NCBI GenBank assembly: GCA_964390715.1 | Contig: CAYMIM010000013.1 | Coordinates: forward strand, 27,311 to 91,310 | Length of the DNA: 64,000 nucleotides | Source of the DNA: Candidatus Woesearchaeota archaeon | GTDB taxonomy: Archaea; Nanobdellota; Nanobdellia; SCGC-AAA011-G17; UBA489 | Reading direction: 5' to 3' | In this document: piece by piece, positions 1 to 64,000 of the stretch | How positions within the stretch are numbered: the stretch's first letter is position 1 | How the letters are laid out: each line of letters starts with the position of its first letter | Translations under genes and position numbers: made by a program | Notes under the pieces: generated by a model | Database searches by the model: none | Told to the model about the DNA's origin: nothing | Seen by the model: only the letters and a program-made list of their open reading frames with translations

Positions 1-891
1 TGCGTGCACTTCTTTGACTGATTGTAATTTTCCGCCACTGCCACGCTCTTGTTCAAACAAGGCTTTCACTTTCGTGACTAAAGGTTTATCTAAGGTTCCC
101 AAGACGATAGTATCGTTCGTTTTCAAGCTACCATCATAAAGAACAACATCAAGCACAACACCAAGTCCAGCTTCTTCTTTCACTTCAAGAATAGTTCCCT
201 TGCCAGGACCGCTCACAACAATCTGCAAGCTCTTTTCTAGATATTTTTGCGCTAATCCAATAAGAACCATCAAGAGTTCAGGCAATCCTTCTTGTGTCTT
301 TGCGCTGACAGGAATAATCGCTATCTGATTAGTATAATCGCTGACTCGATCAAACCGTTCTGAGGGAAATCCTAGTTCGGAAAATTTAGCTACTAAAGTA
401 TAAAGGAGATTATCCAGTTCTTGTTGCGCTCGTTCTGATTGTCCTTTGATATTCTGTAAGAGGGAAGTCTTGCTGGATCTCCAGCCGTCAAGAACATCAA
501 TTTTGTTTAAGGCTACAATAAACGGAGTTTTGTATTGGCGAAGAATGGCGATAGATTCAATCGTCTGTTCCTGAATGCCTTGGTTGGAATCAACAACAAG
601 AATAGCTAAGTCCGCGAGATTGCCTCCACGTTTACGCATATGGTTAAAGGCGGCGTGCCCAGGAGTGTCTAGAAACAACAGCCCAGGAATGTTTATTTTC
701 GTAGAGGCTTGTTTCAGTAATGGTCCACAGAATTTTTCTACTGCGCTAAAAGGAATAGGATAGGACTTCAGTGATTGAGTGATGCCTCCAGCTTCTCCTT
801 TGGTGATAGAAATCCCTTTAATCCGTTCTAAGATGCTCGATTTGCCGTGGTCAATATGACCTACAAGCACTACTATGGGTTGTCTGATCAT
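1..891 (-). CDS. infB: Translation initiation factor aIF-2/eIF5B (InfB homolog), N-terminal part; the gene runs off the window start
   Basis: Reverse-strand translation from ATG (complement 889..891) gives MIRQPIVVLVGHIDHGKSSILERIKGISITKGEAGGITQ...LDTPGHAAF...NKID. This is a GTPase G domain typical of aIF2/eIF5B. No stop codon within the window, so not in the ORF track. Confidence 0.8.
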   Translation of the reverse strand, partial: MIRQPIVVLVGHIDHGKSSILERIKGISITKGEAGGITQSLKSYPIPFSAVEKFCGPLLKQASTKINIPGLLFLDTPGHAAFNHMRKRGGNLADLAILVVDSNQGIQEQTIESIAILRQYKTPFIVALNKIDVLDGWRSSKTSLLQNIKGQSERAQQELDNLLYTLVAKFSELGFPSERFDRVSDYTNQIAIIPVSAKTQEGLPELLMVLIGLAQKYLEKSLQIVVSGPGKGTILEVKEEAGLGVVLDVVLYDGSLKTNDTIVLGTLDKPLVTKVKALFEQERGSGGKLQSVKEVHA

Positions 892-951
892 GGGATCCTC
901 TGCCTCTTTTCCTAGCGGAAAAAGGGTGAAAATCGTTTAAAAAGATTGGGG

Positions 952-1617
952 TTATAAGAGGTACTTAAAAGAAGGAGCTATAGCGACGGTCCCGCGATAA
1001 TCACCATAATGTATTTCATCGTCCGCTGTACCTCTTGCAATTTCTTCTCTAGTAAGAAGATGAACGAAGGGGTCTCTTTTTCTAATTCCTCCTTCAACAA
1101 GTCTGCGAGAAACACGTGTGAGGTTTGCTTGAAATATTTCCCAAAAATATTCTGTGAGTTCTCCTTTTTGTTCACCTCGTGAGGTAGATAATTGTATACG
1201 AACTGTGCTAATAAGATTTAATTTTGGAAATCCGTTACGTACCAAAGCAAGAACTTGTTGATCGTGAATAAGTTCTTCATAGAGTTCTCGAGAAGGAGTA
1301 CGCTCTCTACGTCTGCGACTGGCAAACCAAGAAGCGAAAGCTTCTAAAGCAGTTTTTCGATCATCAAGAGACTCTGGTAATAATAAACGCAAATCTTTTC
1401 CTTCCTCCTGAAAAGTAAGGCCGAGTTCTCGTTCTAAGTATTTTCTGGTAGTCTTTTTAGTATAATGAAAACTACCTCCTGGTGGACTATAAACAAATTT
1501 TCCCTGGCGCAAGCTATTTTCATTAAGAGTACCAAGAAATTTATCATGGAGAACAATTTTAATAAGACCTGCACAACTTATTCGACGTGGAATAGTTGAA
1601 GATATCATAAGGATCAT
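952..1617 (-). CDS. Hypothetical protein (221 aa), start overlaps the stop of the upstream kinase-like gene (ATGA), suggesting co-translation
   Basis: ORF track. 4-nt overlap with the 1614..3068 gene. No recognizable motif. Confidence 0.45.
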   Translation of the reverse strand: MILMISSTIPRRISCAGLIKIVLHDKFLGTLNENSLRQGKFVYSPPGGSFHYTKKTTRKYLERELGLTFQEEGKDLRLLLPESLDDRKTALEAFASWFASRRRRERTPSRELYEELIHDQQVLALVRNGFPKLNLISTVRIQLSTSRGEQKGELTEYFWEIFQANLTRVSRRLVEGGIRKRDPFVHLLTREEIARGTADDEIHYGDYRGTVAIAPSFKYLL

Positions 1618-3068
1618 TTCCTATCAGAATAGTTTTGAGATAATAATTTCCCTCGTTTATAAGAATGCACGAAAGATTTAAAGAGAGAATCTTGTTGTGT
1701 AGGATCATCAAGAGAACTTAAAAATTGAGATTTAAGGTCCCCAGGAATCAAAGAAAGCACACCACCATATAAAGAAGGAAATAAGTCTCTATTTTTGTTC
1801 AAAATCTGAAGTAAAGAAAGAGATTGTGCGACAAAATAATGTTCTGGTTTTTTAAGGGGGAGATTAGAGATACCAGACGGAGATTCTTGACGACGTTTGT
1901 CATTTCTTGAAGTTAGTTGAAGAGAGTCAGATTGTCTAAGGCTAAGATAAGTAAAAACGGTTCCTATATTATGTAAAAGCACCTCTACAGCCCCTATAGC
2001 AAACCTATGTTTATTATCATCTGTAGAAGATAATTGGAGCTGGTGTCGCTTAATAAGGTCTTCTAGTTGTTGATCGTGAATCTGAGAAAGTTGATCCAAA
2101 GAAAACATGGCTCTCAAGCGAGGATCCATTAGCAAAGAGATCATATCTAAGTCTACAGGACCTTTGCGCATATCAGTAAGATCACAAAGAGCAAACTTTA
2201 GAGAAGAACCATCTCCAGAACAACGATAAAGAATATTATCCGGTCGAAAATCGCCATGAATAATAGTCTCAGGAGCTTCCAAATATTCTATTAAAGACAT
2301 GCGTTCACGATAATGACCATATCTTTGATTCCAATCTAACAACCTATTTTCAGAAGCGTCCTCATTTAGAAGATGTGGAATTTTAGCTTTAGATTGGCTA
2401 GATATATAAAAGTTTCCTAAAGTCTTAAACAAAGCACGTAAATTACGATTTAAAAATTTATGAATATCAGAGCGTTCATTGTATCGAAGAGAGACTTTCT
2501 CTGGATGTTCTCCAGAAGATAAATTTACTCGAGCTAAAGAATCATGACTTTCTGTGAGAATGGTAGTTAAATCCTTTTGTACATCTTGACGAAGGTCAGA
2601 TCTTCTCTGTTCCTTTCTACTCCTCTTAAATGCCCAGTATTGTTCATCAAGTCGTTTATAGTATGATCCATCAAGAGCAGTCATAACTACAAAATGATTT
2701 GTAGGATCATGAAGCACAGGCTGTGGTTGATTATCATTAATTTCGTGCAGTAAAGAAAGGTTAATATATTCGGCTTGATCTAACTGCATTTCTGTTGGCT
2801 CAGCTAAGCCTGGTCGCATATGTATACTTTCTTCAGGAGGTAGAAATCGTTTGATAATAAAATTTTTAGGTCCTGCTTTTAAGTCAGAAGAAGTAATGGT
2901 GATTTTGTAAACTTCTGAACGAGTACCTCGATAGATTAATGCTACGTTATGTTCGATTTGAAGATCGGAAGAAATACTTAAAGATTGAGAAAGATGACTA
3001 TGAAAGGGCTTAGAAGTAGTTATAGCTTTAATCCATCTCAAGTCCGGTGTAGCTTCGACAGGTACCAT
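1614..3068 (-). CDS. Protein-kinase-like fold protein (APH/choline-kinase/RIO-like phosphotransferase family)
   Basis: Motif IIHGDFRPDNILY (HGDxxxxN catalytic loop) followed by ALCDLTD (DFG-equivalent Asp) in a 484-aa ORF. Confidence 0.5.
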   Translation of the reverse strand: MVPVEATPDLRWIKAITTSKPFHSHLSQSLSISSDLQIEHNVALIYRGTRSEVYKITITSSDLKAGPKNFIIKRFLPPEESIHMRPGLAEPTEMQLDQAEYINLSLLHEINDNQPQPVLHDPTNHFVVMTALDGSYYKRLDEQYWAFKRSRKEQRRSDLRQDVQKDLTTILTESHDSLARVNLSSGEHPEKVSLRYNERSDIHKFLNRNLRALFKTLGNFYISSQSKAKIPHLLNEDASENRLLDWNQRYGHYRERMSLIEYLEAPETIIHGDFRPDNILYRCSGDGSSLKFALCDLTDMRKGPVDLDMISLLMDPRLRAMFSLDQLSQIHDQQLEDLIKRHQLQLSSTDDNKHRFAIGAVEVLLHNIGTVFTYLSLRQSDSLQLTSRNDKRRQESPSGISNLPLKKPEHYFVAQSLSLLQILNKNRDLFPSLYGGVLSLIPGDLKSQFLSSLDDPTQQDSLFKSFVHSYKRGKLLSQNYSDRK

Positions 3069-3167
3069 GTTTCATTGTTTCACCCCATTTGATTTAAGCG
3101 TTGATATTATTATATTAGTTTCTTTTCTTACTTGAAAATCCCTTTATAAAACTTTTTAAGAGTAGAG

Positions 3168-4133
3168 CTAGGAGTATCTTCCCTCCTCTCGATAGACTAA
3201 TCGCGCTAAATTACGAGTAAAAACTATAATAGTCTTGAGGCGTTCAAAAGAGGAAAATAAGTGAGGATCCTTGCATTTTTTAATAGAAGTATTGCAGATA
3301 TCTAGAAGCTTCTCGCGTTCTTTAGCAATATCATAGGCCAAATTCTCATCATGGTTATAAATAGCTTTCATAACATCAAGATAGAGTTTATGGGTTTTTT
3401 CATAAATAGAAAAGAAATCAGGTACTTTTTTAGGGGAATTGCCTGATTGTGTTAGTGTTCGCCCTATACGCTTAATCTCGTCTGCTATTAATTCTAGTTG
3501 TTCAACAATCTCATTAGAGAATAAAAGCTGAGGAATATTGGTATCGAGCCTCTTGATAAGTGGTGGATGGCGAAGACATTTTTTAACTATACGGTCAGAA
3601 AGATAGGCTAATCGATTAATATCTTTATCGCGACGAAGAAGGTCAGAAGAGTCATCTTCCAAAGAAATTGTCTGTAAATCTTCAAACATGGAGCGCAGAA
3701 TAGTATCGATTCTCCTAATAATAACTTTAAAGGATATTTCAGAAGGATTAAGGAAGTCCTTAGCAACTAGCTTAGTTTTAGTTTGTTCTATAATTTCCAG
3801 AGCCATGAGGTTATTGAGCAGATTACGAATATAAGTCTGTTTTTCACGAAGCGTTTTCTCGCCTTGCAAAATAAAAGTATCATAACCAGCAAGATATTTA
3901 GAAATGATGCGTCGTTCAATATCAGATTCATCTAAAGAGTCAATATCAAGGGTAAGTGTAAGAGATTCAGGCTCAGTTTCTTCCATTCTCGGAGAAACAA
4001 CAAGCTCATTATTCCCGTTCTCATTCATGTAAACCATATCACCTTTCTGTAAATTATTTTTCCTCAACCAGTCCTTCGGAACAGAAACTACAAAAGAGCT
4101 ATTGCCAAACTTGATCAGTCGTCTATAATCCAT
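3168..4133 (-). CDS. Archaeal PhoU-family phosphate uptake regulator homolog (N-terminal AbrB/SpoVT swapped-hairpin plus PhoU repeats)
   Basis: N-terminus MDYRRLIKFGNSSFVVSVPKDWLRKNNLQKGDMVYM matches the AbrB-like domain of archaeal PhoU homologs. About 320 aa with helical PhoU-like repeats. Confidence 0.6.
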   Translation of the reverse strand: MDYRRLIKFGNSSFVVSVPKDWLRKNNLQKGDMVYMNENGNNELVVSPRMEETEPESLTLTLDIDSLDESDIERRIISKYLAGYDTFILQGEKTLREKQTYIRNLLNNLMALEIIEQTKTKLVAKDFLNPSEISFKVIIRRIDTILRSMFEDLQTISLEDDSSDLLRRDKDINRLAYLSDRIVKKCLRHPPLIKRLDTNIPQLLFSNEIVEQLELIADEIKRIGRTLTQSGNSPKKVPDFFSIYEKTHKLYLDVMKAIYNHDENLAYDIAKEREKLLDICNTSIKKCKDPHLFSSFERLKTIIVFTRNLARLVYREEGRYS

Positions 4134-4249
4134 GTTTCATCCCCCATAATATGTATTGGAAATACTACCGTAATCTTTTCGGTAAAATATATCCCTAATA
4201 TATAGAATATCGGACACCTATATATAAATCTATCCCTCTATATGCTTCT

Positions 4250-4459
4250 ATGAGTAGCCACCAACACTGGGGGGTGAAATCGATGGCAGCGCACAAAGAT
4301 CGAACAAAAAAAGAGATGTACGAGTTGTTTGATGAGCTGGAAGAGAACGATGATTTCTACAGTGAGAACGAGATAGGGTCGTTGTTGGAAGACGATGAAA
4401 TCTCTGACGAAGAAGAAGCCTTCATGATGGGCTATATGGACCTTGATGAAGCGCGGTGA
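4250..4459 (+). CDS. Small highly acidic protein (69 aa) ending in an FMMGY motif; paralog of the N-terminal half of the 19018..19299 gene
   Basis: TATA-like CTATATATAAAT about 25 nt upstream of the ATG (leaderless arrangement). Acidic run plus E-A-F-M-M-G-Y resembles DEGFMKGY in the 93-aa paralog. Confidence 0.5.
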   Translation: MSSHQHWGVKSMAAHKDRTKKEMYELFDELEENDDFYSENEIGSLLEDDEISDEEEAFMMGYMDLDEAR

Positions 4460-4469
4460 GGACAAACCC

Positions 4470-4613
4470 ATGACTAAGTACCGAATGTGCATAGCCTGCG
4501 CGACACTCATCACCAAGAGTGCGCGCTCTGATCCCTATATTTGTAGGGAATGTGAGCGAGAAATGCGGGCGATGGAGCTCCTAACGCCAGTCTATCATCA
4601 ACGTTTCGAGTAA
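4470..4613 (+). CDS. Small zinc-ribbon protein (CxxC...CxxC), possibly the frameshifted C-terminal half of the upstream acidic gene
   Basis: Translation MTKYRMCIACATLITKSARSDPYICRECEREMRAMELLTPVYHQRFE. The frame overlaps the end of the 4250..4459 ORF. Paralog 19018..19299 has acidic region, FMKGY, then CAQC...CSQEC in one frame. Confidence 0.4.
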   Translation: MTKYRMCIACATLITKSARSDPYICRECEREMRAMELLTPVYHQRFE

Positions 4614-4706
4614 ACACCATGCGACAAGACCAGATAAACAGCAAGCAGCGGCCAAAGAAGAAAAGAGGTATCAGGGAAAAGCCGTTGTATCCTATTGATA
4701 TCGAGA

Positions 4707-5087
4707 TTATTCACGAATAAATGACTGGGGTACGCTGATATAAAGAGTGTCACCAATATATTTTGCGGACGCCTTCAGCATGTTCGCGGTTGAAGGTAAA
4801 TCAATCGAGCGATAATAAGTTTTGACATGCTTTCCAAATGCTTTGTGTTCTGCTAGAACTTCTACAGTTCGTCCAGCCATTTTCAAAGTCAAATAACGTC
4901 GATCTACATCGGGTAAAGTGACCTTAATGAGAATCTCTTTGAAGTTTTGGGACATTTCGCTGTACGGTTCTTCAAATTGACCCATCGCTTTCTTCACAGC
5001 GTTGACATTCTTCTTGAGAATCTTGACAAATTTATTGAGATCTGCTTGTTCTAAGAAAGACATCTCTTTTTTTGTTCTTTTTCCCAC
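4707..5087 (-). CDS. Small heat shock protein, Hsp20/alpha-crystallin family
   Basis: 126 aa. FKEILIKVTLPDVDRRYLTLKMAGRTVEVLAEHK resembles the alpha-crystallin domain core. Confidence 0.6.
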   Translation of the reverse strand: MGKRTKKEMSFLEQADLNKFVKILKKNVNAVKKAMGQFEEPYSEMSQNFKEILIKVTLPDVDRRYLTLKMAGRTVEVLAEHKAFGKHVKTYYRSIDLPSTANMLKASAKYIGDTLYISVPQSFIRE

Positions 5088-5109
5088 CTATACACCCCTA
5101 GTTTAGGGA

Positions 5110-5673
5110 TTAATAAAGATGATGGTCATGTACGCCTTTATAGGAATATAATTCTTGCGCAGTAAACCATAAGGAAATTTCTCTATCCGCTTCTGCTTTA
5201 GTTCCTGACGCGTGCACTAAGTTTCTTACGGATCGTCCTTTGTTGTCGCTTAAAGCGTAGCTGTCTAAAGCAAAGTCTCCGCGAATAGTGCCAGGCGATG
5301 CTTGTCTGGGTTCTGTCGATCCAACAATCTTTCTGCCAAGATCAATAGCGTGTGGTCCCTCAAGCGCAATCGCGACAACAGGTCCTTCTTGCAAGAAAAT
5401 TTTGTTCATTTTTTGGACACGTTCAGCGATTTGCTTTGGCGTTTCTTTCAAGGTCATGCCTTTTTCCGCGTAGCTTTTTTTTGTTTTTTCCGCTAACGCG
5501 TTAGCCCATTCTTCCGTAACAACATAATGGTTGCTTGCCATCATATCGCTTGCTTTAACAAGTTTCAATCCGACAATCTTCAGACCAATTTGTTCAAAAC
5601 GTTTGAGAATTTCTCCCACTAATCCTTTCAAGACACCATCGTGTTTGACCAGAATTAGGGTGCGTTCCATCAT
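5110..5673 (-). CDS. ndk: Nucleoside diphosphate kinase
   Basis: [12 protein letters not shown]...[20 protein letters not shown] matches NDK conserved segments, including the active-site His region. Confidence 0.85.
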
Positions 5674-5882
5674 AGTTTATTGAGTTTTTCTTTTGACTTT
5701 TGAGAAGCTGAAAGTTTTTCTTCATGTCTAGCCCATTTGACTCGTAAAGCTTTTCTGCCAAGGACTAAAGAGTTTTTTCTGCATTTAGAGCCGCAAAAAT
5801 AAAGAATTTTAGCGTCATTGCGCACATACATGATGCCTGTTCCAGGGTTCATGGTCTTTCCGCAGAAGCTGCAGAGAGTCAT
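5670..5882 (-). CDS. rpl24e: 50S ribosomal protein L24e
   Basis: [37 protein letters not shown] is the L24e zinc-binding signature. Confidence 0.9.
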
Positions 5883-6223
5883 GTTTTTCTACCGCCCTTG
5901 GAATTTTGTGTTAGGCTGCGAGCTTCAATTTCTGTTTCTCGCAAGAGTAAAACATCTTGTTCGCGAATAGCTCCTTTGACATTGCGTCGCAAAACTTTGC
6001 CCTTATCTATGCCATCCATAATACGGCAGCGAACTTGAGTAATGCCTCCACGAGTGCCAGTTCTGCCAACAATCTCTTCAACGATAGCGGGTACAGCGGG
6101 AGTAAAATTAACAGTCGTTCCTTTTTGTTGTTGAGGTTGTTCTGGAACAGCGGCTTGCTGTTTGTCAGGTCTCTTGCCTGGAGGAGCAGGCGCTTGTTTT
6201 GGAACAGGAGGTTGATCAGCCAT
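5879..6223 (-). CDS. rps28e: 30S ribosomal protein S28e with a Pro/Gln-rich N-terminal extension of about 45 aa
   Basis: [59 protein letters not shown] matches the S28e core. Start overlaps L24e. Confidence 0.85.
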
Positions 6224-6234
6224 AGTCTACCTGG

Positions 6235-6564
6235 TTATTTGGATTTAGCCGCGATGTCCTTAATCAGATCAGCGGCGTCCCCTTCTTGAACAATGGCTAC
6301 ACTCACAGTAGGAACACTTAAACCAGCGGCGGCGCCTAATTCTTCTTTGCTTGCCTTGGCGACAAAAAGAACTTTCTTTTCCGTGCATAAGGGAGCTAAG
6401 TGCAGAGTGATTTCTGGTGGATTAGCGTCTCCAGCGATAACAACGAGTTTAGCGATGCCACGTTCAATAGCTTTCGTGGTTTCATTAGTGCCTTTTTTAA
6501 TTTTGCCTGTTTTTCTGGCGATTTCAACAGCTTCGTAAGCTTTTTTTAAGAGTTCATCTGACAT
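6235..6564 (-). CDS. rpl7ae: 50S ribosomal protein L7Ae (kink-turn binding)
   Basis: [46 protein letters not shown] is typical L7Ae/L30e fold. Conserved L7Ae-S28e-L24e-ndk order. Confidence 0.9.
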
Positions 6565-6643
6565 GGTGTACCTCCCTCAAACCCATAAGGTCATTGGTAC
6601 AAAAAGAACCAGCTCAACGCTTTAAAAAGGTTTCTATCAACGT

Positions 6644-7690
6644 TTAGTTATTTTGCGCGGCAGATCGAAAATGAGTAGAAATATAAAAGAGAAGAAACAA
6701 GACTGCTACGGCGATCGTAATAAAAATAATATTCTTCAAGATAATGATAAGAGTCCAGAGCAAGGCGAAATGGAGAAGTGCGAGCAACAGACTGACAAAG
6801 AAAATAACAAAGCCAACCGCGCCATCAATCCATCTACCGATAAGAGGTATTTTTCGAACGTAGTTGGACATAACGGAAAGAGGTCCAAAAAGTAACATAT
6901 AACCAGCAAACAAGATAAGAAGAGTCATAAGTCGTAAAAACATAGCCCAGAATTTATCTTGTTCTTTAAGTGCTGCATAAGTTTGCTGATAATTTTTTGT
7001 AGACACCAGTAAATATTTTTTGTTGCCACTGTCACTAATAACTTGGCCATCAGAATTTCCAGCTACTAACAAGGAAGTAGTATCTCTGATATAATGCATG
7101 CTTTCTCGGTGAGTGGTATCAATGTCTTTTTTATATTCTTCAGCTCCAATAATTTTAGCGTTTTCTGATGTTAGAACTTTAAAATTTCCTAAAGAAAAAG
7201 GTGGAAATTTAGTCTCTTTGGAGAGAATATTCCAATTGCTTTCATTGACGCTATAACATTGCTCACATTTTTCTTCATCATTATTGTCACGACGACATTG
7301 TTGTCCTTTTTTTTCAAGTACCTGTTGATTTTGTTGCAACGCGCCACAATAATCTTTAACCATATATTGTAGTTCTTCTTGTTGGTAGTCATAGTAGAGA
7401 CAATTTCCTGTTACTCTGTTATTATAGCAAGGAATAGGATCAGTGGTAGTTGCAACGCCCGTTGTTCTAATATACCCTGTTGCTCCGCTCATGGGTGTTA
7501 CTTCTTTCGTTAAAGAGAATATCTTCGCGCTATTTTGGCTTTCCGCAAACCACAACACCATTGGGGCAAAAAGAATAAGAAACAAAAGACCTACAAAAAT
7601 GCCTACGACACTTTTGAACAATAAAGAAATAGGATTTGACGATGGAGCTCGCTGTACCGTTCCAGGAGCTGGAGTTTGGAAGTCAACCAT
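6644..7690 (-). CDS. Membrane protein, N-terminal TM, Cys-rich extracytoplasmic domain, C-terminal multi-TM region; function unknown
   Basis: 348-aa ORF. Hydrophobic segments at the N-terminus and over the last ~120 aa. Multiple Cys pairs in the central domain. Confidence 0.5.
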   Translation of the reverse strand: MVDFQTPAPGTVQRAPSSNPISLLFKSVVGIFVGLLFLILFAPMVLWFAESQNSAKIFSLTKEVTPMSGATGYIRTTGVATTTDPIPCYNNRVTGNCLYYDYQQEELQYMVKDYCGALQQNQQVLEKKGQQCRRDNNDEEKCEQCYSVNESNWNILSKETKFPPFSLGNFKVLTSENAKIIGAEEYKKDIDTTHRESMHYIRDTTSLLVAGNSDGQVISDSGNKKYLLVSTKNYQQTYAALKEQDKFWAMFLRLMTLLILFAGYMLLFGPLSVMSNYVRKIPLIGRWIDGAVGFVIFFVSLLLALLHFALLWTLIIILKNIIFITIAVAVLFLLFYISTHFRSAAQNN

Positions 7691-7775
7691 AGTAATTTGT
7701 GATTTCTGTTGCTTTAAATAGATTCTCTTTTTTACGTAGAATCCTAATAAAAGGAAGATTTATATAGAAAAGAAA

Positions 7776-8243
7776 ATGAATAAATATATGCAGATAAAAA
7801 AAGCAATGGGTGTGTTAATTCTCTGTATATTTATTTCAGCCTGTTCAACAGGGCAAACAAAAACTAATGAGAATAAAAAAGTTGTCGTTGAAGATAACTC
7901 TTATTTTGTAGGTAAGTGGAAAGCAGAAAAAATATATGGTGTTGATCCAAGCGCTCAACAACTCGTCGAGGGTCAGTTAAGTGCATATCCTGATGGATTA
8001 TATATGGAATTTACAAAAGATGGAAAGGCATGTTCAATGTGGGACGGCGCTACCTGTACCGCCTATGGACAATCCTATCAAACAGAAGGAAACTTGTTGC
8101 TAATGAAACAAGAAGGTTTGACTGGACCTGAATTTAGATATATGTGGAAAAAAACAGGAGAAGCAAAATTAGAGTTAACTGCAGAATTTTTGATGGATAA
8201 CAAATGGACTACAGCAATAAAATATATGCTCGTTAAGGCATAA
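7776..8243 (+). CDS. Putative secreted lipoprotein (lipobox-like ISACS), function unknown
   Basis: N-terminal MNKYMQIKKAMGVLILCIFISACSTGQ signal/lipobox-like sequence. AT-rich gene. Confidence 0.45.
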   Translation: MNKYMQIKKAMGVLILCIFISACSTGQTKTNENKKVVVEDNSYFVGKWKAEKIYGVDPSAQQLVEGQLSAYPDGLYMEFTKDGKACSMWDGATCTAYGQSYQTEGNLLLMKQEGLTGPEFRYMWKKTGEAKLELTAEFLMDNKWTTAIKYMLVKA

Positions 8244-8262
8244 AATCAAAAGAGATTTATTC

Positions 8263-8638
8263 AAAGTTTTTTAACTAAAAACCCATTCTTAGTCAAAGGC
8301 AAGATTTTCACAGCGGTCCCCTTTTTAAGATGAAGATGCTCTGCGAGTTCTGAGGGAATTCCTAAAGCTAGACTTCTGCCGCTGATGGTTATTTTTCGTT
8401 GAAAAGCGAAAGCGTGTTTTCTAAGTTAATTAGTTCTCTGTTCCATTCTTTTTGCTTGCTGTTCGGTAAAAAAGAATTCATGACACTTTCCACATTGATA
8501 AGCGGGAACCTTGGTTAAAGGAAACCCCTCATCAAATTCGTAGTTTTTAAGCAGAACAAGCTTCATCTCTTTGTTGCATGTGGCGCAATAAATTATCCCT
8601 TCTTTTAAGTGTGTAAGCTTATCTAAATAGTTGATAGA
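8263..8638 (-). pseudogene. Degraded zinc-ribbon plus AbrB-like swapped-hairpin ORF, with an in-frame TAA and no canonical start covering the first CxxC
   Basis: Minus-strand frame reads ...YCATCNKEMKLVLLKNYEFDEGFPLTKVPAYQCGKCHEFFFTEQQAKRMEQRTN*LRKHAFAFQRKITISGRSLALGIPSELAEHLHLKKGTAVKILPLTKNGFLVKKL*. Only one ATG (8564..8566), after the first CxxC. Confidence 0.35.
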
Positions 8639-8694
8639 CTAATGGGAGAATTCAAATATAAAAGCTTTTATATCTAGACTAAATGAGATAAATC

Positions 8695-10335
8695 ATGAGT
8701 TCCATACAAGAGACAGCCTACAAATATGCCTTACAGAACGCTATTCGTTACAATGGTAAAGCTAATCCTGGCGCGGTCATAGGAAAACTCTTTCTCGAGC
8801 ATAAAGACATCAAAAAAGAAGAAGTCATCAAGACAGTCAATGAGATAGTCAAAAAAGTAAATAAATTATCCGTAGAAGAGCAGACAAAAGAACTAGACAA
8901 GTTAGCTCCAGAATTATTGCACATAGAGGCTAAAAAAACTGACTTCAAAGAGTTGCCGAATGCGGTCATGGGTAAAGTAAAAACTCGTATTGCTCCAGAA
9001 CCATCAAAATACATGCATCTTGGACACGCTCTCGTATTCATCATCAACAAAGCATATGCGGACAAGTACAAGGGAAAATGTTTATTCCGTCTAGAGGATA
9101 CTAATCCAGAAAAAGCGACACAGGAATTTGTAGACAGTATGGATGAAGATATGAAGTGGCTGCGTTTAACTTACGATCAGAAGATTATTTGCTCTGAAAG
9201 AATGGATAGCTATTACAAATATGCTGAAACATTAATTAAAAATGGTAATGCTTACGTGTGTACTTGTAGTCAAGAAAAAGTAAAAGAGGGAAGAGAGAAA
9301 AAAGTGCGTTGTGCTTGTCTAAAGAAACTAAAACACAAAGAAGAGTGGGGAAAAATACTGGAAGGCGAATATGAGGAAGGAAAAGCGAATCTAAGGCTTG
9401 TTGGTGATATGGAATCAGACAACGGAGTTCTTCGTGACCCTATAATCATGCGAATTTCAAAGAAAAAACATTATGCGCAAGGAAATAAGTATTATGCGTG
9501 GCCTATGTATGATTTCGAAAACGCAATTGAAGATTCTATTGAGAATATTACGCATATCGTGAGAAGTAAAGAGTTTGAACTACGTTTATTTTTACAAGAT
9601 CTTATCAAAAAAATGCTCAAGTTACCCAAGCAAGAAGTAATTGAAATTGGTAGATTCAACATTATCGGTAAAACAACACAAGGAAGAGAGATTCGTGCGT
9701 TAATTGAGTCTGGAAAAGTAAAAAGCTGGGATGATCCACAATTAGTCACTCTCAAAGCTCTACGTCGTCGTGGCTTCGATCCAGAGACATTTTGGGATTT
9801 AGCTAAAGAAGTCGGTTTGTCCAAATCAGAAACCAATATCAGTGAGGAAATGCTCGAGACATTGAACAGAAAACGTATTGACAAAAAAGCAAAAAGATAT
9901 TTCATGGTAGAAAATCCTAAGAAGATAGTGATTGGAGATCACAAGCTCAAAGAGACAACAGTTCCTCTCCACCCAGAAGTCAAGGAGCATGGTCATCGAG
10001 TCATTAAGATCAATAATGAGTTCTACGTCGAAGATGAGATCAAGAAAGGAAAAGTCTACAGGTTCATGCACTTGTTCAATTTCAAAGACAATAAATTCGT
10101 CTCAGAGCCCTATGATCAGAAGTTAAATGCGCGGTTGATCCAATGGTTGCCTGTCGCTAAAGACGTAGTCAAGGTAGAAGTATTGATGAAAGATGGAACG
10201 ATAAAAGAAGGACTAGCGGAGCCAGCAATCAAAGATCTTAAAGTTGGAGAAGTCATTCAATTCGAAAGAAAGTTTTTCACACGATTAGATAAAAAAGAAA
10301 AAGATAAATTATATTTTGTCTACACGCACAAGTAG
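8695..10335 (+). CDS. gltX: Glutamyl-tRNA synthetase, archaeal/eukaryotic-type class I (GluRS)
   Basis: PEPSKYMHLGHALVFIINKAYADKYKGKCLFRLEDTNPEK (HIGH-type motif region) and IIMRISKKK (KMSKS-like). TATA TTTTATAT about 22 nt upstream of the ATG. Confidence 0.85.
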   Translation: MSSIQETAYKYALQNAIRYNGKANPGAVIGKLFLEHKDIKKEEVIKTVNEIVKKVNKLSVEEQTKELDKLAPELLHIEAKKTDFKELPNAVMGKVKTRIAPEPSKYMHLGHALVFIINKAYADKYKGKCLFRLEDTNPEKATQEFVDSMDEDMKWLRLTYDQKIICSERMDSYYKYAETLIKNGNAYVCTCSQEKVKEGREKKVRCACLKKLKHKEEWGKILEGEYEEGKANLRLVGDMESDNGVLRDPIIMRISKKKHYAQGNKYYAWPMYDFENAIEDSIENITHIVRSKEFELRLFLQDLIKKMLKLPKQEVIEIGRFNIIGKTTQGREIRALIESGKVKSWDDPQLVTLKALRRRGFDPETFWDLAKEVGLSKSETNISEEMLETLNRKRIDKKAKRYFMVENPKKIVIGDHKLKETTVPLHPEVKEHGHRVIKINNEFYVEDEIKKGKVYRFMHLFNFKDNKFVSEPYDQKLNARLIQWLPVAKDVVKVEVLMKDGTIKEGLAEPAIKDLKVGEVIQFERKFFTRLDKKEKDKLYFVYTHK

Positions 10336-10365
10336 ATTAATAAGGGGACAAAAGGAAACAAAAAA

Positions 10366-10698
10366 ATGACACTAGGATTAGAAGAGATTACCCGAGAAGA
10401 GGCGCAGATATTACGAGATGAAGGAAAAAAACTGAGAATAGAATTACCTCTAGTAGACGAAAACTCATGGGTTGATAGATTAAGCAACCGAACTACATGG
10501 ATTCCAAGTCTTCTCTATTTTGGACTCATAGATAAGATGGGTAAATGGGTAAAAACCAGAAGATTAAAGCAGTTTGAGAAAAAAGTAAGAGAAATTGCGG
10601 ATGAGTATGGGGCTACTGCAATATATAGAGTTAAAGAAAACACAAATGCTGGAGAAACCCAAGCAGTTCCAAGAAGAGTCGAATTTTATAGAGAATAA
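10366..10698 (+). CDS. Hypothetical protein (110 aa)
   Basis: ORF track only. No motif recognized. Confidence 0.35.
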   Translation: MTLGLEEITREEAQILRDEGKKLRIELPLVDENSWVDRLSNRTTWIPSLLYFGLIDKMGKWVKTRRLKQFEKKVREIADEYGATAIYRVKENTNAGETQAVPRRVEFYRE

Positions 10699-11409
10699 TT
10701 ATTTCCCATATCTTCGTTGTCGTTTCTGGAATTCATTAATGCAAGCGACAAAGTCTTTCTTTTCAAATTCAGGCCATAATGTATCGGGTAAGAAAATAAT
10801 TTCACTATAGATAGATTGCCAAGGCAAAAAGCCGCTTAAACGTGATTCAGATGTTCTAATGATTAAGTCTGGTTCATCTTGCATGTAGAGGTTTTCAGAG
10901 AACACTTGTTCATTAATGTCTTCAATTTTAAGTTTATTATCTTTAACTTGTTCGGCTATTTTCTTTGCTGCGTCAACAACTTCCGCTCGTCCACCATAGG
11001 CCATAGCGAAATTGACAACATATTGAGTGTGACTCTTAGTCAAATCCATTATTTTTTGCATGCGTTCCTGAATATCTTTGGGAAACATCCAAAGTCTTCC
11101 TATAAAATGGAAGCGAAGATTGCTCTCATGAATTTTAGGATCCGCGAGGACAGTGTCAAATTCCTTTCTGAAAAGATCCATTAAGTAGTTAAATTCATTT
11201 TTAGGTCTATCAAAATTTTCAACAGAAAACGCGTATAAAGTTAATTCTTTGATATCGTATTCCTTGCACCACTCAAAAAGATGTCTTAGTTTTTTTGCCC
11301 CCCACTCATGTCCTTTCCACGGTTTTAACATTAAGCGTTTAGCGAATCGTCTATTACCGTCAAGAATAATTCCTATATGGTGAGGCACGTTGTTGAGTGT
11401 TGGTTTCAT
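10699..11409 (-). CDS. uppS: Undecaprenyl/tritrans,polycis-polyprenyl diphosphate synthase (cis-prenyltransferase)
   Basis: HIGIILDGNRRFAKR...GHEWGAKKL...ELTLYAFSVENFDRPKNEFNYLMDLF matches UPPS conserved regions. Confidence 0.85.
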   Translation of the reverse strand: MKPTLNNVPHHIGIILDGNRRFAKRLMLKPWKGHEWGAKKLRHLFEWCKEYDIKELTLYAFSVENFDRPKNEFNYLMDLFRKEFDTVLADPKIHESNLRFHFIGRLWMFPKDIQERMQKIMDLTKSHTQYVVNFAMAYGGRAEVVDAAKKIAEQVKDNKLKIEDINEQVFSENLYMQDEPDLIIRTSESRLSGFLPWQSIYSEIIFLPDTLWPEFEKKDFVACINEFQKRQRRYGK

Positions 11410-11472
11410 TGCTAAGACCTCTAAAGAACTGCGGAAAATTGATTTAAATACCTTTCGTTGGTTACCGGAGAA

Positions 11473-12444
11473 TTACACAGCGCCTGCGAAAAAGAACAAG
11501 CCAAGCAAGAAAAGTCCATAGCACAAAAAGAGCAGGAAGCCAGTAAAAAATTGTGAAGAACGGGAAGAGAGAAGGAAGTGTGTTAAGAGAAGAGTCATCA
11601 CTAGCATCATCGGTAAAGCGAAAAAGAGATCAAACGTGGTGAAGGAAAAAGAAGTGATCAGCGAGGCCGTTCCTAAAATAAGCAGGATGTTAGCTATGTT
11701 CGAGCCAATAATATTGCCAAGGAAAACATCTGCCATGCCCTTGCGTGTTGCGCTGATAGTCACAAACAGTTCGGGAAGCGCTGTGCCAAAGGCGACAAGA
11801 GTAAGAGCGATCACTTGCTCGGAAAAACCAAGTTCAGCGCTAAGAAGAATGACAGAAGAGATAAGATAATGCGCGCCAAAAATCAGAGCGACAAACCCCA
11901 AAGTCAAATAAGTCAAGCTCAGGAAAAAAGACAGGCTCGCGAAAGGTGTTCTGCGTTCTTTTGCGTAAGTCTGAAGCTCACGAGTAACTAGTCGTGGAGA
12001 GGTCTTCATAAGATACAAAAAATAGCAGAGAAAAACAAAGAGGAACGCGAGACCTTCAAAGAAAGTAAGGCTGCCATCCAGAGAAAGAATCAATAACAGA
12101 GAAGTCACCACAAGAAGAAAAACAGCGTCATTCTGGAAAAAGCGTTTTTGAAAAGGAGCCGCGAGAAGAAAAAGTCCAAGTGCCATATTAAACCCAAGAT
12201 TGTAAAGGTTGCTGCCAAGAACATTACCTAAGCCAATAGCGGGAGTCCCGCGAAGCGCGGCGAAGATATTGGTGGCTAGCTCAGGGAACGACGTCCCAAC
12301 AGCGATCACAGTCAAGCCGATAATAAAAGGAGAGATGCGTAAATATGCCGCCAAAGAAGCTATCTCATCCACAACAACATCAGAACCTTTGACCAGAAGT
12401 CCGAGAGAAGCGATAAGGATAAAAAGAGTCAGGAGCATGTCCAA
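11473..12444 (-). CDS. Na+/Ca2+ exchanger family (CaCA, YrbG-like) membrane transporter
   Basis: Two alpha-repeat signatures, GNVLGSNLYNLG and GNIIGSNIANILLILG, in a polytopic 323-aa protein. Confidence 0.75.
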   Translation of the reverse strand: MDMLLTLFILIASLGLLVKGSDVVVDEIASLAAYLRISPFIIGLTVIAVGTSFPELATNIFAALRGTPAIGLGNVLGSNLYNLGFNMALGLFLLAAPFQKRFFQNDAVFLLVVTSLLLILSLDGSLTFFEGLAFLFVFLCYFLYLMKTSPRLVTRELQTYAKERRTPFASLSFFLSLTYLTLGFVALIFGAHYLISSVILLSAELGFSEQVIALTLVAFGTALPELFVTISATRKGMADVFLGNIIGSNIANILLILGTASLITSFSFTTFDLFFALPMMLVMTLLLTHFLLSSRSSQFFTGFLLFLCYGLFLLGLFFFAGAV

Positions 12445-12541
12445 GCCTTCGCCAAGAATCTTTTTAATGCTTTCGCGGAACCAGAAAATTTATATACTCT
12501 ATAATGATAACAAAAAGCTACTATAGGTAAGTGATAATAAA

Positions 12542-13951
12542 ATGGCCTTTGAAATCTTTACTGCAATCCAAGAGTACTTAACAGTTATTCTGCTATTACT
12601 TGCCGCGGTAATCTGGTACAAAGTCAGAAAAGAACGTGATGTTACTGGAATCAGATCTTATCGTATTTTCAATGTCATCTTGTTGCTCGCGTTGCCATTT
12701 TTGCTCCGCGTCATAAAATTCATACCTGAAGATATCAACCGTATCTTGCAGGCGGCGTTATTTTTCTTGATTTTCTTTGCTTTGTTCATTATTGCGACTC
12801 GTGAAAACAAGCGGATGCAGAGAGAAAGAACAAAAGAGCTCAAGGAATTGTTGTCTGAATCACAAAAGCATCCTATTCGTTATGAGTTCGCCCGTCGTAT
12901 TGTCCTTCCTGAATTGCAAAAGCTGCGCAAAAAGGAAGAGGAAGCGAAAAAGCAGCAAACGTTATTTGATGTAAGATTGAAAGAAGTTGAGAAGCGTGAG
13001 GCAAAAATCAAGGAAGAGTTCGAAACAATAAAGAAAGAAAGAGAAAGCGTGAAGCAAGAAGAAGTGCGAAAGACACAATTGCAAAAGGAAAATGAGCAGA
13101 AAGAAAAAGAAATGAGGAAGAAAGAGGAAGAAATAGCTAAGCTCTTGGAAAAAACAAAAGATCGTGAGTCTCAATTAAAAGCTGCACAAGAAAAAATAGC
13201 CCAGCGTGAAGTGGAGTTGGAAAAGAAATATGAGGAAACAGGTAATAAGTTCAGAGCGAAGAAAACACAGGAATTAAACCAATTGCGCGCTGAATACAAG
13301 ACTATAAAGAATCAAATGTATGATCGCATCAAGCGGCGCGAAGAGGAATTTAACCGCTTGGAAACAGATTTAGAACGCAGAGAACAAGAGCTTCGCGACA
13401 AGATCAAGCTGTATCAGAATATCGACAAGATAACTGAACAGAAGAACGCGGAGATGGATCGACGCCGTCAGGCGTTGCGCAAGATAGAAGAAAAAACTCT
13501 CCGTGAGGCGCAGCAAGTGCGTGAGGCGCAGCAGCAGCATGCTGAAGAGCGTCGCAAGTTACAGCAGGAAACAGAAGCGTTCAAAGATCATGAAGATGAA
13601 GTCAATGAAGAAAAAGAAAAGAGTGACAAGAAAGTCGCGCGCGTAGAAAAAACGCTAACAGATGCGCAGCAAATTCGTGAAGAGGCTCGCCAGAAGGAGC
13701 AAGAAGTTGCTACTTGGAGGCAAGAGTTAGATGCTCGTCAGAAAGATATGGATCGTGAAGAGACACGTATTGCCAAAGAGCGTTCAGATCTCGGAAAACA
13801 GGAAATGGAGATAAGCAAGAAAGAAGGCGATTTGCTTATGGAAAAATCCGCGTTTGATGAGTTGAGAATAAGCGAAAAGAAGATGCGGCGCGAAGCCATG
13901 AAGGAAAAAATGCCAGAGAAGAAAGAGAATGGCATGGTGAAGAGGAAGTAA
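12542..13951 (+). CDS. Membrane-anchored long coiled-coil protein (K/E/R-rich), function unknown
   Basis: N-terminal hydrophobic helices, then about 380 aa of heptad-like E/K/R/Q-rich sequence. Confidence 0.5.
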   Translation: MAFEIFTAIQEYLTVILLLLAAVIWYKVRKERDVTGIRSYRIFNVILLLALPFLLRVIKFIPEDINRILQAALFFLIFFALFIIATRENKRMQRERTKELKELLSESQKHPIRYEFARRIVLPELQKLRKKEEEAKKQQTLFDVRLKEVEKREAKIKEEFETIKKERESVKQEEVRKTQLQKENEQKEKEMRKKEEEIAKLLEKTKDRESQLKAAQEKIAQREVELEKKYEETGNKFRAKKTQELNQLRAEYKTIKNQMYDRIKRREEEFNRLETDLERREQELRDKIKLYQNIDKITEQKNAEMDRRRQALRKIEEKTLREAQQVREAQQQHAEERRKLQQETEAFKDHEDEVNEEKEKSDKKVARVEKTLTDAQQIREEARQKEQEVATWRQELDARQKDMDREETRIAKERSDLGKQEMEISKKEGDLLMEKSAFDELRISEKKMRREAMKEKMPEKKENGMVKRK

Positions 13952-13952
13952 A

Positions 13953-14294
13953 ATGGTCTACGAAAATATTGCGACGATATTGAATGGAGCTGCTCTCCTG
14001 TTTACAATACTAACACTAGTTCTTACAGTAAAAAATCGTGAGTTTGAGCGCGGTGAGGTAGAGAATACAGTCAACGCGTTGTTATTCGGATTTTTTATCA
14101 TGATGATCATCATGGTCATTAGAGTCATAGAAAGTCTCAACGCGTGGAAGCCAGAGCTCTTGTCTGGAGTCACTGCTGAAGCCACAACGTATGTAGGGTA
14201 TTTGACACAGATTGAAACGCTCGCGCTTGCTCCATTATTGGCGGTATGTTGTCTAGTAGCGATGTTTTTAGCCAAAGATCTGCTCGAAAAATAA
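13953..14294 (+). CDS. Small integral membrane protein (113 aa)
   Basis: Three hydrophobic segments. Adjacent to the coiled-coil gene (1-nt spacing). Confidence 0.45.
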   Translation: MVYENIATILNGAALLFTILTLVLTVKNREFERGEVENTVNALLFGFFIMMIIMVIRVIESLNAWKPELLSGVTAEATTYVGYLTQIETLALAPLLAVCCLVAMFLAKDLLEK

Positions 14295-14297
14295 GCA

Positions 14298-14861
14298 ATG
14301 AAGCAGTCAACAGGAGATGTTCTTAATAGAATTGATATATGGCATTACAATCTCTTTAGAAAACATTATAATAAAGAAGTAGAAAAAGAGGCAATAAAGG
14401 TTGCTAGAGATGCTTTAATAGAGAAAGGTTTAGAAAAAAAAGTAGTAGACCAACATATGAGTATTCTCTCACGAGTGACTATAACAAAACTTGCAGAAAC
14501 TTATTTTTTAAATAGATATTACCAATTAGAGGGGTTCGCCAATAGAGACAATCAAGATCAAGAAATAACAACAAGAGCTCAATCAGCATTTAAAAAACTA
14601 GAGGGGTTTGTTGATGCGGTAGAAAAGAGAGGAGGTAAAAAATCTGTAGAAAAGCTAACTGAAGAGGAAATAAAAGAAGCTTTTCAAAAAACATTTAGGA
14701 CTTGGAAAGGATTTGTTAAATTTAGGGAGAAAGTTATAGAGATAGAAAGTAGAGAATTGTATGACCATATGTCAGTTTTAGCATTTGGAGAAAGATTTCT
14801 AATAAGTCTATATGTTGTAAAAAAAACACTTCACTGTATTTATAAAAAGTTCCCAGACTAG
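14298..14861 (+). CDS. Hypothetical protein (187 aa), markedly AT-richer than neighbours
   Basis: ORF track. Visibly lower GC with abundant AGA/ATA/TTA codons compared with flanking core genes. Confidence 0.4.
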   Translation: MKQSTGDVLNRIDIWHYNLFRKHYNKEVEKEAIKVARDALIEKGLEKKVVDQHMSILSRVTITKLAETYFLNRYYQLEGFANRDNQDQEITTRAQSAFKKLEGFVDAVEKRGGKKSVEKLTEEEIKEAFQKTFRTWKGFVKFREKVIEIESRELYDHMSVLAFGERFLISLYVVKKTLHCIYKKFPD

Positions 14862-14932
14862 CAGAGTAAAAACAAGCGGAAGGTTTATAAATCACCATAA
14901 GTTAGAAAAGGTATATTTCTGGTGACAATTTC

Positions 14933-15577
14933 ATGACACAAATGGAAGATATGGTAAAGAAAGGGACGACAACAGTCGGTATAGTATGCAAAGATGGCAT
15001 TGTTCTAGCCGCGGATAAGCGGGCGACTGGCGGAAATATCATTATGGATAAGCATGTGGAAAAAGTAATTCCTATTACAGACAATGTCGCGATAACAACA
15101 GCGGGCCTTGTTTCTGATATCCAGCTCATCACAAAAGTCATTAAAGCGGAATTAAATCTCAAAAAAATGAGAACAGGTAAGGAGCCTTTAGTGAAAGAGG
15201 TTGCAAGTTTACTTGGTGTCATTGTCTACAATAACATTCGTAAGTTCAGCACTATTCCAGGAATTGTAGGATTCAACTTGGGTGGTGTGGATAAAGAAGG
15301 ATTCCACTTGTATAATATTGGAGTCGACGGCTCATTGATGAAATATGAGGATTATAGTGTAAATGGATCAGGAATGGTTTTCGCTTATGGTGTCTTAGAC
15401 ACGCTCTACAAAAAAGATATGATGATAGGTGACGGAGTGAAGCTGGCGATAAAAACTATTAATGCTGCCATTCAGCGTGACACTGCTAGCGGCGATGGTA
15501 TTGACATCATTGCTATCACAAAAGCTGGTGTAAAAAAAGTATTTAGTCAGAAAATAAATACCGTTATAGATGCGTAG
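14933..15577 (+). CDS. psmB: Proteasome subunit beta
   Basis: Short propeptide, then TTTVGIVCKDGIVLAADKRATGG (N-terminal Thr nucleophile region). Confidence 0.85.
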   Translation: MTQMEDMVKKGTTTVGIVCKDGIVLAADKRATGGNIIMDKHVEKVIPITDNVAITTAGLVSDIQLITKVIKAELNLKKMRTGKEPLVKEVASLLGVIVYNNIRKFSTIPGIVGFNLGGVDKEGFHLYNIGVDGSLMKYEDYSVNGSGMVFAYGVLDTLYKKDMMIGDGVKLAIKTINAAIQRDTASGDGIDIIAITKAGVKKVFSQKINTVIDA

Positions 15578-15645
15578 AGAGATACAAGCTTCTCAAAAGA
15601 ATTAGTTGATTGAAAGAGAGTGTAAAAAGAATTTAGAGTTATACT

Positions 15646-17550
15646 ATGGCCTCAATTATTGATGAAATCTTAAAGCACCTTCCAGAAAACGCGCAGATTA
15701 GTGAAACGATTTTCGAGGGAGCTAATATTATCTTGTACACCAAGAGTAGAGACTTCTTCATTAATCATCATGACGCGATCAGGAATATTGTCAGCATCAT
15801 CAAGAAGCGTGTTGAGCTCCGTCCAGATGCTTCTATCACTGTCGATCCAGAGAAAGCTGAGGCGATCATCAAGAAGATTATTCCAGAAGACGCGGGCATT
15901 GTGAAGATCATTTTCGACATTCCACGATCCATTGTTATCATCGACGCTGAGCGTCCGGGCGTAGTCATAGGCAAGCAAGGAGAGTTGTTACGGGAGATCA
16001 AGCAGCAAGTCTATTGGGTTCCTTTGATTCGCAGAACACCCGCTTTGCGATCACAGATCATTGAGAACATTCATCAGGTCTTGTATGAGAACAATGACTA
16101 TAGAAAGAAATTCCTCGACAAGGTAGGCCATCGTATTTATGACGGTTGGCTAAGAGGAGAGAAAAAACAGGAATGGATCCGTATAACAGTTTTAGGCGCT
16201 GGTCGTCATGTCGGTCGCTCCTGTATGTTTCTCCAAACTCCAGAATCAAGAATTTTATTAGACTGTGGAGTCAATGTCGCGGCTTCAGAGCAGGACGCCT
16301 ATCCGCAATTAGACACGCCAGAATTCCGTATGGAAGAATTAGACGCTGTCATTCTCGCGCATTCACACATTGATCATGGCGGTTTCATTCCTTACTTGTA
16401 TAAGATGGGGTATCGTGGTCCAGTCTATGCTACTGCTCCAACAAGAGATGTCATCGCTTTACTCACGTTAGATTACATTGGTGTCGCGTTCAAGCAGGCG
16501 AAAAAAGCGCTCTACGCGGCGACAGACATTCGTGAGATGGTCAAGCATACTATTTGTTTAGACTATGGTGAAGTGACTGATATTACGCCGGATATTCGTC
16601 TCACCTTTTACAACGCGGGTCACATTTTGGGAAGTTCCATGGTCCACTTGCACATCGGCAATGGGCTGCATAATTTATTGTACACAAGTGATTTCAAGTA
16701 CACGCGCACAGCGTTATTGGAAGCCGCTGAATCAAGATTCCCTCGTTTGGAAACCGTCATTATGGAAAGTACCTATGGCGCGAAAACTGATGTGTTGAAT
16801 CCAAGAAAAGAAGCGGAAGACGCGTTGCTCGAGGCGGCAAGACAAACCATCGATCGTGGCGGAAAAGTGCTCATTCCTGTCTTGGGAGTTGGTCGCGCGC
16901 AGGAGATTATGCTCATCCTCGAAGAAGCTGTGCGTACGGGAAAATTAATGAAAGTGCCTATTTATGTGCACGGTATGGTATGGGACGTGACTGCTATTCA
17001 CACTGCCTATCCAGATTTCCTCAATCGCAATATCAGAAAAGCGATCTTCCATAAAGATGAGAATCCATTCTTGTCAGACATCTTCAAGCGTGTTGGTTCA
17101 AGAAAAGAGCAGGATCAAGTAGTCAATGAAGAAGGTCCATGTATTATTTTAGCTACTGCGGGTTTCCTCAACGCGGGAGCGTCTCTAGAATACTTCAAGT
17201 TGCTCGCGAATAATCCAAAAAATACTCTCATTTTCGTTTCCTATCAATATGAAGGAAGTGTGGGTCGCAAAGTACAGGCGGGAGATCGCGAAGTGCAATT
17301 GCCCAATACAGGGGAACGTCCAGAAACAGTCAAAGTCAACATGGTTGTCAAGTCCATTAGCTCTTTAACCGGTCACGCTGGTCGTAATGAATTGATGCGT
17401 TTCGTCCATGATCTGTCACCTCGTCCAAAAAAGATCATTATCAACCACGGAGAAGCGAGCAAATGCTTGGATTTGGCTTCATCCCTCTACAAGCTATCGC
17501 ACATCGAAACCATTGCTCCAAGAAATCTCGATTCTATTAGATTGTTGTAA
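15646..17550 (+). CDS. aCPSF1/FttA-type KH-KH-metallo-beta-lactamase-beta-CASP ribonuclease
   Basis: N-terminal KH-like repeats, HSHIDHGG (HxHxDH) motif, beta-CASP region, 634 aa. Confidence 0.85.
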   Translation: MASIIDEILKHLPENAQISETIFEGANIILYTKSRDFFINHHDAIRNIVSIIKKRVELRPDASITVDPEKAEAIIKKIIPEDAGIVKIIFDIPRSIVIIDAERPGVVIGKQGELLREIKQQVYWVPLIRRTPALRSQIIENIHQVLYENNDYRKKFLDKVGHRIYDGWLRGEKKQEWIRITVLGAGRHVGRSCMFLQTPESRILLDCGVNVAASEQDAYPQLDTPEFRMEELDAVILAHSHIDHGGFIPYLYKMGYRGPVYATAPTRDVIALLTLDYIGVAFKQAKKALYAATDIREMVKHTICLDYGEVTDITPDIRLTFYNAGHILGSSMVHLHIGNGLHNLLYTSDFKYTRTALLEAAESRFPRLETVIMESTYGAKTDVLNPRKEAEDALLEAARQTIDRGGKVLIPVLGVGRAQEIMLILEEAVRTGKLMKVPIYVHGMVWDVTAIHTAYPDFLNRNIRKAIFHKDENPFLSDIFKRVGSRKEQDQVVNEEGPCIILATAGFLNAGASLEYFKLLANNPKNTLIFVSYQYEGSVGRKVQAGDREVQLPNTGERPETVKVNMVVKSISSLTGHAGRNELMRFVHDLSPRPKKIIINHGEASKCLDLASSLYKLSHIETIAPRNLDSIRLL

Positions 17551-17553
17551 GAA

Positions 17554-17609
17554 TTCCGAAAAAAGAGTAAATTTTCCGAAATTCAGTGTTTTTCCGAAAA
17601 GTTTATAAA
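17554..17609 (+). promoter_or_regulatory. Three direct TTCCGAAA(A) repeats at about 20-nt spacing plus a TTTATAAA TATA box about 26 nt upstream of the vapB ATG; putative operator/promoter of vapBC
   Basis: Repeats at 17554..17562, 17574..17581 and 17593..17600. TATA at 17602..17609. ATG at 17632. Confidence 0.5.
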
Positions 17610-17628
17610 ACTTAAAAAACTAAGAATA

Positions 17629-17904
17629 GTGATGGAACAAGTATACACATTCATGACTGATAAGGTAAAGCTAGGAAATAAAGGGCAACTAACCATACCT
17701 AAAAAGATTCGTGATGAAAGTAATTATAAGAAGAATGATACATTTATTCTAAAGCGTATGCCGAGTGGTACAATGACGCTAGAGAAACAACAAAAGAGCG
17801 ATCCTTACGATATGATGTTCAAGGCGATCGCGATGGCTCCTAAATTTAATGCGGACAAGGCGTGGGAAGAAGTAAGAGCGGAACGAAAGCGTGAAAGGTC
17901 ATGA
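17629..17904 (+). CDS. vapB: AbrB/MazE/SpoVT-type antitoxin (VapB-like); ATG at 17632, the track used the GTG at 17629
   Basis: KVKLGNKGQLTIPKKIRDE is a swapped-hairpin DNA-binding motif. Overlaps the downstream PIN gene by 4 nt. Confidence 0.65.
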   Translation: MMEQVYTFMTDKVKLGNKGQLTIPKKIRDESNYKKNDTFILKRMPSGTMTLEKQQKSDPYDMMFKAIAMAPKFNADKAWEEVRAERKRERS

Positions 17905-18302
17905 AATATTGCGCGGATACGTGGTTTATTCTAAAAGTATTTGAAAAAGACCAGCAAGGAGCGCAGATTATAGAGGATACAAAATTAGGAAAAGCGAGGA
18001 TAATAATACCTATCAGCACATTCGCGGAAGCGACAAAAAAACTAATGCAAGGGGGCGTTCCATACAGTGTAATCGAATTATTTTTTCAAGGAGTTGAAAG
18101 CTCAGAAAAAGTAACATTAATTAGTCTAGAAAAAGATATCGCTCTCGAAGCGGCGAAAATTGCGTTAAGCTATAATATAGCGATGCTGGACGCGTTTGTA
18201 GCCGCGACAGCGAAAACAATGGGCTGTGAGTACGTTCTCACTAAAGATACGGATTTTAAGCCATTGATAAAAGGAAATTATCTAAAAGTAAAATCTTGGT
18301 AA
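17901..18302 (+). CDS. vapC: PIN-domain ribonuclease toxin (VapC-like)
   Basis: N-terminal DTWFIL (Asp1), central E, LDAFVAATA and TKDTDF acidic motifs. 133 aa. Translationally coupled to vapB. Confidence 0.65.
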   Translation: MKYCADTWFILKVFEKDQQGAQIIEDTKLGKARIIIPISTFAEATKKLMQGGVPYSVIELFFQGVESSEKVTLISLEKDIALEAAKIALSYNIAMLDAFVAATAKTMGCEYVLTKDTDFKPLIKGNYLKVKSW

Positions 18303-18319
18303 GAGTTGATTACAAGAAC

Positions 18320-18454
18320 ATGATGATGCGAGAAAAACAAAAAATAAAGACGCCTGAAGACAGACTGATAGAGATAGTAAAAAAAGTCCCTCACTTTGGT
18401 TGGAAACAGGCGTGGAAAGAAGTGAAAGCGGAAAGGAAATGTGAAATATCTTGA
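18320..18454 (+). pseudogene. Remnant second vapB-like ORF (44 aa), similar to the C-terminal tail of VapB
   Basis: Translation MMMREKQKIKTPEDRLIEIVKKVPHFGWKQAWKEVKAERKCEIS. The tail KQAWKEVKAERK parallels VapB's DKAWEEVRAERKRERS. Confidence 0.4.
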
Positions 18455-18526
18455 AGTTTTATTGATATTACTATTAAGTAGGAACAAAAAGAAAGATTTA
18501 TATAGGACCTTTTTCCCAGAGAAGAT

Positions 18527-19021
18527 ATGAAAACCTATGGCTTTATGATGGTCTTCTTGCTGGGTATGATAATAGGAGTTCTTTTCCTTGCGTATGTGCC
18601 TCAAGATAAGCTCGAAATTCCTCTGTCAAAAGAAGTTCGAGAAACACCTATTCAAGCGCCTAAAGATCGTATCCAAGATGAGAGTATCCAGGTCTTCAAC
18701 GACAAGGTCGTTATTGATCTCAAAGATTTGAACGGGAGAAAAGTATCTTGGTCATCTTATGCGGACACAGAATCCATGGTGCCAACTTTAGATCAGGGAT
18801 GTAATGGGTTGGAATTTGTTCCTGCTTCACAAAAAGATCTCCATGAGGGTGACATGGTCGCTTTCGAGAAAAACAAAAGGATGATTATCCATCGAATTCA
18901 AAAAATGGGTCAAGATCAAGAAGGATGGTTCGCCATTACGAAAGGAGACAACAACCAGTATAATGATGGCAAGGTCCGCTGGTCAGAAATAAAATATGTG
19001 ACCTTCGGCATTATCTGTTAA
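18527..19021 (+). CDS. Archaeal signal peptidase I (Sec11/S26 family)
   Basis: N-terminal TM, SMVPTL (catalytic Ser box), GDNN box. 164 aa. Confidence 0.7.
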   Translation: MKTYGFMMVFLLGMIIGVLFLAYVPQDKLEIPLSKEVRETPIQAPKDRIQDESIQVFNDKVVIDLKDLNGRKVSWSSYADTESMVPTLDQGCNGLEFVPASQKDLHEGDMVAFEKNKRMIIHRIQKMGQDQEGWFAITKGDNNQYNDGKVRWSEIKYVTFGIIC

Positions 19022-19299
19022 AGCTTGGATAATTTTTTCTCTTGATATTCATGCAGGCATTCTTGTGAGCAGAACTTTAAAGTTTCATCATCAAATTCTT
19101 CCTCTACAGCGGAGTCTTCAATCATCTTTTTGCATTGAGCGCATTTGATAACAACTTCACTTTCATTATAGCCTTTCATGAAGCCTTCATCTACATCATC
19201 TAATTCATCTTCATCTTCTAGAAGTTCTTCTGGATCAGAATAGACATCATCATCTTTCTCATCTACTCCAATAGTATCATCGTCCTCTCCCATAAGCAA
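19018..19299 (-). CDS. Acidic N-terminus plus C-terminal zinc-ribbon small protein (93 aa); intact paralog of the split 4250..4613 locus
   Basis: DDDTIGVDEKDDDVYSDPEELLEDEDELDDVDEGFMKGY, then CAQC...FCSQEC. Confidence 0.55.
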   Translation of the reverse strand: MLMGEDDDTIGVDEKDDDVYSDPEELLEDEDELDDVDEGFMKGYNESEVVIKCAQCKKMIEDSAVEEEFDDETLKFCSQECLHEYQEKKLSKL

Positions 19300-19371
19300 A
19301 TCGCCAGAAAAATCCTATTTAAGCTTATCGTTGCTGTAAGCGTTGTTTCTGAAAAGAGACATTAAGGGACA

Positions 19372-19830
19372 TTAACACGTCATGGTGTCAAAGGAAGTCT
19401 GGATAGTGTCACGATGACTCTTATAAGTGGAAGAAATGCAGGAAAAATCAGCTAAATAAGTATAGCCAGAAGGGCAGCTCAAGATACGCGCGTCTCCCAC
19501 TCGCTCATCAAGAATAGTGTAGTGCGCAGTCACAAATGATTCTAAGACTGTGTAGTCTCCAAGTGCCATGGGATCGCTAGAGCGAAGAGAAGCGAAGAAG
19601 GATTGCGCGGCTTGCAAATAAGTTTGTGTGGAAATAGTCAGGTTGAAGGCGCAAGATTTATCCGCAAAAAAAATTCCAGTTGGTTTTCCAGCGACATTGG
19701 TAGTCATCTGCTCTTCACCCATATCAGGGACATCTAGGGAAAAAGTGTAGTGACGAAGATGAACAGAAGGAGTGCATCCGCTTAAAAAAAGAGTGAAGAA
19801 GAGAATAAGAAAGAAATAATAGTTAGGCAT
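19372..19830 (-). CDS. Putative secreted lipoprotein (lipobox-like LSGC), unknown function
   Basis: MPNYYFFLILFFTLFLSGCTP signal/lipobox-like N-terminus. Confidence 0.45.
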   Translation of the reverse strand: MPNYYFFLILFFTLFLSGCTPSVHLRHYTFSLDVPDMGEEQMTTNVAGKPTGIFFADKSCAFNLTISTQTYLQAAQSFFASLRSSDPMALGDYTVLESFVTAHYTILDERVGDARILSCPSGYTYLADFSCISSTYKSHRDTIQTSFDTMTC

Positions 19831-19837
19831 GGCGCGA

Positions 19838-21841
19838 TTAGTCTATTTTTCCACTACCAGTAATGGGGTAGCAACAGTTATTGACGTCGCATCCATATTT
19901 TTCTGGATCTCCACAATCGCTAGGCTGAGAACAGCTTTGCCCGCCAGTTTTACAAATAGGAGGTTTAGGATCTGGCTGACAGGAGCAACCGCTTGGACCA
20001 TTAGGTTTGCAAGTGTAGTTGGGTGAGCAAGCGCCGCCACAAACAAGCCCTGAACAATAAGGCAATGCTCTGCAACCGCTCGGAGTGATTGGTCCTGTTG
20101 TAGATCCTCCTGGGCCCCATCCTGGGAGAGCGGGTGGTAATGGCGGCACTACAGGTGCTGGATCGCCTGGTCCGCCGGGATAAGGTCCAACTGCTCTGCG
20201 AGCACTTCCACTACAAGTACAGTCTGCTAAACAGGTAGTTCCTGCGGGACAATAACCTACAGTACCAGGCTCACATTCTTCGAAAAAATCAACCCGACCA
20301 TTGCCACAGCTACTGCCACCTAAAGGTCGACAGTCACAGAAAGCGGTGCATTCTTTTCCAACAGGACAACCTGAAGGACTTTTTCCAGTATCACATTGCT
20401 CCCATCCTGTAGATGAAATTTTACCATCGCCACAATAATCAGTAAAAGTATAGCAGGTGCATCCTTTAGTGCATACTTTGCCAGTACCACAGCCACTAGA
20501 AAGAATAGGATCACCATTATTCGCGCCATCATCGCAAAATTCTGGACCCTCGATGTTACCATTGCCACAAAATGCGGGAGGAATACTGGGTGATGTGCAT
20601 TGACAAGTGAGATGACTACAGCGTTGTGGTGAAGTGCAAGCTCCAGGAGGAATAACTTGACCGTTTGCATCAAATTCACAATTTTCTGAACCTTCAATAC
20701 GACCATCGCCACAAGTACTGCCGATGCTAGGAGGTTCACAAACACCACCTTTAAGAAGATTACAAATATCGCCTAAATTGCATTCACTGTTTTTAGTGCA
20801 GGGTCTGCAGGCGCCAAAAATAGGGCTAACAATTTCTTTGTCGCAGATTTCATTGCCATAGTTGCATTCATTATTGCCACCACAAGGGCGACATTGTTTA
20901 ATGAGAGTATCACAGATGGGTTTTTTTGGATCTTGCGATTTGCATTCTGCATTGTTAATACAAAGACCAATACCTTCTCTACCACAACGGGAAGGTTGTG
21001 TAGAATCAATACACCATTCAGTAGGGTTGCAATCCTTAACGATCCTACCGTTACTATAATAGGGTGTTTTAGTTCCTGCTGGAGAGTCACAAGGTTCACA
21101 ATAATGAGAGAGTGTATTGCAAACCATGGCGGGATAATTACAATCTTTATTTGTTAGACATGATTTAAAAGGATCACTACACCGTCCGCCTAAGCATATT
21201 TGTCCACTAGTAGTACATTGATTATCTCTGGCGCAAGGAATACAGACACCATTGGCAATATCACAAAGACCCGTAGTTTTCTCGCAGTCTTCATTTTTAC
21301 TGCAGGAGCATTTGCATGCTTGTGGATGCTCGCGGGGGAAGCAGCCTAAAGAAGTTACAGAGCTGCCACAGGCAGATTTATCTTTGCCGTCGCATTGCTC
21401 AAAAGCTTCTCGTTGATTATTGCCACATTCATAAAGCAAAACATTGGTATCATTATTATAGAGTTGGACATAATGTAATCCTTCATTCAAAGGAAGAACA
21501 CCAACAACATCTGCGGGTACGTTCAGTGTCATGTCATTGCCAGCTAATTTGTAGCACAGCATGCCTTTATTACACCATCTTGTTGATCCGCCACTGCTTG
21601 GACCAACTTGTTGTTGAGTAACTCCGCTAGGGACGCGCATGACAACAACACTGGAAGTGCCAGAACCTAAATTATTGACTTGGGTAATCCCGACATTTAA
21701 CGCTTGTAAAGCGTCTTGTAATTCTGCCAAGCGATTGCTGTCAATGCGTTCTGTGGAGAAGAAAAGTAAGGGAATAATGACAACTAAGATAACACAAGTT
21801 AAGATCAAATAATCAAACGTAGATTGTGCTTGCTTCTGCAT
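19838..21841 (-). CDS. Large Cys-rich repeat surface protein with archaeal class III (type IV pilin-like) signal peptide; candidate pilus-associated adhesin
   Basis: Start placed at MQKQAQ/STFDYLILTCVILVVIIPLLFF (Q+1 and D+5, pilin-like, then a hydrophobic helix). About 600 aa of CxxC-rich repeats (CEPCDSP, CRPCGGNNEC, CRPCTKNSEC). Pro/Gly-rich linker GGPGDPAPVVPPLPPALPGWGPGG. The track's longer 686-aa ORF has an unlikely N-terminal extension. Confidence 0.6.
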   Translation of the reverse strand: MQKQAQSTFDYLILTCVILVVIIPLLFFSTERIDSNRLAELQDALQALNVGITQVNNLGSGTSSVVVMRVPSGVTQQQVGPSSGGSTRWCNKGMLCYKLAGNDMTLNVPADVVGVLPLNEGLHYVQLYNNDTNVLLYECGNNQREAFEQCDGKDKSACGSSVTSLGCFPREHPQACKCSCSKNEDCEKTTGLCDIANGVCIPCARDNQCTTSGQICLGGRCSDPFKSCLTNKDCNYPAMVCNTLSHYCEPCDSPAGTKTPYYSNGRIVKDCNPTEWCIDSTQPSRCGREGIGLCINNAECKSQDPKKPICDTLIKQCRPCGGNNECNYGNEICDKEIVSPIFGACRPCTKNSECNLGDICNLLKGGVCEPPSIGSTCGDGRIEGSENCEFDANGQVIPPGACTSPQRCSHLTCQCTSPSIPPAFCGNGNIEGPEFCDDGANNGDPILSSGCGTGKVCTKGCTCYTFTDYCGDGKISSTGWEQCDTGKSPSGCPVGKECTAFCDCRPLGGSSCGNGRVDFFEECEPGTVGYCPAGTTCLADCTCSGSARRAVGPYPGGPGDPAPVVPPLPPALPGWGPGGSTTGPITPSGCRALPYCSGLVCGGACSPNYTCKPNGPSGCSCQPDPKPPICKTGGQSCSQPSDCGDPEKYGCDVNNCCYPITGSGKID

Positions 21842-21924
21842 GATACTCTTTTCCTTAAGGCTTATTTTTTCAGGATGGTATAAATACTTTATGAACAACT
21901 CTCAAGGAATAACAAAAAGAAGCA

Positions 21925-21940
21925 AAGTTTATATACTACT
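21925..21940 (+). promoter_or_regulatory. TATA-like element (GTTTATATACTA) in the divergent intergenic region upstream of pilin gene 1; a second TATA (TATTTATACC, minus strand) serves the Cys-rich gene
   Basis: AT-rich box about 60 to 70 nt upstream of the ATG at 22001. Divergent arrangement with the 19838..21841 gene. Confidence 0.3.
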
Positions 21941-22000
21941 GCAACGTCAAAAATTGTATCCATGTTCAAACAAAGTAAACGAATAAGAGGTGGTAAGAGA

Positions 22001-22486
22001 ATGGTGCAAAAAAGAGGACAAGCGGCCATGGAGTTCTTGATGACTTATGGCTGGGCGTTGTTAGTAGTTTTAATCGCGATTGGCGCTTTAGCGTTCTTCG
22101 GAGTATTGAATCCAAGTAGATTCTTGCCGAACTCCTGTACTTTAGCTCCAGGATTTAGTTGCAATGACTTCAGAGCAAGTGATGGCGATGATAATATCCT
22201 TGTTGTGATTCAAAATGGATTAGGTGACAATCTCAACTCAGTTACTTTAAAGTTATCTGGTAGTAACCCTGATTGTGGCGGTTCATCATCAACAACAGGA
22301 AGAGCATTTACACCAGGATCAACGACACTCAATGATGGTGCATCAACTCAATTTACCATGGCCTGTACTGCAGGTAACTTGGTTAAAGGAAATAAGTTGA
22401 AAGGAGACCTTCAAATTGATTATACTATCGGAACAGGTCTTGCACATAAAAAAATTGGTCAACTAGTTGTTGGAATTGAAGCGTAG
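22001..22486 (+). CDS. Archaeal type IV pilin-like protein (class III signal peptide)
   Basis: MVQKRG/QAAMEFLMTYGWALLVVLIAIGALAFFGVL: basic leader, Q+1, E+5, hydrophobic helix. The track's start at 21962 adds an unlikely 13-aa extension. Confidence 0.7.
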   Translation: MVQKRGQAAMEFLMTYGWALLVVLIAIGALAFFGVLNPSRFLPNSCTLAPGFSCNDFRASDGDDNILVVIQNGLGDNLNSVTLKLSGSNPDCGGSSSTTGRAFTPGSTTLNDGASTQFTMACTAGNLVKGNKLKGDLQIDYTIGTGLAHKKIGQLVVGIEA

Positions 22487-22525
22487 TCCTTCTTTTCTTT
22501 CTTTTTCTTTATTTTAATAAACTAT
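22487..22525 (+). terminator. T-rich tract after pilin gene 1 (archaeal oligo-T terminator candidate)
   Basis: GTCCTTCTTTTCTTTCTTTTTCTTTATTTT immediately after the stop codon. Confidence 0.3.
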
Positions 22526-22554
22526 AAAAAGAGTGTTCTTTATAAAAATTTCAC

Positions 22555-24396
22555 ATGAAAAAGAAAACAGAGATAATCCTTGTTATTCTATTATTGTTGC
22601 TTGCTACAGCATGGAGATTTATTTTTTGGCATAATGGCATTTTTGGTTCAGATGCTCTTTATCACTATAGTGTTGTAGAACAAGCACTTAAAGAAGGAAA
22701 ACTATCTAATGATAACCTATTGTCAGTGTGCTACGAAGGAATAACTACTGGACATCCTCAGGGGTATTATGTTGTGCCTTATTTTCTAGGAAAAATCGTG
22801 GGAGTTGATAATGCATTCATAATAGCTCCGATAATTCTAGGATTAATAACGCTTTTTTGTGCATACTTGCTCATTAAGTCAATATGGAATACTAAAGTTG
22901 CGCTGCTCACGCTTTTTTTTCTCGCGATTTCATTAGGACATATCTCTAAGTCATTTGCTTTTTCATGGAGGGGAGAAAATATAGTCTATCCGTTCATTCT
23001 TTTATCCTTATTCTGGATGCTAAAATCCTTTTCAAAAAAGGAAAAAAGCTCTGCCATCCTTGCTGGAATCATATCTGGTCTTACAGCATGGTTCTGGAAT
23101 GGATACCCCTTAGTGATGATTGTTTTCTTTTGCGCACTTTTTTTCTACATTAGTTGCCAGTACTTCAAAGCAGACATATTGAGGTTTAAAGAAGAGATAA
23201 ATTTAGCAACAATAAGTGTAGGAAGCCAAGCAGTCGTATTAATGTCAATTATCTACCTAACTGAGCAGTCAGGAAAAGCAGTCTTGTTTGGAAAAGAATA
23301 TTATCTTTGGGGTGTACTAATGAGTATACTTGCTCTTTGGGTTTTAAGAATAAGCAAGGTAAAAAAAACGAAAAAACCATTTATTGGTGTTGTAATCATA
23401 GGAGCAGGTATAGTTTTCCTTTTATGGAATAAAATAAGGACAATCGCACAAGGTTTTGGTTCAATAAAGCCAGAAATGCCCATTCTTGAGCTACAACAAA
23501 CATTGCCTCATCAATATTTTTTCGCATTTTACATACTATGCGTCACAAGTATTTTAGGTTTGTATTTTTTCTGTAAAGAATTCAATAATAAAAAAGCAAT
23601 TTTCGCAGGCTTATTAATGCCTAGTCTCTATTTAATAATCACTGCTAGTAGATATATTTATTTTGCGAGCATCCCCATAATCACATTGACAGCTATATTC
23701 TTAAACAATAAAAAAATTATAAGAAAGAAATTTGATATCTTTATTGTAATAACTTTTGCCTTAATGGCTATAATGATGATCTACTCGTTGTATGCGGTAC
23801 CAAGATATTTTTCAGAAAGTTTATTTATTGATACTCAAGAGCCTTATTTGTTTATAAAAGAGAATAGTGAGACGGATGCGTGCGTTGTTGAAATCTCTGG
23901 GCGTGGAGCAACTATTGAGGGATTGTCAAAACGATATTCGTATTTTGAACCAATAGGATTTTCTGAAGAAAGACATAGAAAAGTAGGATCCTTCCTTTTG
24001 GCGAATACTTCTGAGAATACGCTAGGGATCGATAATCTCTACATACTCCTTAATTATCGCGATTTTTCAAAATTAAGAGGGATGGCAAAAGCTGCTGAAA
24101 AGAATAATATTACTTTTTTCAGAATAAATGAAGGCATGAATGAAAAAGTGAATGAAACTAAAGTAAAAGAAGATTCTAATTTCATGAAATATATCTATGT
24201 AAATGAAAAAATGTTCATAAATGAAAGTGGCAAAGGATGTGTATATGTCTATTTAAGTGATTATTTTTATCTAAGTGATGAAATCTGTGAATCAAACATG
24301 TTTAAAATGATTACCAACCAAACTATGAAAAATTTCAAGAATGTTTATTTCAAAGATGGTTATGCTATCTACAAGTACGAAGTTAGTGCTTCTTAA
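22555..24396 (+). CDS. Polytopic GT-C-fold-like membrane glycosyltransferase (ArnT/PMT/oligosaccharyltransferase-like), about 400-aa TM domain plus about 200-aa soluble C-terminal domain
   Basis: More than 10 hydrophobic helices. Early loop FGSDALYHYSV is an acidic D-containing motif reminiscent of GT-C first-loop motifs. No WWDYG motif, so not a canonical AglB. Confidence 0.4.
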   Translation: MKKKTEIILVILLLLLATAWRFIFWHNGIFGSDALYHYSVVEQALKEGKLSNDNLLSVCYEGITTGHPQGYYVVPYFLGKIVGVDNAFIIAPIILGLITLFCAYLLIKSIWNTKVALLTLFFLAISLGHISKSFAFSWRGENIVYPFILLSLFWMLKSFSKKEKSSAILAGIISGLTAWFWNGYPLVMIVFFCALFFYISCQYFKADILRFKEEINLATISVGSQAVVLMSIIYLTEQSGKAVLFGKEYYLWGVLMSILALWVLRISKVKKTKKPFIGVVIIGAGIVFLLWNKIRTIAQGFGSIKPEMPILELQQTLPHQYFFAFYILCVTSILGLYFFCKEFNNKKAIFAGLLMPSLYLIITASRYIYFASIPIITLTAIFLNNKKIIRKKFDIFIVITFALMAIMMIYSLYAVPRYFSESLFIDTQEPYLFIKENSETDACVVEISGRGATIEGLSKRYSYFEPIGFSEERHRKVGSFLLANTSENTLGIDNLYILLNYRDFSKLRGMAKAAEKNNITFFRINEGMNEKVNETKVKEDSNFMKYIYVNEKMFINESGKGCVYVYLSDYFYLSDEICESNMFKMITNQTMKNFKNVYFKDGYAIYKYEVSAS

Positions 24397-25723
24397 AGAA
24401 GATAAGTTTAATGGTTAACAAAAGAATCTTGATATCAAAGAACAAAGACCAGTTCTCAATATAAAAAACATCGTGTTTAATACGTTCATCTAGAGAAGTG
24501 TTACCGTAATAGCCATTGACTTGCGCCCAGCCAGTCATGCCTCCTTTGACAGCATGTCGTTCAAGATAGTGAGGTATTTTATCTTTAAACTGGTTGATAA
24601 AGAAAGGTCGTTCTGGTCTAGGTCCTACAAGAGACATATGCCCTAAAAAGACGTTGAAAAGTTGCGGTAGTTCATCTAAATTAGTTCTTCGTAAAAATCC
24701 GCCAAGAGGAATAATTCTAGAATCATGATTGTCCGCCCACTTTGGACCAGTTTGGTGTTCAGCGTCCGGCATCATAGTACGAAATTTATAAAGAATAAAA
24801 GGCTTAGAATTATAAGAAACTCTTTCCTGTTTGTAGAAAACGAATCCTTTCGAAGTTAATTTGATAAGAAAAGCAATCACAATAAATAAAGGTAAAGAAA
24901 GTAAGATAAAAAATAAAGAAAAAAAGATATCTACTAGCCGTTTCAAAACAGGATTAAATCCTTTCAAGTTTGTTTCTTTAATATGTAAAACTGAAAGAGG
25001 GCCTATTTGCTCAGGAAGTGATCTCTTGGTGACAATATCAACAATACTGGGCACTACCTTATAAGAAATATCATGTCCTCCTTTCTCCATAATATAAAGT
25101 ATCTTGGATTGATCTTCTTTAGGCAAATGCATAATAATTTCATCGACTACATGAGTAGATAAGAGTTGACTTAATTGTTTCAGAGAAGAAGGATTGAGAA
25201 AATGAGCTAATCGATAACCATGTTCTCTGGTAATTTTTTCTTGGAAAAACTTTCTATACATAGGATCACAAATAAGCAAAGCAGTAGTTAAAAGATAGCC
25301 CCGACGGTTAAGATATGATCTCAAAGAGTTCAAAAGAAGTCTTCCAAAGCTAATAAAAAGAAAGCTGAAAATAAAACTTACAGCTATAAAGATCCTTGAA
25401 TAAGAAACTTCACGTTGAAGAAAAGTAAAAGTGACAAAAATAAAGAAAACAAAGAGTGTAGACTTGAAAATAGTATAATATTCCTCAAATATTTTTTCCT
25501 TTTTATACAGATGGAGTAAATTAAAAATAATAATATAGATAACTACAATAAAAACTAAGCTAAAAAGATAAGTAATAAGCGAAGGAATTCCTTTAGTCAC
25601 ATCTAAAATACCAGAATAGAATCTAAACCAGAAAGAAAAGAGATAAGCGGTTGCAATAAAGAAAATATCTATCAATACAGTAAGAAAGATGATAAACGAT
25701 GAATTTTTTTTAAACATGCTCAT
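24383..25723 (-). CDS. Polyprenyl-phosphate sugar phosphotransferase, WbaP/bacterial sugar transferase family (initiating phosphoglycosyltransferase)
   Basis: C-terminal domain KPFILYKFRTM...LDELPQLFNVFLGHMSLVGPRPERPFF...GMTGWAQVNG matches the family signature. N-terminal TM helices. Confidence 0.8.
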   Translation of the reverse strand: MSMFKKNSSFIIFLTVLIDIFFIATAYLFSFWFRFYSGILDVTKGIPSLITYLFSLVFIVVIYIIIFNLLHLYKKEKIFEEYYTIFKSTLFVFFIFVTFTFLQREVSYSRIFIAVSFIFSFLFISFGRLLLNSLRSYLNRRGYLLTTALLICDPMYRKFFQEKITREHGYRLAHFLNPSSLKQLSQLLSTHVVDEIIMHLPKEDQSKILYIMEKGGHDISYKVVPSIVDIVTKRSLPEQIGPLSVLHIKETNLKGFNPVLKRLVDIFFSLFFILLSLPLFIVIAFLIKLTSKGFVFYKQERVSYNSKPFILYKFRTMMPDAEHQTGPKWADNHDSRIIPLGGFLRRTNLDELPQLFNVFLGHMSLVGPRPERPFFINQFKDKIPHYLERHAVKGGMTGWAQVNGYYGNTSLDERIKHDVFYIENWSLFFDIKILLLTIKLIFFKKH

Positions 25724-26487
25724 AGTAATCTAAACCCATATTTCTTATAATAAATAAACATGCTCTTTAGGTGGTAAAAAAAGGTTTTGCTAAAGAGATT
25801 ATAGCTTGCTCGTTGATAAACATGGGTAGCTATAGCGGAAGGATAGTATACTATTCTCCAGCCAGCTTTTTTCGCTCTTTGGCATAAGTCTATATCTTCA
25901 AAATAAAGGAAAAAATGATGATCTAAAAGCCCTATCTGATCAAACGCTGTGCGACGAATAAAAAGAAATGCGCCAATAGACCAATCGACGTCTTGAGTTT
26001 TATCATGATCAATATCCAACATAAGATAATTTCTTACTATTCTAGATCTAGGGAAAAAAGGTTGAATAAAATGTGCTAAAAAAACTGGATATCGTCTACA
26101 AGAAGGCTGTAAAAGATTATTAGGATAGAGGAGTTTGCAAGAAAGAACACCAACAGAGGTCTGCTTCTGCATATAAGTAAACACTTTTTGCAGGGTATCT
26201 TTTTGTACATATACATCAGGGTTTAAAAGTAAAATATAATCTCCTCGAGATTGTCGTATAGCTATATTGCATGCAGAAGAAAAACCAACATTTTTTATAG
26301 TTCTAATCAGAGTAACAGGATAACGTTGAAGAATAGCTAAAGTAGTATCTTTGGAGTTATTATCCACAACAATAATTTCTAGATCTTTGAAAGATTGTTG
26401 TTGAAGAGCCTCAAGACAAGAACCAATATACTTTTCAGAGTTATAAGTAACAATAACAACTGAAATAGTTAGTTTAGGTTTTGGCAT
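25720..26487 (-). CDS. Glycosyltransferase family 2
   Basis: ISVVIVTYNSEKYIGSCLEAL...IIVVDNNSKD...DxD-type region. Confidence 0.7.
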   Translation of the reverse strand: MPKPKLTISVVIVTYNSEKYIGSCLEALQQQSFKDLEIIVVDNNSKDTTLAILQRYPVTLIRTIKNVGFSSACNIAIRQSRGDYILLLNPDVYVQKDTLQKVFTYMQKQTSVGVLSCKLLYPNNLLQPSCRRYPVFLAHFIQPFFPRSRIVRNYLMLDIDHDKTQDVDWSIGAFLFIRRTAFDQIGLLDHHFFLYFEDIDLCQRAKKAGWRIVYYPSAIATHVYQRASYNLFSKTFFYHLKSMFIYYKKYGFRLL

Positions 26488-26490
26488 AGT

Positions 26491-27294
26491 TTAGGAAAGC
26501 TTGTTAGCGGCAAATTTCTTCATCTGTGCTCTAAATCGTTTTGTTATAAAGGGTCGTAACAATAATCTATAACTTTTATACAAAGGATAAAGCAAAATAT
26601 AGGACGGTCTAGTAAAGAGATGTGGATGATTCTTTTTAATTCTAGAATAGAGATAAGCATGCTTCTGAAGAGCGTTATGAATCATAGTTTTGCCATGTTT
26701 TCGATAGAAAAATAAAGGTTCTGGAATGACAAAGGATTGCCAATTGCGCTCTAAAAGAGAGATGTAAAAGTCCCAATCCTCATAGCCATAAATCATGTTC
26801 TGATTATACCCTATAGTTTGGTTATATGCTTTTCTTCTAATAACAGAAGACACAACTGCTGAATTGTAGAAACGCATGCTACTCAAAGTTGCAGTTCCAG
26901 TGACTCCAATCCCCTGTACATCACCAAAATACTGAATATAGGGGTAAACAAAACCAATAGTAGCAGAAGATTCCAAAATGTTGACAGCTTTTTCAATATA
27001 CGTAGAATCTATGCAATCATCAGCATCTAAAGGAAGGAAATATTTTCCACGAGAGCGTCGAATGCCATTGTTTCGTGCTGAAGCTAGTCCTTGATTATCT
27101 TGATGAATCACAGTAATGTTCTTGTGGCGAATACTGCCAAGCACTTTTTTCGTATTTGTGTCAATTGATCCATCATTGACAACAATAATTTCAATAGGCT
27201 TGTAAGTAGAAGATAAAACACTCTGAAGAGTTTCCTGAATATAGTTACCATAATTATAACAAGGAACAATAACACTCACTAAAGGTAAAGTCAT
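26491..27294 (-). CDS. Glycosyltransferase family 2
   Basis: VSVIVPCYNYGNYIQETLQSVLSST...IIVVNDGSID...LDADD. Confidence 0.7.
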   Translation of the reverse strand: MTLPLVSVIVPCYNYGNYIQETLQSVLSSTYKPIEIIVVNDGSIDTNTKKVLGSIRHKNITVIHQDNQGLASARNNGIRRSRGKYFLPLDADDCIDSTYIEKAVNILESSATIGFVYPYIQYFGDVQGIGVTGTATLSSMRFYNSAVVSSVIRRKAYNQTIGYNQNMIYGYEDWDFYISLLERNWQSFVIPEPLFFYRKHGKTMIHNALQKHAYLYSRIKKNHPHLFTRPSYILLYPLYKSYRLLLRPFITKRFRAQMKKFAANKLS

Positions 27295-28328
27295 AATTTC
27301 ATCCTCCGGAAAAGTGCATTAAATCGTTTTTCATAAGTATGATCTCGTAAAGTTCTGGTATAAGCTGCTTTCGCTATAGCTATTCTTTCATCATCATGGT
27401 TAAGATAATAGTTTATTTTTTCTAAAAGATCTGGGATAGTAGTAAAAACAACAATTTCTTTATTAGGAATATAATAATCTTCTAAATTATCAGCAGAATT
27501 AGTTAATAAAAAACTACGAGTTCCTGGAATCTCAAAATTACGACCTTTTATCTGGTCCTGTGACAGAAAGAAAGTTCTGAAGGTATTAAGTATTTCTCTA
27601 GGAGGTTTAATATAAGGCTTATTTCTTTTAAAAAAAAGACGAAGAAAGTTTTTATTGGTTGATACATTAGTTAAATTAAGATTGATTTTGCTTTGAGAAA
27701 AACAATCTAGCATAGCTTCTTGTGTCAATCTACCTTGTGGCCAGCCAGTTCCCCAGCAAGTAATGTCCACGCCTTTATTTTTTAGTGTTTGAATAATCTG
27801 TTTTCGATCTCCATGAGATTGTCCTACAAAAGAAACAGGGTATTTTTTCTTTGCTGAAGAAGGTTTATAAAAAAAATGATTGCATGCCCACTGTGTAGCA
27901 AGTACTTGGTTGTAACCAATGCGATGATAAAGAGGTAAAGCTTGTGAGTAAGTTGTTGATACCCAGTGAAAATCTGGTGCATAATATTGAGAATAAGTAT
28001 AAAAACGCCAATGATCATCCGCAAACCAATTAAAAGTAATTGCACCGCTATGTGCGGTGATATATTGAATAGTAGCGTGTGTAATTTCATCTGTGAATAA
28101 AAAAAAGAAGCAAAGATCAGGTTGTATTTCAGAAACTTTCTTGAGTAATAAAGCATTCATAGCTTCCTTGCCAATTTTATGCATTATTTCATCAAACGGA
28201 AAATAGATAATTTCATGTTTTTTATTATTCATATGAACTAAAGAATGATAAAAATTGTAATGTTCAAAACTGTATCCCCTGCCCATCTTTCCATAATCGT
28301 ATTTCATCGCTATGTAAAGAATTTTCAT
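27291..28328 (-). CDS. Glycosyltransferase, GT-B (GT1/GT4, CgeB-like) C-terminal domain
   Basis: C-terminal NFEIPGTRSFLLTNSADNLEDYY...EIVVF...LLEKINYYLNHDDERIAIAKAAYTRTLRDHTYEKR resembles GT4/CgeB donor-binding domains. Confidence 0.5.
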   Translation of the reverse strand: MKILYIAMKYDYGKMGRGYSFEHYNFYHSLVHMNNKKHEIIYFPFDEIMHKIGKEAMNALLLKKVSEIQPDLCFFFLFTDEITHATIQYITAHSGAITFNWFADDHWRFYTYSQYYAPDFHWVSTTYSQALPLYHRIGYNQVLATQWACNHFFYKPSSAKKKYPVSFVGQSHGDRKQIIQTLKNKGVDITCWGTGWPQGRLTQEAMLDCFSQSKINLNLTNVSTNKNFLRLFFKRNKPYIKPPREILNTFRTFFLSQDQIKGRNFEIPGTRSFLLTNSADNLEDYYIPNKEIVVFTTIPDLLEKINYYLNHDDERIAIAKAAYTRTLRDHTYEKRFNALFRRMKL

Positions 28329-28586
28329 AGGATAATATGTTTAGGCGTCCTTTTTATTTTTATGGGCTGGGCTATTTATAAGGAACGCTAGCCTTTTATA
28401 GACTTATTATAAGTTTATGGGATGCTATCCAGAGTAAAGAATAAAATAATTTCTCAGATAGACAGAGTAAAGCAAAGGCAAACTAACAAAAAAAGATTGG
28501 CCTTCTTTAAAAAAATTAAAAAATATAATAAATAAGAAAAGAAAAGATCTAGCTTTCACAGTTAAAGATGATATTATCCGAATACA

Positions 28587-29285
28587 TCAAATATGGGCTC
28601 GCCAGATAAAGAAAGTATCATGAAGATTTAGTTGAACATTCTTAAAACCAGATTGCAATAAAAGTTCCTTAAAGTAAGTTGGTTGATATTCTCGTATATG
28701 AAAGGGAGAATCGCTGAATTTTTCAAGAGAAGTATTATTGGTTGGTGTACAACCAATAAAAAATCCTTCTTTTTTCAAATGTTTTTTTATGTAATGCAAT
28801 AAAGTAACAAAATTCTGTTCACTAATATGTTCAACAAATTCAGTGCTAGAAATAACATCAAAAAGACCAAAATTATCTGATAAAATGGTAATATTCTTTT
28901 GGTGATAGGTTATTTTTTTGTTGTGAGAAAATCGAAATTCAGCTGGAGATATCTTATCTACAGAAATAACACTCTGGACAGTATTTTGGTTGGCAATCTG
29001 ATGAGTAAGATAGCCGAATCCACAGCCAATATCAAGAACTCTTCCATGAACAAGAGAAAGAATAGGTTGTGAATAAGCTTCAAAATACTCTTTTTCTGCA
29101 TCTGTAGTAGTCGGATCATATCGTTCAGTTGGTGGAATAAAAAAAGCATGGATTCGAATATAAAGAGGAGAAATAACAGGTAGACGAGTCATCTTTTTAG
29201 TAAAAGAAAATAAAAAAGGAAGTTTAACCTTCACATAATTTTTTGTAGAGGAGAAAAGGTTCATAAGTTTTGTTCCTTTAGCCAC
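28587..29285 (-). CDS. Class I SAM-dependent methyltransferase
   Basis: VLDIGCGFGYLT (motif I GxGxG). Confidence 0.65.
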   Translation of the reverse strand: MAKGTKLMNLFSSTKNYVKVKLPFLFSFTKKMTRLPVISPLYIRIHAFFIPPTERYDPTTTDAEKEYFEAYSQPILSLVHGRVLDIGCGFGYLTHQIANQNTVQSVISVDKISPAEFRFSHNKKITYHQKNITILSDNFGLFDVISSTEFVEHISEQNFVTLLHYIKKHLKKEGFFIGCTPTNNTSLEKFSDSPFHIREYQPTYFKELLLQSGFKNVQLNLHDTFFIWRAHI

Positions 29286-29929
29286 ACGTCTAGGATTTCT
29301 TTTTCCTTACCTATTAAAGAAAGGGATAAAATTTCTTTGGCAACAGCTTTTTCATTGATAGGTTTAAAGGATTTCTTAGCTGTCACAAGAATATTATCTA
29401 AAAAGTCTACAGCACTAGGAAGAACTTTATTTGCATGTTTAGAAATTCTGCTTGGAATATATTTGCTAGTATAATTGGTAAATAATTTAACTTGAATATC
29501 TTCAAACCCGAGTTTATCAAGAATATATCTAAATTTTTTTTCTCCCCAATAATCTAAATGAAATGCCCAAGGAGACTCTTGTGAACCAAAAATATGTCGT
29601 GCTATTTTAAATTGTGTTTTGAGGTCTGCTGTAGCAAATTTCTTGACAGTAGTTTCAAAATCTGGAGTTTCAAGCACTAACTTTCCACCAGGTTTTAACC
29701 ATCTACGCCAGCGAAATAAGTGTTTTAAGATCTCTTGTCGTGAAAAATGTTCAAGAAGGTGATGTGTTCGCACTTCATCAACGCTATTGTCTGCATATGC
29801 AAGCTCTCGAATGTCTTTATACACATCGGCTTTTGCCTTCATAACTGTTTGACCTTCTGTAGGGAGATCAATATTGACATAGCCAGCTAAATAACTCTCT
29901 CCACAACCTAAATGTAATTTTACTTCCAT
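29261..29929 (-). CDS. Class I SAM-dependent methyltransferase
   Basis: HLGCGESYLAGYVNIDL (motif I-like), LKPGGKLVLETPD (post-motif II). Confidence 0.55.
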   Translation of the reverse strand: MEVKLHLGCGESYLAGYVNIDLPTEGQTVMKAKADVYKDIRELAYADNSVDEVRTHHLLEHFSRQEILKHLFRWRRWLKPGGKLVLETPDFETTVKKFATADLKTQFKIARHIFGSQESPWAFHLDYWGEKKFRYILDKLGFEDIQVKLFTNYTSKYIPSRISKHANKVLPSAVDFLDNILVTAKKSFKPINEKAVAKEILSLSLIGKEKEILDVWLKEQNL

Positions 29930-30609
29930 GTTTTTATTTCACCTTTTTCCAAATACAAAATTCTATCGCTGAATTTTTTAACAGTAGCAATATCATGACT
30001 TACAAAAAGAATAGTCTTCTGTTGTTTTTTGAAATTTCTAAAGACTTCATAACATTTTTTCTGGAACACTTCATCTCCAACTGCTAAAACTTCATCCACT
30101 AAGAGAATGTCAGCATCAACTTGACTAGCTATCGAAAAGCCAAGACGAGCAACCATGCCTGAACTGAGATTTTTAAGTTTGGTATCAACAAATTTTCTAA
30201 GGTCAGAAAAGGAAATAATAGTGTCATATCGTCTCTCTATCTCTTGATGAGATAAGCCTAGCAAAGAACCATAGAGAAATATATTCTCTTTGACTGTTAA
30301 TTCTCCTTGAAATCCAACTCCTAATTCTAAAAAAGGACTTAAAGTGCCATGAACATGCACATAGCCTTGAGTAGGTTGTAATACTTTAGCAATAATTTTG
30401 AGAAAAGTGCTCTTGCCTGCTCCATTTGGACCAACAATACCAATAAATTCTCCCTTCTTGATGGATAAACTAACATCTTTCAAAGCATAAAAACGTTCAT
30501 AAGAATGGCTGAGATTAAAGAGACCTAGAATATAAGATTTAACCCCATACTTTTTATCGTGAGGAATGTTAAAAATTTTCGTAACATGCTCTAAAGAAAT
30601 AATATTCAT
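29920..30609 (-). CDS. ABC transporter ATP-binding protein, polysaccharide/O-antigen-type exporter (Wzt/KpsT/TagH-like)
   Basis: Walker A GIVGPNGAGKST, signature LSSGM, Walker B ILLVDE. Start overlaps the upstream methyltransferase. Confidence 0.8.
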   Translation of the reverse strand: MNIISLEHVTKIFNIPHDKKYGVKSYILGLFNLSHSYERFYALKDVSLSIKKGEFIGIVGPNGAGKSTFLKIIAKVLQPTQGYVHVHGTLSPFLELGVGFQGELTVKENIFLYGSLLGLSHQEIERRYDTIISFSDLRKFVDTKLKNLSSGMVARLGFSIASQVDADILLVDEVLAVGDEVFQKKCYEVFRNFKKQQKTILFVSHDIATVKKFSDRILYLEKGEIKTWK

Positions 30610-31364
30610 TAGACTAACTCCGCAAAATAGACTGCCATTTTTTTATAGATAAAGAGTCCTATGAAAAAAACTAGTAAAGAATAACCAAGTGATAACACAT
30701 AGAAAGAAAAATTAAAGTGGTTGGAAAGAAGAAGGTCTCTCAGTCCTTCAATAATCAATGCAAACGGATTAAGATACATAAAAGAAAGGAATCGCAGAGG
30801 AATAATATTGACAGGATAGACAATAGGAGTCAGCCAGAAAAATGATTGAAGAAGTATCCTCCAAATATGCTGTACATCTGGAAAGCGAATTGTTAACGCG
30901 CCAACAATATAGGAAATACCCAAAGTAAGTAAAAATAAATTAAAAAGGAAAAAGATCATCAAGAAAGAATGGAAAGAAAAAGTAAAGCCAGTAAAGAAAT
31001 AAAAGATAAAGAATACCAAAAAATTAAGAACCAATCCTAAAAAAGTTGTTATGTTAGATGCAAAAACTATAACTGTTCTGGGAAAATAGATTTTTTTCAT
31101 AATGCTAGATTTAACGGAGAGTGAAGTAATAGCATTTAAGGTAGCTTCATTAAAAAATCCCCAGAGAATAATGCCTAAAAATAAGAATAATGGATAATGT
31201 TCTACCTTGAACTTGACAAAGTAGCTAAAAACAACATATAACACCGTAAAAGTCAATAAAGGATTTAACAAAGACCATAAGTATCCTAGGGCAGATCCCT
31301 GATATTTAAGTTTAAAGTCGGTCCATGCGAAAATCTTTACAAGATTTAAGTAATATCTATCCAT
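30609..31364 (-). CDS. ABC-2 type transporter permease (Wzm/KpsM-like)
   Basis: 6-TM 251-aa protein immediately upstream of, and overlapping, the ATPase gene. Confidence 0.7.
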   Translation of the reverse strand: MDRYYLNLVKIFAWTDFKLKYQGSALGYLWSLLNPLLTFTVLYVVFSYFVKFKVEHYPLFLFLGIILWGFFNEATLNAITSLSVKSSIMKKIYFPRTVIVFASNITTFLGLVLNFLVFFIFYFFTGFTFSFHSFLMIFFLFNLFLLTLGISYIVGALTIRFPDVQHIWRILLQSFFWLTPIVYPVNIIPLRFLSFMYLNPFALIIEGLRDLLLSNHFNFSFYVLSLGYSLLVFFIGLFIYKKMAVYFAELV

Positions 31365-31463
31365 AAAATGGTTTTAAATCTGAAGGTTATATAACTTTTG
31401 TCATTCTCGAGTGGAAGAATATCTTTAAAAAGACAGAATTACTCCTAATCCGAGGTGAAAAGA

Positions 31464-32075
31464 GTGCAAAAAAGAGGACAAGCGGCCATGGAGTTCTTGA
31501 TGACTTATGGTTGGGCGTTGTTAGTAGTCTTAATCGCGATTGGCGCGTTAGCGTTCTTCGGAGTATTGAATCCAAGTAGATTCTTGCCACAACAATGTGT
31601 TCTAGGTCCAGGTCTTGCTTGCGCAGACTTCAAAGTAACATCTGTAGACCAAAAAGTACAAATCACTGTACAAAACGGCTTAGGTGAAGATTTAAAACAA
31701 TTCCAAATCTATGTTGATAATGTAGGCGGTAAGCACAAATGTGGAGGCTATTATGGCTACGTTGCATTTTATGTTAATTCTGCAAGTAGAAGTCCGCCTC
31801 TCCGAGACGGCAGTGCAGAGAAACTAATAAATTTATTTAATGGAAATGGTATTCAATGTGGAGGCGGTGTTAACAATTGTTGTACAGATTTCAAAAAACC
31901 TCCTTTGGGATTATATCCTTATGATCTATGCCCTTCAATAACGTCCTGCTATGCGGGAGAGCCACAATGGAAGGTAGGAGAAAAATTCAGTGAAGATATT
32001 GTAATCACTTATCAAACAGAAGGATCACAAATTCTCCATCAGCGAGTAGGTAGATTGACCACGCAAATTGAATAG
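31464..32075 (+). CDS. Archaeal type IV pilin-like protein, paralog of 22001..22486 with near-identical signal peptide/N-terminal helix; alternative GTG start at 31455
   Basis: (MKR)VQKRG/QAAMEFLMTYGWALLVVLIAIGALAFFGVLNPSRFLP, then a divergent Cys-containing C-terminal domain. TATA-like TCTTTAAAAAG about 30 nt upstream. Confidence 0.7.
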   Translation: MQKRGQAAMEFLMTYGWALLVVLIAIGALAFFGVLNPSRFLPQQCVLGPGLACADFKVTSVDQKVQITVQNGLGEDLKQFQIYVDNVGGKHKCGGYYGYVAFYVNSASRSPPLRDGSAEKLINLFNGNGIQCGGGVNNCCTDFKKPPLGLYPYDLCPSITSCYAGEPQWKVGEKFSEDIVITYQTEGSQILHQRVGRLTTQIE

Positions 32076-32077
32076 AG

Positions 32078-32440
32078 ATGACTGCTCGTATTTCTATAAG
32101 ACATAAAGAAAAAACCATTTTGAACGCGAAGGTCTATAGTTCTCTCTTGCTGCTCGCCAAAGGTCTTCGTTTCTCCAAGTCTCTTAAAAGAAATCAAGCC
32201 TTACTCCTAGCTTCGTCAAAAGAGAATCTCCAGACCATAGACATGCTCTTCGTCTTCTTTCCCATAGACGCGCTCTGGCTCGACAAGAACAAAAGAGTAG
32301 TCTATATCGCTCGTAACATCAAACCCTTCACATGCGCAGTCACTGCTCCAAAAAAAGCGCGGTATATCTTAGAATGCCAAGCAAATACAACACATGCGAT
32401 AAAGCGTAACGACAAGATCTCCTTCAAGATTCACCAGTAG
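32078..32440 (+). CDS. DUF192-family small protein (COG1430-like)
   Basis: IDMLFVFFPIDALWLDKNKRVVYIARNIKPF...A.YILECQAN pattern resembles DUF192. Confidence 0.4.
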   Translation: MTARISIRHKEKTILNAKVYSSLLLLAKGLRFSKSLKRNQALLLASSKENLQTIDMLFVFFPIDALWLDKNKRVVYIARNIKPFTCAVTAPKKARYILECQANTTHAIKRNDKISFKIHQ

Positions 32441-32450
32441 CTTTAAAAAT

Positions 32451-33389
32451 GTGCTCCACTTCTGCTCAGCCATGGGAATAATAGAGGTGAAAAATATATC
32501 GAAGCGCTTTAAAGGCCACGTAGTGCTCGATAACGTCAATCTCGATATCCCTGAAAATAAAATTCTAGGCATTATAGGTATTAATGGTTCTGGAAAAACA
32601 ACACTCCTCAAGACAATTATAGGTTTTTACAAAGCTAATAGCGGAGACATCTTCTACAAGGGGAAAAAAATGTCTCATGTTTCCAGGAGAATGAAAAGAG
32701 AATTTGGTTATACCAGCCAAGAAAGTTCTTTTTACTCCAAGTTGACCGTCAAGGAAAATATGAAGTACTTCGGAATCTTGTATGGTTTATCACATAAAGA
32801 AGTTCGTGAGAATAGCAAGGAGATTCTGCAGTTTGTAGAGTTGGAAGACGCCAAAAATGTGCTCGCGCAAAATCTCTCTGGAGGCATGCAGCGTCGTTTG
32901 GATTTAGCCTGCTCCATGATTCACAAGCCAAAAATTCTTATTCTAGACGAGCCAACAGAAGACCTCGATCCTTCTCTGCGAAGAGACATAATCAACGTTA
33001 TCAAGAAGATCAACAAGCAAGGAACAACCATAATTATCACGTCTCATCTGTTGGAAGATGTTGAAAATCTCTGTGACATCATCGCGGTCCTCCACGAGCA
33101 TAAAGTCATGCATATCGGTTCAGTAGATGACTTGAGAAAATTATATGGCAAGCAGGAAGAGATCCATGTGGAGATCGCTTCAGGAAATTATGATCGCGTC
33201 GTTCAGTTCGCTAGCTTGAAAGACTATGAAAAAGAGGACAACAAGCTTATAGTCTACACCGCGGAGGCGGAAAAAACATTGCACATGATCCTCCATATTA
33301 TTGAAAACGACCAGGAGCGGTTGATCTACGCTGACATCAGAAAGCCAGGCTTATCAGAAGTCTTCAAGGCGCTGACCAAGAAAAAATGA
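32451..33389 (+). CDS. ABC transporter ATP-binding protein (ABC-2 exporter type)
   Basis: Walker A GIIGINGSGKTT, signature LSGGMQRRL, Walker B ILILDEPT. Confidence 0.85.
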   Translation: MLHFCSAMGIIEVKNISKRFKGHVVLDNVNLDIPENKILGIIGINGSGKTTLLKTIIGFYKANSGDIFYKGKKMSHVSRRMKREFGYTSQESSFYSKLTVKENMKYFGILYGLSHKEVRENSKEILQFVELEDAKNVLAQNLSGGMQRRLDLACSMIHKPKILILDEPTEDLDPSLRRDIINVIKKINKQGTTIIITSHLLEDVENLCDIIAVLHEHKVMHIGSVDDLRKLYGKQEEIHVEIASGNYDRVVQFASLKDYEKEDNKLIVYTAEAEKTLHMILHIIENDQERLIYADIRKPGLSEVFKALTKKK

Positions 33390-34906
33390 GAAAAACACTA
33401 GCCATTATTGGAAAGAATTTCAAGCTCCTGACAAGGACAAAAAGCTCGGCGTTAATTATTATCCTAGGTCCCTTGCTTCTGATCATGCTCATTGGCGCGG
33501 CGTTCAATACTGCGAATGTATATGGTGTTCGTATTGGTACCTATACCTCTTCTTACAGTGCCTTAAGTAACTCATTGGTTGATGAGCTCAGTAAAAAGAA
33601 ATTCACAGTCCAGAAGATAGAGTCAGAGCGGGCCTGTATCGACAGCGTCAAGCGAAGCATCATTCATGTCTGCACTATTTTTCCAGCGGATCTCTCATTG
33701 AAAAATGGGGGGGATATTATTTTCTATGTGGATAATTCCAGAATGAATTTGGTCTATATGGTGTTGGACGCGTTGAACAGCGTCATAGGAACGAAAACAA
33801 AGGAAATCAGCACGCAATTGACAAAAAATATTCTGGATACTGTTGATGGTATTGATAAGGAAGTGACTGATAAGAGTACATTGATAGGTTCCTTGGCCAC
33901 GGATAACGAAGACGTGAGCAATAGGATTGATACTATACTAAAAAATGTTCAAGATCTTGATTTGGAATTCACTCCTACGCTGCGAGGATTAGACACGTTA
34001 GAGACAATGGCCGCGTCAAATGAATCAGGCACAGAAGATGTCAAGACAGCGGTGGATTTAATAAAGAAAAATTTGGAAACCATAGATTTGCAGTTCAAGG
34101 ACATGGTTAGCGCGCGTGATCAAACCGTGCTTGCTTCAAACAATATTAAGACTACTTTAAGCAGTGACATCAAATATATTCAAGCTCTGGACAACAGCGT
34201 CGACAAGATTGTCTCCGACATCAGAAAAGTGAAAGCGACAAGCGTTGGTAAGATTGTTTCTCCTCTGTCAACAAAAATCGAGCCGATCACAGCGGAGAAG
34301 AGTCAGCTCAACTATATCTTCCCGACGTTAATGATTCTCATAGTCATGTTCGTCAGTATGATGCTGTCTTCAACTTTGGAGATCAAGGAAAAAACCAGTC
34401 GTGTTTATCTCAAGAACTTCATCACACCCACATCTTACCTCACCTTCTTGGTAAGTAATTTTATCACAAATATCTTGGTAGTGATCATCCAATTGGGAGT
34501 AATATTTGGCGTTGCTTTCTATTTCTTCAGAGAGCAGTTGATAACCACTATTGGCGGGATGGCTGCGGTGCTGGTGTTGATAACGACCGTCTTCATCTTG
34601 TTGGGCATGATCATCGGCAGTATTTTCAAATCAGAAGAAACTAGCGCCATCGCGACCATTTCCATAGGTTTCATTTTCTTGTTTTTCTCTTCAAGTATTC
34701 TTCCCATAGAAACGCTTCCCGCCCTCATCAGGAAAATAGCTTCATTCAATCCGTTCTTCATGGGTGAAACGCTCTTAAACAAGATTTTATTATTCCAATT
34801 GCCCTTGACTTTGTTTACGCAAACGTTATATATCCTTGCTGGGTACATCGGAGGACTCATGCTTATCCTTATTATCGTCAAGCGCTTAACAAAGAGGAGT
34901 TTCTGA
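33386..34906 (+). CDS. ABC-2 family permease with large extracytoplasmic domain (YhgE/Pip-like topology)
   Basis: N-terminal TM, about 280-aa soluble domain, then 5 to 6 TM helices. Overlaps the ATPase gene. Confidence 0.65.
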   Translation: MRKTLAIIGKNFKLLTRTKSSALIIILGPLLLIMLIGAAFNTANVYGVRIGTYTSSYSALSNSLVDELSKKKFTVQKIESERACIDSVKRSIIHVCTIFPADLSLKNGGDIIFYVDNSRMNLVYMVLDALNSVIGTKTKEISTQLTKNILDTVDGIDKEVTDKSTLIGSLATDNEDVSNRIDTILKNVQDLDLEFTPTLRGLDTLETMAASNESGTEDVKTAVDLIKKNLETIDLQFKDMVSARDQTVLASNNIKTTLSSDIKYIQALDNSVDKIVSDIRKVKATSVGKIVSPLSTKIEPITAEKSQLNYIFPTLMILIVMFVSMMLSSTLEIKEKTSRVYLKNFITPTSYLTFLVSNFITNILVVIIQLGVIFGVAFYFFREQLITTIGGMAAVLVLITTVFILLGMIIGSIFKSEETSAIATISIGFIFLFFSSSILPIETLPALIRKIASFNPFFMGETLLNKILLFQLPLTLFTQTLYILAGYIGGLMLILIIVKRLTKRSF

Positions 34907-36246
34907 TGGATTTCAAGATTGCCGCTGTTGGTGGCTATAGTGAAGTAGGCAAAAATATGTCTGCGGTGAAAATAGGTGATGAGGCGGTCATCATGGACAT
35001 GGGATTCTATTTGCCAGTCATTGTGGATTTTGAGGAGGAAGGTCATGATCGCTCTTCATTGTCAAATGACCAGATGCGTCGCATGGGGGCTATCCCTGAT
35101 GATACTATGATCAGCTCTTGGAAAAAGAATATCAAGGGAATAATCTGCAGTCACGCGCATCTCGATCACACGGGCGCTGTTCCTTATTTGGCTCCTCACT
35201 ATAACGCTCCAGTCATTGGAACGCCATTCACTTTGGAAGTTTTAAAAAATATGGCTTATAGCGAAGGACTTCCTTTAAAAAATAAATATCTGCCACTCAA
35301 TACTGGTTCAATGTACAAAGTGTCTAAAAATATTAAAATCGAGCTCATCAACGTCACGCACTCCACGCCGCAAACAGCGATCATAGCGGTGCACACGCCA
35401 CAAGGAGTAGTCGTCTACACGAATGATTTCAAGTTGGACAATGATCCTATTGTCGGAAAAAAGCCAGATTATGATAGGCTCAAGCAATTAGGAAAAGAAA
35501 ACAACGTGCGCGCGGTCATTGTGGATTCTTTATATTCAGGCGCCGCGCAAAAAACACCAAGTGAGAAAGTAGCTCGTGAGATGTTAAAAGATGTCATGCT
35601 CGGAACAGAAAATCACAACAACCCCATGATTATTAGTTGTTTCGCTTCGCACATTGCTCGCTTGAGAAGTATCATTGACTTTGGTCATAAATTGAATAGA
35701 AAAGTAGTCTTGCTCGGTCGCAGTATGGAAAAATACGCTAAAGCCGCTGAAAAAACAAACATTGTCAAGTATTCTAAAGAAGCGGAAATCATCGCAGGCG
35801 CGGACAAGATCAAGAAAAAATTAGTCAGGATGGAAAAAGAGGGACTGAATAACTATTTGATTGTATGCACAGGTGGTCAGGGCGAGCCTAATTCAGTCTT
35901 GAGTAAGATGCTCAATAATGTCTATCCCTTTTATTTTAATCAGGAGGACACCATGATCTTCTCCAATAGGACCATCCCTGTCGAGCCAAATATCACCAAC
36001 AGAGCGAGGATGGAGGATAAGCTGAAAAAATTCGGCGTTCGTATCTACAAAGACATTCATGTTTCTGGTCACGGCTCTCGTGAAGACATCCGCGATCTAA
36101 TCAATATGCTCAACCCAGAGCACGTTATTCCTTCGCATGGTCATCACAAGATCACCGCTCCTACCGCGGAATTAGCCGCTGAAATGGGCTTCCAAAAAAA
36201 GGAAATCCACCATATGAAAAACGGTGAAACCCTTACGTTAGAGTAA
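34906..36246 (+). CDS. Archaeal RNase J-like metallo-beta-lactamase/beta-CASP ribonuclease
   Basis: ICSHAHLDHTGAVPYL (HxHxDH), beta-CASP motifs, C-terminal IPSHGH. 446 aa without KH domains. Confidence 0.7.
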   Translation: MDFKIAAVGGYSEVGKNMSAVKIGDEAVIMDMGFYLPVIVDFEEEGHDRSSLSNDQMRRMGAIPDDTMISSWKKNIKGIICSHAHLDHTGAVPYLAPHYNAPVIGTPFTLEVLKNMAYSEGLPLKNKYLPLNTGSMYKVSKNIKIELINVTHSTPQTAIIAVHTPQGVVVYTNDFKLDNDPIVGKKPDYDRLKQLGKENNVRAVIVDSLYSGAAQKTPSEKVAREMLKDVMLGTENHNNPMIISCFASHIARLRSIIDFGHKLNRKVVLLGRSMEKYAKAAEKTNIVKYSKEAEIIAGADKIKKKLVRMEKEGLNNYLIVCTGGQGEPNSVLSKMLNNVYPFYFNQEDTMIFSNRTIPVEPNITNRARMEDKLKKFGVRIYKDIHVSGHGSREDIRDLINMLNPEHVIPSHGHHKITAPTAELAAEMGFQKKEIHHMKNGETLTLE

Positions 36247-36338
36247 ATAAATCCTTTTAAAGATAGATAAGTGCGAACTAGAGGGAAGAGTAGAAGAAAA
36301 AAGAGTTGCACCAAAAGATTTAGAGAGGTAAGCAACAA

Positions 36339-37565
36339 ATGAAATTCGCGCATACGTCAGATTGTCACGTCGGTGGTTGGCGTGAAGAAGAGATGAAGCA
36401 GTTGAGTTTGCTCTCGTTTCAGAAAATGATTGACCACTGTATAGAAGAACATGTCGGTTTTCTCTTGATTGCTGGTGACTTGTTCAACACATCAATACCG
36501 CAGATTGATCTCATCAAGGAAGTGGCGCATCAATTGAATCGTCTCAAAGAAGAAAACATTGAAGTCTATATCATCCCTGGAAGTCACGATTATTCTCCTT
36601 CGGGAAAAACCATGATCGACGTCTTGGAAAAAGCTGGCCTCTGTCATAACGTCTTCAAGTTCAAGAACAACAAGCTGGAGTTTACTGTCGACAAAACAAA
36701 TACGAAAATCACAGGAGTCATTGGTCTGGCGGGTGGTCTGGAAAAAAAACATTATCATGTACTTGACAAAACCAATTTGGAAGCGGAACAAGGGTTCAAG
36801 ATATTCATGTTTCACACATTGCTAAATGAGTTTCGTCCAAAAGATTTGGAGAAAGTAGATGGAGAGTCTTACACATTATTGCCCAAGGGGTTCAACTACT
36901 ATGCTGGCGGTCATCCGCACTTTGTTATGGAAAAGCGCGTCCCAGAATATGGCGTCATCACTTATCCAGGTCCATTAATGCCTAATAATTTCAAGGAAAT
37001 TGAGGAGCTCAAGCATGGCGGTTTCTACATTTGTGATGAAAAAATGATCCTTCGTCACATCCCGATCAAAATCAAAGACGTGCTCTCCTTAGTGATCAAT
37101 GCTGATAAGAAAACACCTTTAGAAGTGGAGCGAGAAATAGAAGAGCATATCAAAAAAAATGATCTCAAGGATAAAATTGTCACTTTACGAGTAGAGGGAA
37201 CGCTCAAGACAGGCAAGCCTGCGGATATTAATTTTTCAGAGTTAATAGACAGTATGAAGGAAGCATACTGCACGCTCAAAAACACATATAGTTTGACAAC
37301 GCAGGAATTCGAAGAGGTCAAAGCGGACACAGGTTCTGTAGAAGAGATTGAGGAAAAAATAATCCAAGAACATTTGGGGCAAATTCCTCTGGAGCAGATA
37401 AAAATAAAAGAGGGAGAGCTCACAAAAATAATGGTGTCGTTATTGAACAAAGAAAAGCATGAGGGGGAAAGGAAAGCGGACTTCGAAAGTCGCTTGATGA
37501 AAGAGGTGATAGAGATGCTGCAAATGAAAGAAGTTTGGGGTAACCATGCTGCTGAAGAAGATTAG
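36339..37565 (+). CDS. mre11: DNA double-strand break repair nuclease Mre11
   Basis: MKFAHTSDCHVGG (motif I), IAGDLFN (motif II), PGSHD (motif III), calcineurin-like phosphoesterase. Overlaps rad50. Confidence 0.8.
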   Translation: MKFAHTSDCHVGGWREEEMKQLSLLSFQKMIDHCIEEHVGFLLIAGDLFNTSIPQIDLIKEVAHQLNRLKEENIEVYIIPGSHDYSPSGKTMIDVLEKAGLCHNVFKFKNNKLEFTVDKTNTKITGVIGLAGGLEKKHYHVLDKTNLEAEQGFKIFMFHTLLNEFRPKDLEKVDGESYTLLPKGFNYYAGGHPHFVMEKRVPEYGVITYPGPLMPNNFKEIEELKHGGFYICDEKMILRHIPIKIKDVLSLVINADKKTPLEVEREIEEHIKKNDLKDKIVTLRVEGTLKTGKPADINFSELIDSMKEAYCTLKNTYSLTTQEFEEVKADTGSVEEIEEKIIQEHLGQIPLEQIKIKEGELTKIMVSLLNKEKHEGERKADFESRLMKEVIEMLQMKEVWGNHAAEED

Positions 37566-39600
37566 ATTGGAAAATATTCGCAGTTACATCGATGAGGAAA
37601 TCGAGTTTCCAACGGGAAGTATCTTGTTGTCGGGAAATATTGGGTGTGGTAAGTCTACAATTCTGCAAGCGATTGATTTTGCTCTGTTCGGTATCACGCA
37701 GGAATTAACTGGTAGTTCATTGTTGCGCAATGGAGAAGATCGTGGTGGTGTTGAATTGCATTTCGAGGTCGATAATAAAAATGTTGTCATCAAGCGAAGT
37801 TTAAAGCGTGGCACATCAGTCGTGCAGGATGCTGGCTATATCATAGTCAATAATGCCCGTCGTGAAGCGACTGCTACCGAGTTGAAGCAAAGCATTCTGA
37901 CATTGTTAAATTATCCAGAAGAGTTGCTCACCAAATCAAAATCACTCATCTACAGATACACCGTCTACACTCCTCAAGAGGAGATGAAGAGCATTCTCCA
38001 TGGTGACAAGGAACATCGTCTCGACACGTTAAGAAGAGTCTTTGGCATCGACAAATACAAGCGGTTAAAAGAAAACGCTGAGCTCGTTGTGGTCAGCATC
38101 AAGTCAAAAAATAAGGAAAACGCGATCATGATCGCGGATCTCGAGCAGAAAAAAACAGAACAGAATCAATTAAAGATGCAGTTAAAAAGTGTCAGGATAG
38201 TTATAGAAAGTATTTTGCCAAAATTAAGTGAGTACCATCTCTTGCTGGAAGACAAGAAGAAAAAAGTGGAGCTCATCAACAAGGAAATAAAAGAGCAGCA
38301 GGAAATAAAGAAAAAATTAGAAGTGTGTGAACTCTCCATAAGGCACAAGACAGAAGAAGCGGCGAGAAATCTGGCGCGAATTGGGGAGATAGTCGCAATC
38401 GTGAAGGACGCTGAGGTAGCGCTTGAGAAAGAAAAACCTCCTGCGGTAAGCAGAGAAAAAATCATGGTGAAAGAGAAAGAAATAATCACCAAGGAAGCGG
38501 AGATCAGGATACTGCTCAACAATATCCAGGAGAAAAAAACGCATAAGGCGCACGCGGAAAAAATAATGGGAGACATCACTAAGTTAGAAAATTGTCCTAT
38601 TTGTAAGCGAAAAGTAACCAAAGAGCATCAAGAGACAGTTACTAGAGAAGAGCGTCAGAAAATTATGCGGCACGAAGAAGAGATGCGGAAGATACAAAAG
38701 CAGGTCCTTGAGAAAGAAGAATTCATCAAGGCGGATAAGTTGCTGCTGGAACAAGATAAAAAAGCGGAACAGTTTATTGCGCTCTACGAACTCAAGAAAA
38801 GAAATATAGAAGAAAAGAAAAAAGAAACACTTCGTCTGCAGGAAATAAATACTATGCTCGCGAAAGAGAAAGAAATGCTAGAACTGCAAAGACAGCAGGT
38901 GCTCCAGCAGATAAAGAAAGATGGAGCAGAAGACGTGCACGAGCAACTACGGTTAGAAGTCGACGAGCTTCAAGAGCGCAAGAAGAAAGTTGAAATTGAG
39001 AAAGCGACCAATGAGCGTGAGGTAGAACATCTGGAGAAACAAATAAGCGCGCTCGAGACAGACATCAAAAAGAAAGAGAAAATACGTGATAACATAGGAT
39101 ACTTGAAAGAAGTGCAGTTCTGGCTGGAAAATATGTTCATGAACTTGATGAATACCATGGAGAAAAAAATCATGCTCAAGGTGCACTCAGACTTCTCCAC
39201 ATTCTTCAAGAAGTGGTTCGAGACTTTGGTGGATACTGAAGCGATCAAAGTGACTTTAGATGATGAATTCTCTCCTATCATCGAGCAGAACGGTCATGAA
39301 ATTAATTATAGCTATCTCAGTGGTGGTGAAAAAACTGCGGCTGCCCTGGCTTATCGTCTTGCGTTAAACCAAGTCATTAACTCCATCATGAGTATTATCA
39401 GGACCAAGGAGCTCATCATTCTTGACGAGCCGACCGATGGCTTCTCTTCAGAGCAAATCGACCGTCTCAGGCTCATTTTAGAGGAGTTAAAAACAAAGCA
39501 AATCATCATTGTTTCCCACGAGAACAAAATTGAGAGCTTCGTTCAGCATGTCATTAAAATAGAGAAGAATGACCACATCAGTGCCGTTGCTAGCCAGTAG
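37546..39600 (+). CDS. rad50: DNA double-strand break repair ATPase Rad50
   Basis: Walker A GNIGCGKST, long coiled coil with CPICKRKV zinc hook, LSGGEKT signature, IILDEPTDG D-loop. Confidence 0.85.
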   Translation: MLLKKIRLENIRSYIDEEIEFPTGSILLSGNIGCGKSTILQAIDFALFGITQELTGSSLLRNGEDRGGVELHFEVDNKNVVIKRSLKRGTSVVQDAGYIIVNNARREATATELKQSILTLLNYPEELLTKSKSLIYRYTVYTPQEEMKSILHGDKEHRLDTLRRVFGIDKYKRLKENAELVVVSIKSKNKENAIMIADLEQKKTEQNQLKMQLKSVRIVIESILPKLSEYHLLLEDKKKKVELINKEIKEQQEIKKKLEVCELSIRHKTEEAARNLARIGEIVAIVKDAEVALEKEKPPAVSREKIMVKEKEIITKEAEIRILLNNIQEKKTHKAHAEKIMGDITKLENCPICKRKVTKEHQETVTREERQKIMRHEEEMRKIQKQVLEKEEFIKADKLLLEQDKKAEQFIALYELKKRNIEEKKKETLRLQEINTMLAKEKEMLELQRQQVLQQIKKDGAEDVHEQLRLEVDELQERKKKVEIEKATNEREVEHLEKQISALETDIKKKEKIRDNIGYLKEVQFWLENMFMNLMNTMEKKIMLKVHSDFSTFFKKWFETLVDTEAIKVTLDDEFSPIIEQNGHEINYSYLSGGEKTAAALAYRLALNQVINSIMSIIRTKELIILDEPTDGFSSEQIDRLRLILEELKTKQIIIVSHENKIESFVQHVIKIEKNDHISAVASQ

Positions 39601-39657
39601 CGAGAATTTCGCCACAAGACTTATAAAGAAAAACGTGAGTCCTGACCAAGGATAACA

Positions 39658-41067
39658 ATGAATGGAAAAAATGCGTCGTTCATCGTACTTATTGCCCTTC
39701 TGGTTATACCTCTCGTTTTTGCGAACCCTATTACTATTGTAGTAATGGAATCGCAAGACGAAGTGGAAGCGGGCAGCGTCGCGGAATTTACAGTAAAGAT
39801 AACCAATGATGGGTTAGATCGTGACGTCTTTAGCATCGAGCCGGACGAGTTTAATGTTTATCCCTTCTCTGACTTCGCTCAAAGAATTGAGGCTAAGCCG
39901 TCACAGGTAAAATTAGATGCTGGAGAAAGTGCTATCGTAAAAATTCTCATTAAAACCATTGATGTCACGCTACCAAATAAATATTATGATTCTAAAATCA
40001 TTGTCTCTTCAGTCATCCATCCAGAAAGTAAAGAGTCCATAATGCTCAAGACATATGTCGCGTCAGCGAAAAATATTATCGAGATTGTACCGCGGCTGGT
40101 GCAGCAAATCACGCCAGGAAAAGAAATTAATGTGCCCATCAAATTGAAGAATCGTTCTAGGTTAGTTATGGATCTTGAAGTTACTCTGGGTACTGACATT
40201 CCAAATATTGCCGAGCCTCTGCGCGTGAGCTTGCGGTCGCAAGAAGAAAAGCAAGTGGAAATGAAAATAAATGTTGATCCAACAGCGCTTCCAGGAGAGA
40301 GAAAGATAACTATTGCCGCTTATGAGAAAGATCAGCTTCGTGGCTCATTCATAACTGAGGTGTCCATCCTTCCAAAAGATCGTGTTGAAGAAGACAGAGA
40401 CGTAAAAAGAGGTTTCTTGTCATCCACGACAACTATCATTCGTGAAAATAAAGGAAATGTCGCTAGTGAGCAGCGAGTTGAGGCGAAATATAATATAATC
40501 CAGCGTATCTTTTCATCCATGACGCCAAAGCCAGAGACAGAGATAGGAAAAGTCATCTGGAAATTCACGTTACAGCCAGGAAGCAAGAAAACTATTGAGA
40601 TTTACAGCAATTACCGTCCTTTGCTCTATGGTATAATCGCGGTGATAATCTTTACAGCCATAGTGCTGTTCTCTATCGAGCGCAGCGTCGTCATCAAGAA
40701 GCGTACCTTCCGTGGAAAAGAAATGGTTGAGGGAGTAAAAGAATACAAGATTTTCATCTTGGTGCGTAATGGAAAGAAATATACTCTAAGCGATGTTAAA
40801 GTCATGGATCTCGTGCCCAACATATTGAATCTAACTTCTGATTTTGGATCATTGAGGCCTGACAGAGTGCAGCATAGTGATCGCGCGACGCGCTTGTTGT
40901 GGAATGTCATCAAGCTGGAGCCTCGTGAAGAGCGTGTCTTTTCCTACAAGATCCGCTTGAAGGACTCTATTGTCGGTGAAGTTGTTCTGCCTGTGGCTAT
41001 CATTCAGTTCGTAGACGCTAAGGACAAATTTGAGCAAGTCCAGTCCATGCGTGTTATTCTCGGATAA
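39658..41067 (+). CDS. Signal-peptide surface protein with beta-sandwich-like ectodomain, single C-terminal-proximal TM and about 130-aa cytoplasmic tail; function unknown
   Basis: MNGKNASFIVLIALLVIPLVFANP signal. TM YGIIAVIIFTAIVLFSI near residue 340. Confidence 0.5.
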   Translation: MNGKNASFIVLIALLVIPLVFANPITIVVMESQDEVEAGSVAEFTVKITNDGLDRDVFSIEPDEFNVYPFSDFAQRIEAKPSQVKLDAGESAIVKILIKTIDVTLPNKYYDSKIIVSSVIHPESKESIMLKTYVASAKNIIEIVPRLVQQITPGKEINVPIKLKNRSRLVMDLEVTLGTDIPNIAEPLRVSLRSQEEKQVEMKINVDPTALPGERKITIAAYEKDQLRGSFITEVSILPKDRVEEDRDVKRGFLSSTTTIIRENKGNVASEQRVEAKYNIIQRIFSSMTPKPETEIGKVIWKFTLQPGSKKTIEIYSNYRPLLYGIIAVIIFTAIVLFSIERSVVIKKRTFRGKEMVEGVKEYKIFILVRNGKKYTLSDVKVMDLVPNILNLTSDFGSLRPDRVQHSDRATRLLWNVIKLEPREERVFSYKIRLKDSIVGEVVLPVAIIQFVDAKDKFEQVQSMRVILG

Positions 41068-41084
41068 ACAGAGATAAACAATAT

Positions 41085-41094
41085 CTTTAAAAAC
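41085..41094 (+). promoter_or_regulatory. TATA-like box (CTTTAAAAAC) about 28 nt upstream of tRNA-Tyr
   Basis: Position consistent with an archaeal tRNA promoter. Confidence 0.3.
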
Positions 41095-41119
41095 GATAAA
41101 CAGGACTTAGAAAGAGCTT

Positions 41120-41242
41120 CTCCACGTAGCTCAATGGTAGAGCGGTCGGCTGTAGATGTCGTGAATCGAGATTCCACACGGAAACTGTGAAAATTCACTA
41201 GCCGATCCCGACAGGTTCCTGGTTCGAGTCCGGGCGTGGAGA
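41120..41242 (+). tRNA. tRNA-Tyr (anticodon GTA) with an approximately 51-nt intron 3' of the anticodon (about 41156..41206)
   Basis: Acceptor CTCCACG/CGTGGAG plus discriminator A. D-arm GCTC-AATGGTA-GAGC. Anticodon stem GTCGG/CCGAC interrupted after CTGTAG. T-arm CCTGG-TTCGAGT-CCGGG. Confidence 0.65.
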
Positions 41243-41243
41243 T

Positions 41244-43331
41244 TTATTTTTCTTTTAGAGGTGAATGTATTCGTCGTCGTGATCTAAGATAGAGAAATAG
41301 AATAAGGAAGAGAATCAGAATTATAAGCAAAAATACAAAGAGGAAACGAGGCTGCGAGTTATCTTGACGAACGGGTGGTGAAAATATGGGAGTTTTTGTT
41401 GTGTTCACTTTAGGGACAATTTTCTTAATACTAGTTTTACATTCAGTATCGCCATAAGGCGCGGCTTGGTTATCGGTGCCTCCATCGCAGTCATTATCTA
41501 ATCCATCATTGCACATATTTAATTCACTCGTACTATAGGAAGGATGATTGTTGCTGTAAGTCTCAATGGTACATCCAGGCCATTGTTCACGCGTGCAAGT
41601 TTCTTGTGATCCTGCGCACACGCCTCGTTGTTCTAGACACAGACGTTTTTCTCCATTTTCACAACTTTGCACAACAGTAATCTTAAGAGGTACAGAAGAA
41701 TCGCCAAAATGTTCCACGCCTTCATGAACCATTCTCCATTGGAAAGTATAAGTGCCTGAAGTTGCTGGCGCTGTGATCATAAAGGTGAAATTTTTCTCTC
41801 CATTTGTATTAACAACCTCACGAGAAGAGAAAGGAACGCGGTTTATTCCCCAAAGAAGAGTATCTTGTGGAGATTGAGAGCTGAGAAAATACTGTCGTGA
41901 TGCTTCCCAGGAAGTTGATCCCGTGTCTTTAAAGATCAATGAGACAGTGTATTGCTGACGAGCCTGCATGACAGAAGGCGCAGATTGTGAGATAAAGGTT
42001 GCGTCTTGGTCATAGAGAAGTGCTAGTCCGTCAGTGAGTAAACGAGTCATGCTATAAACATTGGAGTCATCTTCTGGAAGATTGATAGGGATTCTCTGAT
42101 TTCCTTGTGGATCAGTGTGCCAGCTCTGGAAAATGTGGTGATCCGCAATCAGGTCACGGTCTTTAAGGTAAGTAACCCATTGTAAGACGTTGTTGTAAAA
42201 TGATGCGTCCGTGCTTTCAAGAGTATCTCCCCAATAGATAATGCCAAAGGGAATATTTTTATTTGCGAAAAAAGTTTTTAGCTGCTGGATGTCAGGCGCG
42301 ACATCAACATTCCATGCTTTTGCGGTATTTCTGCTGACATCTAAATGATAAAAATCTAAAGTAATGCCTTGTCGCTCAAGTTCTAGTACCCAATCTATGT
42401 GTTGTTGTGCGCGAAAATAGGGTAGTGGCTCTACATCGCCTATTTTGATCGATGGATGAAGTGATTTTATAGTTGTGATATATTCCGCGACTTCCTGAGC
42501 TGATCTTTGTATGGTGTATTTACATGGTATTGCGGGACCGCCTGTCTGTACGCCTCTAAGGTATGAGGAGTCTAGAGCGATATAAGCGACTTCTCCTCCG
42601 CCTTGATAGATGTTATTCATCGCGTGTAGTGTTTGAGGTATGCCTGCTTCTGCTTCACATCCTAAGTTTCCATCAATAGCAATAGATTCCATGGCAATGT
42701 CAATATTCCATTGTTTAAGTTTTGAAAATGCTCCTGCTGCGAGAAGATTGATATAAGAAACATCTCCGCACGGCTTGCAATAGATAGAATCGGTATTTAG
42801 TATACTTTGTTGATAAAATGAAAAAACATCAATATTAGCTCTGGCATGTGGCCATTGGTCTTCTTTGGTAAAAAGATCCATATAGTCTTCAGTTCCAAAG
42901 TTGGGAGTAAACCAGATGTCTCTGCTCCGGCTGCGAGATGGCTTGCCTACACCGAAAGGATATGCGGGGGGGTAAGGAGAAGTTGCTAACAGTATGGTTA
43001 GGGGTAGCGCCAGGGTCTCATGGTTCTGATTAACTACGGCGATCATGTAAGTATGCTCTGGTATATTGGGGGGAAGGGTAAGAATGATAACGTTTGCAGA
43101 AATAGAAGGTTGAAACATGGATAAATCTGTGCTGAGAGCTCCATTGATTTTCAAGCCAATTAAAGTATCTAGATTTTCCCCTTGTAAAGTAATTTTTGTT
43201 CCAGGAACATTATAAGCCAGGGAAGGAGTAATGCTAGTTAGGGAAATTTCTTGTGCGTCTATAAGAGAAGGAAATATACAGACAAGGAGGAAAAGAAAAA
43301 AGAAGGAAAGTATAAATTGCTGGCGTCGCAT
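41244..43331 (-). CDS. Large secreted/surface protein with signal peptide, NBR1/CARDB-like beta-sandwich region, C-terminal TM and basic tail (possible sorting signal)
   Basis: Start placed at MRRQQFILSFFFLFLLVCIFPSLIDA (signal peptide). The track ORF begins 49 codons earlier and would overlap the desaturase gene. C-terminus ...PRFLFVFLLIILILFLILFLYLRSRRRI. Internal TYTFQWRMVHEGVEHFGD motif. Confidence 0.5.
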   Translation of the reverse strand: MRRQQFILSFFFLFLLVCIFPSLIDAQEISLTSITPSLAYNVPGTKITLQGENLDTLIGLKINGALSTDLSMFQPSISANVIILTLPPNIPEHTYMIAVVNQNHETLALPLTILLATSPYPPAYPFGVGKPSRSRSRDIWFTPNFGTEDYMDLFTKEDQWPHARANIDVFSFYQQSILNTDSIYCKPCGDVSYINLLAAGAFSKLKQWNIDIAMESIAIDGNLGCEAEAGIPQTLHAMNNIYQGGGEVAYIALDSSYLRGVQTGGPAIPCKYTIQRSAQEVAEYITTIKSLHPSIKIGDVEPLPYFRAQQHIDWVLELERQGITLDFYHLDVSRNTAKAWNVDVAPDIQQLKTFFANKNIPFGIIYWGDTLESTDASFYNNVLQWVTYLKDRDLIADHHIFQSWHTDPQGNQRIPINLPEDDSNVYSMTRLLTDGLALLYDQDATFISQSAPSVMQARQQYTVSLIFKDTGSTSWEASRQYFLSSQSPQDTLLWGINRVPFSSREVVNTNGEKNFTFMITAPATSGTYTFQWRMVHEGVEHFGDSSVPLKITVVQSCENGEKRLCLEQRGVCAGSQETCTREQWPGCTIETYSNNHPSYSTSELNMCNDGLDNDCDGGTDNQAAPYGDTECKTSIKKIVPKVNTTKTPIFSPPVRQDNSQPRFLFVFLLIILILFLILFLYLRSRRRIHSPLKEK

Positions 43332-43421
43332 AAAGAAATAGAGAAATCCAACATATAAAAACCCACCGATGAAGAGAAAAGAAATAGAAACAATTTTATA
43401 GAAGAACAAAGTATCAAAAAT

Positions 43422-44546
43422 ATGATAAAAATGAGGAATATTGATTGGGTGAACACAAGTTTCATTGTTTCTTATCACTTACTATTATTGAGTTTATTGC
43501 CGATATATCTTGTCTTTAACACACCAAGTCTAGGTTTAATAGTAGGAACAGTTATACTCAGCATACTTATCAGTTTCAGCGTTACTGCGGGGTACCATCG
43601 ATTATATGCGCATCGAGCTTACGATATCAACAAACTAGGAGAATTTTTTATTCTAGCGTTTGGCACATTAGCTATAGAGAATAGTGTTCTGCAATGGTCG
43701 CGTGATCATCGCATGCATCATCGGTATGTCGACACAGAAAAAGATCCTTATTCAATCAAGGAAGGATTTTGGCACGCGCATATGCTCTGGGTTTTAAAGA
43801 AAAATGATGAAAGAACAAGTGATTATAGTGTAGTTCCAGATCTACTTTCCGATAAAGCGGTTATGTTTCAGCACAAGTATTATGCTATATTGGTAATCCT
43901 CGGAAACTTGGCAGTCATTGGTTTATTCAGTTGGCTCTTCAAAGACTTGTTCGGAGTGATAGTAATAGCTTGTTTAGCTAGAGTGTTCCTAATCCATCAT
44001 ATGACATGGTTCATTAATTCCCTCGCGCACACGTTTGGTAGCAAGCCTTATTCAAACGAGCATTCTGCCGTAAACAATGCTGTAATCGCTTTTTTAACAT
44101 TTGGAGAAGGATATCACAATTATCACCACACATTCCCGTCTGATTATAGAAACGGAGTTCGATGGTATCAATTTGATCCAACAAAAATAGTTATCTGGTC
44201 TTTAGCAAAAATAGGAATCGCGAAAAATCTAAAGAAAATTGAATTGCCTTTGATCAAAAAGAGAATGATCGTGGAAGATGAAAGAAAAATTTTAGAAAAA
44301 ATAAGAGCTGGCAGTCAGAAAAAATGGAAAGAGATGGAAGCAAGAGTAAAAAATACCGCGGAAAGTCTCACAACAAAACTTTCACAAGCATATACATTAT
44401 GGTTACAATATAAAACAGGAAAAACAAAGCAAGAAAAAATGGAAAGAAAACTACAGCTCAAAGTATTGAAAAAAAGCATTAGACAAGAGTATAAAATGTG
44501 GTTGCTCTTATGTAATCAAGTGATCATAGGAAAATCATCTCGATAA
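43422..44546 (+). CDS. Membrane fatty acid desaturase, stearoyl-CoA (delta-9 acyl-CoA/acyl-lipid) desaturase family
   Basis: Three His boxes: HRLYAHRAY, HRMHHRYVDTEKDPYS, HNYHHTFP, with four TM segments. Textbook SCD-family arrangement. Confidence 0.8.
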   Translation: MIKMRNIDWVNTSFIVSYHLLLLSLLPIYLVFNTPSLGLIVGTVILSILISFSVTAGYHRLYAHRAYDINKLGEFFILAFGTLAIENSVLQWSRDHRMHHRYVDTEKDPYSIKEGFWHAHMLWVLKKNDERTSDYSVVPDLLSDKAVMFQHKYYAILVILGNLAVIGLFSWLFKDLFGVIVIACLARVFLIHHMTWFINSLAHTFGSKPYSNEHSAVNNAVIAFLTFGEGYHNYHHTFPSDYRNGVRWYQFDPTKIVIWSLAKIGIAKNLKKIELPLIKKRMIVEDERKILEKIRAGSQKKWKEMEARVKNTAESLTTKLSQAYTLWLQYKTGKTKQEKMERKLQLKVLKKSIRQEYKMWLLLCNQVIIGKSSR

Positions 44547-44814
44547 TACCAATTCGAAAATATACTTTTTCTCTACAGTAATATTTAAAAGCAAGTTCAT
44601 ACATCAAAAAGAGGTGTTGAGTAAGAGAAAAGAGGTTGAATAGAGTTCTCACTAGACCCGAAAGTTTTATATACCCCCCTTTGACCCAATTTTCTAGATG
44701 GAGCAATCGTTCTGTGCTGAGGCCTACAAAGATGACGGTAAAAGAGTTGTAATCCACTGTTTTCCACTATCTAGATAGTACTAGCAAGAACACATCACCA
44801 TCCCAAAAAGACGT

Positions 44815-44919
44815 GCCCTAGTAGTCTAGTGGCTATGATACGGCCCTGTCGTGGGCGCTCAAGATCAAAATCTGGCCCAGAGAAAGGCCGTGGCGCGGGT
44901 TCGATTCCCGCCTGGGGCG
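44815..44919 (+). tRNA. tRNA, probably Asp (anticodon GTC), with an approximately 33-nt intron or non-canonical insertion
   Basis: Acceptor GCCCTAG/CTGGGGC (one G-U) plus discriminator G. T-arm GCGGG-TTCGATT-CCCGC. Anticodon stem CGGCC(44841..44845)/GGCCG(44886..44890) with loop CTGTCG then intron. D-arm imperfect. Confidence 0.5.
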
Positions 44920-44923
44920 TTTT

Positions 44924-45017
44924 GGGCCGGTAGCTCAGCCTGGCTAGAGCACTTGGCTTTTAAACAAGCCAAAGCAAAGACACCAAGGGGTCGGGGGTTC
45001 AAATCCCCTCCGGTCCG
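44924..45017 (+). tRNA. tRNA-Lys (anticodon TTT) with an approximately 19-nt intron at 37/38 (about 44963..44981)
   Basis: Acceptor GGGCCGG/CCGGTCC plus G. D-arm GCTC-AGCCTGGCTA-GAGC. Anticodon stem CTTGG/CCAAG with loop CTTTTA[intron]A. T-arm GGGGG-TTCAAAT-CCCCT. Confidence 0.6.
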
Positions 45018-45033
45018 TTATACTCAACACAAA

Positions 45034-45276
45034 ATGCCGAAAACCATCAAAATCCAAGACCATATCTTGGTGCCAAAACATGTGCTCCTCACTAAGGAAG
45101 AGGCTCAAGTTTTATGGCAGAAATATAACATTACACCTTCTCAAATGCCTATGATTTCAGGAAAAGATCCTGCTATAAAAAATCTGAACGCGGAAACCGG
45201 TGATGTCATCAAGATTATTCGCAATTCTCCTACAGAAAAAGAAGCTTTATTTTACCGTGTAGTAAAGGCGGACTAA
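45034..45276 (+). CDS. rpoH: DNA-directed RNA polymerase subunit H (Rpb5 homolog)
   Basis: MPKTIKIQDHILVPKHVLLTKEEAQVLWQKYNITPSQMPMISGKDPAIKNL...GDVIKIIRNSPT matches RpoH. The track's longer ORF (44851) reads through the tRNA genes and is spurious upstream of this ATG. Confidence 0.85.
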   Translation: MPKTIKIQDHILVPKHVLLTKEEAQVLWQKYNITPSQMPMISGKDPAIKNLNAETGDVIKIIRNSPTEKEALFYRVVKAD

Positions 45277-45279
45277 AGT

Positions 45280-46761
45280 ATGAACAAAAAGCTCATCATC
45301 AAAAAATATTTTGAGGAGAATTCATTCGTAGAGTCTAACATCCGTTCCTTCAACAACTTCATCGAGAAGGACATTCATAAAATCATCCAAGAAATCGGCG
45401 ATGTTGTCCCAACCATCATACCGCAAGATATGCAGGATTTCCGCATCAAGCTCGACAAAATTAATATCACCAAGCCACAGCTCATAGAGGCGGATGGTAG
45501 CAGACGAGATATTTATCCCATGGAAGCTCGTCTCAGAAAAATTTCCTATGCCGCTCCTATCAATATGGAAATTTCAGCGCATATCGATGGGGTCCAAAGA
45601 GAATCATTCACTACACAAATTGGATTGTTGCCAGTCATGCTCAAAAGTAAATACTGTCATCTCCATGGCATGAAAGAAGAAGAATTAATCAAGCATGGTG
45701 AAGATCCTAATGATCACGGTGGATATTTCATTCTCAACGGTAATGAGCGAGTGTTAATGACGGTTGAAGATCTAGCCGCGAACATGATGTTCGTCGAGGA
45801 AAATAAAATAGGTACTAGTAGGTACACCGCCAAAATATTCTCCGAGCGTGGCTCCTATCGTGTTCCTCATGTCATCGAGCAAGCCAAAGACGGATTGATT
45901 TACTTGTCCTTCACGAGATTCAAGAAAATACCTGTTGTTGCGGTAATCAAGGCTTTAGGCTTAATGAAGGATAGTGAAATCGTGCAAGCTATCTCCCAAG
46001 ACCGTGAATTCGATGATATTTTCATTAATTTGTTCAACTCCGCGGACTTGAAGAATGAGGCTGATGCTCTAGATTTCATCTCAAAAAAAATAGGTATGTC
46101 TCCCTTGCAAGAGCAGCGTCTGGAAAAAACACAGGATAATCTCGACAAGTATTTATTGCCACATTTAGGTATTGAGCCAAAGGATCGTAAGTACAAAGCC
46201 ATCAATCTCTGTAAGTTATTGCGCAGATTCCTCATTGTTTCCAAAGAAGAGATCAAGAACCAAGACAAAGATCATTACATGAACAAGCGTCTCAAATTAA
46301 GTGGTGACTTGTTGTCTGATTTATTCCGTGTACAACTTCGTGCTTTGGTCAATGACATTATGTACAACTTCCAGCGTTTAGTCAAGCGGGGAAAATTCCA
46401 CTCTATCAAGATTATCATTCGTGATAAATTATTGACATCCAGAATCAACAGCGCTATGGCGACTGGTGTCTGGGTCGGTGGTCGTAAAGGACTAAGCCAG
46501 AATATGGACCGAACAAATTTCCTGGCGGCGACATCGCATTTGCAAAGAGTAGTTTCCTTACTGTCAGCGACGCAGGAAAACTTCGCTGCTCGTGCGCTGC
46601 ACGCGACTCATTGGGGTCGTCTCTGCGCGATCGAAACGCCAGAAGGTACATCCATTGGATTGAGAAAGAATTTGGCGTTATTGGCGGAAATCACACAAGA
46701 AGAAGTTCCTGATGCAAAGCTCAAGAAATCATTAGAAGAACTAGGAATGAAAGCGGTATGA
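45280..46761 (+). CDS. rpoB2: DNA-directed RNA polymerase subunit B'' (N-terminal half of split RpoB)
   Basis: 493 aa, conserved Rpb2 N-terminal regions. Follows rpoH and overlaps rpoB' by 4 nt. Confidence 0.85.
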   Translation: MNKKLIIKKYFEENSFVESNIRSFNNFIEKDIHKIIQEIGDVVPTIIPQDMQDFRIKLDKINITKPQLIEADGSRRDIYPMEARLRKISYAAPINMEISAHIDGVQRESFTTQIGLLPVMLKSKYCHLHGMKEEELIKHGEDPNDHGGYFILNGNERVLMTVEDLAANMMFVEENKIGTSRYTAKIFSERGSYRVPHVIEQAKDGLIYLSFTRFKKIPVVAVIKALGLMKDSEIVQAISQDREFDDIFINLFNSADLKNEADALDFISKKIGMSPLQEQRLEKTQDNLDKYLLPHLGIEPKDRKYKAINLCKLLRRFLIVSKEEIKNQDKDHYMNKRLKLSGDLLSDLFRVQLRALVNDIMYNFQRLVKRGKFHSIKIIIRDKLLTSRINSAMATGVWVGGRKGLSQNMDRTNFLAATSHLQRVVSLLSATQENFAARALHATHWGRLCAIETPEGTSIGLRKNLALLAEITQEEVPDAKLKKSLEELGMKAV

Positions 46762-48560
46762 CTGACATATTCATAGACCAAAAGTATGCGGGCACAGCGG
46801 ATCATCCAGAGAGTTTTATCAAGAAAGCTCGCGATGAGCGTCAGAAAGGTAAGATCTCAGGAACTATGAATATATCCTATAAAAAAGAGCTCAATGAAAT
46901 TCATGTAGAGACTTCCAAGGGTCGTGTACGAAGACCATTGCTTATTGTTGAAAACGGCAAGAGCAGACTCACGCTAGAGCATATGAAAAAAATAGAAAAG
47001 GGAGAAATGGCATGGAAAGATTTGATCAAGGAAGGAATTATTGAGTATCTTGACGCGGCTGAAGAAGAAGGCGCGTATGTCGCGTTAGCGGAAACTGAAA
47101 TTACTCCAGATCATACGCATGTAGAAATTTCTCCTAGCACTATTCTCGGTTTAACAACATCTTTAGTGCCATTCTCAAACTATGGTCAGTCTTCACGTTT
47201 AAACAGAGGATCCAAAGCGCAGAAACAAGCCTTAGGTTTTTACTCCGCGAACTATTTGCAACGCATGGACACTGATGTCAATATGCTCCATTATCCGCAA
47301 AATCCTATAGTTCGTTCCTTCACCTATGAAATCTCAGAACAGCATAAGCATCCTGCTGGTCAAAACATAGTCATTGCCTTGATGAGTTACGAAGGCTATA
47401 ATATGCAGGACTCCATTGTACTTAATCAGGGATCTATTCAACGCAGTCTCGCCCGTTCCACTTATTTCCGTCCATACAAAGCGGAAGAATTACGATACTC
47501 TGGTGGTCTAGTCGATGAAATCGGTATTCCTAATAAGGAAGTCAAGGCTTACCGCGCGGAACATGATTATCGATTGCTAGAAGAAGACGGTATTGTCTAT
47601 CCAGAAGCGACCATCGGTGAAGATGATGTTATCATTGGAAAAACCTCTCCTCCACGTTTCTTGGGTGAATTAGATGAGTTCAGCATCGCGGCAAACAAGA
47701 GAAGAGAAAGTTCAGTCACAACAAAGAATAATGAAGAGGGAAAAATAGATGCTATTGTTATCACAGACAACGAAGAAGGAAATAAATTAATCCAAGTGCG
47801 TGTGCGTCACCTGCGTATTCCAGAAATCGGAGATAAGTTCGCTTCTCGTCATGGTCAAAAGGGAGTTGTAGGTCTTATTGTTCCAGAAGCGGACATGCCT
47901 TTCACAACATCAGGTATTGTGCCGGATTTAATTTTCTCTCCGCACTCCATCCCATCGCGTATGACGATCTCTCACTTGATCGAGATTGTCGCCGGAAAAG
48001 TTGGTGCTTTATTAGGCAGAACAATTGATGGTACAGCGTTCGCGTCAGAATCAGAAAAAGACTTGCGTAAAAGTTTGTTAGAAATGGGCTTCAGAGAAAA
48101 TGGAACAGAGACCATGTACTCTGGAATTAGTGGAGAACGCCTCAAGGCAAAAATCTATATTGGTAATATGTACTACTTAAGATTAAAGCACATGGTTGCG
48201 AATAAGTTGCATGCGCGCGCATCCGGTCGTATCCAGCTCTTAACTCGCCAGCCAATTGAGGGTCGCGCTAAAGGCGGAGGTCTCAGATTGGGAGAGATGG
48301 AGAAAGATTGTTTGGTTGCTCACGGAGCGTCGCTCTTATTGAAGGAACGCTTCGATTCAGACAAGACAACCATCTATGTCTGTGAAGAATGTGGTATGCT
48401 CGCGGTCTACGATGATTTCCGCAATAACAGGTTCTGTCACCGATGTGGCAGCAATGTCACGATCAATGTCGTAGAAATTTCCTACGCGTTCAAATTACTT
48501 TTGGATGAATTAAAGGCGCTGGGCATCGCTCCACGCTTAAAATTGAGGAACAAGTACTAA
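46758..48560 (+). CDS. rpoB1: DNA-directed RNA polymerase subunit B' (C-terminal half of RpoB)
   Basis: GDKFASRHGQKGVVG (Rpb2 catalytic region), C-terminal zinc ribbon CEECGMLAVYDD...CHRCGSN. Confidence 0.9.
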   Translation: MTDIFIDQKYAGTADHPESFIKKARDERQKGKISGTMNISYKKELNEIHVETSKGRVRRPLLIVENGKSRLTLEHMKKIEKGEMAWKDLIKEGIIEYLDAAEEEGAYVALAETEITPDHTHVEISPSTILGLTTSLVPFSNYGQSSRLNRGSKAQKQALGFYSANYLQRMDTDVNMLHYPQNPIVRSFTYEISEQHKHPAGQNIVIALMSYEGYNMQDSIVLNQGSIQRSLARSTYFRPYKAEELRYSGGLVDEIGIPNKEVKAYRAEHDYRLLEEDGIVYPEATIGEDDVIIGKTSPPRFLGELDEFSIAANKRRESSVTTKNNEEGKIDAIVITDNEEGNKLIQVRVRHLRIPEIGDKFASRHGQKGVVGLIVPEADMPFTTSGIVPDLIFSPHSIPSRMTISHLIEIVAGKVGALLGRTIDGTAFASESEKDLRKSLLEMGFRENGTETMYSGISGERLKAKIYIGNMYYLRLKHMVANKLHARASGRIQLLTRQPIEGRAKGGGLRLGEMEKDCLVAHGASLLLKERFDSDKTTIYVCEECGMLAVYDDFRNNRFCHRCGSNVTINVVEISYAFKLLLDELKALGIAPRLKLRNKY

Positions 48561-48561
48561 C

Positions 48562-51150
48562 ATGGCGGCAAACGACTACAAATTCAAGGAAATAGACAAA
48601 ATAGTCTTCGGGATGATTAGTCCGCAGGAGATAGAAAAAAGCTCTGCTGTAAAAGTAGTGACTGCTGAATTGTATGACAAGGAAGGATATCCTGTTGATG
48701 GTGGCCTTATGGACATTCGCCTCGGTGTTATTGATCCTGGTCTCCGCTGTAAAACATGTGGTTCTAAATTAAAAGAGTGTATTGGTCACTTTGGTAATAT
48801 TGAATTGGCTCGCCCAGTAGTCCATGTCTCTTACGCTGGAAAAGTCTACGAGCTATTGAAAGCCATTTGCCGTGAATGCAATCGTTTATTGCTTGAAGAG
48901 GAAACAGCAACAAAGTACAGGACGCTTTATCAAAAGTTTAGGAAAGAAAAAAACTTTGAATACTTAAGAAAATTAGCGAAGTTAGCCATCGGAAAAGCGA
49001 AGCTCGCGAAGAAATGTCCTCACTGTAACGCGAAGCAGACAGCCATCAAGGTAGAAAAGCCAACAACCTTCATCGAAGGAGACAAGCGCTTATCACCTAT
49101 TGAAGTTCGTGCGCGTTTGGGAAAGATACAGGAAAAAGACTTGGAATTAATGGGAATGGATCCTTCGCAAGCTCGCCCAGAATGGATGATCTTGACCTTA
49201 TTACCTATTCCTCCAGTAACCATGCGTCCTTCTATCACATTAGAGACAGGAGAACGTTCAGAAGATGATTTAACACACAAGTTAGGAGATATCGTTCGCA
49301 TTAATCAGAGATTATTTGAGAACATTAACGCTGGTGCGCCAGAAATTATTGTTGAAGATCTCTGGGACTTATTGCAGTACCACGTCACAACTTATTTCGA
49401 CAACACCATCACGCAAATTCCTCCTGCTCGTCACAGATCAGGTCAGGCGTTGAAGACATTGACAGAGCGTATCAAGAGTAAAGAAGGTCGCTTCCGTCAC
49501 AACTTGGCTGGTAAAAGAGTCAACTTCGCCGCTCGTACAGTCATCTCTCCAGATCCAATGATCGAATTCAATGAAGTAGGTATTCCAAAATCTGTCGCCA
49601 TGGAATTAACTATTCCAGAGCGGGTGACTGAATGGAACAAGGAGTGGCTGCTCTCTTTAGTGAAAAATGGTCCAAAAGAATATCCTGGCGCTAATTATGT
49701 AATCGCTCCCGACGGCAAAAAACGTAAGATCACCAAAGAAACGCAAGAGCAATTGATTGTAGAAATAAAAGAGGGTTATATTGTAGAAAGACACTTGTTA
49801 GATGGAGAAATCGCGCTCTTTAATCGTCAGCCTTCATTGCACAGAATGAGTATCATGTGTCACAAAGTAAAAGTGTTGCCTGGACGCTCATTTAGATTAA
49901 ATCCAAGTGTATGTAATCCTTACAACGCTGACTTCGATGGTGATGAAATGAACTTGCATATTCCACAAACCGAAGAAGCTCGCGCTGAAGCGGAAATCTT
50001 GATGCAGGTGCAGACACAAATCATGTCACCAAAGAATGGATACAACGTCATCGGATGTGTTGAGGACTCTGTTACAGGAAACTATTTGCTCACCAAGAAG
50101 CTCATCATCTCAAGAGAAGATGCGATAGACTTAATGACTTCTATTGGTATTTTCGACGTTAAGTTCGACAAGGAAATGGTAAGGGGAGTTGAGCTAATTA
50201 GTAAATTATTCCCTGAAGACTTCTATTTCTACGGAACAGCGAAGCAGAAAGATGAAAGTGGTGCTGAAGCCTTCCTTACTATCAAGAAAGGAAAGATTAT
50301 CTCAGGATACATTGACGACAACAGTATTGGAGAAAACAATGGTGAGCTCGTCAGAGAGTTCTATAGAAAATATGGACAGGACAGAACACTTGTCTTGCTC
50401 GGTAGCTTGTTCAAATTAGGTATTAAAGTATTGGCAAAATATGGATTTAGTACAACCATTGGAGATACAGACATTCCAGAAGAAGCGATCGAGAAAATCG
50501 ATGAATTGATCGCGATCGCGTACAAAGGAGTAGAAGAGTTAATCAAAGAATATGATTCTGGTAAGTTGGAAGAATTACCGGGAAAGACACGAAGAGAAAC
50601 TTTGGAAGTGAAAAGCTTGGAAATCTTAAACAAGGTGCGTAACAAAGTGGGTAATCTCGCTTCACAGTATGCTGATGAAAGTAATCCTACAATTATCATG
50701 GCTCGCTCTGGCGCTAAAGGAAATATTCTGAACTTCACGCAGATGTCTGCTTGTGTCGGTCAGCAAGCCTTAGGTGGTCAGAGAATCCAGCGTGGTTACA
50801 GAAATCGCACATTATCTTTATTCAAGCAGGGAGACTTAGGTCCTATCGCGCATGGTTTCGTCAAGAGTTCCTTCAAGAAAGGATTGACTCCTATGGAATT
50901 TTTCTTCCACGCTATGACTGGTCGTGACGCTCTGATGGACACTGCTCTCCGTACGCCAAAATCTGGTTACTTGTACAGGCGTCTCGCTAATGCATTACAA
51001 GATTTAAAGATTGAATATGATGGTACAGTCAGAAACGCTCGTAAAGGCATCGTCCAGTACAAGTATGGTGACGATGGTGTTGATGTCTCAAAAAGTGAGG
51101 GAGGAAAGATCAGCGTCAAGAAAGCTATCGCTGACGTCTTAGGACAATAA
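48562..51150 (+). CDS. rpoA1: DNA-directed RNA polymerase subunit A'
   Basis: N-terminal zinc motifs, NADFDGDEMNLH catalytic Asp triad. 862 aa. Confidence 0.9.
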   Translation: MAANDYKFKEIDKIVFGMISPQEIEKSSAVKVVTAELYDKEGYPVDGGLMDIRLGVIDPGLRCKTCGSKLKECIGHFGNIELARPVVHVSYAGKVYELLKAICRECNRLLLEEETATKYRTLYQKFRKEKNFEYLRKLAKLAIGKAKLAKKCPHCNAKQTAIKVEKPTTFIEGDKRLSPIEVRARLGKIQEKDLELMGMDPSQARPEWMILTLLPIPPVTMRPSITLETGERSEDDLTHKLGDIVRINQRLFENINAGAPEIIVEDLWDLLQYHVTTYFDNTITQIPPARHRSGQALKTLTERIKSKEGRFRHNLAGKRVNFAARTVISPDPMIEFNEVGIPKSVAMELTIPERVTEWNKEWLLSLVKNGPKEYPGANYVIAPDGKKRKITKETQEQLIVEIKEGYIVERHLLDGEIALFNRQPSLHRMSIMCHKVKVLPGRSFRLNPSVCNPYNADFDGDEMNLHIPQTEEARAEAEILMQVQTQIMSPKNGYNVIGCVEDSVTGNYLLTKKLIISREDAIDLMTSIGIFDVKFDKEMVRGVELISKLFPEDFYFYGTAKQKDESGAEAFLTIKKGKIISGYIDDNSIGENNGELVREFYRKYGQDRTLVLLGSLFKLGIKVLAKYGFSTTIGDTDIPEEAIEKIDELIAIAYKGVEELIKEYDSGKLEELPGKTRRETLEVKSLEILNKVRNKVGNLASQYADESNPTIIMARSGAKGNILNFTQMSACVGQQALGGQRIQRGYRNRTLSLFKQGDLGPIAHGFVKSSFKKGLTPMEFFFHAMTGRDALMDTALRTPKSGYLYRRLANALQDLKIEYDGTVRNARKGIVQYKYGDDGVDVSKSEGGKISVKKAIADVLGQ

Positions 51151-51151
51151 C

Positions 51152-53755
51152 ATGGAAGACCAAATCTACAAGGACTACGAAGGAAAGCTGCCGAAGAAAG
51201 TTATCGAAGAGATAAGGCTAGAAGCGAAAGAACGAAATCTTAGCAAAGACCAGCTCAAGAAAGTGCTCGAGTACTTGAAAGAAGAATATGACGCCGCGAA
51301 AATAAACCCTGGTGAAGCTATTGGTATTCTCACAGCGGAATCATTCGGTGAGCCAGGTACGCAGATGTCCATAGCGAAAGAAGAAAAGATTCTAGTCAAG
51401 ATAAAGAACAATATCAAAATTGTAGAAATTGGCAGTCTCATTGATCGTATTATGAGGACAAAGGGGTCGTTAAAACTCCATGAACATTCAGAAGTAACAC
51501 CTATGCACGATCTTGATATAAGTGTGATAAGTATTACTCCAGAAGAAAAAATAGAATGGAAAAAGGTAGTAGAGTGTAGTCGACATCTCTGTGAAAAAAA
51601 ATTGCTCAAGATCACAACAGCGTCAGGCAGAACCATTACTGCGACAGATAATCATTCATTTGTTACAAGAAGAAACAATACTGTCGTCCCGATTCTAGGA
51701 AGCCAGTTAATATGTGGCATGCGCATTCCTGTGATCAATCACATGCCACTAGAGCGAGAGAGAATAACAAAGATCGATCTGAAAGAATTTTTAGAAGAGG
51801 AGTACATCACAGAGAACAGTCAGGGATTGTTGGAGACAGCGTACCATGCGAAGCCAATCCCAAGGTATCTTGAGCTTACAGAGGAATTAGGATGGTTCAT
51901 AGGAGCGTACCTCGCGGAAGGCGCGGCGTCTACGGGTCAAGTCATGATTTCGAATATGAATAACAACTATATAGCGAATGCGGCTAGTTTCACAACAAGC
52001 ATAGGGTTAGATTACAAAGAAGATCTACATCACAGAGGATTTAGTAATTCTCGAGATCTTAAGATATCCTCAAGTTTGCTTGCGAGATTTATCGGAAGAT
52101 CGTGTGGTCAAGGAGCAAGCGGAAAGAAAGTGCCTGAATTTGCTTATAACGCTCCCGATGAATTTATCCATGGTCTACTGCGAGGATACTTTGACGGCGA
52201 TGGTAACTTCCAGGTGGAGAGAAAAATGATAAGAAGTTCTTCAAACTCCAAGCAGTTGTCGGATAATATAGCGTTGCTCTTAGCGCGAAAAAATATATTT
52301 TCCTATAAAACAACAGATAAAAAAGGTCAGCATTGGCTGTTGATCCCGTACAAATATGCTCCTCTTTATTTGGAGTATATTGGTTCTGACATCGACTATA
52401 AAGAAAAAGATTTACAAACGTTGGCGGAGAAAGCGAAGAGATTTTGGAATGTGCGTAGTCAGGATTATACCGACATGATAAGTGGCTTCGACGACTTATT
52501 TGTAAAGGCTGCGAAAAAAATTAATCTTCCAACACGATATGTGAATAGCTGTACCAAACGACAAAAAATAGGAAGAACAGCGCTTTTCAGATACATCAAG
52601 AAATTCGAGGAAAAGGCGAAAGAACTGCGAGTAGATCTTAGCGAAGAGCTCACGATAATGCGAAGAATGTTCCATGCGGACGTTATTTGGGACGAGATTG
52701 AAAGCATAGAACAGACAGATAGCGAAGAGTATGTGTATGACCTCTCTGTTCCGGGGCTAGAGACATTCACAACCGCGGAAGGCATAGTAGTGCATAATAC
52801 ATTAAACGTGTTCCACTTCGCTGGTGTAGCTGAAGTATCCGTTACCCAAGGATTACCTCGTCTTATTGAAATCTTAGACGCTCGCAAGGAAATCTCCACG
52901 CCATCCATGGAAATCTTCCTCAAGAAAAGTATCAACAAAGACATGCTGGAAGTAAAGCGTGTCGCTGCTCTGATCAAAGAGACAAAGCTGAATGAAATCG
53001 CGACAGAATTTTCTATTGACTTGAACAAGTTACAAGTGGAAGTCCAGTTAAACCAGCATCGCCTGAAAGATCTCAAATTGAAGCCAGATCAAGTTGCTGA
53101 AGCGCTCAACGCGAATATGAAGGGCGTAAAAGCGAGCGTCAGTGGTGAAAAAATCGTTATAAAAACAAAAGCGGAAGAAAATGAGTTGATGGAAACCTAC
53201 AAGATCAAGGAAAAGGCGAAGGAAGTCTTCATCAAAGGTGTTAAAGGAATCAAGCAGGTGTTGCCAGTAAAGAATGGTGAAGAGTATGTTATCATCACAG
53301 CGGGTTCCAACTTAAAAGATGTCATTGAAGTCGAGGAAGTAGATGAAACACGGACAACCACCAACAGCTTATTCGAAGTTCTAAAAGTGTTTGGTGTCGA
53401 AGCTGGTCGTCAAAATATCATCAAAGAAGCGCAAAAAGTCATTGAAGATCAAGGTCTTGATGTGGATGTTCGTCACATTATGTTCATCGCGGATGCCATG
53501 ACTACCTCAGGCACCATTAAAGGTATCACGCGTTCAGGTATCACTGGGGAGAAAAAATCCGTTTTGGCTCGCGCGAGCTTCGAGACTCCTTTGAAGCATT
53601 TGATCAACGCGTCAGTCATTGGTGAAGAAGATGACTTAAACTCTGTTATCGAAAATGTCATGCTCAATCAGCCAGTGCCATTAGGTACAGGTCTTCCAGA
53701 CTTGGTCACAAGAATTAAAAAAGACACAATCTCTGGAAAGGAAGGAAAGAAATGA
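51152..53755 (+). CDS. rpoA2: DNA-directed RNA polymerase subunit A'' interrupted by a 477-aa intein
   Basis: Exteins SFGEPGTQM / TLNVFHFAGVAEVSVTQGLPRLIEILDA are contiguous A'' sequence. 867 aa against about 390 aa for an intein-free A''. Confidence 0.85.
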   Translation: MEDQIYKDYEGKLPKKVIEEIRLEAKERNLSKDQLKKVLEYLKEEYDAAKINPGEAIGILTAESFGEPGTQMSIAKEEKILVKIKNNIKIVEIGSLIDRIMRTKGSLKLHEHSEVTPMHDLDISVISITPEEKIEWKKVVECSRHLCEKKLLKITTASGRTITATDNHSFVTRRNNTVVPILGSQLICGMRIPVINHMPLERERITKIDLKEFLEEEYITENSQGLLETAYHAKPIPRYLELTEELGWFIGAYLAEGAASTGQVMISNMNNNYIANAASFTTSIGLDYKEDLHHRGFSNSRDLKISSSLLARFIGRSCGQGASGKKVPEFAYNAPDEFIHGLLRGYFDGDGNFQVERKMIRSSSNSKQLSDNIALLLARKNIFSYKTTDKKGQHWLLIPYKYAPLYLEYIGSDIDYKEKDLQTLAEKAKRFWNVRSQDYTDMISGFDDLFVKAAKKINLPTRYVNSCTKRQKIGRTALFRYIKKFEEKAKELRVDLSEELTIMRRMFHADVIWDEIESIEQTDSEEYVYDLSVPGLETFTTAEGIVVHNTLNVFHFAGVAEVSVTQGLPRLIEILDARKEISTPSMEIFLKKSINKDMLEVKRVAALIKETKLNEIATEFSIDLNKLQVEVQLNQHRLKDLKLKPDQVAEALNANMKGVKASVSGEKIVIKTKAEENELMETYKIKEKAKEVFIKGVKGIKQVLPVKNGEEYVIITAGSNLKDVIEVEEVDETRTTTNSLFEVLKVFGVEAGRQNIIKEAQKVIEDQGLDVDVRHIMFIADAMTTSGTIKGITRSGITGEKKSVLARASFETPLKHLINASVIGEEDDLNSVIENVMLNQPVPLGTGLPDLVTRIKKDTISGKEGKK
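51368..52798 (+). mobile_element. Intein with LAGLIDADG homing endonuclease domain inserted in rpoA'' (Ser1 ... His-Asn, +1 Thr)
   Basis: Begins SIAKEEKIL and ends EGIVVHN, followed by T. LAGLIDADG-like motifs LGWFIGAYLAEGAAS and LRGYFDGDGNF. Confidence 0.8.
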
Positions 53756-54006
53756 GCGTCGAAGAATTAAGAAGCGTCTTGAAGAGTGAAAAAATAACTA
53801 TAGGCTCCAAAGCGGTAGTAAGAAAACTCCGACTTGGACAAGTAAAGAAAGTCTTCATGGCAAACACCTGTCCACAAGCGGTTCGTGACACCATCAAGCG
53901 CTTCGCGGCGTTGAAGAAGATTGAAATTATAGAATTGTCCGTTCCAAGCTCTGAAATCGCGTTGATCTGCAAGAAAAATTATCCCGTCAGTGTTCTTAGT
54001 TGCTAG
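53752..54006 (+). CDS. rpl30e: 50S ribosomal protein L30e
   Basis: ITIGSKAVVRKLRLGQVKKVFMANTCPQAVRDTIKRFAALKKIEIIEL is typical L30e. Canonical position after rpoA''. Confidence 0.8.
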   Translation: MSVEELRSVLKSEKITIGSKAVVRKLRLGQVKKVFMANTCPQAVRDTIKRFAALKKIEIIELSVPSSEIALICKKNYPVSVLSC

Positions 54007-54419
54007 CAATGGAAAAATACGATCTGCAGGCAATGGGTTTCATTACTGTTTTCGAGAAGATAACACATGCGCAGGTCAAAAGATTTTTTACAGACAAGCG
54101 AGGTCAGTTAGTTTTTATTGTTAATGAGGGACAGGCAGGCAAAGCCATAGGAAAATCAGGTATGCACATCAGAAAACTACAACACCTGTTTAAGAAGCGA
54201 ATTCGTGTTGTCGAGTTCAATCAAGATCCAAAAGAGTTCATCAAGAATTATATTGCTCCCTTGCGAGTGGAAAGTGTAGAGTACAAAGAGGATAAAATTA
54301 CGTTGTCCAGTCAAGACACCAAGATCAAAGGGTTGCTCATTGGTCGCGAAAGGCAGAATATCAAAGAACTCAACGCTGTCGTGCGAAAATTCTTCAAAAT
54401 TGAGGTCCTGGTCGCATAA
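54000..54419 (+). CDS. nusA: Archaeal NusA-like transcription factor (two KH domains)
   Basis: GKAIGKSGMHIRKLQHLFKKRIRVVEF...LIGRERQNIKELNAVVRKFF gives KH GxxG motifs. Canonical position. Confidence 0.75.
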   Translation: MLAMEKYDLQAMGFITVFEKITHAQVKRFFTDKRGQLVFIVNEGQAGKAIGKSGMHIRKLQHLFKKRIRVVEFNQDPKEFIKNYIAPLRVESVEYKEDKITLSSQDTKIKGLLIGRERQNIKELNAVVRKFFKIEVLVA

Positions 54420-54484
54420 AACCATCAGAAAAAACAAAAGACACGAAATCTTTATAAAGCGTCCCTGAGTCCTCCTGCTACAAA

Positions 54485-54922
54485 ATGGCCAATAAATCAA
54501 ATGGTTTAAACGCGGCGAAGAAGCTCAAAAACAAGCGAAAGCGCTTCCAATGGGCTGATGCTAATTTTACGCGTCGTGTGTTAAAATTAAAGCAGAAATC
54601 TGATCCTCTCCGTGGTTCTTCACAAGCTCGTGGTATCGTTATTGAGAAGCGTCAGTTAGAAGCTAAACAGCCTAATAGCGCTTTAAGAAAATGTGTCCTA
54701 GTCCAATTAATCAAAAAGGGAAAACAAGTCACCGCGTTCTGTCCTCGTGATGGAGCTATCAAGAAGATTGATGAGCACGATGAAGTCATTATTGAATGTA
54801 TTGGTGGTGCGCAAGGACGTTCTCCCGGAGATCTTCCTGGTGTGCGTTGGAAAGTAATCAAAGTCAACGATCAAAGCTTGGACGCGTTAGTACGCGGCAA
54901 GATCGAGAAGGGTAGACGATGA
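54485..54922 (+). CDS. rps12: 30S ribosomal protein S12
   Basis: [66 protein letters not shown]. Confidence 0.9.
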
Positions 54923-55515
54923 ACCTAAAACTATTCGACCGATGGGACTTAACGCAAATCGAAGTAAAGGATCCTGGTCTAAAAAATTATGTCAATCTCT
55001 CCCCCATATTAGTGCCTCGTTCTGGTGGTCGCAACGCGAAGCAACAATTCTACAAAAACAGATGTAATATTGTTGAGCGTTTGATGAATCACTTGATGAT
55101 TTCTGGTCACAAGGGAAAGAAACATTTTATTTCATCCGGAGCTTATGGTGGAAAAAGTCACACTGCTTTTAATATTATAGAAGGCACATTGAAGATGATC
55201 GAAGAAAGAACAAAGAAAAATCCTGTTGAAATATTAGTGCGCGCTATAGAAAACGCTGCGCCTCGTGAAGAAATTACAACTATCGAATATGGCGGCGCGA
55301 AATATCCGCAAGCGGTCGACTGTGCTCCCCAGAGACGTGTTGATTATTCACTTAGGATGATGGTCCAAGGTGCGGCGCACAAAGCTTTCGGAGAAAAAAT
55401 AAAAGTCGAAGAGGCATTGGCTGACGAGATCATGAAGGCGGCGGCTTGCACCAACGCGAGTAACGCGGTCGCGAAAAAATTAGAATTAGAACGTCAGGCT
55501 GACGCTGCTCGTTAA
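54919..55515 (+). CDS. rps7: 30S ribosomal protein S7
   Basis: 198 aa; [14 protein letters not shown]...[44 protein letters not shown] resembles archaeal S7. Confidence 0.85.
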
Positions 55516-55539
55516 TCATTCTAAAAAAGAGTTTCAACT

Positions 55540-58500
55540 ATGCCACCATCTGACGCAGCAAATGAAATCATGGAGCTTGCTAAAGTACCAGCCCACATTA
55601 GAAATATTTGTACTTCTGCGCACATTCATCACGGAAAATGCATTGATGGTAAAAGTAGACTTATTCTAGCAAATGGTGAGATTAAAACTGCCGAGCAAAT
55701 CTATCAACTAGCGGAACAAAAAGGGCAGAAGTTTGAAGAGAAAGAAGAACATACTATCTACGACATTTCAAAAGAAAACATCACTATTTTTTCCTTAAAT
55801 CAAGCTACAGGTCAATTAGAAAAGAAAAATGTAAGCTTGGCATGGAAATTGAAAGGTGGTCAGGTTATCAAAATAAAACTAAGAAATGGTTTTGATATCA
55901 CAAGCACTCCAGAACACAAGTATATAGTGTTTAAAAATATGCAGTTTGTAGAGAAAATTGCTGGAGAATTGCGATTAGGTGACAATATAGTCTGCGCAAG
56001 AAAAACGAATGTTGATGCAAATATAGATCTAAAAAAGGAAATGCTTGAGCTATTAAGAAATAAAAACTTCTATGTTTGTCTAAAAGAAGACTTTGTTGCA
56101 CAATTAAAACAAAAGATATTTGCATATGGCACAGAAAAATTAGTAAAAGAAATAAACTCGCCAATCAAGCCTAAATCATTCTACCATGGTATTTGGCAAA
56201 AAAGAATATTGTTAAACGATCTACTTAATGCATGTAAAATATTCGATATAACTGAAATTTACGATAAAATAGAAACCATCGTCTATAGAACAGGAAAACA
56301 ACGAGGCCATAACTCATTACCTATAAAATTGCCGCAGAATTTTGCAAATTTCTTCTATTTAGCTGGATTATTTACTGGTGATGGCTCTTCTAAGCGGTTT
56401 ATTGTAGGCAAAGAAGAACTAAGAAAAGAATTTATCAGTATATGTCAAGAGATAGGCTGTAATGCTACAGAAAAGAACGACAAAGGAAAAACACCTGCTC
56501 TTGAAACCAATAAAACTCTGCTTCATATGCTTAATACAATCTTTGACTATCCATTAAAACAAAAGAGTCATAATGTTAAAATTTCAACTTTTGTCTGGAA
56601 AAGTCCAAAAGAGCTTATTGGAAAATTCCTTAAAGGTTACTTTGACACTGATGGCACGGTAGAGTTATCTAGAGGTGCTATTTCAATTTATTCAGCTAGC
56701 AAACAAATGATGAAAGATCTGCCGTTACTTTTGTTACGCTTTGGGATTGTTCCTATTGTCAATAACGATAACATATACATTAGTGGATTTTCAGTAGAGC
56801 AATATAATAAACAAATTGGATTCAATGTCAAACACAAAGAACAACGAGCAAAAGCATTAGCAACAAATGCTATAGGTAGCTATGTAACTGACTGGATTAA
56901 TCTCACAACAGAAACAAGAGTAAGTAAACACAATACACAAAAATTAGTACAATTGGGTCTCAAAGAACAAGTGCAAAATAAATTCTTCAACGATGATTTA
57001 GTATACATTCAAGTCACAGGCATTGAAGAAGGGTATGAAGAAACAGTTTATGATTTCACAGTTCCAGACAATCATACCTTTATAGCCGAAGGCATTGTCA
57101 TGCATAATACGGCGCTCACAGACAACCTCCTTGCGGCTTCCGGTCACATAAGCTCTAAGGCGGCAGGCGACTTGGACAAAGGTATGGCGACTTGGCAGCA
57201 CGCTGATGAGCAAGAGCGTTTGATGACTGTCGATGCGGCTAATGTATCCATGATCCACACGTTTGAGAATACTAAATATCTTATCAACTTGATCGACACG
57301 CCAGGACACGTTGACTTCGGAGGTAACGTCACTCGTGCCATGAGAGCCATTGACGGAACTATTGTGTTAATTTGCGCGGTAGAAGGGATCATGCCGCAGA
57401 CAGAAACTGTCGTTCGTCAAGCCATTCGTGAACGCGTCAAGCCAGTCCTCTTCATCAACAAAGTCGATCGCTTGATCAACGAATTAAAATTCACGCCTGA
57501 GCAAATGCAGGAGCGTTTCTTGAAATTAATCACGGAGTTCAACACCTTAATCGAGAACACCGCTGAAGATGAGTACAAACAAAAATGGAAAGTAGACATT
57601 CTTAATGGCAGTGTCGCTTTTGGTTCTGCTCGTGAGAACTGGGCTTTATCTATTCCTTACATGAAGAATAAAAATGTTTCTTTCAAGGATATTGTCAATC
57701 TCTACAAAGAGGACGTGACTGAGGAGAATCGCCAAAAATGGATCTGGGAAAAGGCTCCCGTCTTTGAAGTCATTCTCGACATGGTCATCAAGCACTTGCC
57801 CAACCCTTTGGAAGCGCAAAAATATCGTATTCCGCACATTTGGCATGGAGATTTAGAGACGCAATTCGGTAAAGATTTATTAGTGGGAAATCCTAATGGA
57901 AAAATAGCGTTCGTCATCACGCGTATCACTATCGATCCAAGATTTGGTCGTGAATTATGCGCGGGTCGTTTATTTTCTGGCACAGTCAGAGCTGGGCAAA
58001 CAGTCTGGTTGAACAACGCGAAATCAACGCAAAGAATCGCTCAAGTCTTTATGTATAAAGGTATCAAGCCTGAATCTTTAGACTCTGTTTCCGCGGGAAA
58101 TGTCCTGGCCTTAGGCGGTATTTCTGGTATGGCTGGTGAAACTATTACTGAGGGACCAGAGCAGCCATTCGAGGAATTAAAGCACATTTTCGAGCCGGTC
58201 ATCACCAAATCTATCGAACCACTTAAGCCACAAGACTTGCCAAAGCTCGTGGAAGTTTTGAAGAAAGTATTGAAAGAAGATCCCTCTATCAAGATTGATA
58301 TCAACCAGGAAACGGGTGAAAATTTGATCCATGGTATGGGTGAATTGCACCTAGAGATTATTGAGAATCGTATCAAGACAGAAAAAGGATTGGACATTAA
58401 AACGTCTCCTCCTATTGTAGTCTATCGTGAATCAATGCAAAAGCCTGGTCAGGAAATGGAAGGAAAATCTCCCAATAAGCACAACAAATTCTATATTGTC

Positions 58501-59217
58501 TGCGAGCCTTTGGAAGAGAATGTGCATGCTGCTATCAAAAAGGGAGACATTCCTGAAGGTCGCGTCTCCAAAAAAGATACTCGTCTGTATGAAGTCCTGG
58601 AAAAATTAGGCTGGTCCGCGAAAGAAGCGAAGAAAGTGCGTGATGTTTACAATGGTAATTTGTTAATTGATGACACTCGTGGTATTGTCTACATTGGTGA
58701 AGTGCAGGAATTAATTAATGATGGATATGAGCAGGTCATGAAGCAAGGTCCAATCGCTCGTGAACCAGTTGTTAAGTTAAAGGTCATTGTCAAAGATTGT
58801 AAACTGCATGAAGACGCTATTCACCGTGGTCCTGCGCAAGTGGTTCCAGCGATCCGTGAAGCTATTCGTGGTTCTATGAACTCAGGTAACGCGATTATTT
58901 ATGAGCCATTGCAAGTATTACAGATTGACGCTCCTGCGGATTACATGGGAGAGATTAGTAAATTAGTCCAGAACAAGCGTGGTCAACTCTTAAGCGTCAA
59001 GCAAGAAGGCACCTCTATGAGCATCAGAGCGAAATTGCCAGTCGCTGAGTCTTTTGGTCTCGCTTCTGATCTTCGTTCCGCGACAGCGGGTCGTGGATCT
59101 TACTTCTTAGTGGATCAAATGTACGAAAAACTACCATCAGATTTACAGCCAAGAGTCGCTCAGAGAATTAGAGAAAGAAAAGGCTTGAAAGCTGAAGAGC
59201 CTGTAGCTACAGAATAA
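55540..59217 (+). CDS. fusA: Elongation factor 2 (aEF-2) interrupted by a 490-aa intein within the P-loop
   Basis: Exteins ...IRNICTSAHIHHGK / TALTDNLLAASGHISSKAAGDLDKGMATWQHADEQERLMTVDAANVSM...LIDTPGHVDFGG are contiguous EF-2 G-domain sequence. 1225 aa against about 730 aa typical. Confidence 0.85.
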   Translation: MPPSDAANEIMELAKVPAHIRNICTSAHIHHGKCIDGKSRLILANGEIKTAEQIYQLAEQKGQKFEEKEEHTIYDISKENITIFSLNQATGQLEKKNVSLAWKLKGGQVIKIKLRNGFDITSTPEHKYIVFKNMQFVEKIAGELRLGDNIVCARKTNVDANIDLKKEMLELLRNKNFYVCLKEDFVAQLKQKIFAYGTEKLVKEINSPIKPKSFYHGIWQKRILLNDLLNACKIFDITEIYDKIETIVYRTGKQRGHNSLPIKLPQNFANFFYLAGLFTGDGSSKRFIVGKEELRKEFISICQEIGCNATEKNDKGKTPALETNKTLLHMLNTIFDYPLKQKSHNVKISTFVWKSPKELIGKFLKGYFDTDGTVELSRGAISIYSASKQMMKDLPLLLLRFGIVPIVNNDNIYISGFSVEQYNKQIGFNVKHKEQRAKALATNAIGSYVTDWINLTTETRVSKHNTQKLVQLGLKEQVQNKFFNDDLVYIQVTGIEEGYEETVYDFTVPDNHTFIAEGIVMHNTALTDNLLAASGHISSKAAGDLDKGMATWQHADEQERLMTVDAANVSMIHTFENTKYLINLIDTPGHVDFGGNVTRAMRAIDGTIVLICAVEGIMPQTETVVRQAIRERVKPVLFINKVDRLINELKFTPEQMQERFLKLITEFNTLIENTAEDEYKQKWKVDILNGSVAFGSARENWALSIPYMKNKNVSFKDIVNLYKEDVTEENRQKWIWEKAPVFEVILDMVIKHLPNPLEAQKYRIPHIWHGDLETQFGKDLLVGNPNGKIAFVITRITIDPRFGRELCAGRLFSGTVRAGQTVWLNNAKSTQRIAQVFMYKGIKPESLDSVSAGNVLALGGISGMAGETITEGPEQPFEELKHIFEPVITKSIEPLKPQDLPKLVEVLKKVLKEDPSIKIDINQETGENLIHGMGELHLEIIENRIKTEKGLDIKTSPPIVVYRESMQKPGQEMEGKSPNKHNKFYIVCEPLEENVHAAIKKGDIPEGRVSKKDTRLYEVLEKLGWSAKEAKKVRDVYNGNLLIDDTRGIVYIGEVQELINDGYEQVMKQGPIAREPVVKLKVIVKDCKLHEDAIHRGPAQVVPAIREAIRGSMNSGNAIIYEPLQVLQIDAPADYMGEISKLVQNKRGQLLSVKQEGTSMSIRAKLPVAESFGLASDLRSATAGRGSYFLVDQMYEKLPSDLQPRVAQRIRERKGLKAEEPVATE
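55639..57108 (+). mobile_element. Intein with LAGLIDADG homing endonuclease in aEF-2 (Cys1 ... His-Asn, +1 Thr), inserted between GK and T of the Walker A motif
   Basis: Begins CIDGKSRLILANGEIK and ends GIVMHN, followed by TALTDNLL. Motifs FYLAGLFTGDGS and LKGYFDTDGTV. Confidence 0.8.
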
Positions 59218-59251
59218 GAGCCTAATCTGTAATTATTTATATGTTAAGAAG

Positions 59252-59848
59252 TTAGAGTTGTCTTTTCCATTTAGCGAAGTCTATTAAAACTGCGCCACCT
59301 TTTTCTGGAGACCAAATACAATTTGCTAATTTTAAGTCAAGACCAGAGAATCCTCTTTGTGTTGCTTTACGAATTTCTTCATCTCTTGAAGCAATAGCCT
59401 CTTGGTACTCTCTTGATTCAAAATTTAATTTATCTAGAGTAACTCCTGAAATATATTCCATTATAAAAAGTTCACAGATACATCTCCCAAATCCTTGGAT
59501 CCTTTGAATCCCTTTTCCATCATCAACTCCTTGTAATGATAATTTTTTAATTGCTATAGGTCTAGGTACTCGTATACCTTCTCTAAAAAGTTGTGTAGCT
59601 ATCCCATGGTCATTTTTTATTTTTTGATCATGTTTATGACGTTCTCTTAAGGTATAAACTTCTGGATTTTGAGCATATAATGGAAATTTTGCAACTAAAG
59701 TTTCAGAAATTCTATAGGCTAGACCATCAAATCCTTGTCCTAAAAGTCGAGATGAGTCAGAGGTACATACTTGTTCAATAAAATGTGCCATAGCAGATTC
59801 CTCTAACAACTCTAAATGAGAGAAATGAAGAGGAGTGGGGGTGTGCAT
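59252..59848 (-). CDS. Small protein-kinase-like/Kdo-kinase-like protein (about 198 aa), AT-rich, inserted on the opposite strand inside the EF2/EF1alpha operon
   Basis: MEYISGVTLDKL (hinge-like) ... VLIDFAKW (DFG-like) pattern. Weak assignment. Confidence 0.35.
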   Translation of the reverse strand: MHTPTPLHFSHLELLEESAMAHFIEQVCTSDSSRLLGQGFDGLAYRISETLVAKFPLYAQNPEVYTLRERHKHDQKIKNDHGIATQLFREGIRVPRPIAIKKLSLQGVDDGKGIQRIQGFGRCICELFIMEYISGVTLDKLNFESREYQEAIASRDEEIRKATQRGFSGLDLKLANCIWSPEKGGAVLIDFAKWKRQL

Positions 59849-59892
59849 ACATCACTATAAGGCGACTAGATTTATAATTATTTCTCATAAAA

Positions 59893-60237
59893 ATGATAAA
59901 GAAGCGTGAAAACCACAAAGTTTATAAGTATGTATCTATTAAATACAACTTGATAACTATGGAACAAGTACTCATAGCACCAAAAATAGCGCACAGTCCA
60001 ACTTTAGAAACTGTCCAGATGGTAGAGGAAACAATCAAAGAAGCCAAAGAAGTACTCAGTATCGCGGAGCTGAAAAGAAGACTCCCAAGAAAAGTAAATC
60101 ACAATACTCTAAAAATCATTCTTACCTATTTACAAAAAAGTGGCAAAATAGAATTTACACCAGACGGCGTAGTTTGGATTTTCCTACCCAAAGAAGACAT
60201 AGCGGCAATCCTCAGCAAAGGAAGAACATGGGCTTAA
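59893..60237 (+). CDS. Hypothetical small protein, possibly winged-helix-like; possible start at the internal Met (MEQVL)
   Basis: ORF track. ...SIAELKRRLPRKVNHNTLKIILTYLQKSGKIEFTPDGVVW. The stop overlaps the start of the next small ORF. Confidence 0.35.
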   Translation: MIKKRENHKVYKYVSIKYNLITMEQVLIAPKIAHSPTLETVQMVEETIKEAKEVLSIAELKRRLPRKVNHNTLKIILTYLQKSGKIEFTPDGVVWIFLPKEDIAAILSKGRTWA

Positions 60238-60603
60238 AACAGAAAGAGAAGATTGTCAAGGTTATTGGTGCTGCTGAAGCTGCTCTTACAAAGCTAGAAG
60301 AAAATATTAATAGTATAGAAGCGCAAGGAAAAACTCCCGCCAAAACAGATTAAGCAACTTCTCAAAAGTATTGGACATGCGTTAGACCTTCTCAAAGGAA
60401 ACCCCTTCACAGGCAATCCAGTTTCTCATCATCTCTGGCCTAAAGAATTTCAACAATTACCAAACCTATTCAGGATAGAGCTTTCTCAATTTTGGAGATT
60501 GTTATATTATGTAACTGGAGATGAGGTTAAAGTGATTAGTGTAGTTTTCGAAATTTGTGATCATCCGCAGTATGATAAAATTTTTGGCTACAAGAAGAAA
60601 TGA
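60228..60603 (+). pseudogene. RelE/ParE-family toxin-like gene, apparently disrupted by a frameshift: a 41-codon ORF (60228..60353) followed in the +1 frame by the toxin core with no start codon
   Basis: +1 frame (60319..60603): ...LKGNPFTGNPVSHHLWPKEFQQLPNLFRIELSQFWRLLYYVTGDEVKVISVVFEICDHPQYDKIFGYKKK*. It matches the RelE/ParE pattern (NPF.G.P ... LWR.RVGDYRIIY ... V.VL.I.H) but has no ATG/GTG/TTG in frame. Confidence 0.45.
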
Positions 60604-60704
60604 GACGTCCATATTATAGAAAAATAGCTCAATTCCTACCGTAACCTTTATAAATCGTTGATTGTGCATTTAAGCACTAATACCATAAAGGAGATACTCT
60701 AAAA

Positions 60705-61991
60705 ATGGCAAAGCAAAAACCACACATTAACGTTATTTTCGTAGGTCACGTTGACCACGGAAAGTCCACTACAGTTGGACGTCTCATGTACGATTCTGGT
60801 AACATTGATGAGCAAGCTATGAGAAAGCTCAAGGAAAAAGCGCAGCAATTAGGTAAGGCTGGTTTCGAATTCGCGTTCATTATGGATAATCTAAAAGAAG
60901 AGCAAGAACGTGGTGTAACCATTGACTTGTCCTATCAAAAGTTCTTGACAGACAAATTTGAAGTGACTATCATCGACGCTCCTGGACACAAGGACTTCGT
61001 CAAAAACATGATTACAGGCGCTTCCCAGGCGGATTGCGCGTTCTTAGTATGCGCTGCTCCTGATGGTATTATGGCCCAGACCAAAGAACACATCTGGTTG
61101 CTCAAGACCTTAGGTGTACAGCAAATTTCAGTCGTAGTTAACAAGATGGATGTAGTCAAATATGATCAGGCTAAATTCGACGCTGTTGTTACTGACTTAA
61201 AGAAATTAGCGCAGATGGTCGGATTCAAAGCTGATCAAATCCAATTTATTCCAACAAGCTCCTATAATGGAGACAATGTCGTCAAGAGATCAACCAACAT
61301 GACTTGGTACACAGGTCCAACTATCAGAGAGCAATTAGACTTGTTCAAAGAGCCTGAAAAGCCAGTTACCTTGCCATTGCGTATGCCTATTCAGGATGTC
61401 TATAACATCCCAGGTATCGGTGTAGTTCCAGTCGGTAGAATTGAAACGGGAAAAATGAAGACAAATGATAAGATCATTGTCGTTCCTGCTAGAGACGGTA
61501 AAGGTATCAAAGGTGAAGTAAAATCCATCGAGATGCACCATGAAGTCGTTCCTGAAGGTATTGCGGGTGACAACATTGGTTTCAACGTTCGTGGTATCAC
61601 CAAGAAAGATATTGCTCGCGGTGACGTTTTAGGTCATGAATCTAATCCGCCTACTATCTGTACAGAATTCACTGCGCAGATCGTGGTTTTGAATCACCCA
61701 ACCGTTATCACGAAAGGGTACACGCCAGTCTTCCACATTCACACTGCGCAAGTAGCGTGTCAGATCGTGGAAATCGTGAAGAAATTGGACCCAGCGACTG
61801 GTCAAGTATTGCAGGAGCACCCAGACTTCATCAAGAACGGTGATGCGGCCATTATCAAAGTCAGACCAACAAAACCTTTAGTCATCGAACGTCAGAAAGA
61901 TATCCCACACATGGCTCGTTTCGCGGTTCGTGACGCTGGTTCAACAGTCGCCGCGGGTATGTGCATCGACTTAGTGGCTAAAGTATTATAA
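60705..61991 (+). CDS. tuf: Elongation factor 1-alpha (aEF-1A)
   Basis: [29 protein letters not shown] GTPase motifs. 428 aa. Confidence 0.9.
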
Positions 61992-61994
61992 GAA

Positions 61995-62035
61995 GGTTTT
62001 TCCTTCTTCTTTTCTCATTTTTTTCTTTTCTTGTT
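61995..62035 (+). terminator. Pyrimidine/oligo-T tract after tuf (archaeal intrinsic terminator candidate)
   Basis: AGGTTTTTCCTTCTTCTTTTCTCATTTTTTTCTTTTCTTGTTT. Confidence 0.35.
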
Positions 62036-62077
62036 TGAGCGCCTTATCAGAAAACTACAAGTGAAAGGTGAAAACAG

Positions 62078-62476
62078 ATGGTCAACGCAAAATACAGATA
62101 TGAAATAATTATAAGATTCAATGACGAGATGGCGTTTCGTGATGCGCATGATGGAAGCGTAACAGGCAGAAGAGATGATGATTTTAGATATGCGAATGGT
62201 GTAGCACGACTGACCATAAATAATGATCCCTATAAAGGAAACATGAGCAGTTATGAGCCGCATGGAAATATAGGAAGAGCATTTTCAGAGAGAAGATTAG
62301 ATATTGCATTAGTGCAAGGATTAAGAAAAAGATTAGTAAATATCGCGCATGTGGAAGTGAAAGAGCTAAGAAGCATGGATAGAGGGCATTTGCGAATTAT
62401 AAAGAGAGCCGATCTAGAAGGTGCATTAAGTGAAATCCCTATGCAGGCGGATATGGCTGAGGAACCTGAAGAATAA
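62078..62476 (+). CDS. Hypothetical protein (132 aa) inserted between tuf and rps10; codon usage differs from neighbours
   Basis: GGTGA Shine-Dalgarno-like sequence 8 nt upstream of the ATG. Heavy AGA/AGG/ATA usage, unlike flanking translation genes. Confidence 0.45.
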   Translation: MVNAKYRYEIIIRFNDEMAFRDAHDGSVTGRRDDDFRYANGVARLTINNDPYKGNMSSYEPHGNIGRAFSERRLDIALVQGLRKRLVNIAHVEVKELRSMDRGHLRIIKRADLEGALSEIPMQADMAEEPEE

Positions 62477-62520
62477 AAGTGCAGAAACCTTTATAAACCG
62501 CCTTCTTTCTTTTCTTTTTT

Positions 62521-62829
62521 ATGGCAAAAGCGCGCATCAGTTTGTCCAGCATCGATGTGGACAAGATTAATCAGGTCTGCACCAGCATCAAGGATATCGC
62601 TGAAAAGACCAAAACAAAAATGTCTGGTCCAGTGACATTGCCAACAAAGCGATTAAAACATACTACTCGTAAAACACCTTGCGGTAATGGAAAAGCTTCT
62701 TTCGACAACTTCGAGATGCGTATTCACAAACGTTTGATTGAACTAGGTATTGATGAGCGTGCTCTGCGTTTAGTCATGAGAGTGCCTATTCCAGAAGACG
62801 TCAACATTGAAATAGAGATGTTTGAATAA
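62521..62829 (+). CDS. rps10: 30S ribosomal protein S10
   Basis: MAKARISLSSIDVDKINQVCTSIKDIAEKTKTKMSGPVTLPTKRLKHTTRKTPCGNGKASFDNFEMRIHKRLIELG. Confidence 0.9.
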   Translation: MAKARISLSSIDVDKINQVCTSIKDIAEKTKTKMSGPVTLPTKRLKHTTRKTPCGNGKASFDNFEMRIHKRLIELGIDERALRLVMRVPIPEDVNIEIEMFE

Positions 62830-62994
62830 AATAAGAGTTCTAGACATATTTAAATTAACACCAGTGCTTTTTAAAGAGTCATGGGAAAAAGGCGAAATAC
62901 TTTCGGTATAAAGCGGAAACTTTTCTCTTTGCAGACTGATATTTCCGATATTTTCTAGTAAAAATATATTAAAGCGAAAGAAATCTAATTAGGT

Positions 62995-64000
62995 ATGAAA
63001 GCAAAAAAAATCATGATAATTATGGTATGGTGCTCGCTCGCGCTTGGGGCTAGTTCAGCGGTCACATTAGATCTTTGTACTAATAGCACGCTTTTTTCTT
63101 CAGACGTAAGCATGTATGACTATAAGCCAAGTGTATTCGGTGATTATGTTCTTTGGAATGCTGATAACCAGATCGTAATTTATGACGCGATAAAAAAAGA
63201 AATAGTGAATGTTACTCTAAACGAGTATGCTGTTGCTGATGCGGTGCTTGTTGAAGAGAAAATAGTTTGGGTAGGATTTAATGAAGAGGCTCAGATATAC
63301 GGATGTAGCATAAGAAAGAATGGAAAAGACAGTGGCTGTTTAAGCGGCGACAAAAAAGTAAAAATGACAAATACTGTCTCGTTAAAGCGTAATCCAGCTA
63401 TATCTGGTTCAACTGTAGTCTGGGAAGAATTCGATGGACACGATTTTGAAATTATGCTCTGTGATCAGAGAAAAAATGAAAGAAAAGGGGGTTGCTTAGC
63501 GGACGATAAGAAAATACAAATTACAGAAAATGAGTATGAAGATAGAAATCCTCAGATCTTGCATGATCTACTAGTCTGGGAAGCTAAAACTAAACAAGAC
63601 TGGGACATTTGGATATATAATAGGGAGAGCAAGAGAAAAAAGCCACTGGTTGAAGAACAAGGAGATCAATTATCTCCAAGAATAGGGTGGAATAGTTTTG
63701 GATATAAGGTAATATTTTCAAGCAGGGAGCATGAGGAAACAAACATCATGGTAAAAAGTTTAAACACAGGAATAATTACCCCTATAACAGCGGGAAATAA
63801 TCTAAATGAATGGGCTCCAGTGATTGATGGAATGCGAAGTAAGACGTTATGGTGGCTATCCGACAAATATGGCTTGTCAAATATTGAAGGACTAAAAAAC
63901 GGCAAAATCATCGATATGCGATTGGAAAACTACAGTATACAGAAAAATATTGGAGCTTATAACGGAACAATAGTATTTGAGCAATGGAATAAAGGAGTGC
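62995..64000 (+). CDS. Secreted repeat protein (signal peptide; TolB/beta-propeller-like W-x-repeats), 3' end beyond the window
   Basis: MKAKKIMIIMVWCSLALGASSAV signal. Recurring hydrophobic-W/Y strands (VLWNADNQIVIYD, VVWEEFDGHDFEIMLCD, LVWEAKTKQDWDIWIYN). No stop before the window end. Confidence 0.45.
   Translation, partial: MKAKKIMIIMVWCSLALGASSAVTLDLCTNSTLFSSDVSMYDYKPSVFGDYVLWNADNQIVIYDAIKKEIVNVTLNEYAVADAVLVEEKIVWVGFNEEAQIYGCSIRKNGKDSGCLSGDKKVKMTNTVSLKRNPAISGSTVVWEEFDGHDFEIMLCDQRKNERKGGCLADDKKIQITENEYEDRNPQILHDLLVWEAKTKQDWDIWIYNRESKRKKPLVEEQGDQLSPRIGWNSFGYKVIFSSREHEETNIMVKSLNTGIITPITAGNNLNEWAPVIDGMRSKTLWWLSDKYGLSNIEGLKNGKIIDMRLENYSIQKNIGAYNGTIVFEQWNKGV

Follow-up and report, generated by a model that had tools for sequence, protein, structure and literature searches.

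Who receives a glycan whose biosynthetic genes lie between two pilin genes? The question is posed by a locus of a Woesearchaeota-like (DPANN) archaeon, analysed here within a 64-kb window (the whole stretch of DNA studied). Two same-strand genes for class-III-signal pilins, pilA (22001–22486) and pilB (31464–32075), bracket a block (22555–31364) encoding a GT-C enzyme, a WbaP/WcaJ-type phosphoglycosyltransferase (PGT), three glycosyltransferases, two SAM methyltransferases and a Wzm/Wzt-like exporter. Pfam and NCBIfam HMM searches agreed with the gene list of the original prediction, which had also correctly marked the block as AT-rich: its GC is 0.30–0.33 across 23–31 kb (about 0.32) versus about 0.41 in the flanks, a deficit of 8–10 points. 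Stretches at 1–4 kb and 7–11 kb of the window are likewise low in GC.

That the flanking genes are pilin-like is supported by their N-terminal motif, an AlphaFold model, a Foldseek match and the machinery linkage of homologs. Longer ORFs open at 21962 and 31455; a Shine-Dalgarno-like GAGGTG precedes 22001 and 31464 by 7–9 nt. Both + strand products show the motif [KR]G/Q..E(+5) followed by a hydrophobic helix. PilA, a major-pilin-like protein of 161 aa whose precursor begins MVQKRG/QAAMEFLMTYGWALLVVLIAIGALAFFGVLNP, has four Cys and a Ser/Thr-rich surface loop, GGSSSTTGRAFTPGSTT. Its AlphaFold2 model (pLDDT 87.9) places a helix at 3–32 (30 residues) before a beta-sandwich, and the best PDB match by Foldseek was 8fk7, an archaeal type IV pilus from Pyrobaculum (E 1.3e-3). 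PilB, a paralog of 203 aa, is identical to PilA over residues 1–40 and has a larger globular domain with eight Cys. Neither protein contains an N-x-S/T sequon. The pilin family numbers 1566 homologs, and there are homologs in other Woesearchaeota that adjoin T2SSE/T2SSF pilus machinery. Orthologs of pilB occupy the same position in the related loci L001, L003, L005, L010 and L012.

The near-identical 5' ends predicted for the two pilin genes were found, and they form the sole long direct repeat in 18–34 kb (182 nt, 86% identity, 9460-nt spacing). Its core, about 22004–22129 and 31464–31589 (+), is identical at 122 of 126 nt and codes for the signal peptide and N-terminal helix, both invariant; a 27-nt core probe had only two sites in the window, both in the pilin genes, against a chance expectation of 0. 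This identity reflects the invariant N-terminus together with recent gene conversion in this genome. TATA-box-like elements, read from the sequence and with presumptive function, lie 5' of pilA, in the spacer between the divergent genes (TTTATATA, 21928–21935, +), and upstream of pilB (TTATATAA, 31387–31394, +). Similar motifs were read between the GT-C start and a T-rich tract (22487–22520, +) that follows the pilA stop and resembles an archaeal oligo-T terminator. Because of this putative terminator, pilA and the GT-C gene may not be co-transcribed.

The first gene of the block (22555–24396, +; 613 aa) encodes an AglB/STT3-type oligosaccharyltransferase without the WWDYG motif, an identity that the original prediction overlooked. 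The protein gives weak STT3 and PMT_2 matches, below the Pfam STT3 gathering threshold. Profile alignment to STT3A/B equates E312 with the Glu of EL5 SEHQP, R366 with the pyrophosphate-binding Arg, and EISGRG with SWWDYG; D33, H37, R139-G140-E141, E312 and R366 are kept. Of these, D33, H37, R139, G140, E312 and R366 are invariant and held in common with the equally long relatives that rank next, in which WWDYG or WWDHG is present. Across the whole subfamily both tryptophans are gone, with EISGRG or similar instead, and WWDxG was absent from ranks 1–28 of an exhaustive profile search. It is through these tryptophans that WWDYG recognises the Ser/Thr at +2 in N-x-S/T sequons. The block ORFs yielded no further candidate for a ligase or oligosaccharyltransferase, and neither the window nor any fetched locus showed a canonical AglB. 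More distant homologs (26–28% identity) occur in glycan or uncharacterised contexts, with no pilins.

The rest of the block, all on the − strand, comprises genes for glycan assembly and export. The PGT, a polyprenyl-phosphate glycosyl-1-phosphate transferase of the initiating type (24383–25723), matches Pfam Bac_transf (3.8e-66) and TIGR03025 (1.2e-120; 403.8 bits, cut-off 295.55). Its gene is convergent with, and overlaps, the GT-C gene in every sequenced locus whose GT-C shares 32% identity or more with that of the window. There follow two GT2 enzymes (25720–26487 and 26491–27294), a Glyco_trans_1_2 enzyme (27291–28328) and a pair of methyltransferases matching Pfam Methyltransf_23/25/11 (28587–29285 and 29261–29929, the latter adjoining the exporter ATPase gene); these five make up a variable cassette. 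The Wzt-like ATPase (29920–30609; 229 aa; ABC_tran) is without a C-terminal carbohydrate-binding domain and is encoded beside a Wzm-like ABC-2 permease (30609–31364; ABC2_membrane). Their best NCBIfam matches, TagH and Wzt/RfbE for the ATPase and Wzm/RfbD and KpsM for the permease, all score under the equivalog cut-offs.

Comparison with related genomes revealed a conserved chromosomal locus. The frame, Cys-rich gene / pilA – GT-C / PGT ... Wzt – Wzm / pilB, stands at the same housekeeping site (FttA/proteasome to DUF192/ABC/RNase J) in six or more related lineages of Woesearchaeota, where GT-C identity falls as far as 36–39%. Wzt and Wzm are 55–70% identical in L001, L003, L005 and L010, and both are absent from the two divergent versions L030 and L031, which means that not every such locus includes the export step. 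Each fully sequenced annotated related locus (L001, L003, L005, L010, L030 and L031) has at least one methyltransferase at the same place; L006 has one, at its contig end. Within the frame, glycosyltransferase and methyltransferase gene sets differ among L001, L003, L005 and L006, the L001 cassette including a WsaF_N-type glycosyltransferase. Such inner variation, as in O-antigen loci, suggests that the displayed glycan is under diversifying selection.

Thirteen distinct loci combine a GT-C of 32% identity or more with available sequence upstream of it. In 12 of them (the window, L001, L003, L005, L006, L010, L017, L018, L022, L024, L026 and L030) pilA lies immediately 5' of the GT-C gene, in L006 despite a different upstream context. 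A single Memo gene intervenes in L031, and the fragments L004, L014 and L016 likewise show the adjacency. The GT-C-linked PilA proteins have no sequons in 13 of 13 cases; composition predicts 0.6–2.0 each (12 shuffled), with a chance of zero of 0.09–0.52 per protein. Pilin homologs beside T2SSE/T2SSF machinery without GT-C have 3–4. Counting against the sequon argument, the pilins of the more distant L027, with no GT-C nearby, also have just 0–1, and the PilB orthologs of L010 and L012 have one each. All GT-C-linked loci come from a single clade in which synteny is extensively conserved, also for housekeeping neighbours, so neither adjacency nor sequon absence is phylogenetically independent among them.

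We propose, giving the idea about an even chance, that the locus encodes a pilin-dedicated, non-sequon glycosylation system coupled to type-IV-pilin-like subunits. The PGT would begin a glycan on polyprenyl phosphate at the cytoplasmic face, the two GT2 enzymes and the GT1-like enzyme would extend it, the methyltransferases would O-methylate it and possibly cap the chain, and the Wzm/Wzt-type exporter would carry the lipid-linked product outward. There the AglB/STT3-fold enzyme would transfer it en bloc to PilA, and possibly to PilB and the Cys-rich pilin-like protein; machinery with genes at other genomic sites would assemble the pilus. Attachment is proposed to be sequon-independent because the subfamily has lost both WWDYG tryptophans and the linked pilins are without sequons; it would most likely be O-linked, in the Ser/Thr-rich surface loop. 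Against an O-linked reading, we know of no STT3-family enzyme that O-glycosylates. The analysis establishes the gene identities, enzyme fold, motif loss, synteny and lack of sequons; the acceptor we infer from two things, adjacency and sequon absence, as we do linkage type, methyl-group role and biological purpose from the locus as a whole. An unusual, WWDYG-less relative of the universal protein-glycosylating enzyme would thereby become a candidate enzyme of a protein glycosylation system that is non-standard and specific to pili.

A possible but rather unlikely alternative is a general cell-surface glycan cluster, its AglB-like enzyme acting on S-layer or other envelope proteins or lipid, with the pilins neighbours by inherited synteny and not substrates. 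Candidate S-layer or surface proteins are indeed encoded in the window (39658–41067 and 41244–43478), pilA has a terminator-like tract of its own, distant GT-C homologs have no pilins nearby, and in the single clade of linked loci unrelated housekeeping neighbours are equally syntenic. Yet pilA–GT-C adjacency persists at 32–37% identity and with altered upstream context in L006 and L018, the WWDYG-less subfamily is the pilin-linked set in every sampled locus, sequons are consistently avoided by the linked pilins, and bacteria have a parallel arrangement in pilA-tfpO and pilA-tfpW. We find it improbable that GT-C is instead the lineage's divergent general AglB, N-glycosylating many proteins (some or none of them pilins) at a relaxed or altered site motif: both tryptophans are lost subfamily-wide while same-length sister proteins retain them, and a general oligosaccharyltransferase is not expected to track a single pilin gene. 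The fold and the catalytic-site residues kept in common with WWDYG-bearing relatives fit that idea, and reduced DPANN genomes may retain one oligosaccharyltransferase; the absence of canonical AglB also fits, but covers about 64 kb of genome, and one may lie elsewhere. Loss of the hallmark motif could also mean a catalytically dead AglB derivative serving as pilin chaperone or assembly accessory, the glycan going to another acceptor via an enzyme encoded elsewhere; non-enzymatic pilin accessory proteins do exist beside pilA in bacteria, e.g. TfpY-like (PMC11841053). We judge this very unlikely given six invariant residues common to WWDYG-bearing relatives, as expected of an active site, and the recurrent convergent overlap with the PGT gene.

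The original prediction had pictured a self-contained system of pilus, tip adhesin and glycan, and had read the low GC as suggesting horizontal acquisition or rapid turnover. A recently acquired island of this kind would explain the GC deficit, the bacterial-type families of the PGT and exporter, the differing inner cassettes, and L027, where two pilin genes are adjacent with no glycan block between. The idea now has little to commend it, being largely refuted by the synteny described above. The GC dip recurs in L001 and L003, where it extends to vertically conserved genes, and more weakly in L005; since related lineages have the same frame, site and dip, the dip is not a sign of recent acquisition. 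The block borders carry no integrase, tRNA or mobile element, and self-containment fails because the 64-kb window lacks an ATPase for pilus assembly, a platform protein and a prepilin peptidase. Turnover stands in part: the inner cassette varies, the PGT differs in one lineage and the block is absent in L027, but the frame is conserved.

The proposed pilin glycosylation system resembles several known ones in part. The oligosaccharyltransferases AglB (archaeal), STT3 (eukaryotic) and PglB (bacterial) serve N-glycosylation, with archaellins, pilins and S-layer proteins among the substrates; the GT-C enzyme has their EL1 Asp (D33), EL5 Glu (E312) and Arg (R366), and its glycan donor is expected to be polyprenyl-(di)phosphate-linked. 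It differs in the missing WWDYG, in an identity of just 15–17%, in its tie to one sequon-free pilin, and in a donor that would come through a bacterial-type Bac_transf PGT and Wzm/Wzt exporter rather than characterised Agl enzymes. Archaeal pilins are known AglB targets, with AglB-dependent glycosylation on five of six adhesion pilins in Haloferax volcanii (PMC6098224). As here, the bacterial pilin-specific oligosaccharyltransferase genes for TfpO/PilO and TfpW of P. aeruginosa and TfpM of Moraxellaceae lie immediately 3' of pilA (PMC9829042; bioRxiv 10.1101/2020.04.19.049825). Those systems attach a lipid-linked polysaccharide-derived glycan, sequon-free, at Ser/Thr, as we propose here, and their glycan variability is tied to phage evasion (bioRxiv 10.1101/150227; PMC9829042; bioRxiv 10.1101/2020.04.19.049825). 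Their enzymes are not STT3-like (TfpO/PglL/TfpM are Wzy_C-type, TfpW a different GT-C) and use O-antigen or D-Araf precursors made elsewhere, whereas the whole pathway here lies between pilin genes, in an archaeon with class III signal pilins.

The set of gene types also resembles the general ABC-transporter-dependent O-polysaccharide pathway and the S-layer glycosylation (slg) cluster of Geobacillus stearothermophilus, in which a structural surface-protein gene sits beside a WbaP-like PGT (WsaP), glycosyltransferases, a methyltransferase, Wzm/Wzt and an O-linking transferase; the WsaF_N-type enzyme of L001 adds to the likeness. The slg cluster is bacterial, its acceptor is an S-layer protein and not a pilin, and its final transferase, WsaB, is of O-antigen-ligase type, not STT3-like. 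Pilin homologs in L028 and L029, found beside one T2SSE, two T2SSF, a KaiC-like ATPase and several class-III-signal minor pilins, resemble archaeal TFF 'system 1' pili, which are Epd-type, have two platform proteins and occur in methanogens and DPANN (bioRxiv 10.64898/2026.04.22.720090); the window's pilin genes, by contrast, are detached from assembly genes and joined to a glycosylation cluster.

Divergent from pilA lies the gene for the predicted 667-aa Cys-rich protein with a pilin-like N-terminus (19838–21841, −; 74 Cys), now confirmed. It begins MQKQAQSTFDYLILT, class-III-like (KQA/QSTFDYL), then a hydrophobic helix. Its N-domain of ~150 aa is conserved (57–67% identical in L001, L003 and L010), and its variable tail combines a Pro-rich linker with two kinds of repeat, six of C-x-[ND]-x-[DE]-C type and four of the form CG[DN]G..E.C[DE]; homologs in L001 and L003 have a PKD-like insert. 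Weak homology (E 7.6e-7) links it to the leading gene of the minor-pilin operon beside T2SSE/T2SSF in L028 and L029. We consider it a candidate pilus-associated adhesin, built like modular type IV pilins (Streptococcus sanguinis PilB, PMC8179133) or PilY1-like adhesins from a pilin-like N-module and a grafted variable extracellular module. Unlike those, it has no sequence or family match (Pfam, NCBIfam), the tail being an array of disulfide-rich repeats that falls into none of the recognised families. Downstream, a small lipobox-type secreted protein (19372–19830, −; 152 aa; N-terminus ...FLSGC), also without a Pfam or NCBIfam match, has homologs at the same position in L001, L003, L010 and L012.

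The locus lies in an archaeal chromosome: database searches matched the window to Woesearchaeota/Nanoarchaeota (DPANN) metagenome-assembled genomes (MAGs), and the nearest homologs of the locus proteins came from 'Candidatus Woesearchaeota' MAGs. Looking up the exact GT-C (see below) and pilin sequences of the window gave no match. Genes for aCPSF1/FttA, a proteasome subunit, split RpoB, RpoA'/A'', EF-2, ribosomal proteins, Mre11/Rad50 and RNase J place it in a housekeeping neighborhood. RpoA'/A'' and EF-2 contain inteins, one each in RpoA'' (51152–53755) and EF-2 (55540–59217), with a LAGLIDADG homing-endonuclease domain; the EF-2 intein contains a GC dip (0.314) at 56–57 kb.

Two candidate pilin genes on the plus strand, pilA (22001–22486) and pilB (31464–32075), bracket a block of glycan genes. 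Nearest pilA on the plus strand is the gene (22555–24396) for a 613-aa multi-pass membrane protein with weak STT3/PMT_2 matches, here termed GT-C. The minus strand encodes a full-length Bac_transf phosphoglycosyltransferase (PGT, 24383–25723), two GT2 glycosyltransferases (25720–26487 and 26491–27294), a Glyco_trans_1_2 protein (27291–28328) and two SAM methyltransferases (28587–29285 and 29261–29929), all by Pfam/NCBIfam, then an ABC ATPase (29920–30609; top NCBIfam matches TagH and Wzt/RfbE) and an ABC-2 permease (30609–31364; top NCBIfam matches Wzm/RfbD and KpsM). The ORFs, gene calls and composition of the original prediction agreed with our ORF, Pfam/NCBIfam and GC results. An ORF-free gap of 258 nt (28329–28586) in the minus-strand operon, between the Glyco_trans_1_2 and first methyltransferase genes, could contain an internal promoter or be a cassette junction.

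The PGT scored above curated cut-offs as a full-length polyprenyl-phosphate glycosylphosphotransferase of WbaP/WcaJ type (TIGR03025, 403.8 bits against 295.55, over residues 17–445; Pfam PF02397, 222.5 bits against 27). The permease and ATPase genes are adjacent (Pfam ABC2_membrane and ABC_tran) and clustered with Bac_transf and the glycosyltransferases, and Pfam gave no Wzx/Wzy-type matches among block ORFs. This layout, a transporter pair with an initiating transferase and glycosyltransferases in the absence of Wzx/Wzy, fits an ABC-transporter-dependent (Wzm/Wzt) glycan pathway. The transporter genes did not reach equivalog level in NCBIfam: the permease scored 61.8 bits against 380 for Wzm/RfbD, and the ATPase 178–181 against 320/538 for TagH and 146 against 400 for Wzt/RfbE.

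GT-C has a multi-pass transmembrane domain and a C-terminal globular domain, as expected of its fold. The window protein fell below curated scores (16.5 bits against a gathering score of 24.5 for Pfam PF02516 STT3; 20.3 against 450 for TIGR04154). Two homologs in its subfamily, P0122 and P0135, scored above the Pfam STT3 threshold, and a profile of 11 homologs aligned to human STT3A/B with E of 1e-9 to 1e-8. In the STT3 profile alignment E312 pairs with the Glu of SEHQP in EL5, and R366 pairs with the MVRLM Arg; with D33 these would supply the catalytic acidic residues and the donor-phosphate Arg. D33, in the motif G-x-D-x-x-[YF]-H-Y, is invariant and common to WWDYG-bearing relatives, and was assigned to EL1 by motif resemblance only.

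The WWDYG motif binds the +2 Ser/Thr of the sequon, and to our knowledge the AglB/STT3/PglB enzymes characterised so far all read N-x-S/T sequons via this motif. In GT-C the segment C-V-V-E-I-S-G-R-G-A aligns on K-V-M-S-W-W-D-Y-G-Y, with E-I-S-G-R-G in the WWDYG place. WWDYG was absent from all 11 close homologs, and a scan of all frames of the window and of the fetched loci found no W[WY]D.G. An exhaustive profile search returned 737 cluster representatives at E ≤ 1e-3 and 74 at E ≤ 1e-30. Ranks 1–28 lacked WWDxG; eight of the next 25, of the same length (615–700 aa), had WWDYG or WWDHG. Joint alignment showed D33, H37, R139, G140, W181, G183, E312 and R366 to be invariant in both groups. Because same-length relatives keep WWDYG/WWDHG and the core residues are common to both groups, the pilin-linked proteins form a derived subfamily of short AglB-like enzymes that kept the catalytic core and lost both tryptophans of WWDYG; the group nearest to the window protein has lost the Asp as well.

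We also considered R139 as a mark of altered chemistry among the pilin-linked proteins. R139-G140-E141 aligns to D-N-E of human STT3, at the position of the second acidic motif (DxD/DxE/DxH), so that Arg stands in for the first Asp of the STT3 D-x-E. We rejected this idea since YRG[DE] also occurs in relatives with WWDYG; R-G-[DE] is thus a clade-wide trait, neither a sign of inactivity nor diagnostic.

We defined class III signals by a short basic N-terminus and a [KR][GA]↓[QAS] cleavage motif (arrow, cleavage position), with position +5 acidic and with a ~20-residue hydrophobic helix. PilA and PilB share KRG↓QAAMEF followed by LMTYGWALLVVLIAIGALAFFGVL, which fits this motif: basic residues precede the cleavage position, which has G/A at –1 and Q at +1; position +5 is acidic, and the hydrophobic helix follows. 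The isolated N-terminus scored below the gathering score of Pfam PF04021 Class_IIIsignal (13.2 bits against 23.7, E 0.088), in the right register, residues 4–27 aligning to profile positions 1–24. No Pfam/NCBIfam family was found for the pilins, for the Cys-rich protein discussed below or for the lipobox protein (19372–19830, minus strand). The PilA family has 1566 homologs, some with the JGI label 'UPF0333'. An AlphaFold2 model of PilA (60 homologs, pLDDT 87.9) has an N-terminal helix of 30 residues (3–32) and then a seven-strand beta-sandwich. A PilA sequence search against PDB gave chance-level matches only. The top Foldseek matches of the model included archaeal type IV pili (8fk7, 8tib), that of Pyrobaculum calidifontis ranking best and the Sulfolobus tri-pilus third, both weak at E ~1e-3.

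The genomic linkage of homologs argues most strongly that these proteins are pilins. At two other database loci (L028 and L029), PilA homologs of 47–50% identity occur as two or three tandem paralogs adjoining a T2SSE ATPase, two T2SSF platform proteins, a KaiC-like ATPase and a divergent class-III-signal minor-pilin operon, a gene set that matches 'system 1' of a classification of archaeal TFF machinery (bioRxiv 10.64898/2026.04.22.720090). No T2SSE ATPase, T2SSF platform protein or prepilin peptidase gene was found in the 64 kb of the window; contrary to the prediction, the locus is therefore not a self-contained system. The number of pilin paralogs varies between genomes, as seen in the closest relative (L010), where a third, PilB-like pilin gene with one sequon (20363–21073 of that locus) follows DUF192.

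We propose as a tentative reading, held at less than even confidence, that this AglB/STT3-derived GT-C protein without WWDYG may be a dedicated sequon-independent, probably O-linking pilin glycosylase, fed by the embedded bacterial-type PGT/ABC-exporter pathway. In the main rival explanation, which we consider less likely, the cluster acts on a different surface acceptor, and inherited synteny is all that ties it to the pilins. Possible alternative acceptors are encoded in the window: a 469-aa protein (39658–41067) with weak choice-of-anchor/PACE S-layer-like matches and a 744-aa Ig/TIG-domain protein (41244–43478). The GT-C gene lies immediately 3' of pilA, on the same strand after a gap of 68 nt, and a T-rich, terminator-like tract follows pilA. 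Among 13 distinct loci with GT-C at least 32% identical and upstream sequence available, a PilA gene is directly upstream in 12, one Memo gene intervening in the other (L031); these loci form one clade, so neither the adjacency nor the sequon counts from them are independent observations. Adjacency holds at L006, where PilA is 62% identical and the upstream context differs, and at L018, where PilA is 37% identical. Distant GT-C homologs (26–28% identity; L007, L019/L020, L023 and L032) have no pilin neighbor.

Sequon counts bear on the same choice between a pilin glycosylase and an enzyme for another acceptor. None of the 13 distinct GT-C-linked PilA proteins contains an N-x-S/T sequon; shuffling of 12 of them gave 0.6–2.0 expected sequons each, with a chance of zero of 0.09–0.52 per protein. 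The L028/L029 pilins beside assembly machinery have 3–4 sequons each. As a caveat, the pilins of a more distant locus with no GT-C nearby (L027) are also poor in sequons, with 0–1. PilA has a variable Ser/Thr-rich loop (residues ~90–107), GGSSSTTGRAFTPGSTT in the window, modelled by AlphaFold2 as an irregular loop. Pilin glycosylation in Haloferax volcanii is AglB-dependent (PMC6098224). The order here, transferase 3' of pilin, is that of the pilA-tfpO/tfpW/tfpM arrangement, but the transferase differs from the Wzy_C/PglL or TfpW families, having no Wzy_C match and an AglB/STT3 fold.

The gene families, the fold, the loss of the motif, the synteny and the lack of sequons are direct results; the pathway for the proposed pilin glycosylation is inferred. 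The PGT would prime polyprenyl phosphate, the carrier probably being made by a cis-prenyltransferase (UPP/dehydrodolichyl-PP synthase family) encoded ~11 kb upstream (10699–11409). The glycosyltransferases would extend the glycan and the methyltransferases would O-methylate it, possibly as a cap. The 229-aa Wzt-like ATPase is a nucleotide-binding domain only, lacking the C-terminal carbohydrate-binding domain that reads methyl/phosphate caps, so capping is only a possibility. Wzm/Wzt would export the lipid-linked glycan, and the AglB-like enzyme would transfer it to a site outside any sequon, probably Ser/Thr, on PilA and perhaps on PilB or the Cys-rich protein. One candidate acceptor site, Q-N-G-[LM]-G, conserved in PilA, PilB and the Cys-rich protein, was rejected as specific evidence, since pilins without a GT-C neighbor (L027–L029) also have it.

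Related loci in several Woesearchaeota lineages were recovered by look-ups and scans anchored on PilA and the GT-C protein, yielding full loci (L001/L002/L012, L003/L011/L016, L005 and L010) and fragments (L004, L006, L014, L017, L018, L022, L024 and L026). They share an order of proteasome, FttA, two small genes, lipobox protein (–), Cys-rich protein (–), pilA (+) and GT-C (+), then PGT, glycosyltransferases, methyltransferase, Wzt and Wzm (–), and finally pilB (+), DUF192, ABC and ABC-2. Identity to the window across loci was 74–92% for flanking housekeeping proteins, 55–70% for Wzt and Wzm, and 36–55% for GT-C. The inner genes vary: L001 has a PGT only 28% identical with a CoA_binding_3 domain, a GT4, a long GT2, a WsaF_N-type glycosyltransferase and one methyltransferase; L003 has GT2, GT2, methyltransferase, GT4, methyltransferase; L005 has a GT4 and an 824-aa methyltransferase-GT2-GT2 fusion; and L006 has GT4, GT2, GT4, methyltransferase. 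Two divergent loci, L030 and L031, keep pilA, (Memo), GT-C, PGT, GT4s and a methyltransferase; both lack Wzm/Wzt, so we dropped the idea that this pair is indispensable to the module. A core of pilA, GT-C, PGT, glycosyltransferases and methyltransferase is conserved. Cassette turnover between conserved ends would resemble that of O-antigen loci. Glycosylation of the P. aeruginosa pilus blocks pilus-specific phages (bioRxiv 10.1101/150227), which suggests that comparable selection by viruses or hosts may act here.

In the more distant L027, two tandem PilA-like genes are followed directly by Memo, DUF192, ABC, RNase J, Mre11 and Rad50, and the glycan block is missing, so that at a deeper node the block was either inserted between tandem pilin paralogs or lost. 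DUF192, a DrrA-like ABC ATPase and an ABC-2 permease (32078–34906) follow pilB in every relative, including the block-less L027, so this trio goes with the pilin genes and not with the glycan cluster. A Memo-family gene (PF01875), absent from the window, recurs beside the pilin/DUF192 genes in the divergent L027, L030 and L031. A small variable spot was noted after FttA: the window has a MazE-like antitoxin and PIN toxin pair (17629–18302) between FttA and a 164-aa gene, L003 and L011 have the 164-aa gene directly after FttA, and L001 has a different 200-aa gene there.

The suggestion that the block is a self-contained, horizontally acquired island proved largely wrong. It occupies the same site in L001/L012, L003/L011, L005 and L010 and is missing only in the more distant L027. 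GC is 0.30–0.33 over 23–31 kb (~0.32) against ~0.41 in the flanks; L001 and L003 show the same dip in their versions of the block, and it covers vertically conserved genes (GT-C, PGT, Wzm/Wzt). The block has thus long had this composition, which is not evidence for recent transfer. Mobility borders were not found: the locus gave no integrase/transposase matches and no att-type repeat, its sole long repeat being the pilin coding 5' end; and no tRNA lies nearby, the only one in the window being at 44923. Cumulative GC skew gave no signal bearing on the locus. Of the variability expected on comparison with relatives, that of the inner glycosyltransferase and methyltransferase genes was borne out, but the frame is conserved at the same site. 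By these sequence comparisons the arrangement is a conserved frame rather than a recent island.

The near-identity of the two pilin 5' ends was confirmed. PilA and PilB begin with an identical 40 residues, (M/V)QKRG↓QAAMEFLMTYGWALLVVLIAIGALAFFGVLNPSRFLP, and the encoding DNA is identical at 122 of 126 nt. This is the only long direct repeat in 18–34 kb (182 nt, 86%, spacing 9460 nt), and a 27-mer from it occurs at just these two sites in the window, with 0 expected by chance. A 33-residue N-terminal core is identical in every PilA and PilB protein examined. Over 120 DNA sites the window pair is identical at 116; within-genome paralogs elsewhere differ at 16–25 (identical at 103 in L003, 104 in L005 and 95 in L010), and orthologs differ to a similar extent. 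Beyond the repeat orthology is clear, pilA being 70% identical to pil1 of L001 and pilB 60% identical to its pil2. Since the window pair is closer than paralogs in other genomes and orthology is clear downstream, the near-identity results from recent gene conversion between old paralogs, on a stretch under extreme protein-level constraint. These comparisons led us to reject the repeat as an island-insertion scar.

The Cys-rich protein (19838–21841, minus strand), transcribed divergently from pilA, has 667 aa with 74 Cys and no known Pfam or NCBIfam domain. Its N-terminus, KQA↓QSTFDYLILTCVILVVIIPLLFF, is class-III-like, with signal KQA↓QSTFDY followed by LILTCVILVVIIPLLFF. The first ~150 residues are 57–67% identical in relatives and the tail varies: the window protein has six C-x-[ND]-x-[DE]-C-type repeats, four CG[DN]G...E.C[DE] repeats and a Pro-rich linker, and the L001 and L003 homologs have a PKD-like insert instead. 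A word-indexed homolog search with the N-domain returned two fragments only. The N-domain has weak but significant similarity (E 7.6e-7) to the first gene of the L028/L029 minor-pilin operon. Given the conserved N-domain, the variable tail and this similarity, we regard it as a modular, pilin-like protein onto which an extracellular module has been grafted, a design comparable in concept to that of PilB from S. sanguinis (PMC8179133); the predicted 'tip adhesin' role is conjecture. L027 encodes a further modular pilin of the group, with a pilin-type N-terminus fused to a Laminin_G_3 domain (652–1872 of that locus, minus strand), and a Laminin_G_3 protein is encoded inside the L029 minor-pilin/assembly operon (5466–6890 of that locus, minus strand).

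Woesearchaeota are DPANN archaea that depend on hosts, and their surface appendages are little understood. Those compared here retain a coupling of pilin genes to a glycan cassette that varies, the type of feature expected to matter in host attachment or virus evasion. If our reading of the locus as a pilin glycosylation system is right, DPANN pili would be decorated with a strain-variable glycan, and no earlier STT3-family enzyme would have had a specificity outside sequons; GT-C would also be the first enzyme put forward for O-glycosylation in archaea. That archaea O-glycosylate proteins has been known since 1976, yet the enzymes responsible have still to be identified (PMC6098224; PMC8241124), which makes the locus a testable candidate. 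It offers a concrete, clonable case for non-canonical protein glycosylation, a subfamily with the catalytic core but not WWDYG, tied to sequon-free pilins; a sequon-independent single-subunit oligosaccharyltransferase would also interest glycoengineering. Pilin glycosylation, pilin-adjacent oligosaccharyltransferase genes, ABC-dependent glycan pathways and AglB are already known kinds. What is new is the combination: a WWDYG-less STT3/AglB enzyme tied to sequon-free archaeal pilins, with a complete bacterial-type donor pathway between two pilin paralogs. Our literature search found no earlier description of Woesearchaeota pilin glycosylation, of WWDYG-less STT3 paralogs or of such a combination.

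Two observations were made elsewhere in the window. The tRNA-Lys(UUU) gene (44923–45018) is 96 nt long, implying an intron; tRNA introns are common in archaea. A low-GC stretch (0.35) at 952–4133, encoding a SMODS-associated NUDIX protein, an APH-like kinase-fold protein and a MazE/PhoU-domain protein, is possibly a defense or signalling module.

Follow-up and report, generated by a model that had tools for sequence, protein, structure and literature searches.

A candidate modular type IV pilin with a cysteine-rich stalk in a Woesearchaeota archaeon

The 64,000-nucleotide stretch of Candidatus Woesearchaeota DNA analyzed here (the window) carries a divergent pair of genes for proteins with pilin-type N-termini. 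On the minus strand, an uninterrupted open reading frame (ORF) at 19838..21841 encodes 667 residues, starting with the ATG at 21841 and ending with the stop codon at 19838-19840; we refer to its product as the modular pilin. On the plus strand, 21962..22486 encodes a UPF0333-type class III signal pilin (KRG/QAAMEFLMTYGWALL..., the slash marking the cleavage site here and below), a candidate major pilin and the divergent pilin neighbor described in an earlier sequence-only reading of this DNA. A family search with this protein retrieves 1213 homologues at E<=0.001; among the matches listed, all taxon names given are Woesearchaeota or Nanoarchaeota, and several of the listed homologues bear the JGI label 'UPF0333 family'. 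A second pilin paralogue, with a GTG start, lies at 31455..32075 on the plus strand, and over its initial 182 nt it shares 86% identity with the first pilin gene. Downstream of the modular pilin, a 152-residue ORF (19372..19830, minus strand) has a lipobox-like N-terminus (LSGC) and may encode an accessory protein; it matches no family in Pfam or NCBIfam. It is found by tblastn at 33-49% identity downstream of the modular pilin in three related loci, L001, L007, and L008. By reading only, a lipoprotein-like ORF with a similar C-terminal Cys was seen at the matching position of a fourth locus, L006. A strain-variable glycosylation island is adjacent to the modular pilin locus.

The intergenic region between the divergent genes (21842..21961) is 83% identical over four orthologous loci and holds two TATA-like boxes, both invariant in this four-locus comparison. 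The minus-strand box, TTTATA at 21879-21884, would serve the modular pilin, and the plus-strand box, TTTATATA at 21928-21935, would serve the divergent pilin. The boxes also bear on the choice of start codon. The sequence-only reading had allowed for an upstream Met that would give the protein a cytoplasmic N-terminal extension; no such in-frame Met exists. The longest mechanical ORF reaches a TTG at 21898, 19 codons ahead of the ATG and the sole in-frame start upstream of it, through an extension that contains no Met at all. This TTG sits 5' of the TATA-like box conserved in the four orthologous loci. Between the box and the ATG, the loci differ by frame-breaking indels of 6-7 nt, and this segment is therefore non-coding. 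The conserved box downstream of the TTG, together with the indels before the ATG, rules out the TTG as the true start. In all ten homologues compared, the start Met falls 4-10 residues ahead of an invariant Gln.

The modular pilin begins MQKQA/QSTFDYLILTCVILVVIIPLLFFS. Its leader, MQKQA (aa 1-5; 21827..21841, minus strand), is short and polar, and a prepilin peptidase is predicted to cut between Ala5 and Gln6. The segment after the predicted cut, QSTFD(+5)YLILTCVILVVIIPLLFF, forms a hydrophobic alpha-1 helix with an acidic residue at +5. The protein thus combines both halves of an archaeal class III signal, a leader followed by Gln at +1 (MQKQA/Q) and a hydrophobic segment with acidic +5, as the sequence-only reading had proposed. 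Six residues are invariant in the ten homologues: Gln6 (+1), Asp10 (+5), a Tyr, a Leu, a Thr, and Pro24. The cleavage site also conforms to what a prepilin peptidase would recognize: in addition to the invariant Gln6, the residue at -1 is G, A, or S across the ten homologues. The target itself has Gln at -2, not the usual Lys or Arg, and Lys at -3; sites in orthologues read KRA/Q, KG/Q, and KA/Q. A Sec or lipoprotein-type signal was considered as well, and is ruled out by the absence of a lipobox and by the conserved QxxxDYL motif.

Downstream of the leader, AlphaFold2 (AF2) modeling, hhalign, and a profile search delimit a mature pilin module at aa 6-138 (21428..21826, minus strand). It consists of the QSTFD(+5)YL start, the alpha-1 helix with the invariant Pro24, a small beta-sheet head, and a loop with the Cys pair C90/C96; a sequon, N130-D-T132, is conserved in 10 of 10 homologues. 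AF2 models the pilin module at pLDDT 80.9, with a helix at residues 2-58 (57 residues) followed by seven strands. Structure comparison with solved pilins gave no match for the module, and its head has no detectable similarity to those of solved bacterial pilins. These data can also be read in a different manner: the protein may be a type II (signal-anchor) membrane protein that stays uncleaved; its likeness to a class III signal would be incidental, and its Cys-rich ectodomain would be a generic S-layer-associated or matrix protein with no tie to a pilus. The missing structural match fits such a protein, as do the residue other than Lys or Arg at -2 and the Pfam scan of the target, where PF04021 (Class_IIIsignal) has no match at E<=1. 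We consider it quite improbable, given that Gln at +1, the acidic +5, and the helix Pro are invariant, that orthologues have canonical KRA/Q and KG/Q sites, and that a transitive but very strong profile link leads to PF04021-positive proteins.

That link runs through a large family. A profile of the N-terminal pilin module retrieves 598 representatives at 50% identity, including stand-alone proteins of ~130 aa and large multidomain members; among the best 154 of the 598, 56 have <=200 aa (median Cys content 0%) and 60 have >400 aa. By hhalign, the module aligns to 40 stand-alone members over 136 columns (99.9%, E 6.7e-35), and in stand-alone relatives the Gln at the matching column and a Glu at +5 are each at least 90% conserved. 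PF04021 finds direct matches in 20 of the 40 stand-alone proteins and in 7 of 46 large ones, and no Pfam family matches the pilin module of the target and its closest relatives. Homologues lacking the pilin-like N-terminus had been named as evidence against the sequence-only reading; instead, homologues retain this N-terminus, and no other part of the family is as well conserved. A word-indexed search with the N-domain alone returned only two fragments, and a scan of genome contigs gave four loci only.

Members of the family differ in what follows the pilin module. In scans of 46 large members, the domains detected were LamG_3 (10 members), DUF4215 (8), MopE motifs (6), and Big_13 (5), as well as NHL, DUF2341, VWA, and fn3; closer homologues carry PKD or LamG in exchange. 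DUF2341 is present in one distant family member and absent from the target, and a paralogue-type protein in L006 matches DUF4215 at 3.9e-9. The same variability is seen among orthologues. Their pilin modules are 68-82% identical to that of the target and flanking housekeeping genes are mostly 72-92% identical, while the C-terminal part aligns over its first ~130 aa only, at 42-49% identity. In the target, aa 1-138 are pilin module and the next 529 aa are Cys-rich modules of a kind not specific to pili. The sequence-only reading saw a protein unlike any standard archaeal pilin, which is half right: the first ~140 aa constitute a full pilin module, and the protein is therefore a modular pilin, not merely an adhesin with a pilin-like signal.

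Genes for this family are associated with type IV pilus (T4P) assembly or pilin genes. One stand-alone member, P0077, opens an operon that also contains small ORFs and genes for a VWA protein, a T2SSE ATPase, and a T2SSF platform protein, the last in two copies; another, P0085, has KaiC-like ATPases and a series of small ORFs as neighbors. In 5 of 7 loci (the window, L001, L006, L007, and L008), that is, in 4 of 6 when the window is set apart, the modular pilin is accompanied by a divergent UPF0333-type pilin, and the two loci without an adjacent pilin are L004 and L005. Both pilin types stand side by side, adjoining the modular pilin, in L007 and L006; L006 has two pilins and three tandem members of the modular-pilin family, and even here, where identity falls to 34-37%, the gene keeps its place next to pilin genes. 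In the window, no prepilin peptidase, T2SSE ATPase, or T2SSF gene was found in a scan of 39 ORFs that covered every ORF at ~11.5-44.5 kb; approximately two dozen other ORFs (0.9-11.4 kb and 45-64 kb) were read only.

The genomic context allows for an envelope protein that uses the class III signal for export and anchoring only. Once processed, such a protein would remain membrane-tethered through its N-terminal hydrophobic helix or sit in a short pseudopilus-like stub, with its Cys-rich stalk extending from the cell body. Sulfolobus sugar-binding proteins have class III signals, yet form no long pili. More broadly, PibD-type peptidases also process non-pilin substrates (PMC4858521). The absence of pilus machinery from the 39 ORFs scanned and of an adjacent pilin from L004 and L005 points in the same direction, and an extension of 530 aa is hard to fit inside the body of a filament. 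We nevertheless judge this explanation rather unlikely. The homology reaches beyond the signal over the whole ~136-residue pilin module, head included; stand-alone members head a T4P operon; and the linkage to pilin genes persists at the low identity of L006.

Beyond the pilin head, the modular pilin is a chain of small cysteine-rich modules. Cysteine makes up 74 of the 667 residues (11.1%), against an average of 0.94% over 45 other ORFs in the window. Such enrichment is extreme and agrees with the Cys-rich character assigned earlier; the earlier wording of a giant protein with more than 80 cysteines, built almost entirely of Cys modules, overstates length, count, and extent, as the pilin module that makes up the first 138 aa (21%) is Cys-poor and has just three cysteines, one of them in the helix. 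Among homologues, the best-conserved columns are cysteines, which dominate the invariant columns. Two kinds of module recur. The first 6-Cys module, of type B (CGNNQREAFEQCD...C.C, aa 139-180; 21302..21427, minus strand), was delimited by regular expression and module alignment and is fused to the final strand of the pilin head with nothing in between; C139, G140, N141, E145, E148, Q149, C150, and D151 are family-invariant. It is followed by approximately seven 4-Cys units of type A, ~23-28 aa each (aa 181-376; 20714..21301, minus strand), defined by Cys spacings and unit alignment. They follow the consensus C-x2-[ND]-x-[DEQ]-C-x5-9-C-x3-11-G-x-C-x-P, apart from a degenerate unit around aa 271-293, and the Cys columns are invariant across homologues. 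Four tandem 6-Cys type B modules follow (aa 377-545; 20207..20713, minus strand; module alignment) with the pattern CG[DN]G-x5-8-E-x-C[DE]...C...C...C-x-C. The target has five type B modules in total, which share the core CG[DN][GN]...E.C[DE]; in an alignment of 26 modules, five of the six Cys are invariant and the sixth is at least 90% conserved.

The C-terminal end departs from this repeat structure. The Pro/Gly-rich linker noted earlier near the C-terminus corresponds to a Cys-free stretch of 44 aa (aa 546-589; 20075..20206, minus strand), evident from composition and an AF2 pLDDT of 24-27, and a similar linker occurs in homologues P0002 and P0008. It leads to a C-terminal knob of 78 aa with 13 Cys (aa 590-667; 19841..20074, minus strand), which aligns to the C-termini of P0002, P0008, and P0017 and locally reaches an AF2 pLDDT of 65-76. 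In total, 71 cysteines, an odd number, lie beyond the pilin head.

Where these modules come from is partly traceable. The Pfam scan of the target reports no domain, with DUF4215 (PF13948) unreported at E<=1, and the NCBIfam scan gives only TIGR02232 (myxo_disulf_rpt), below threshold (E 0.048, 13.5 bits vs a cutoff of 20.8). Type B modules share with DUF4215 and TIGR02232 the half-motif CG[DN]G-x(5-8)-E-x-C-[DE] and the arrangement in tandem repeats. Members of the family in L006 and 8 of the 46 large relatives pass the DUF4215 threshold; the target modules remain below the cutoff, and their six Cys end in C-x-C, in contrast to the four-Cys pattern of P0012, a DUF4215-annotated protein. Type A units have no relative in Pfam, NCBIfam, or the PDB. 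The profile check for Cys-repeat families therefore gave a mixed result: a sub-threshold relative for type B and no family for type A. PDB sequence searches with the whole protein and with type B and type A profiles were all non-significant; the start of the ADAM17 disintegrin (E 0.062) and atracotoxin (E 0.17) were rejected on these grounds. Full-length AF2 models the Cys-rich part poorly (whole-protein pLDDT 53.7), and Foldseek matches of that model to LRP2/megalin and follistatin were disregarded for their probability of <=0.04 and the poor model.

The modules may be disulfide-bonded. Alternatively, the cysteines may mainly bind metals (Zn, Cu, or Fe), and the protein would be an extracellular metal-sequestering or redox-active wire carried on a pilin. 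C-x2-C junctions recur between type A units, and MopE 'putative metal-binding' motifs are numerous in some large family members (best E 3.6e-44). Many Woesearchaeota inhabit anoxic groundwater, where disulfides are less favored. Against these points, the target has no MopE match and only 4 His among its 667 aa, and both the regular 4-/6-Cys pattern and the likeness of type B to DUF4215 and the myxo 'disulfide' repeat fit small disulfide-rich modules better. We regard a metal-binding role as very improbable.

The architecture can be set beside 3 known systems. PilY1 is not a pilin and docks onto minor pilins by a beta-propeller. The role proposed here resembles that of the PilY1/PilC tip adhesins of bacterial T4aP, which are large tip adhesives with variable distal modules; the target differs in having its own pilin module, and Pfam finds in it neither a propeller domain nor DUF2341. 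Closer in design are bacterial modular type IV pilins such as Streptococcus sanguinis PilB, with a vWA module, and PilC, with a ConA-like lectin module (Raynaud et al. 2021, PMC8179133). Both groups join a pilin module to extra modules, which in the archaeal family include LamG/ConA-like and VWA domains; both are encoded beside major pilin genes, and for both a fit at the tip only is predicted. They differ in the signal, archaeal class III (Q+1, QxxxD/EYL) in the target and the IPR012902 N-methylation motif in bacteria, and in the effector, which comprises ~12 small Cys-rich modules, a Pro/Gly hinge, and a knob in the target and one globular domain in the bacterial proteins. Also, the target is known here from sequence alone. 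The third system comprises the minor pilins of archaeal clade/system 1 T4P and large adhesin-like proteins with class III signals, as in Methanococcus Epd-type loci (Makarova et al. 2016, PMC4858521; bioRxiv 10.64898/2026.04.22.720090). Stand-alone relatives of the pilin module are likewise small class III signal proteins, the P0077 operon has the layout described for system 1 (small ORFs, one T2SSE, and two T2SSF), and large adhesin-like proteins of this signal type, including the DUF2341-bearing one, occur in the family as well. The target stands apart in lying outside a machinery locus, among stand-alone pilin genes and a glycosylation island, and its Cys-rich effector architecture is not known to be among those that these papers describe.

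We conclude that the gene probably encodes a modular type IV pilin of Woesearchaeota/Nanoarchaeia (DPANN) with a variable adhesive stalk, displayed on a pilus. The sequence data show how the protein is built, that its pilin module has homologues, that its linkage to pilin genes is conserved, and that its distal part is hypervariable. In the mechanism that we propose, the N-terminal hydrophobic helix would insert the protein into the membrane, and a class III (prepilin) signal peptidase, whose gene would lie elsewhere in the genome, would cut off MQKQA to leave Gln at +1 and Asp at +5. The ~130-aa module, with its alpha-1 helix and small beta head, would then be incorporated into a type IV filament that consists mostly of the UPF0333-type pilin(s) encoded by the neighboring genes. 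An extra mass of ~530 aa would hang from the last strand of the pilin head; with such a load, the protein is expected to fit only in low abundance, the tip being the most plausible place. The stalk of ~7 four-Cys units and 5 six-Cys modules would be stabilized by disulfides, and a flexible Pro/Gly hinge would present the 13-Cys end knob for binding to a ligand on a surface or host cell. The earlier interpretation as a pilus tip adhesin is supported overall; in it, the tip location, the adhesin function, and the disulfide knots are predicted features.

A life in attachment to other cells is presumed for DPANN archaea such as Woesearchaeota, almost none of which have been cultivated. To our knowledge, the mechanism by which they find and hold a host is essentially undescribed. 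The locus provides a candidate attachment device: a pair of pilin genes, a hypervariable Cys-rich protein with a pilin module, a lipoprotein-like gene, and a glycosylation island. Judged by its sequence, the modular pilin most likely serves as an adhesive subunit on a type IV pilus, an uncharacterized archaeal counterpart to a design that bacteria are already known to use. A broader and more tentative possibility is that the ~140-aa module, a largely unannotated family linked to DPANN where organisms can be named, is a universal carrier that mounts fast-evolving Cys-rich or lectin cassettes on type IV pili; the distal modules may then set the host or partner specificity of episymbionts, and the glycosylation island and the lipoprotein may belong to the same attachment organelle. 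Current domain databases recognize the pilin-module family poorly, and type A and type B modules are unannotated building blocks whose addition to these databases could improve the annotation of DPANN surface proteomes. With 598 representatives in the family, the bacterial 'modular pilin' strategy is apparently used widely in archaea, too.

The Cys-rich protein is encoded by a single long minus-strand ORF that terminates at 19838, and the gene lies where the sequence-only reading had placed it (19838..21841). The longest mechanical version opens with TTG at 21898; the first Met, at 21841, yields 667 aa, and the 19 codons between TTG and ATG include no Met. When the window is aligned with three orthologous loci (L001, L007 and L008), the intergenic region is 83% identical and contains two invariant TATA-like boxes. 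One of these, TTTATA on the strand of the gene, lies ~41 nt upstream of the ATG, and the TTG is farther upstream still. Immediately before the ATG, the loci differ by indels of 6–7 nt, differences incompatible with a coding segment. In addition, 10 of 10 homologues open 4–10 residues ahead of the same Gln. For these reasons, the TTG was rejected and the ATG at 21841 is taken as the start; the upstream Met that had been named beforehand as counting against the proposal does not exist.

The pilin-type N-terminal motif noticed earlier is present. If cut after Ala5, the mature protein would begin Q-S-T-F-D(+5)-Y-L, followed by ~20 hydrophobic residues, a predicted class III signal of the QxSxEYL type with Asp replacing Glu. 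Residues Q6, D10, Y11, L12, L14, T15, and P24 are invariant among ten homologues, as are further Gly, Pro, His, and Asn residues of the domain's head. AF2, run on the homologue alignment, models an N-terminal helix of 57 residues followed by seven strands (pLDDT 80.9). Residues 1–138 are a complete pilin module, more than a signal; this Cys-poor domain makes the earlier “almost entirely” Cys-rich description too strong. Residue −2 is Gln and −3 is Lys, several orthologues show KRA/Q or KG/Q (slash, predicted cut), and a Pfam scan of the target itself did not reach PF04021 (Class_IIIsignal). That the protein is an uncleaved signal-anchor protein strikes us as very improbable.

Domain databases barely register this pilin-module family. 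Searched against 1.84 billion cluster representatives, a module profile gave 598 matches at E ≤ 1e-3, of which 98 reach E ≤ 1e-10. Among the best 154 of the 598 matches, 56 are at most 200 aa long (typically ~130 aa, median Cys 0%) and 60 exceed 400 aa. The stand-alone relatives, which consist of the pilin module alone, have textbook class III N-termini (e.g., MKRRG/QASTEYL and MKA/QAAVEYL), and PF04021 is matched by 20 of the 40 scanned. Profile–profile comparison links the target family to these proteins with 99.9% probability (E 6.7e-35) over 136 columns, including the head. One of them, P0077, heads an operon containing pilus machinery, in which the gene order is three small ORFs, a VWA protein, a 295-aa ORF, a CBS protein, a T2SSE ATPase, and two T2SSF platform genes. 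This operon matches the locus layout described for archaeal clade/system 1 pili (PMC4858521; bioRxiv 10.64898/2026.04.22.720090). Another family member adjoins KaiC-like ATPases and a series of small ORFs. In the window, no A24 peptidase, T2SSE, or T2SSF was found among 39 ORFs scanned, including every ORF at ~11.5–44.5 kb; about two dozen ORFs outside that range were assessed by reading alone. The main rival, a membrane-tethered surface protein that merely borrows the class III pathway, is possible but, in our view, rather unlikely.

The protein as a whole contains 74 Cys (11.1%), 12.3% Gly, and 8.8% Pro; Cys averages 0.94% in 45 other window ORFs, the next richest of which reaches 4.4%. “Giant” and “more than 80 cysteines” were exaggerations. 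Immediately behind the final strand of the pilin head lies a first 6-Cys module, invariant in the family (CGNNQREAFEQCD...C.C; aa 139–180). It is followed by about seven 4-Cys units of ~23–28 aa (aa 181–376; consensus C-x2-[ND]-x-[DEQ]-C-x5-9-C-x3-11-G-x-C-x-P), four more 6-Cys modules (aa 377–545; CG[DN]G-x5-8-E-x-C[DE]...C...C...C-x-C), the expected Pro/Gly linker, which is Cys-free (aa 546–589), and a C-terminal knob of 78 aa with 13 Cys (aa 590–667). Both module types are unannotated or sub-threshold. No relative of the 4-Cys units was found in Pfam, NCBIfam, or PDB sequences. The 6-Cys modules share an opening half-motif with the “myxo disulfide repeat” (DUF4215/TIGR02232) but fall below threshold (13.5 bits vs 20.8), and the Cys pattern of P0012, a DUF4215-annotated protein, is unlike theirs; DUF4215 is passed by one family member in the related locus L006 and by 8 of 46 large relatives. 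The full-length AF2 model was of unusably low quality (pLDDT 53.7), and its fold matches were set aside as meaningless. Conserved Cys columns, even numbers of Cys in the 4- and 6-Cys modules, and an extracellular location suggest disulfide bonding; metal binding by these cysteines is very improbable.

Homologues have the pilin module and first Cys modules in common and differ in architecture beyond them. A K319L-like PKD domain occurs in P0003, P0004, P0006, and P0007, and LamG in P0009 and P0010. Pfam hits on 46 large members sampled include LamG_3 (10), DUF4215 (8), MopE motifs (6), and Big_13 (5), as well as NHL, DUF2341, VWA, and fn3; Cys exceeds 5% in 38 of 60 large members. Such an arrangement is the “carrier module plus grafted effector module” scheme defined for bacterial modular pilins, where lectin-like and vWA modules mediate adhesion and a bulky subunit is modeled at the tip (PMC8179133). 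Relative to syntenic orthologues, the pilin module is 68–82% identical and flanking housekeeping genes are mostly 72–92% identical; the C-terminal part is alignable over its first ~130 residues only, at 42–49% identity.

As anticipated, a pilin gene with a class III signal (KRG/QAAMEFLMTYGWALL; 21962–22486) diverges from the target, and a second paralogue lies at 31455–32075 (+). The family search for the divergent pilin found 1213 homologues at E ≤ 0.001; wherever a taxon is named among the matches listed, it is Woesearchaeota or Nanoarchaeota, and several carry the JGI label UPF0333. Five loci, those of the window, L001, L006, L007 (with two pilins), and L008, have a divergent UPF0333-type pilin beside the modular pilin; in two further loci, L004 and L005, no pilin is adjacent. 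In L006, two pilins precede three tandem modular-pilin family members, whose pilin module is only 34–37% identical to that of the target. The two UPF0333-type paralogues have in common a 5' segment of 182 nt (86% DNA identity), and the two pilin types lie side by side in L007 and L006.

Between the two pilin genes lies a ~9-kb glycosylation island (22555–31364) encoding an STT3/PMT_2-like 613-aa membrane protein, Bac_transf, two GT2, a GT1-like protein, two methyltransferases, and an ABC-2 exporter. The glycosyltransferases of the window and of L001 are only 24–28% identical, suggesting that the island is an inserted cassette that varies between strains. In 10 of 10 homologues in alignment A1, the final hairpin of the pilin head carries an N-x-T sequon (NNGT or NNDT; aa 130–132 of the target, nt ~21446–21454), and 32 of 40 stand-alone relatives have one within their last 30 residues. 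The conserved sequon, together with the adjacent island, hints that the pilin module may be N-glycosylated.

Downstream of the target, a 152-aa ORF (19372–19830, minus strand) with a lipobox-like N-terminus (FLSGC) and a C-terminal Cys gave no family match. By tblastn, this ORF recurs in L001, L007, and L008, again downstream of the modular pilin, and its product may have an accessory role in the modular-pilin system. In L006, by reading alone, the matching position holds a lipoprotein-like ORF that likewise has a C-terminal Cys. Relatives also encode, downstream of the modular pilin, two to four small secreted Cys-rich proteins (150–210 aa, hydrophobic N-terminal segment, 10–20 Cys; L001 11722–14324, L005 12450–13390, L006 14918–15959), which the window lacks. 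L001, L007, and L008 preserve the synteny of two further genes with the pilin cluster. One (18527–19021, plus strand) encodes an archaeal-type signal peptidase I (TIGR02228 at E 1.9e-11, slightly under the cutoff), and the other (19018–19293, minus strand) encodes a very acidic zf-FCS/TRASH protein of 91 aa. A MazE/AbrB-type antitoxin and PIN-domain toxin pair (17632–18302, plus strand) separates aCPSF1 from the signal peptidase; in L001, this position is occupied by a different gene (200 aa).

The window is archaeal: its genes include aCPSF1, a proteasome subunit, and EF-2, ORFs at 45–55 kb read as RNA polymerase subunit-like, and the related loci come from Candidatus Woesearchaeota/Nanoarchaeia MAGs. 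In the elongation factor 2 gene (55540–59217, plus strand; 1225 aa), the GTP-binding domain is split by an intein that contains a LAGLIDADG homing endonuclease domain; an intein also occurs in an RNase J-like gene of the related organism in L006. Two more large secreted proteins, one weakly DUF11-like and the other combining TIG and Ig-like domains with a weak MopE metal-binding motif, have Sec-type rather than class III signals (39658–41067, plus strand; 41244–43331, minus strand).

The evidence best supports reading the target as a minor type IV pilin of modular design. The class III signal would be processed before Gln6, and the pilin module would enter a filament built of the neighboring UPF0333 pilins. 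The disulfide-rich stalk, hinge, and knob would then be displayed, most plausibly at the tip because of steric bulk, and may help the archaeon attach to a surface or to a host cell. We are largely confident that this is a class III signal modular pilin-like protein; its assembly into a pilus as an adhesive subunit is moderately probable, and its specific placement at the tip is evenly balanced. The principle is already known from bacterial modular pilins, and large class III “adhesin-like” proteins have already been predicted in archaeal T4P loci; in the literature, we found no description of such proteins in DPANN archaea. The locus provides a concrete candidate for a DPANN host-attachment apparatus.

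Follow-up and report, generated by a model that had tools for sequence, protein, structure and literature searches.

The window analysed here is a 64-kb stretch of DNA from a small DPANN archaeon of the Woesearchaeota/Nanoarchaeia type. It carries genes for FttA/aCPSF1, the proteasome, Mre11/Rad50, RNase J, RNA polymerase subunits, S7, EF-2, and EF-1alpha, and these gene identities mark it as archaeal chromosome. Two pilin-like genes, referred to as pilA and pilB, lie on the same strand and bracket a low-GC island for glycan synthesis and export (Table 1). The GC content is 0.32 in the island and 0.41-0.42 in both flanks; the fall begins directly after pilA and ends at pilB. A tRNA integration site for the island was considered and rejected, as the sole tRNA gene of the window, at 44923, is far off. 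A search of Pfam (E<=10) and NCBIfam (E<=1) with the 686-aa protein encoded next to pilA, o686, returned no meaningful match.

Table 1. Features of the pilA-pilB locus, with positions counted from the first nucleotide of the window.
Feature	Position	Strand	Description
o686	19838..21898	-	686-aa protein, divergent neighbour of pilA; syntenic in relatives L002 and L069 (54-56% aa identity)
TATA-like box TTTATATA	21928..21935	+	Putative promoter P_A; kept in every A-type upstream region
Shine-Dalgarno-like GAGGTGG	21987..21993	+	7 nt 5' of the pilA ATG
pilA	22001..22486	+	161 aa, A type, short; K-R-G/Q-A-A-M-E motif (slash, predicted cleavage) and H-domain
5' block, copy A	22004..22128	+	pilA codons 2-43; signal peptide VQKRG and hydrophobic alpha-1 helix to ...NPSRFL(P)
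Glycan-synthesis/export island	22555..31364	.	Low GC, between the two blocks; nine genes; Pfam matches
GT-C/STT3-PMT_2-like membrane protein	22555-24396	+	Island; Pfam
Bac_transf initiating transferase	24383-25723	-	Island; Pfam
GT2	25720-26487	-	Island; Pfam
GT2 (second)	26491-27294	-	Island; Pfam
Glyco_trans_1_2	27291-28328	-	Island; Pfam
Two methyltransferases	28587-29929	-	Island; Pfam
ABC ATPase	29920-30609	-	Island; Pfam; Wzm/Wzt-like exporter pair
ABC-2 permease	30609-31364	-	Island; Pfam; Wzm/Wzt-like exporter pair
TATA-like box TTATATAA	31387..31394	+	Putative promoter P_B; kept in L069_B, G80_B, L087_B, L083_B, and the chimeric L001_A
Shine-Dalgarno-like GAGGTGA	31452..31458	+	5 nt 5' of the pilB GTG
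pilB	31464..32075	+	203 aa, B type, long, Cys-rich; GTG start
5' block, copy B	31464..31588	+	pilB codons 1-42; starts at the GTG start codon
DUF192 gene	32078..32440	+	Begins 3 nt beyond the pilB stop; conserved neighbour on the 3' side in every relative

The leader, read directly in both genes, is M(V)QKRG followed by QAAMEFLMTYGWALLVVLIAIGALAFFGVL, and the motif is invariant across 50 homologues. Both open reading frames begin with (M)VQKRG and continue as QAAMEFLMTYGWALLVVLIAIGALAFFGVLNPSRFLP, which gives a short basic leader and then a hydrophobic stretch of ~25 residues. Cleavage is predicted before the Gln, with Gly at -1, Gln at +1, and Glu at +5 (Q-A-A-M-E). Gln at +1 together with Glu at +5 is the signature of substrates of EppA, an archaeal prepilin peptidase (PMC4371748; also PMC4858521). 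The 5' part common to the two genes is thus predicted to encode a class III (prepilin-type) signal peptide of the EppA type and the hydrophobic helix. An AlphaFold2 model of pilA, built with 50 homologues (pLDDT 89), consists of a helix at residues 4-32 and an eight-stranded beta-sandwich. The top Foldseek match of this model in the PDB was 8fk7_A, a subunit of the Pyrobaculum archaeal type IV pilus, and the match is weak (E=1e-3, TM ~0.3); the remaining matches were generic Ig-like folds. No relative with a solved structure was found by sequence profile. Searches of both pilins against Pfam (E<=10) and NCBIfam (E<=1) gave no family at E<=0.01, and the weaker matches were unrelated and far below the cut-offs. 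Some relatives bear the free-text name 'UPF0333 family' at JGI. No gene for a prepilin peptidase, pilus ATPase, or platform protein was found in the 64-kb window. The motif and the predicted fold give good but not complete support for the assignment of pilA and pilB as archaeal type IV pilin-like proteins. N-glycosylation of the pilins by the adjacent STT3-like enzyme was considered and is unsupported, since neither window pilin contains an N-X-S/T sequon.

Each gene has its own conserved upstream elements, a TATA-like box ~73-77 nt before the start and a Shine-Dalgarno-like motif. An alternative, conserved in-frame ATG for pilA lies at 21962, and the NCBI gene call uses it (174 aa). The B-type orthologues L087_B and L083_B have ATG where pilB has its GTG start. 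Both pilA and pilB are complete genes, and neither of them is a silent cassette.

The preliminary description had reported a near-identical direct repeat of ~135 nt at the 5' ends of the two pilin genes, at 22001..22135 and 31464..31598. The repeat is real and direct, and its copies lie 9,460 bp apart, but alignment at this offset limits it to 125 nt (122/125 identical). The first interval was also displaced by 3 nt, owing to the additional ATG of pilA at 22001-22003 ahead of the common GTG; the true pair is 22004..22128 and 31464..31588. That the copies differ at few positions was borne out by the alignment. The three mismatches (22051 C/T, 22069 T/C, and 22087 T/G) are all synonymous and at third codon positions, exact identity extends over 47 nt at most, and a fourth synonymous difference falls in the Pro codon just 3' of the block (22129 G/A). 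A blastn search of the window returned the block pair with E=2e-61 and no other repeat of such size, and a six-frame check found this N-terminus in two open reading frames only. A chance match is excluded. Nucleotide identity falls from 97.6% inside the block to ~50-65% over the next 100 nt; in successive 30-nt steps, the identical positions number 30, 28, 29, and 27, and then 19, 16, 16, and 14. On the 5' side of the GTG, the two loci lack similarity except for the GAGGTG Shine-Dalgarno-like motif. The downstream parts, which had been called unrelated, are in fact homologous: the proteins can be aligned over their whole length (tblastn, 39% identity, E=2e-38), they have common Cys/PG/C.DF and QNGLG motifs directly after the block, and their C-terminal strands are conserved. 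Relative to pilA, pilB contains a Cys-rich insertion of ~40 aa.

The identity of the block far exceeds what the shared amino acid sequence requires; the preliminary description had named the opposite outcome as grounds for refutation. Three independent controls agree on this. Among degenerate codons in the block, 35/39 are the same in both genes; at residues conserved further downstream, the figure is 17/37 (Fisher P=5e-5). Identical codons number 37/41, against ~16 expected under a null drawn from the codon usage of the window (P=7e-13). When the null was built from the usage of a highly expressed set (EF-1alpha, S7, and the pilin bodies), P was 5e-11. The same 117 nt were compared between genomes in 6,628 block pairs. 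Where the peptides were >=95% identical, nucleotide identity averaged 82%, and no pair among the 6,628 exceeded 94%; the A and B blocks of the window are 96.6% identical over these positions. The between-genome value of ~82% is slightly above ~75-78%, a rough estimate based on codon usage. Codon bias or a constraint at the nucleotide level may contribute to the block identity signal to some extent.

The pilins have homologues at >588 loci in the GTDB species representatives and in >1,500 protein clusters, essentially all in metagenome-assembled genomes (MAGs) of Woesearchaeota/Nanoarchaeia. Among 50 homologues, 35 alignment columns are invariant, and 25 of these are in the first 43 residues. 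In at least eight related genomes, the protein bodies downstream of the block form two sets of orthologues, A and B (A-A 51-90%, B-B 33-65%, and A-B 27-37% identity); hence, the duplication that gave rise to pilA and pilB is much older than the divergence of these genomes. As B-B identity is only 33-65%, the pilB body evolves much faster than the pilA body. An exact-pattern scan of metagenomes yielded 21 loci, none from the same species and the best ~75-80% identical in nucleotides. A back-translated AMEFLMTYGWA pattern had 0 matches in viral contigs.

The block does not follow the orthology of the bodies. The two copies in the window differ at 4 of 117 nt, whereas the pilA block differs from its A orthologues at 12-23/117 (19 in L102, the closest relative) and the pilB block from its B orthologues at 12-31/117. 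In 94% of codon bootstraps, each of the two window blocks had the other as its nearest neighbour. The A and B blocks of L002 likewise differ at 4/117 (bootstrap 73%), and more distant tandem pairs in L004 and L009 are 100% and 99% identical, with an abrupt fall after 120-150 nt. L069, with the gene order of the window, has A and B blocks that differ at 17/117, and therefore near-identity is not demanded by the architecture of the locus. In L001, G80, and L096, the two blocks differ at 17-20 positions. (L069 is the same organism as L084 plus L090, and L002 is the same as L082.)

The start of pilA carries a trace of the donor. It reads ATG GTG CAA AAA AGA GGA (MVQKRGQ), which is the sequence of the pilB or P_B type. 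A-type loci read as DNA have ATG ATA CAG AAA AAA GGT, and M-I-Q-[K/R]-K-G-Q is found in 10/12 of the other A-type genes for which the N-terminus was read; the two that deviate are P0004 and P0010, and MVQKRGQ occurs in 0/12. The GTG start codon of pilB was thus copied into pilA, where it is now read as Val2. These states point to transfer from pilB to pilA, at least for the 5' end of the block. The ends of the tract coincide with the loss of homology: one is at the start codon, beyond which the upstream sequences of P_A and P_B bear no relation to each other, and the other is at codon 42/43, where similarity collapses.

The block is best explained by a recent, tract-limited gene conversion between two old, independently expressed paralogues, to which we assign a probability of about 0.8. 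To judge from their blocks, similar conversions have occurred independently in other Woesearchaeota (L002, L004, and L009). The following course of events is proposed. All subunits would need to be cut by one peptidase and to pack against one another, with the alpha-1 helix as the core of the filament, and this common demand would account for the near-invariant peptide across the family. The constraint on the peptide would hold the DNA of the paralogues at ~80-85% identity, which may be enough for occasional homologous recombination by the presumed machinery of the cell. In the lineage of the window, a recent non-reciprocal event would then have overwritten one block copy with the other and erased the synonymous differences. 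Reciprocal crossover between the 125-nt direct repeats would re-pair promoters with pilin bodies, as is seen in one case (L001), and would be expected to delete or duplicate the pilA body together with the glycan island. The common core could allow a single machinery to process and polymerise two globular domains, by analogy with PilA1-6 of Haloferax volcanii (PMC4371748).

Three arrangements of the locus were found. The order o686, pilA, island, pilB, DUF192 is present in the window, L069, and G80, and L102 and L003 contain the left half of it, in which island genes come after pilA. In L002, the order is o686, pilA, pilB, DUF192 without the island; a 1.7-kb contig, L096, also has the island-less tandem of pilA, pilB, and DUF192. 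In L001, the ABC-2 permease gene is followed by the upstream region of P_B joined to a pilA body, and then by pilB and DUF192. The flanks of L001 and L069 are 89-91% identical in nucleotides. The 150 nt 5' of the A-type gene of L001 match the pilB upstream region of L069 at 129/150 positions and the pilA upstream region at 58/145, whereas its body matches pilA of L069 at 290/324 and pilB at 143/308. The two segments of homology overlap exactly in the block; therefore, a crossover inside the block probably re-paired the promoter with the pilin body beside the island. L001 is a MAG contig. A mis-assembly is unlikely because the block, at 125 nt, is shorter than the k-mer of 141 in the contig name (k141) and the blocks of L001 itself differ at 20/117. 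The pilB bodies of L001 and L069 are only 40% identical in amino acids despite flanks of ~90% nucleotide identity, and so the pilB body turns over very fast.

It had been suggested that the repeats could mediate deletion or inversion of the island. Deletion or duplication is possible, and the relatives do vary in structure at this place; inversion is impossible between two direct repeats on one strand. A wider reading is that the block is a portable homology 'handle', at which recurrent, unprogrammed crossovers, both within a genome and with DNA of related lineages, swap promoter, body, and island modules. It is suggested by the L001 chimera, by the 40% identity of the pilB bodies between ~90% flanks, and by the position of the low-GC island exactly between the blocks. 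We regard this wider role as conceivable but rather doubtful. If it were true, such exchange would diversify surface structures used for contact by presumably host-attached DPANN archaea, or used by viruses as receptors.

Programmed pilin variation was raised by the preliminary description, which noted a resemblance to antigenic-variation or cassette-switching loci. It could operate as a Neisseria-like cassette switch or as a deletion switch from pilA to pilB with loss of the island. Conserved 5' ends with variable 3' domains, direct repeats on both sides of the island, a pilB body that is hypervariable between close relatives, and the junction of P_B with pilA in L001 would all suit such a system. 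However, pilA and pilB are complete genes, and each has a conserved TATA-like box, a Shine-Dalgarno-like motif, and a start of its own; there are two copies only in the window; and no recombinase or invertase domain was found in the 25 genes scanned around the repeats. The segment exchanged is the invariant one, so that its transfer would yield no antigenic diversity. The rearranged genomes are ~10% diverged in nucleotides, which indicates evolutionary rather than physiological time. A switching locus is thus improbable, and this part of the preliminary description is not retained.

Still less probable is a nucleotide-level element common to both transcripts and kept as RNA, for example one that forms a structure in the mRNA, is targeted by a regulatory RNA, or controls translation. 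The identity does begin exactly at the start codon and spans the translation-initiation region, but the folding energies were no better than those of shuffled sequences (z = -0.44, 0.08, -0.11, and -0.91), Rfam gave no match at E<=1, and synonymous sites vary freely among orthologues. It is also very hard to sustain that the identity arose without recombination, from extreme purifying selection on the peptide leader and its helix together with the codon bias of highly expressed genes. This explanation can draw on a 41-aa peptide that is near-invariant in hundreds of Woesearchaeota genes and on a between-genome nucleotide identity somewhat above the rough codon-usage estimate. Yet both codon-usage nulls were rejected (P=7e-13 to 5e-11), conserved residues downstream share a codon in just 46% of cases, and orthologues that encode the same peptide differ at 12-31/117, as does the syntenic L069 pair at 17/117. 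Sharp boundaries of identity would also fit a 5' end that was copied or mis-joined onto an unrelated gene, through a recent segmental duplication or as an artefact of assembly. This can be virtually discounted, because A and B orthologues with this N-terminus occur in many genomes, the copies differ (3 mismatches, no exact run above 47 nt), and the gene order recurs in independent assemblies (L069/L084+L090, G80, and L102).

Recent conversion of the block, if correctly identified, provides a clean and quantified case of tract-limited gene conversion in DPANN archaea. To our knowledge, the recombination biology of this group is essentially unstudied. The two genes also belong to a very large pilin-like family that curated domain libraries have missed, with >1,500 homologues and no Pfam or NCBIfam model. 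The pilA-island-pilB region is a structurally variable surface-determinant region and a hotspot of recombination, with three arrangements in close relatives, one of which has its crossover in the block. For annotation, 5' identity of this kind should not be taken for a silent-cassette system, and the block may be a point of breakage or mis-joining in short-read assemblies and in MAG binning.

The closest functional analogue is the PilA1-PilA6 set of H. volcanii, dispersed adhesion pilins with a nearly fully conserved H-domain and divergent C-termini (Esquivel et al., 2013, reviewed in PMC4371748). As in that set, the genes of the window are complete and none is in an operon with pilus machinery. 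They differ in belonging to DPANN rather than Halobacteria, in having no detectable sequence relationship with the PilA proteins, in their EppA-type leader, and in number, with two copies that bracket a glycan island. Concerted evolution of PilA1-6 at the nucleotide level is not discussed in the review (PMC4371748). The EppA-processed pilins of Methanococcus maripaludis (PMC4371748; PMC4858521) share with the window pilins both the cleavage motif (Gly -1, Gln +1, Glu +5) and the hydrophobic helix behind it. Unlike them, the window pilins match no curated class III or pilin model, have no EppA gene in the window, and belong to a family specific to Woesearchaeota/Nanoarchaeia.

The closest evolutionary analogue is the gene conversion between the archaeal paralogues mtrA-1 and mtrA-2, which is limited to a domain and long-lasting (PMC4632066). 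In the mtrA paralogues of methanogens, as here, the duplication is old, one domain is repeatedly homogenised while the rest diverges, and the process recurs in separate lineages. The genes and their function are different, and the tract in the window is very short (125 nt). Conversion is also sporadic in the present family: the window, L002, L004, and L009 show a recent case, and L069, L001, G80, and L096 show none. In Pseudomonas aeruginosa, pilin allele groups have linked glycosylation genes, and viruses or partners for which pili serve as receptors have been proposed to drive pilin and glycan diversity (bioRxiv 10.1101/150227). The window resembles this system in that a variable pilin body is linked to adjacent glycan genes; P. 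aeruginosa differs in being a bacterium with one pilA allele per strain. For the window pilins, which lack N-X-S/T sequons, glycosylation by the island is unsupported.

An invertible pilin switch of the Piv or shufflon type has inverted repeats inside or beside pilin genes and a site-specific recombinase close by; the repeats of the window are direct, and no recombinase domain was found in the 25 genes around them. In the pilE/pilS system of Neisseria, the silent copies have neither a promoter nor the conserved 5' coding region; RecA-type conversion transfers variable 3' segments. A conserved 5' part, a variable 3' part, and conversion between copies are features common to both systems. In the window, unlike Neisseria, both copies are complete with their own putative expression signals, and the segment transferred is the invariant 5' one. 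The process itself is well known; what is new is its setting, an unstudied pilin family in DPANN archaea whose members here bracket a sugar-synthesis island.

The glycan island between pilA and pilB (22487..31463) forms a sharp compositional island, with a GC content of 0.32 versus 0.41-0.42 in both flanks. Island proteins share just 48-69% identity with those of L069, a locus of a related archaeon, versus approximately 85% for flanking housekeeping proteins compared with other relatives (L001 and L002). The low GC content and low protein identity relative to the flanks suggest faster turnover or a foreign origin of the island sequence. Directly 3' of pilA lies a GT-C membrane protein gene, whose matches to known families were all under the respective cut-offs (see table). 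No N-X-S/T sequon was found in the pilA or pilB protein; hence, the substrate of the GT-C protein is probably not an N-glycosylated pilin.

Other features of the window are listed in the table. No convincing family was found for the 686-aa or the 469-aa protein, and both may be surface proteins. The NUDIX gene and the adjoining 484-aa protein gene (952..3068) may constitute a defence or signalling pair. The RNA polymerase A'' and EF-2 genes each harbor one intein with a LAGLIDADG homing-endonuclease domain. Because it spans 96 nt, the only tRNA gene probably contains an intron.

Features of the window in addition to the pilin genes
Feature	Position	Strand	Remarks
SMODS-associated NUDIX domain gene	952-1617	-	Adjoins the 484-aa protein gene
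484-aa protein	1614-3068	-	Weak APH-like kinase match
686-aa protein	19838..21898	-	Conserved divergent pilA neighbour; weak Cys-rich acidic repeat match
GT-C membrane protein, 613 aa	22555..24396		Weak STT3, PMT_2, and archaeo_STT3 matches
469-aa protein	39658..41067	+	Weak DUF11/Ig-like matches
tRNA-Lys(TTT)	44923..45018		Sole tRNA in the window
RNA polymerase A'' gene	51152..53755		Intein-bearing
EF-2 gene	55540..59217		Intein-bearing

A second in-frame ATG (ATGTTCAAACAA...) is located 13 codons 5' of the SD-preceded pilA ATG (21962..22000). It is kept in close A-type orthologues, with the frame preserved across a 6-nt indel. The more distant L003 locus also has an in-frame upstream ATG, but its sequence is different. 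The NCBI gene call for pilA starts at the upstream ATG and yields a 174-aa protein (P0001). The leader preceding the predicted cleavage site would therefore be either 6 or 19 residues, depending on which ATG is the start.

Between the closely related L001 and L069, the pilB bodies (991..1644 and 10784..11455, respectively) share only 40% amino acid identity, whereas the pilA bodies share 90% identity and the flanks approximately 90% nucleotide identity. Judged by this contrast, the Cys-rich pilB domain is hypervariable. In the tandem pilin pairs of more distant Woesearchaeota (L004, 9398 and 10013; L009, 10013 and 10529), the first 150 nt are 99-100% identical and divergence is abrupt thereafter; in the L004 pair, identity also extends at least 60 nt upstream. 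Four B-type pilin paralogues (database entries P0134, P0139, P0141, and P0144) occur on a single 21.8-kb ENA contig, so the long Cys-rich B-type is expanded in some relatives.
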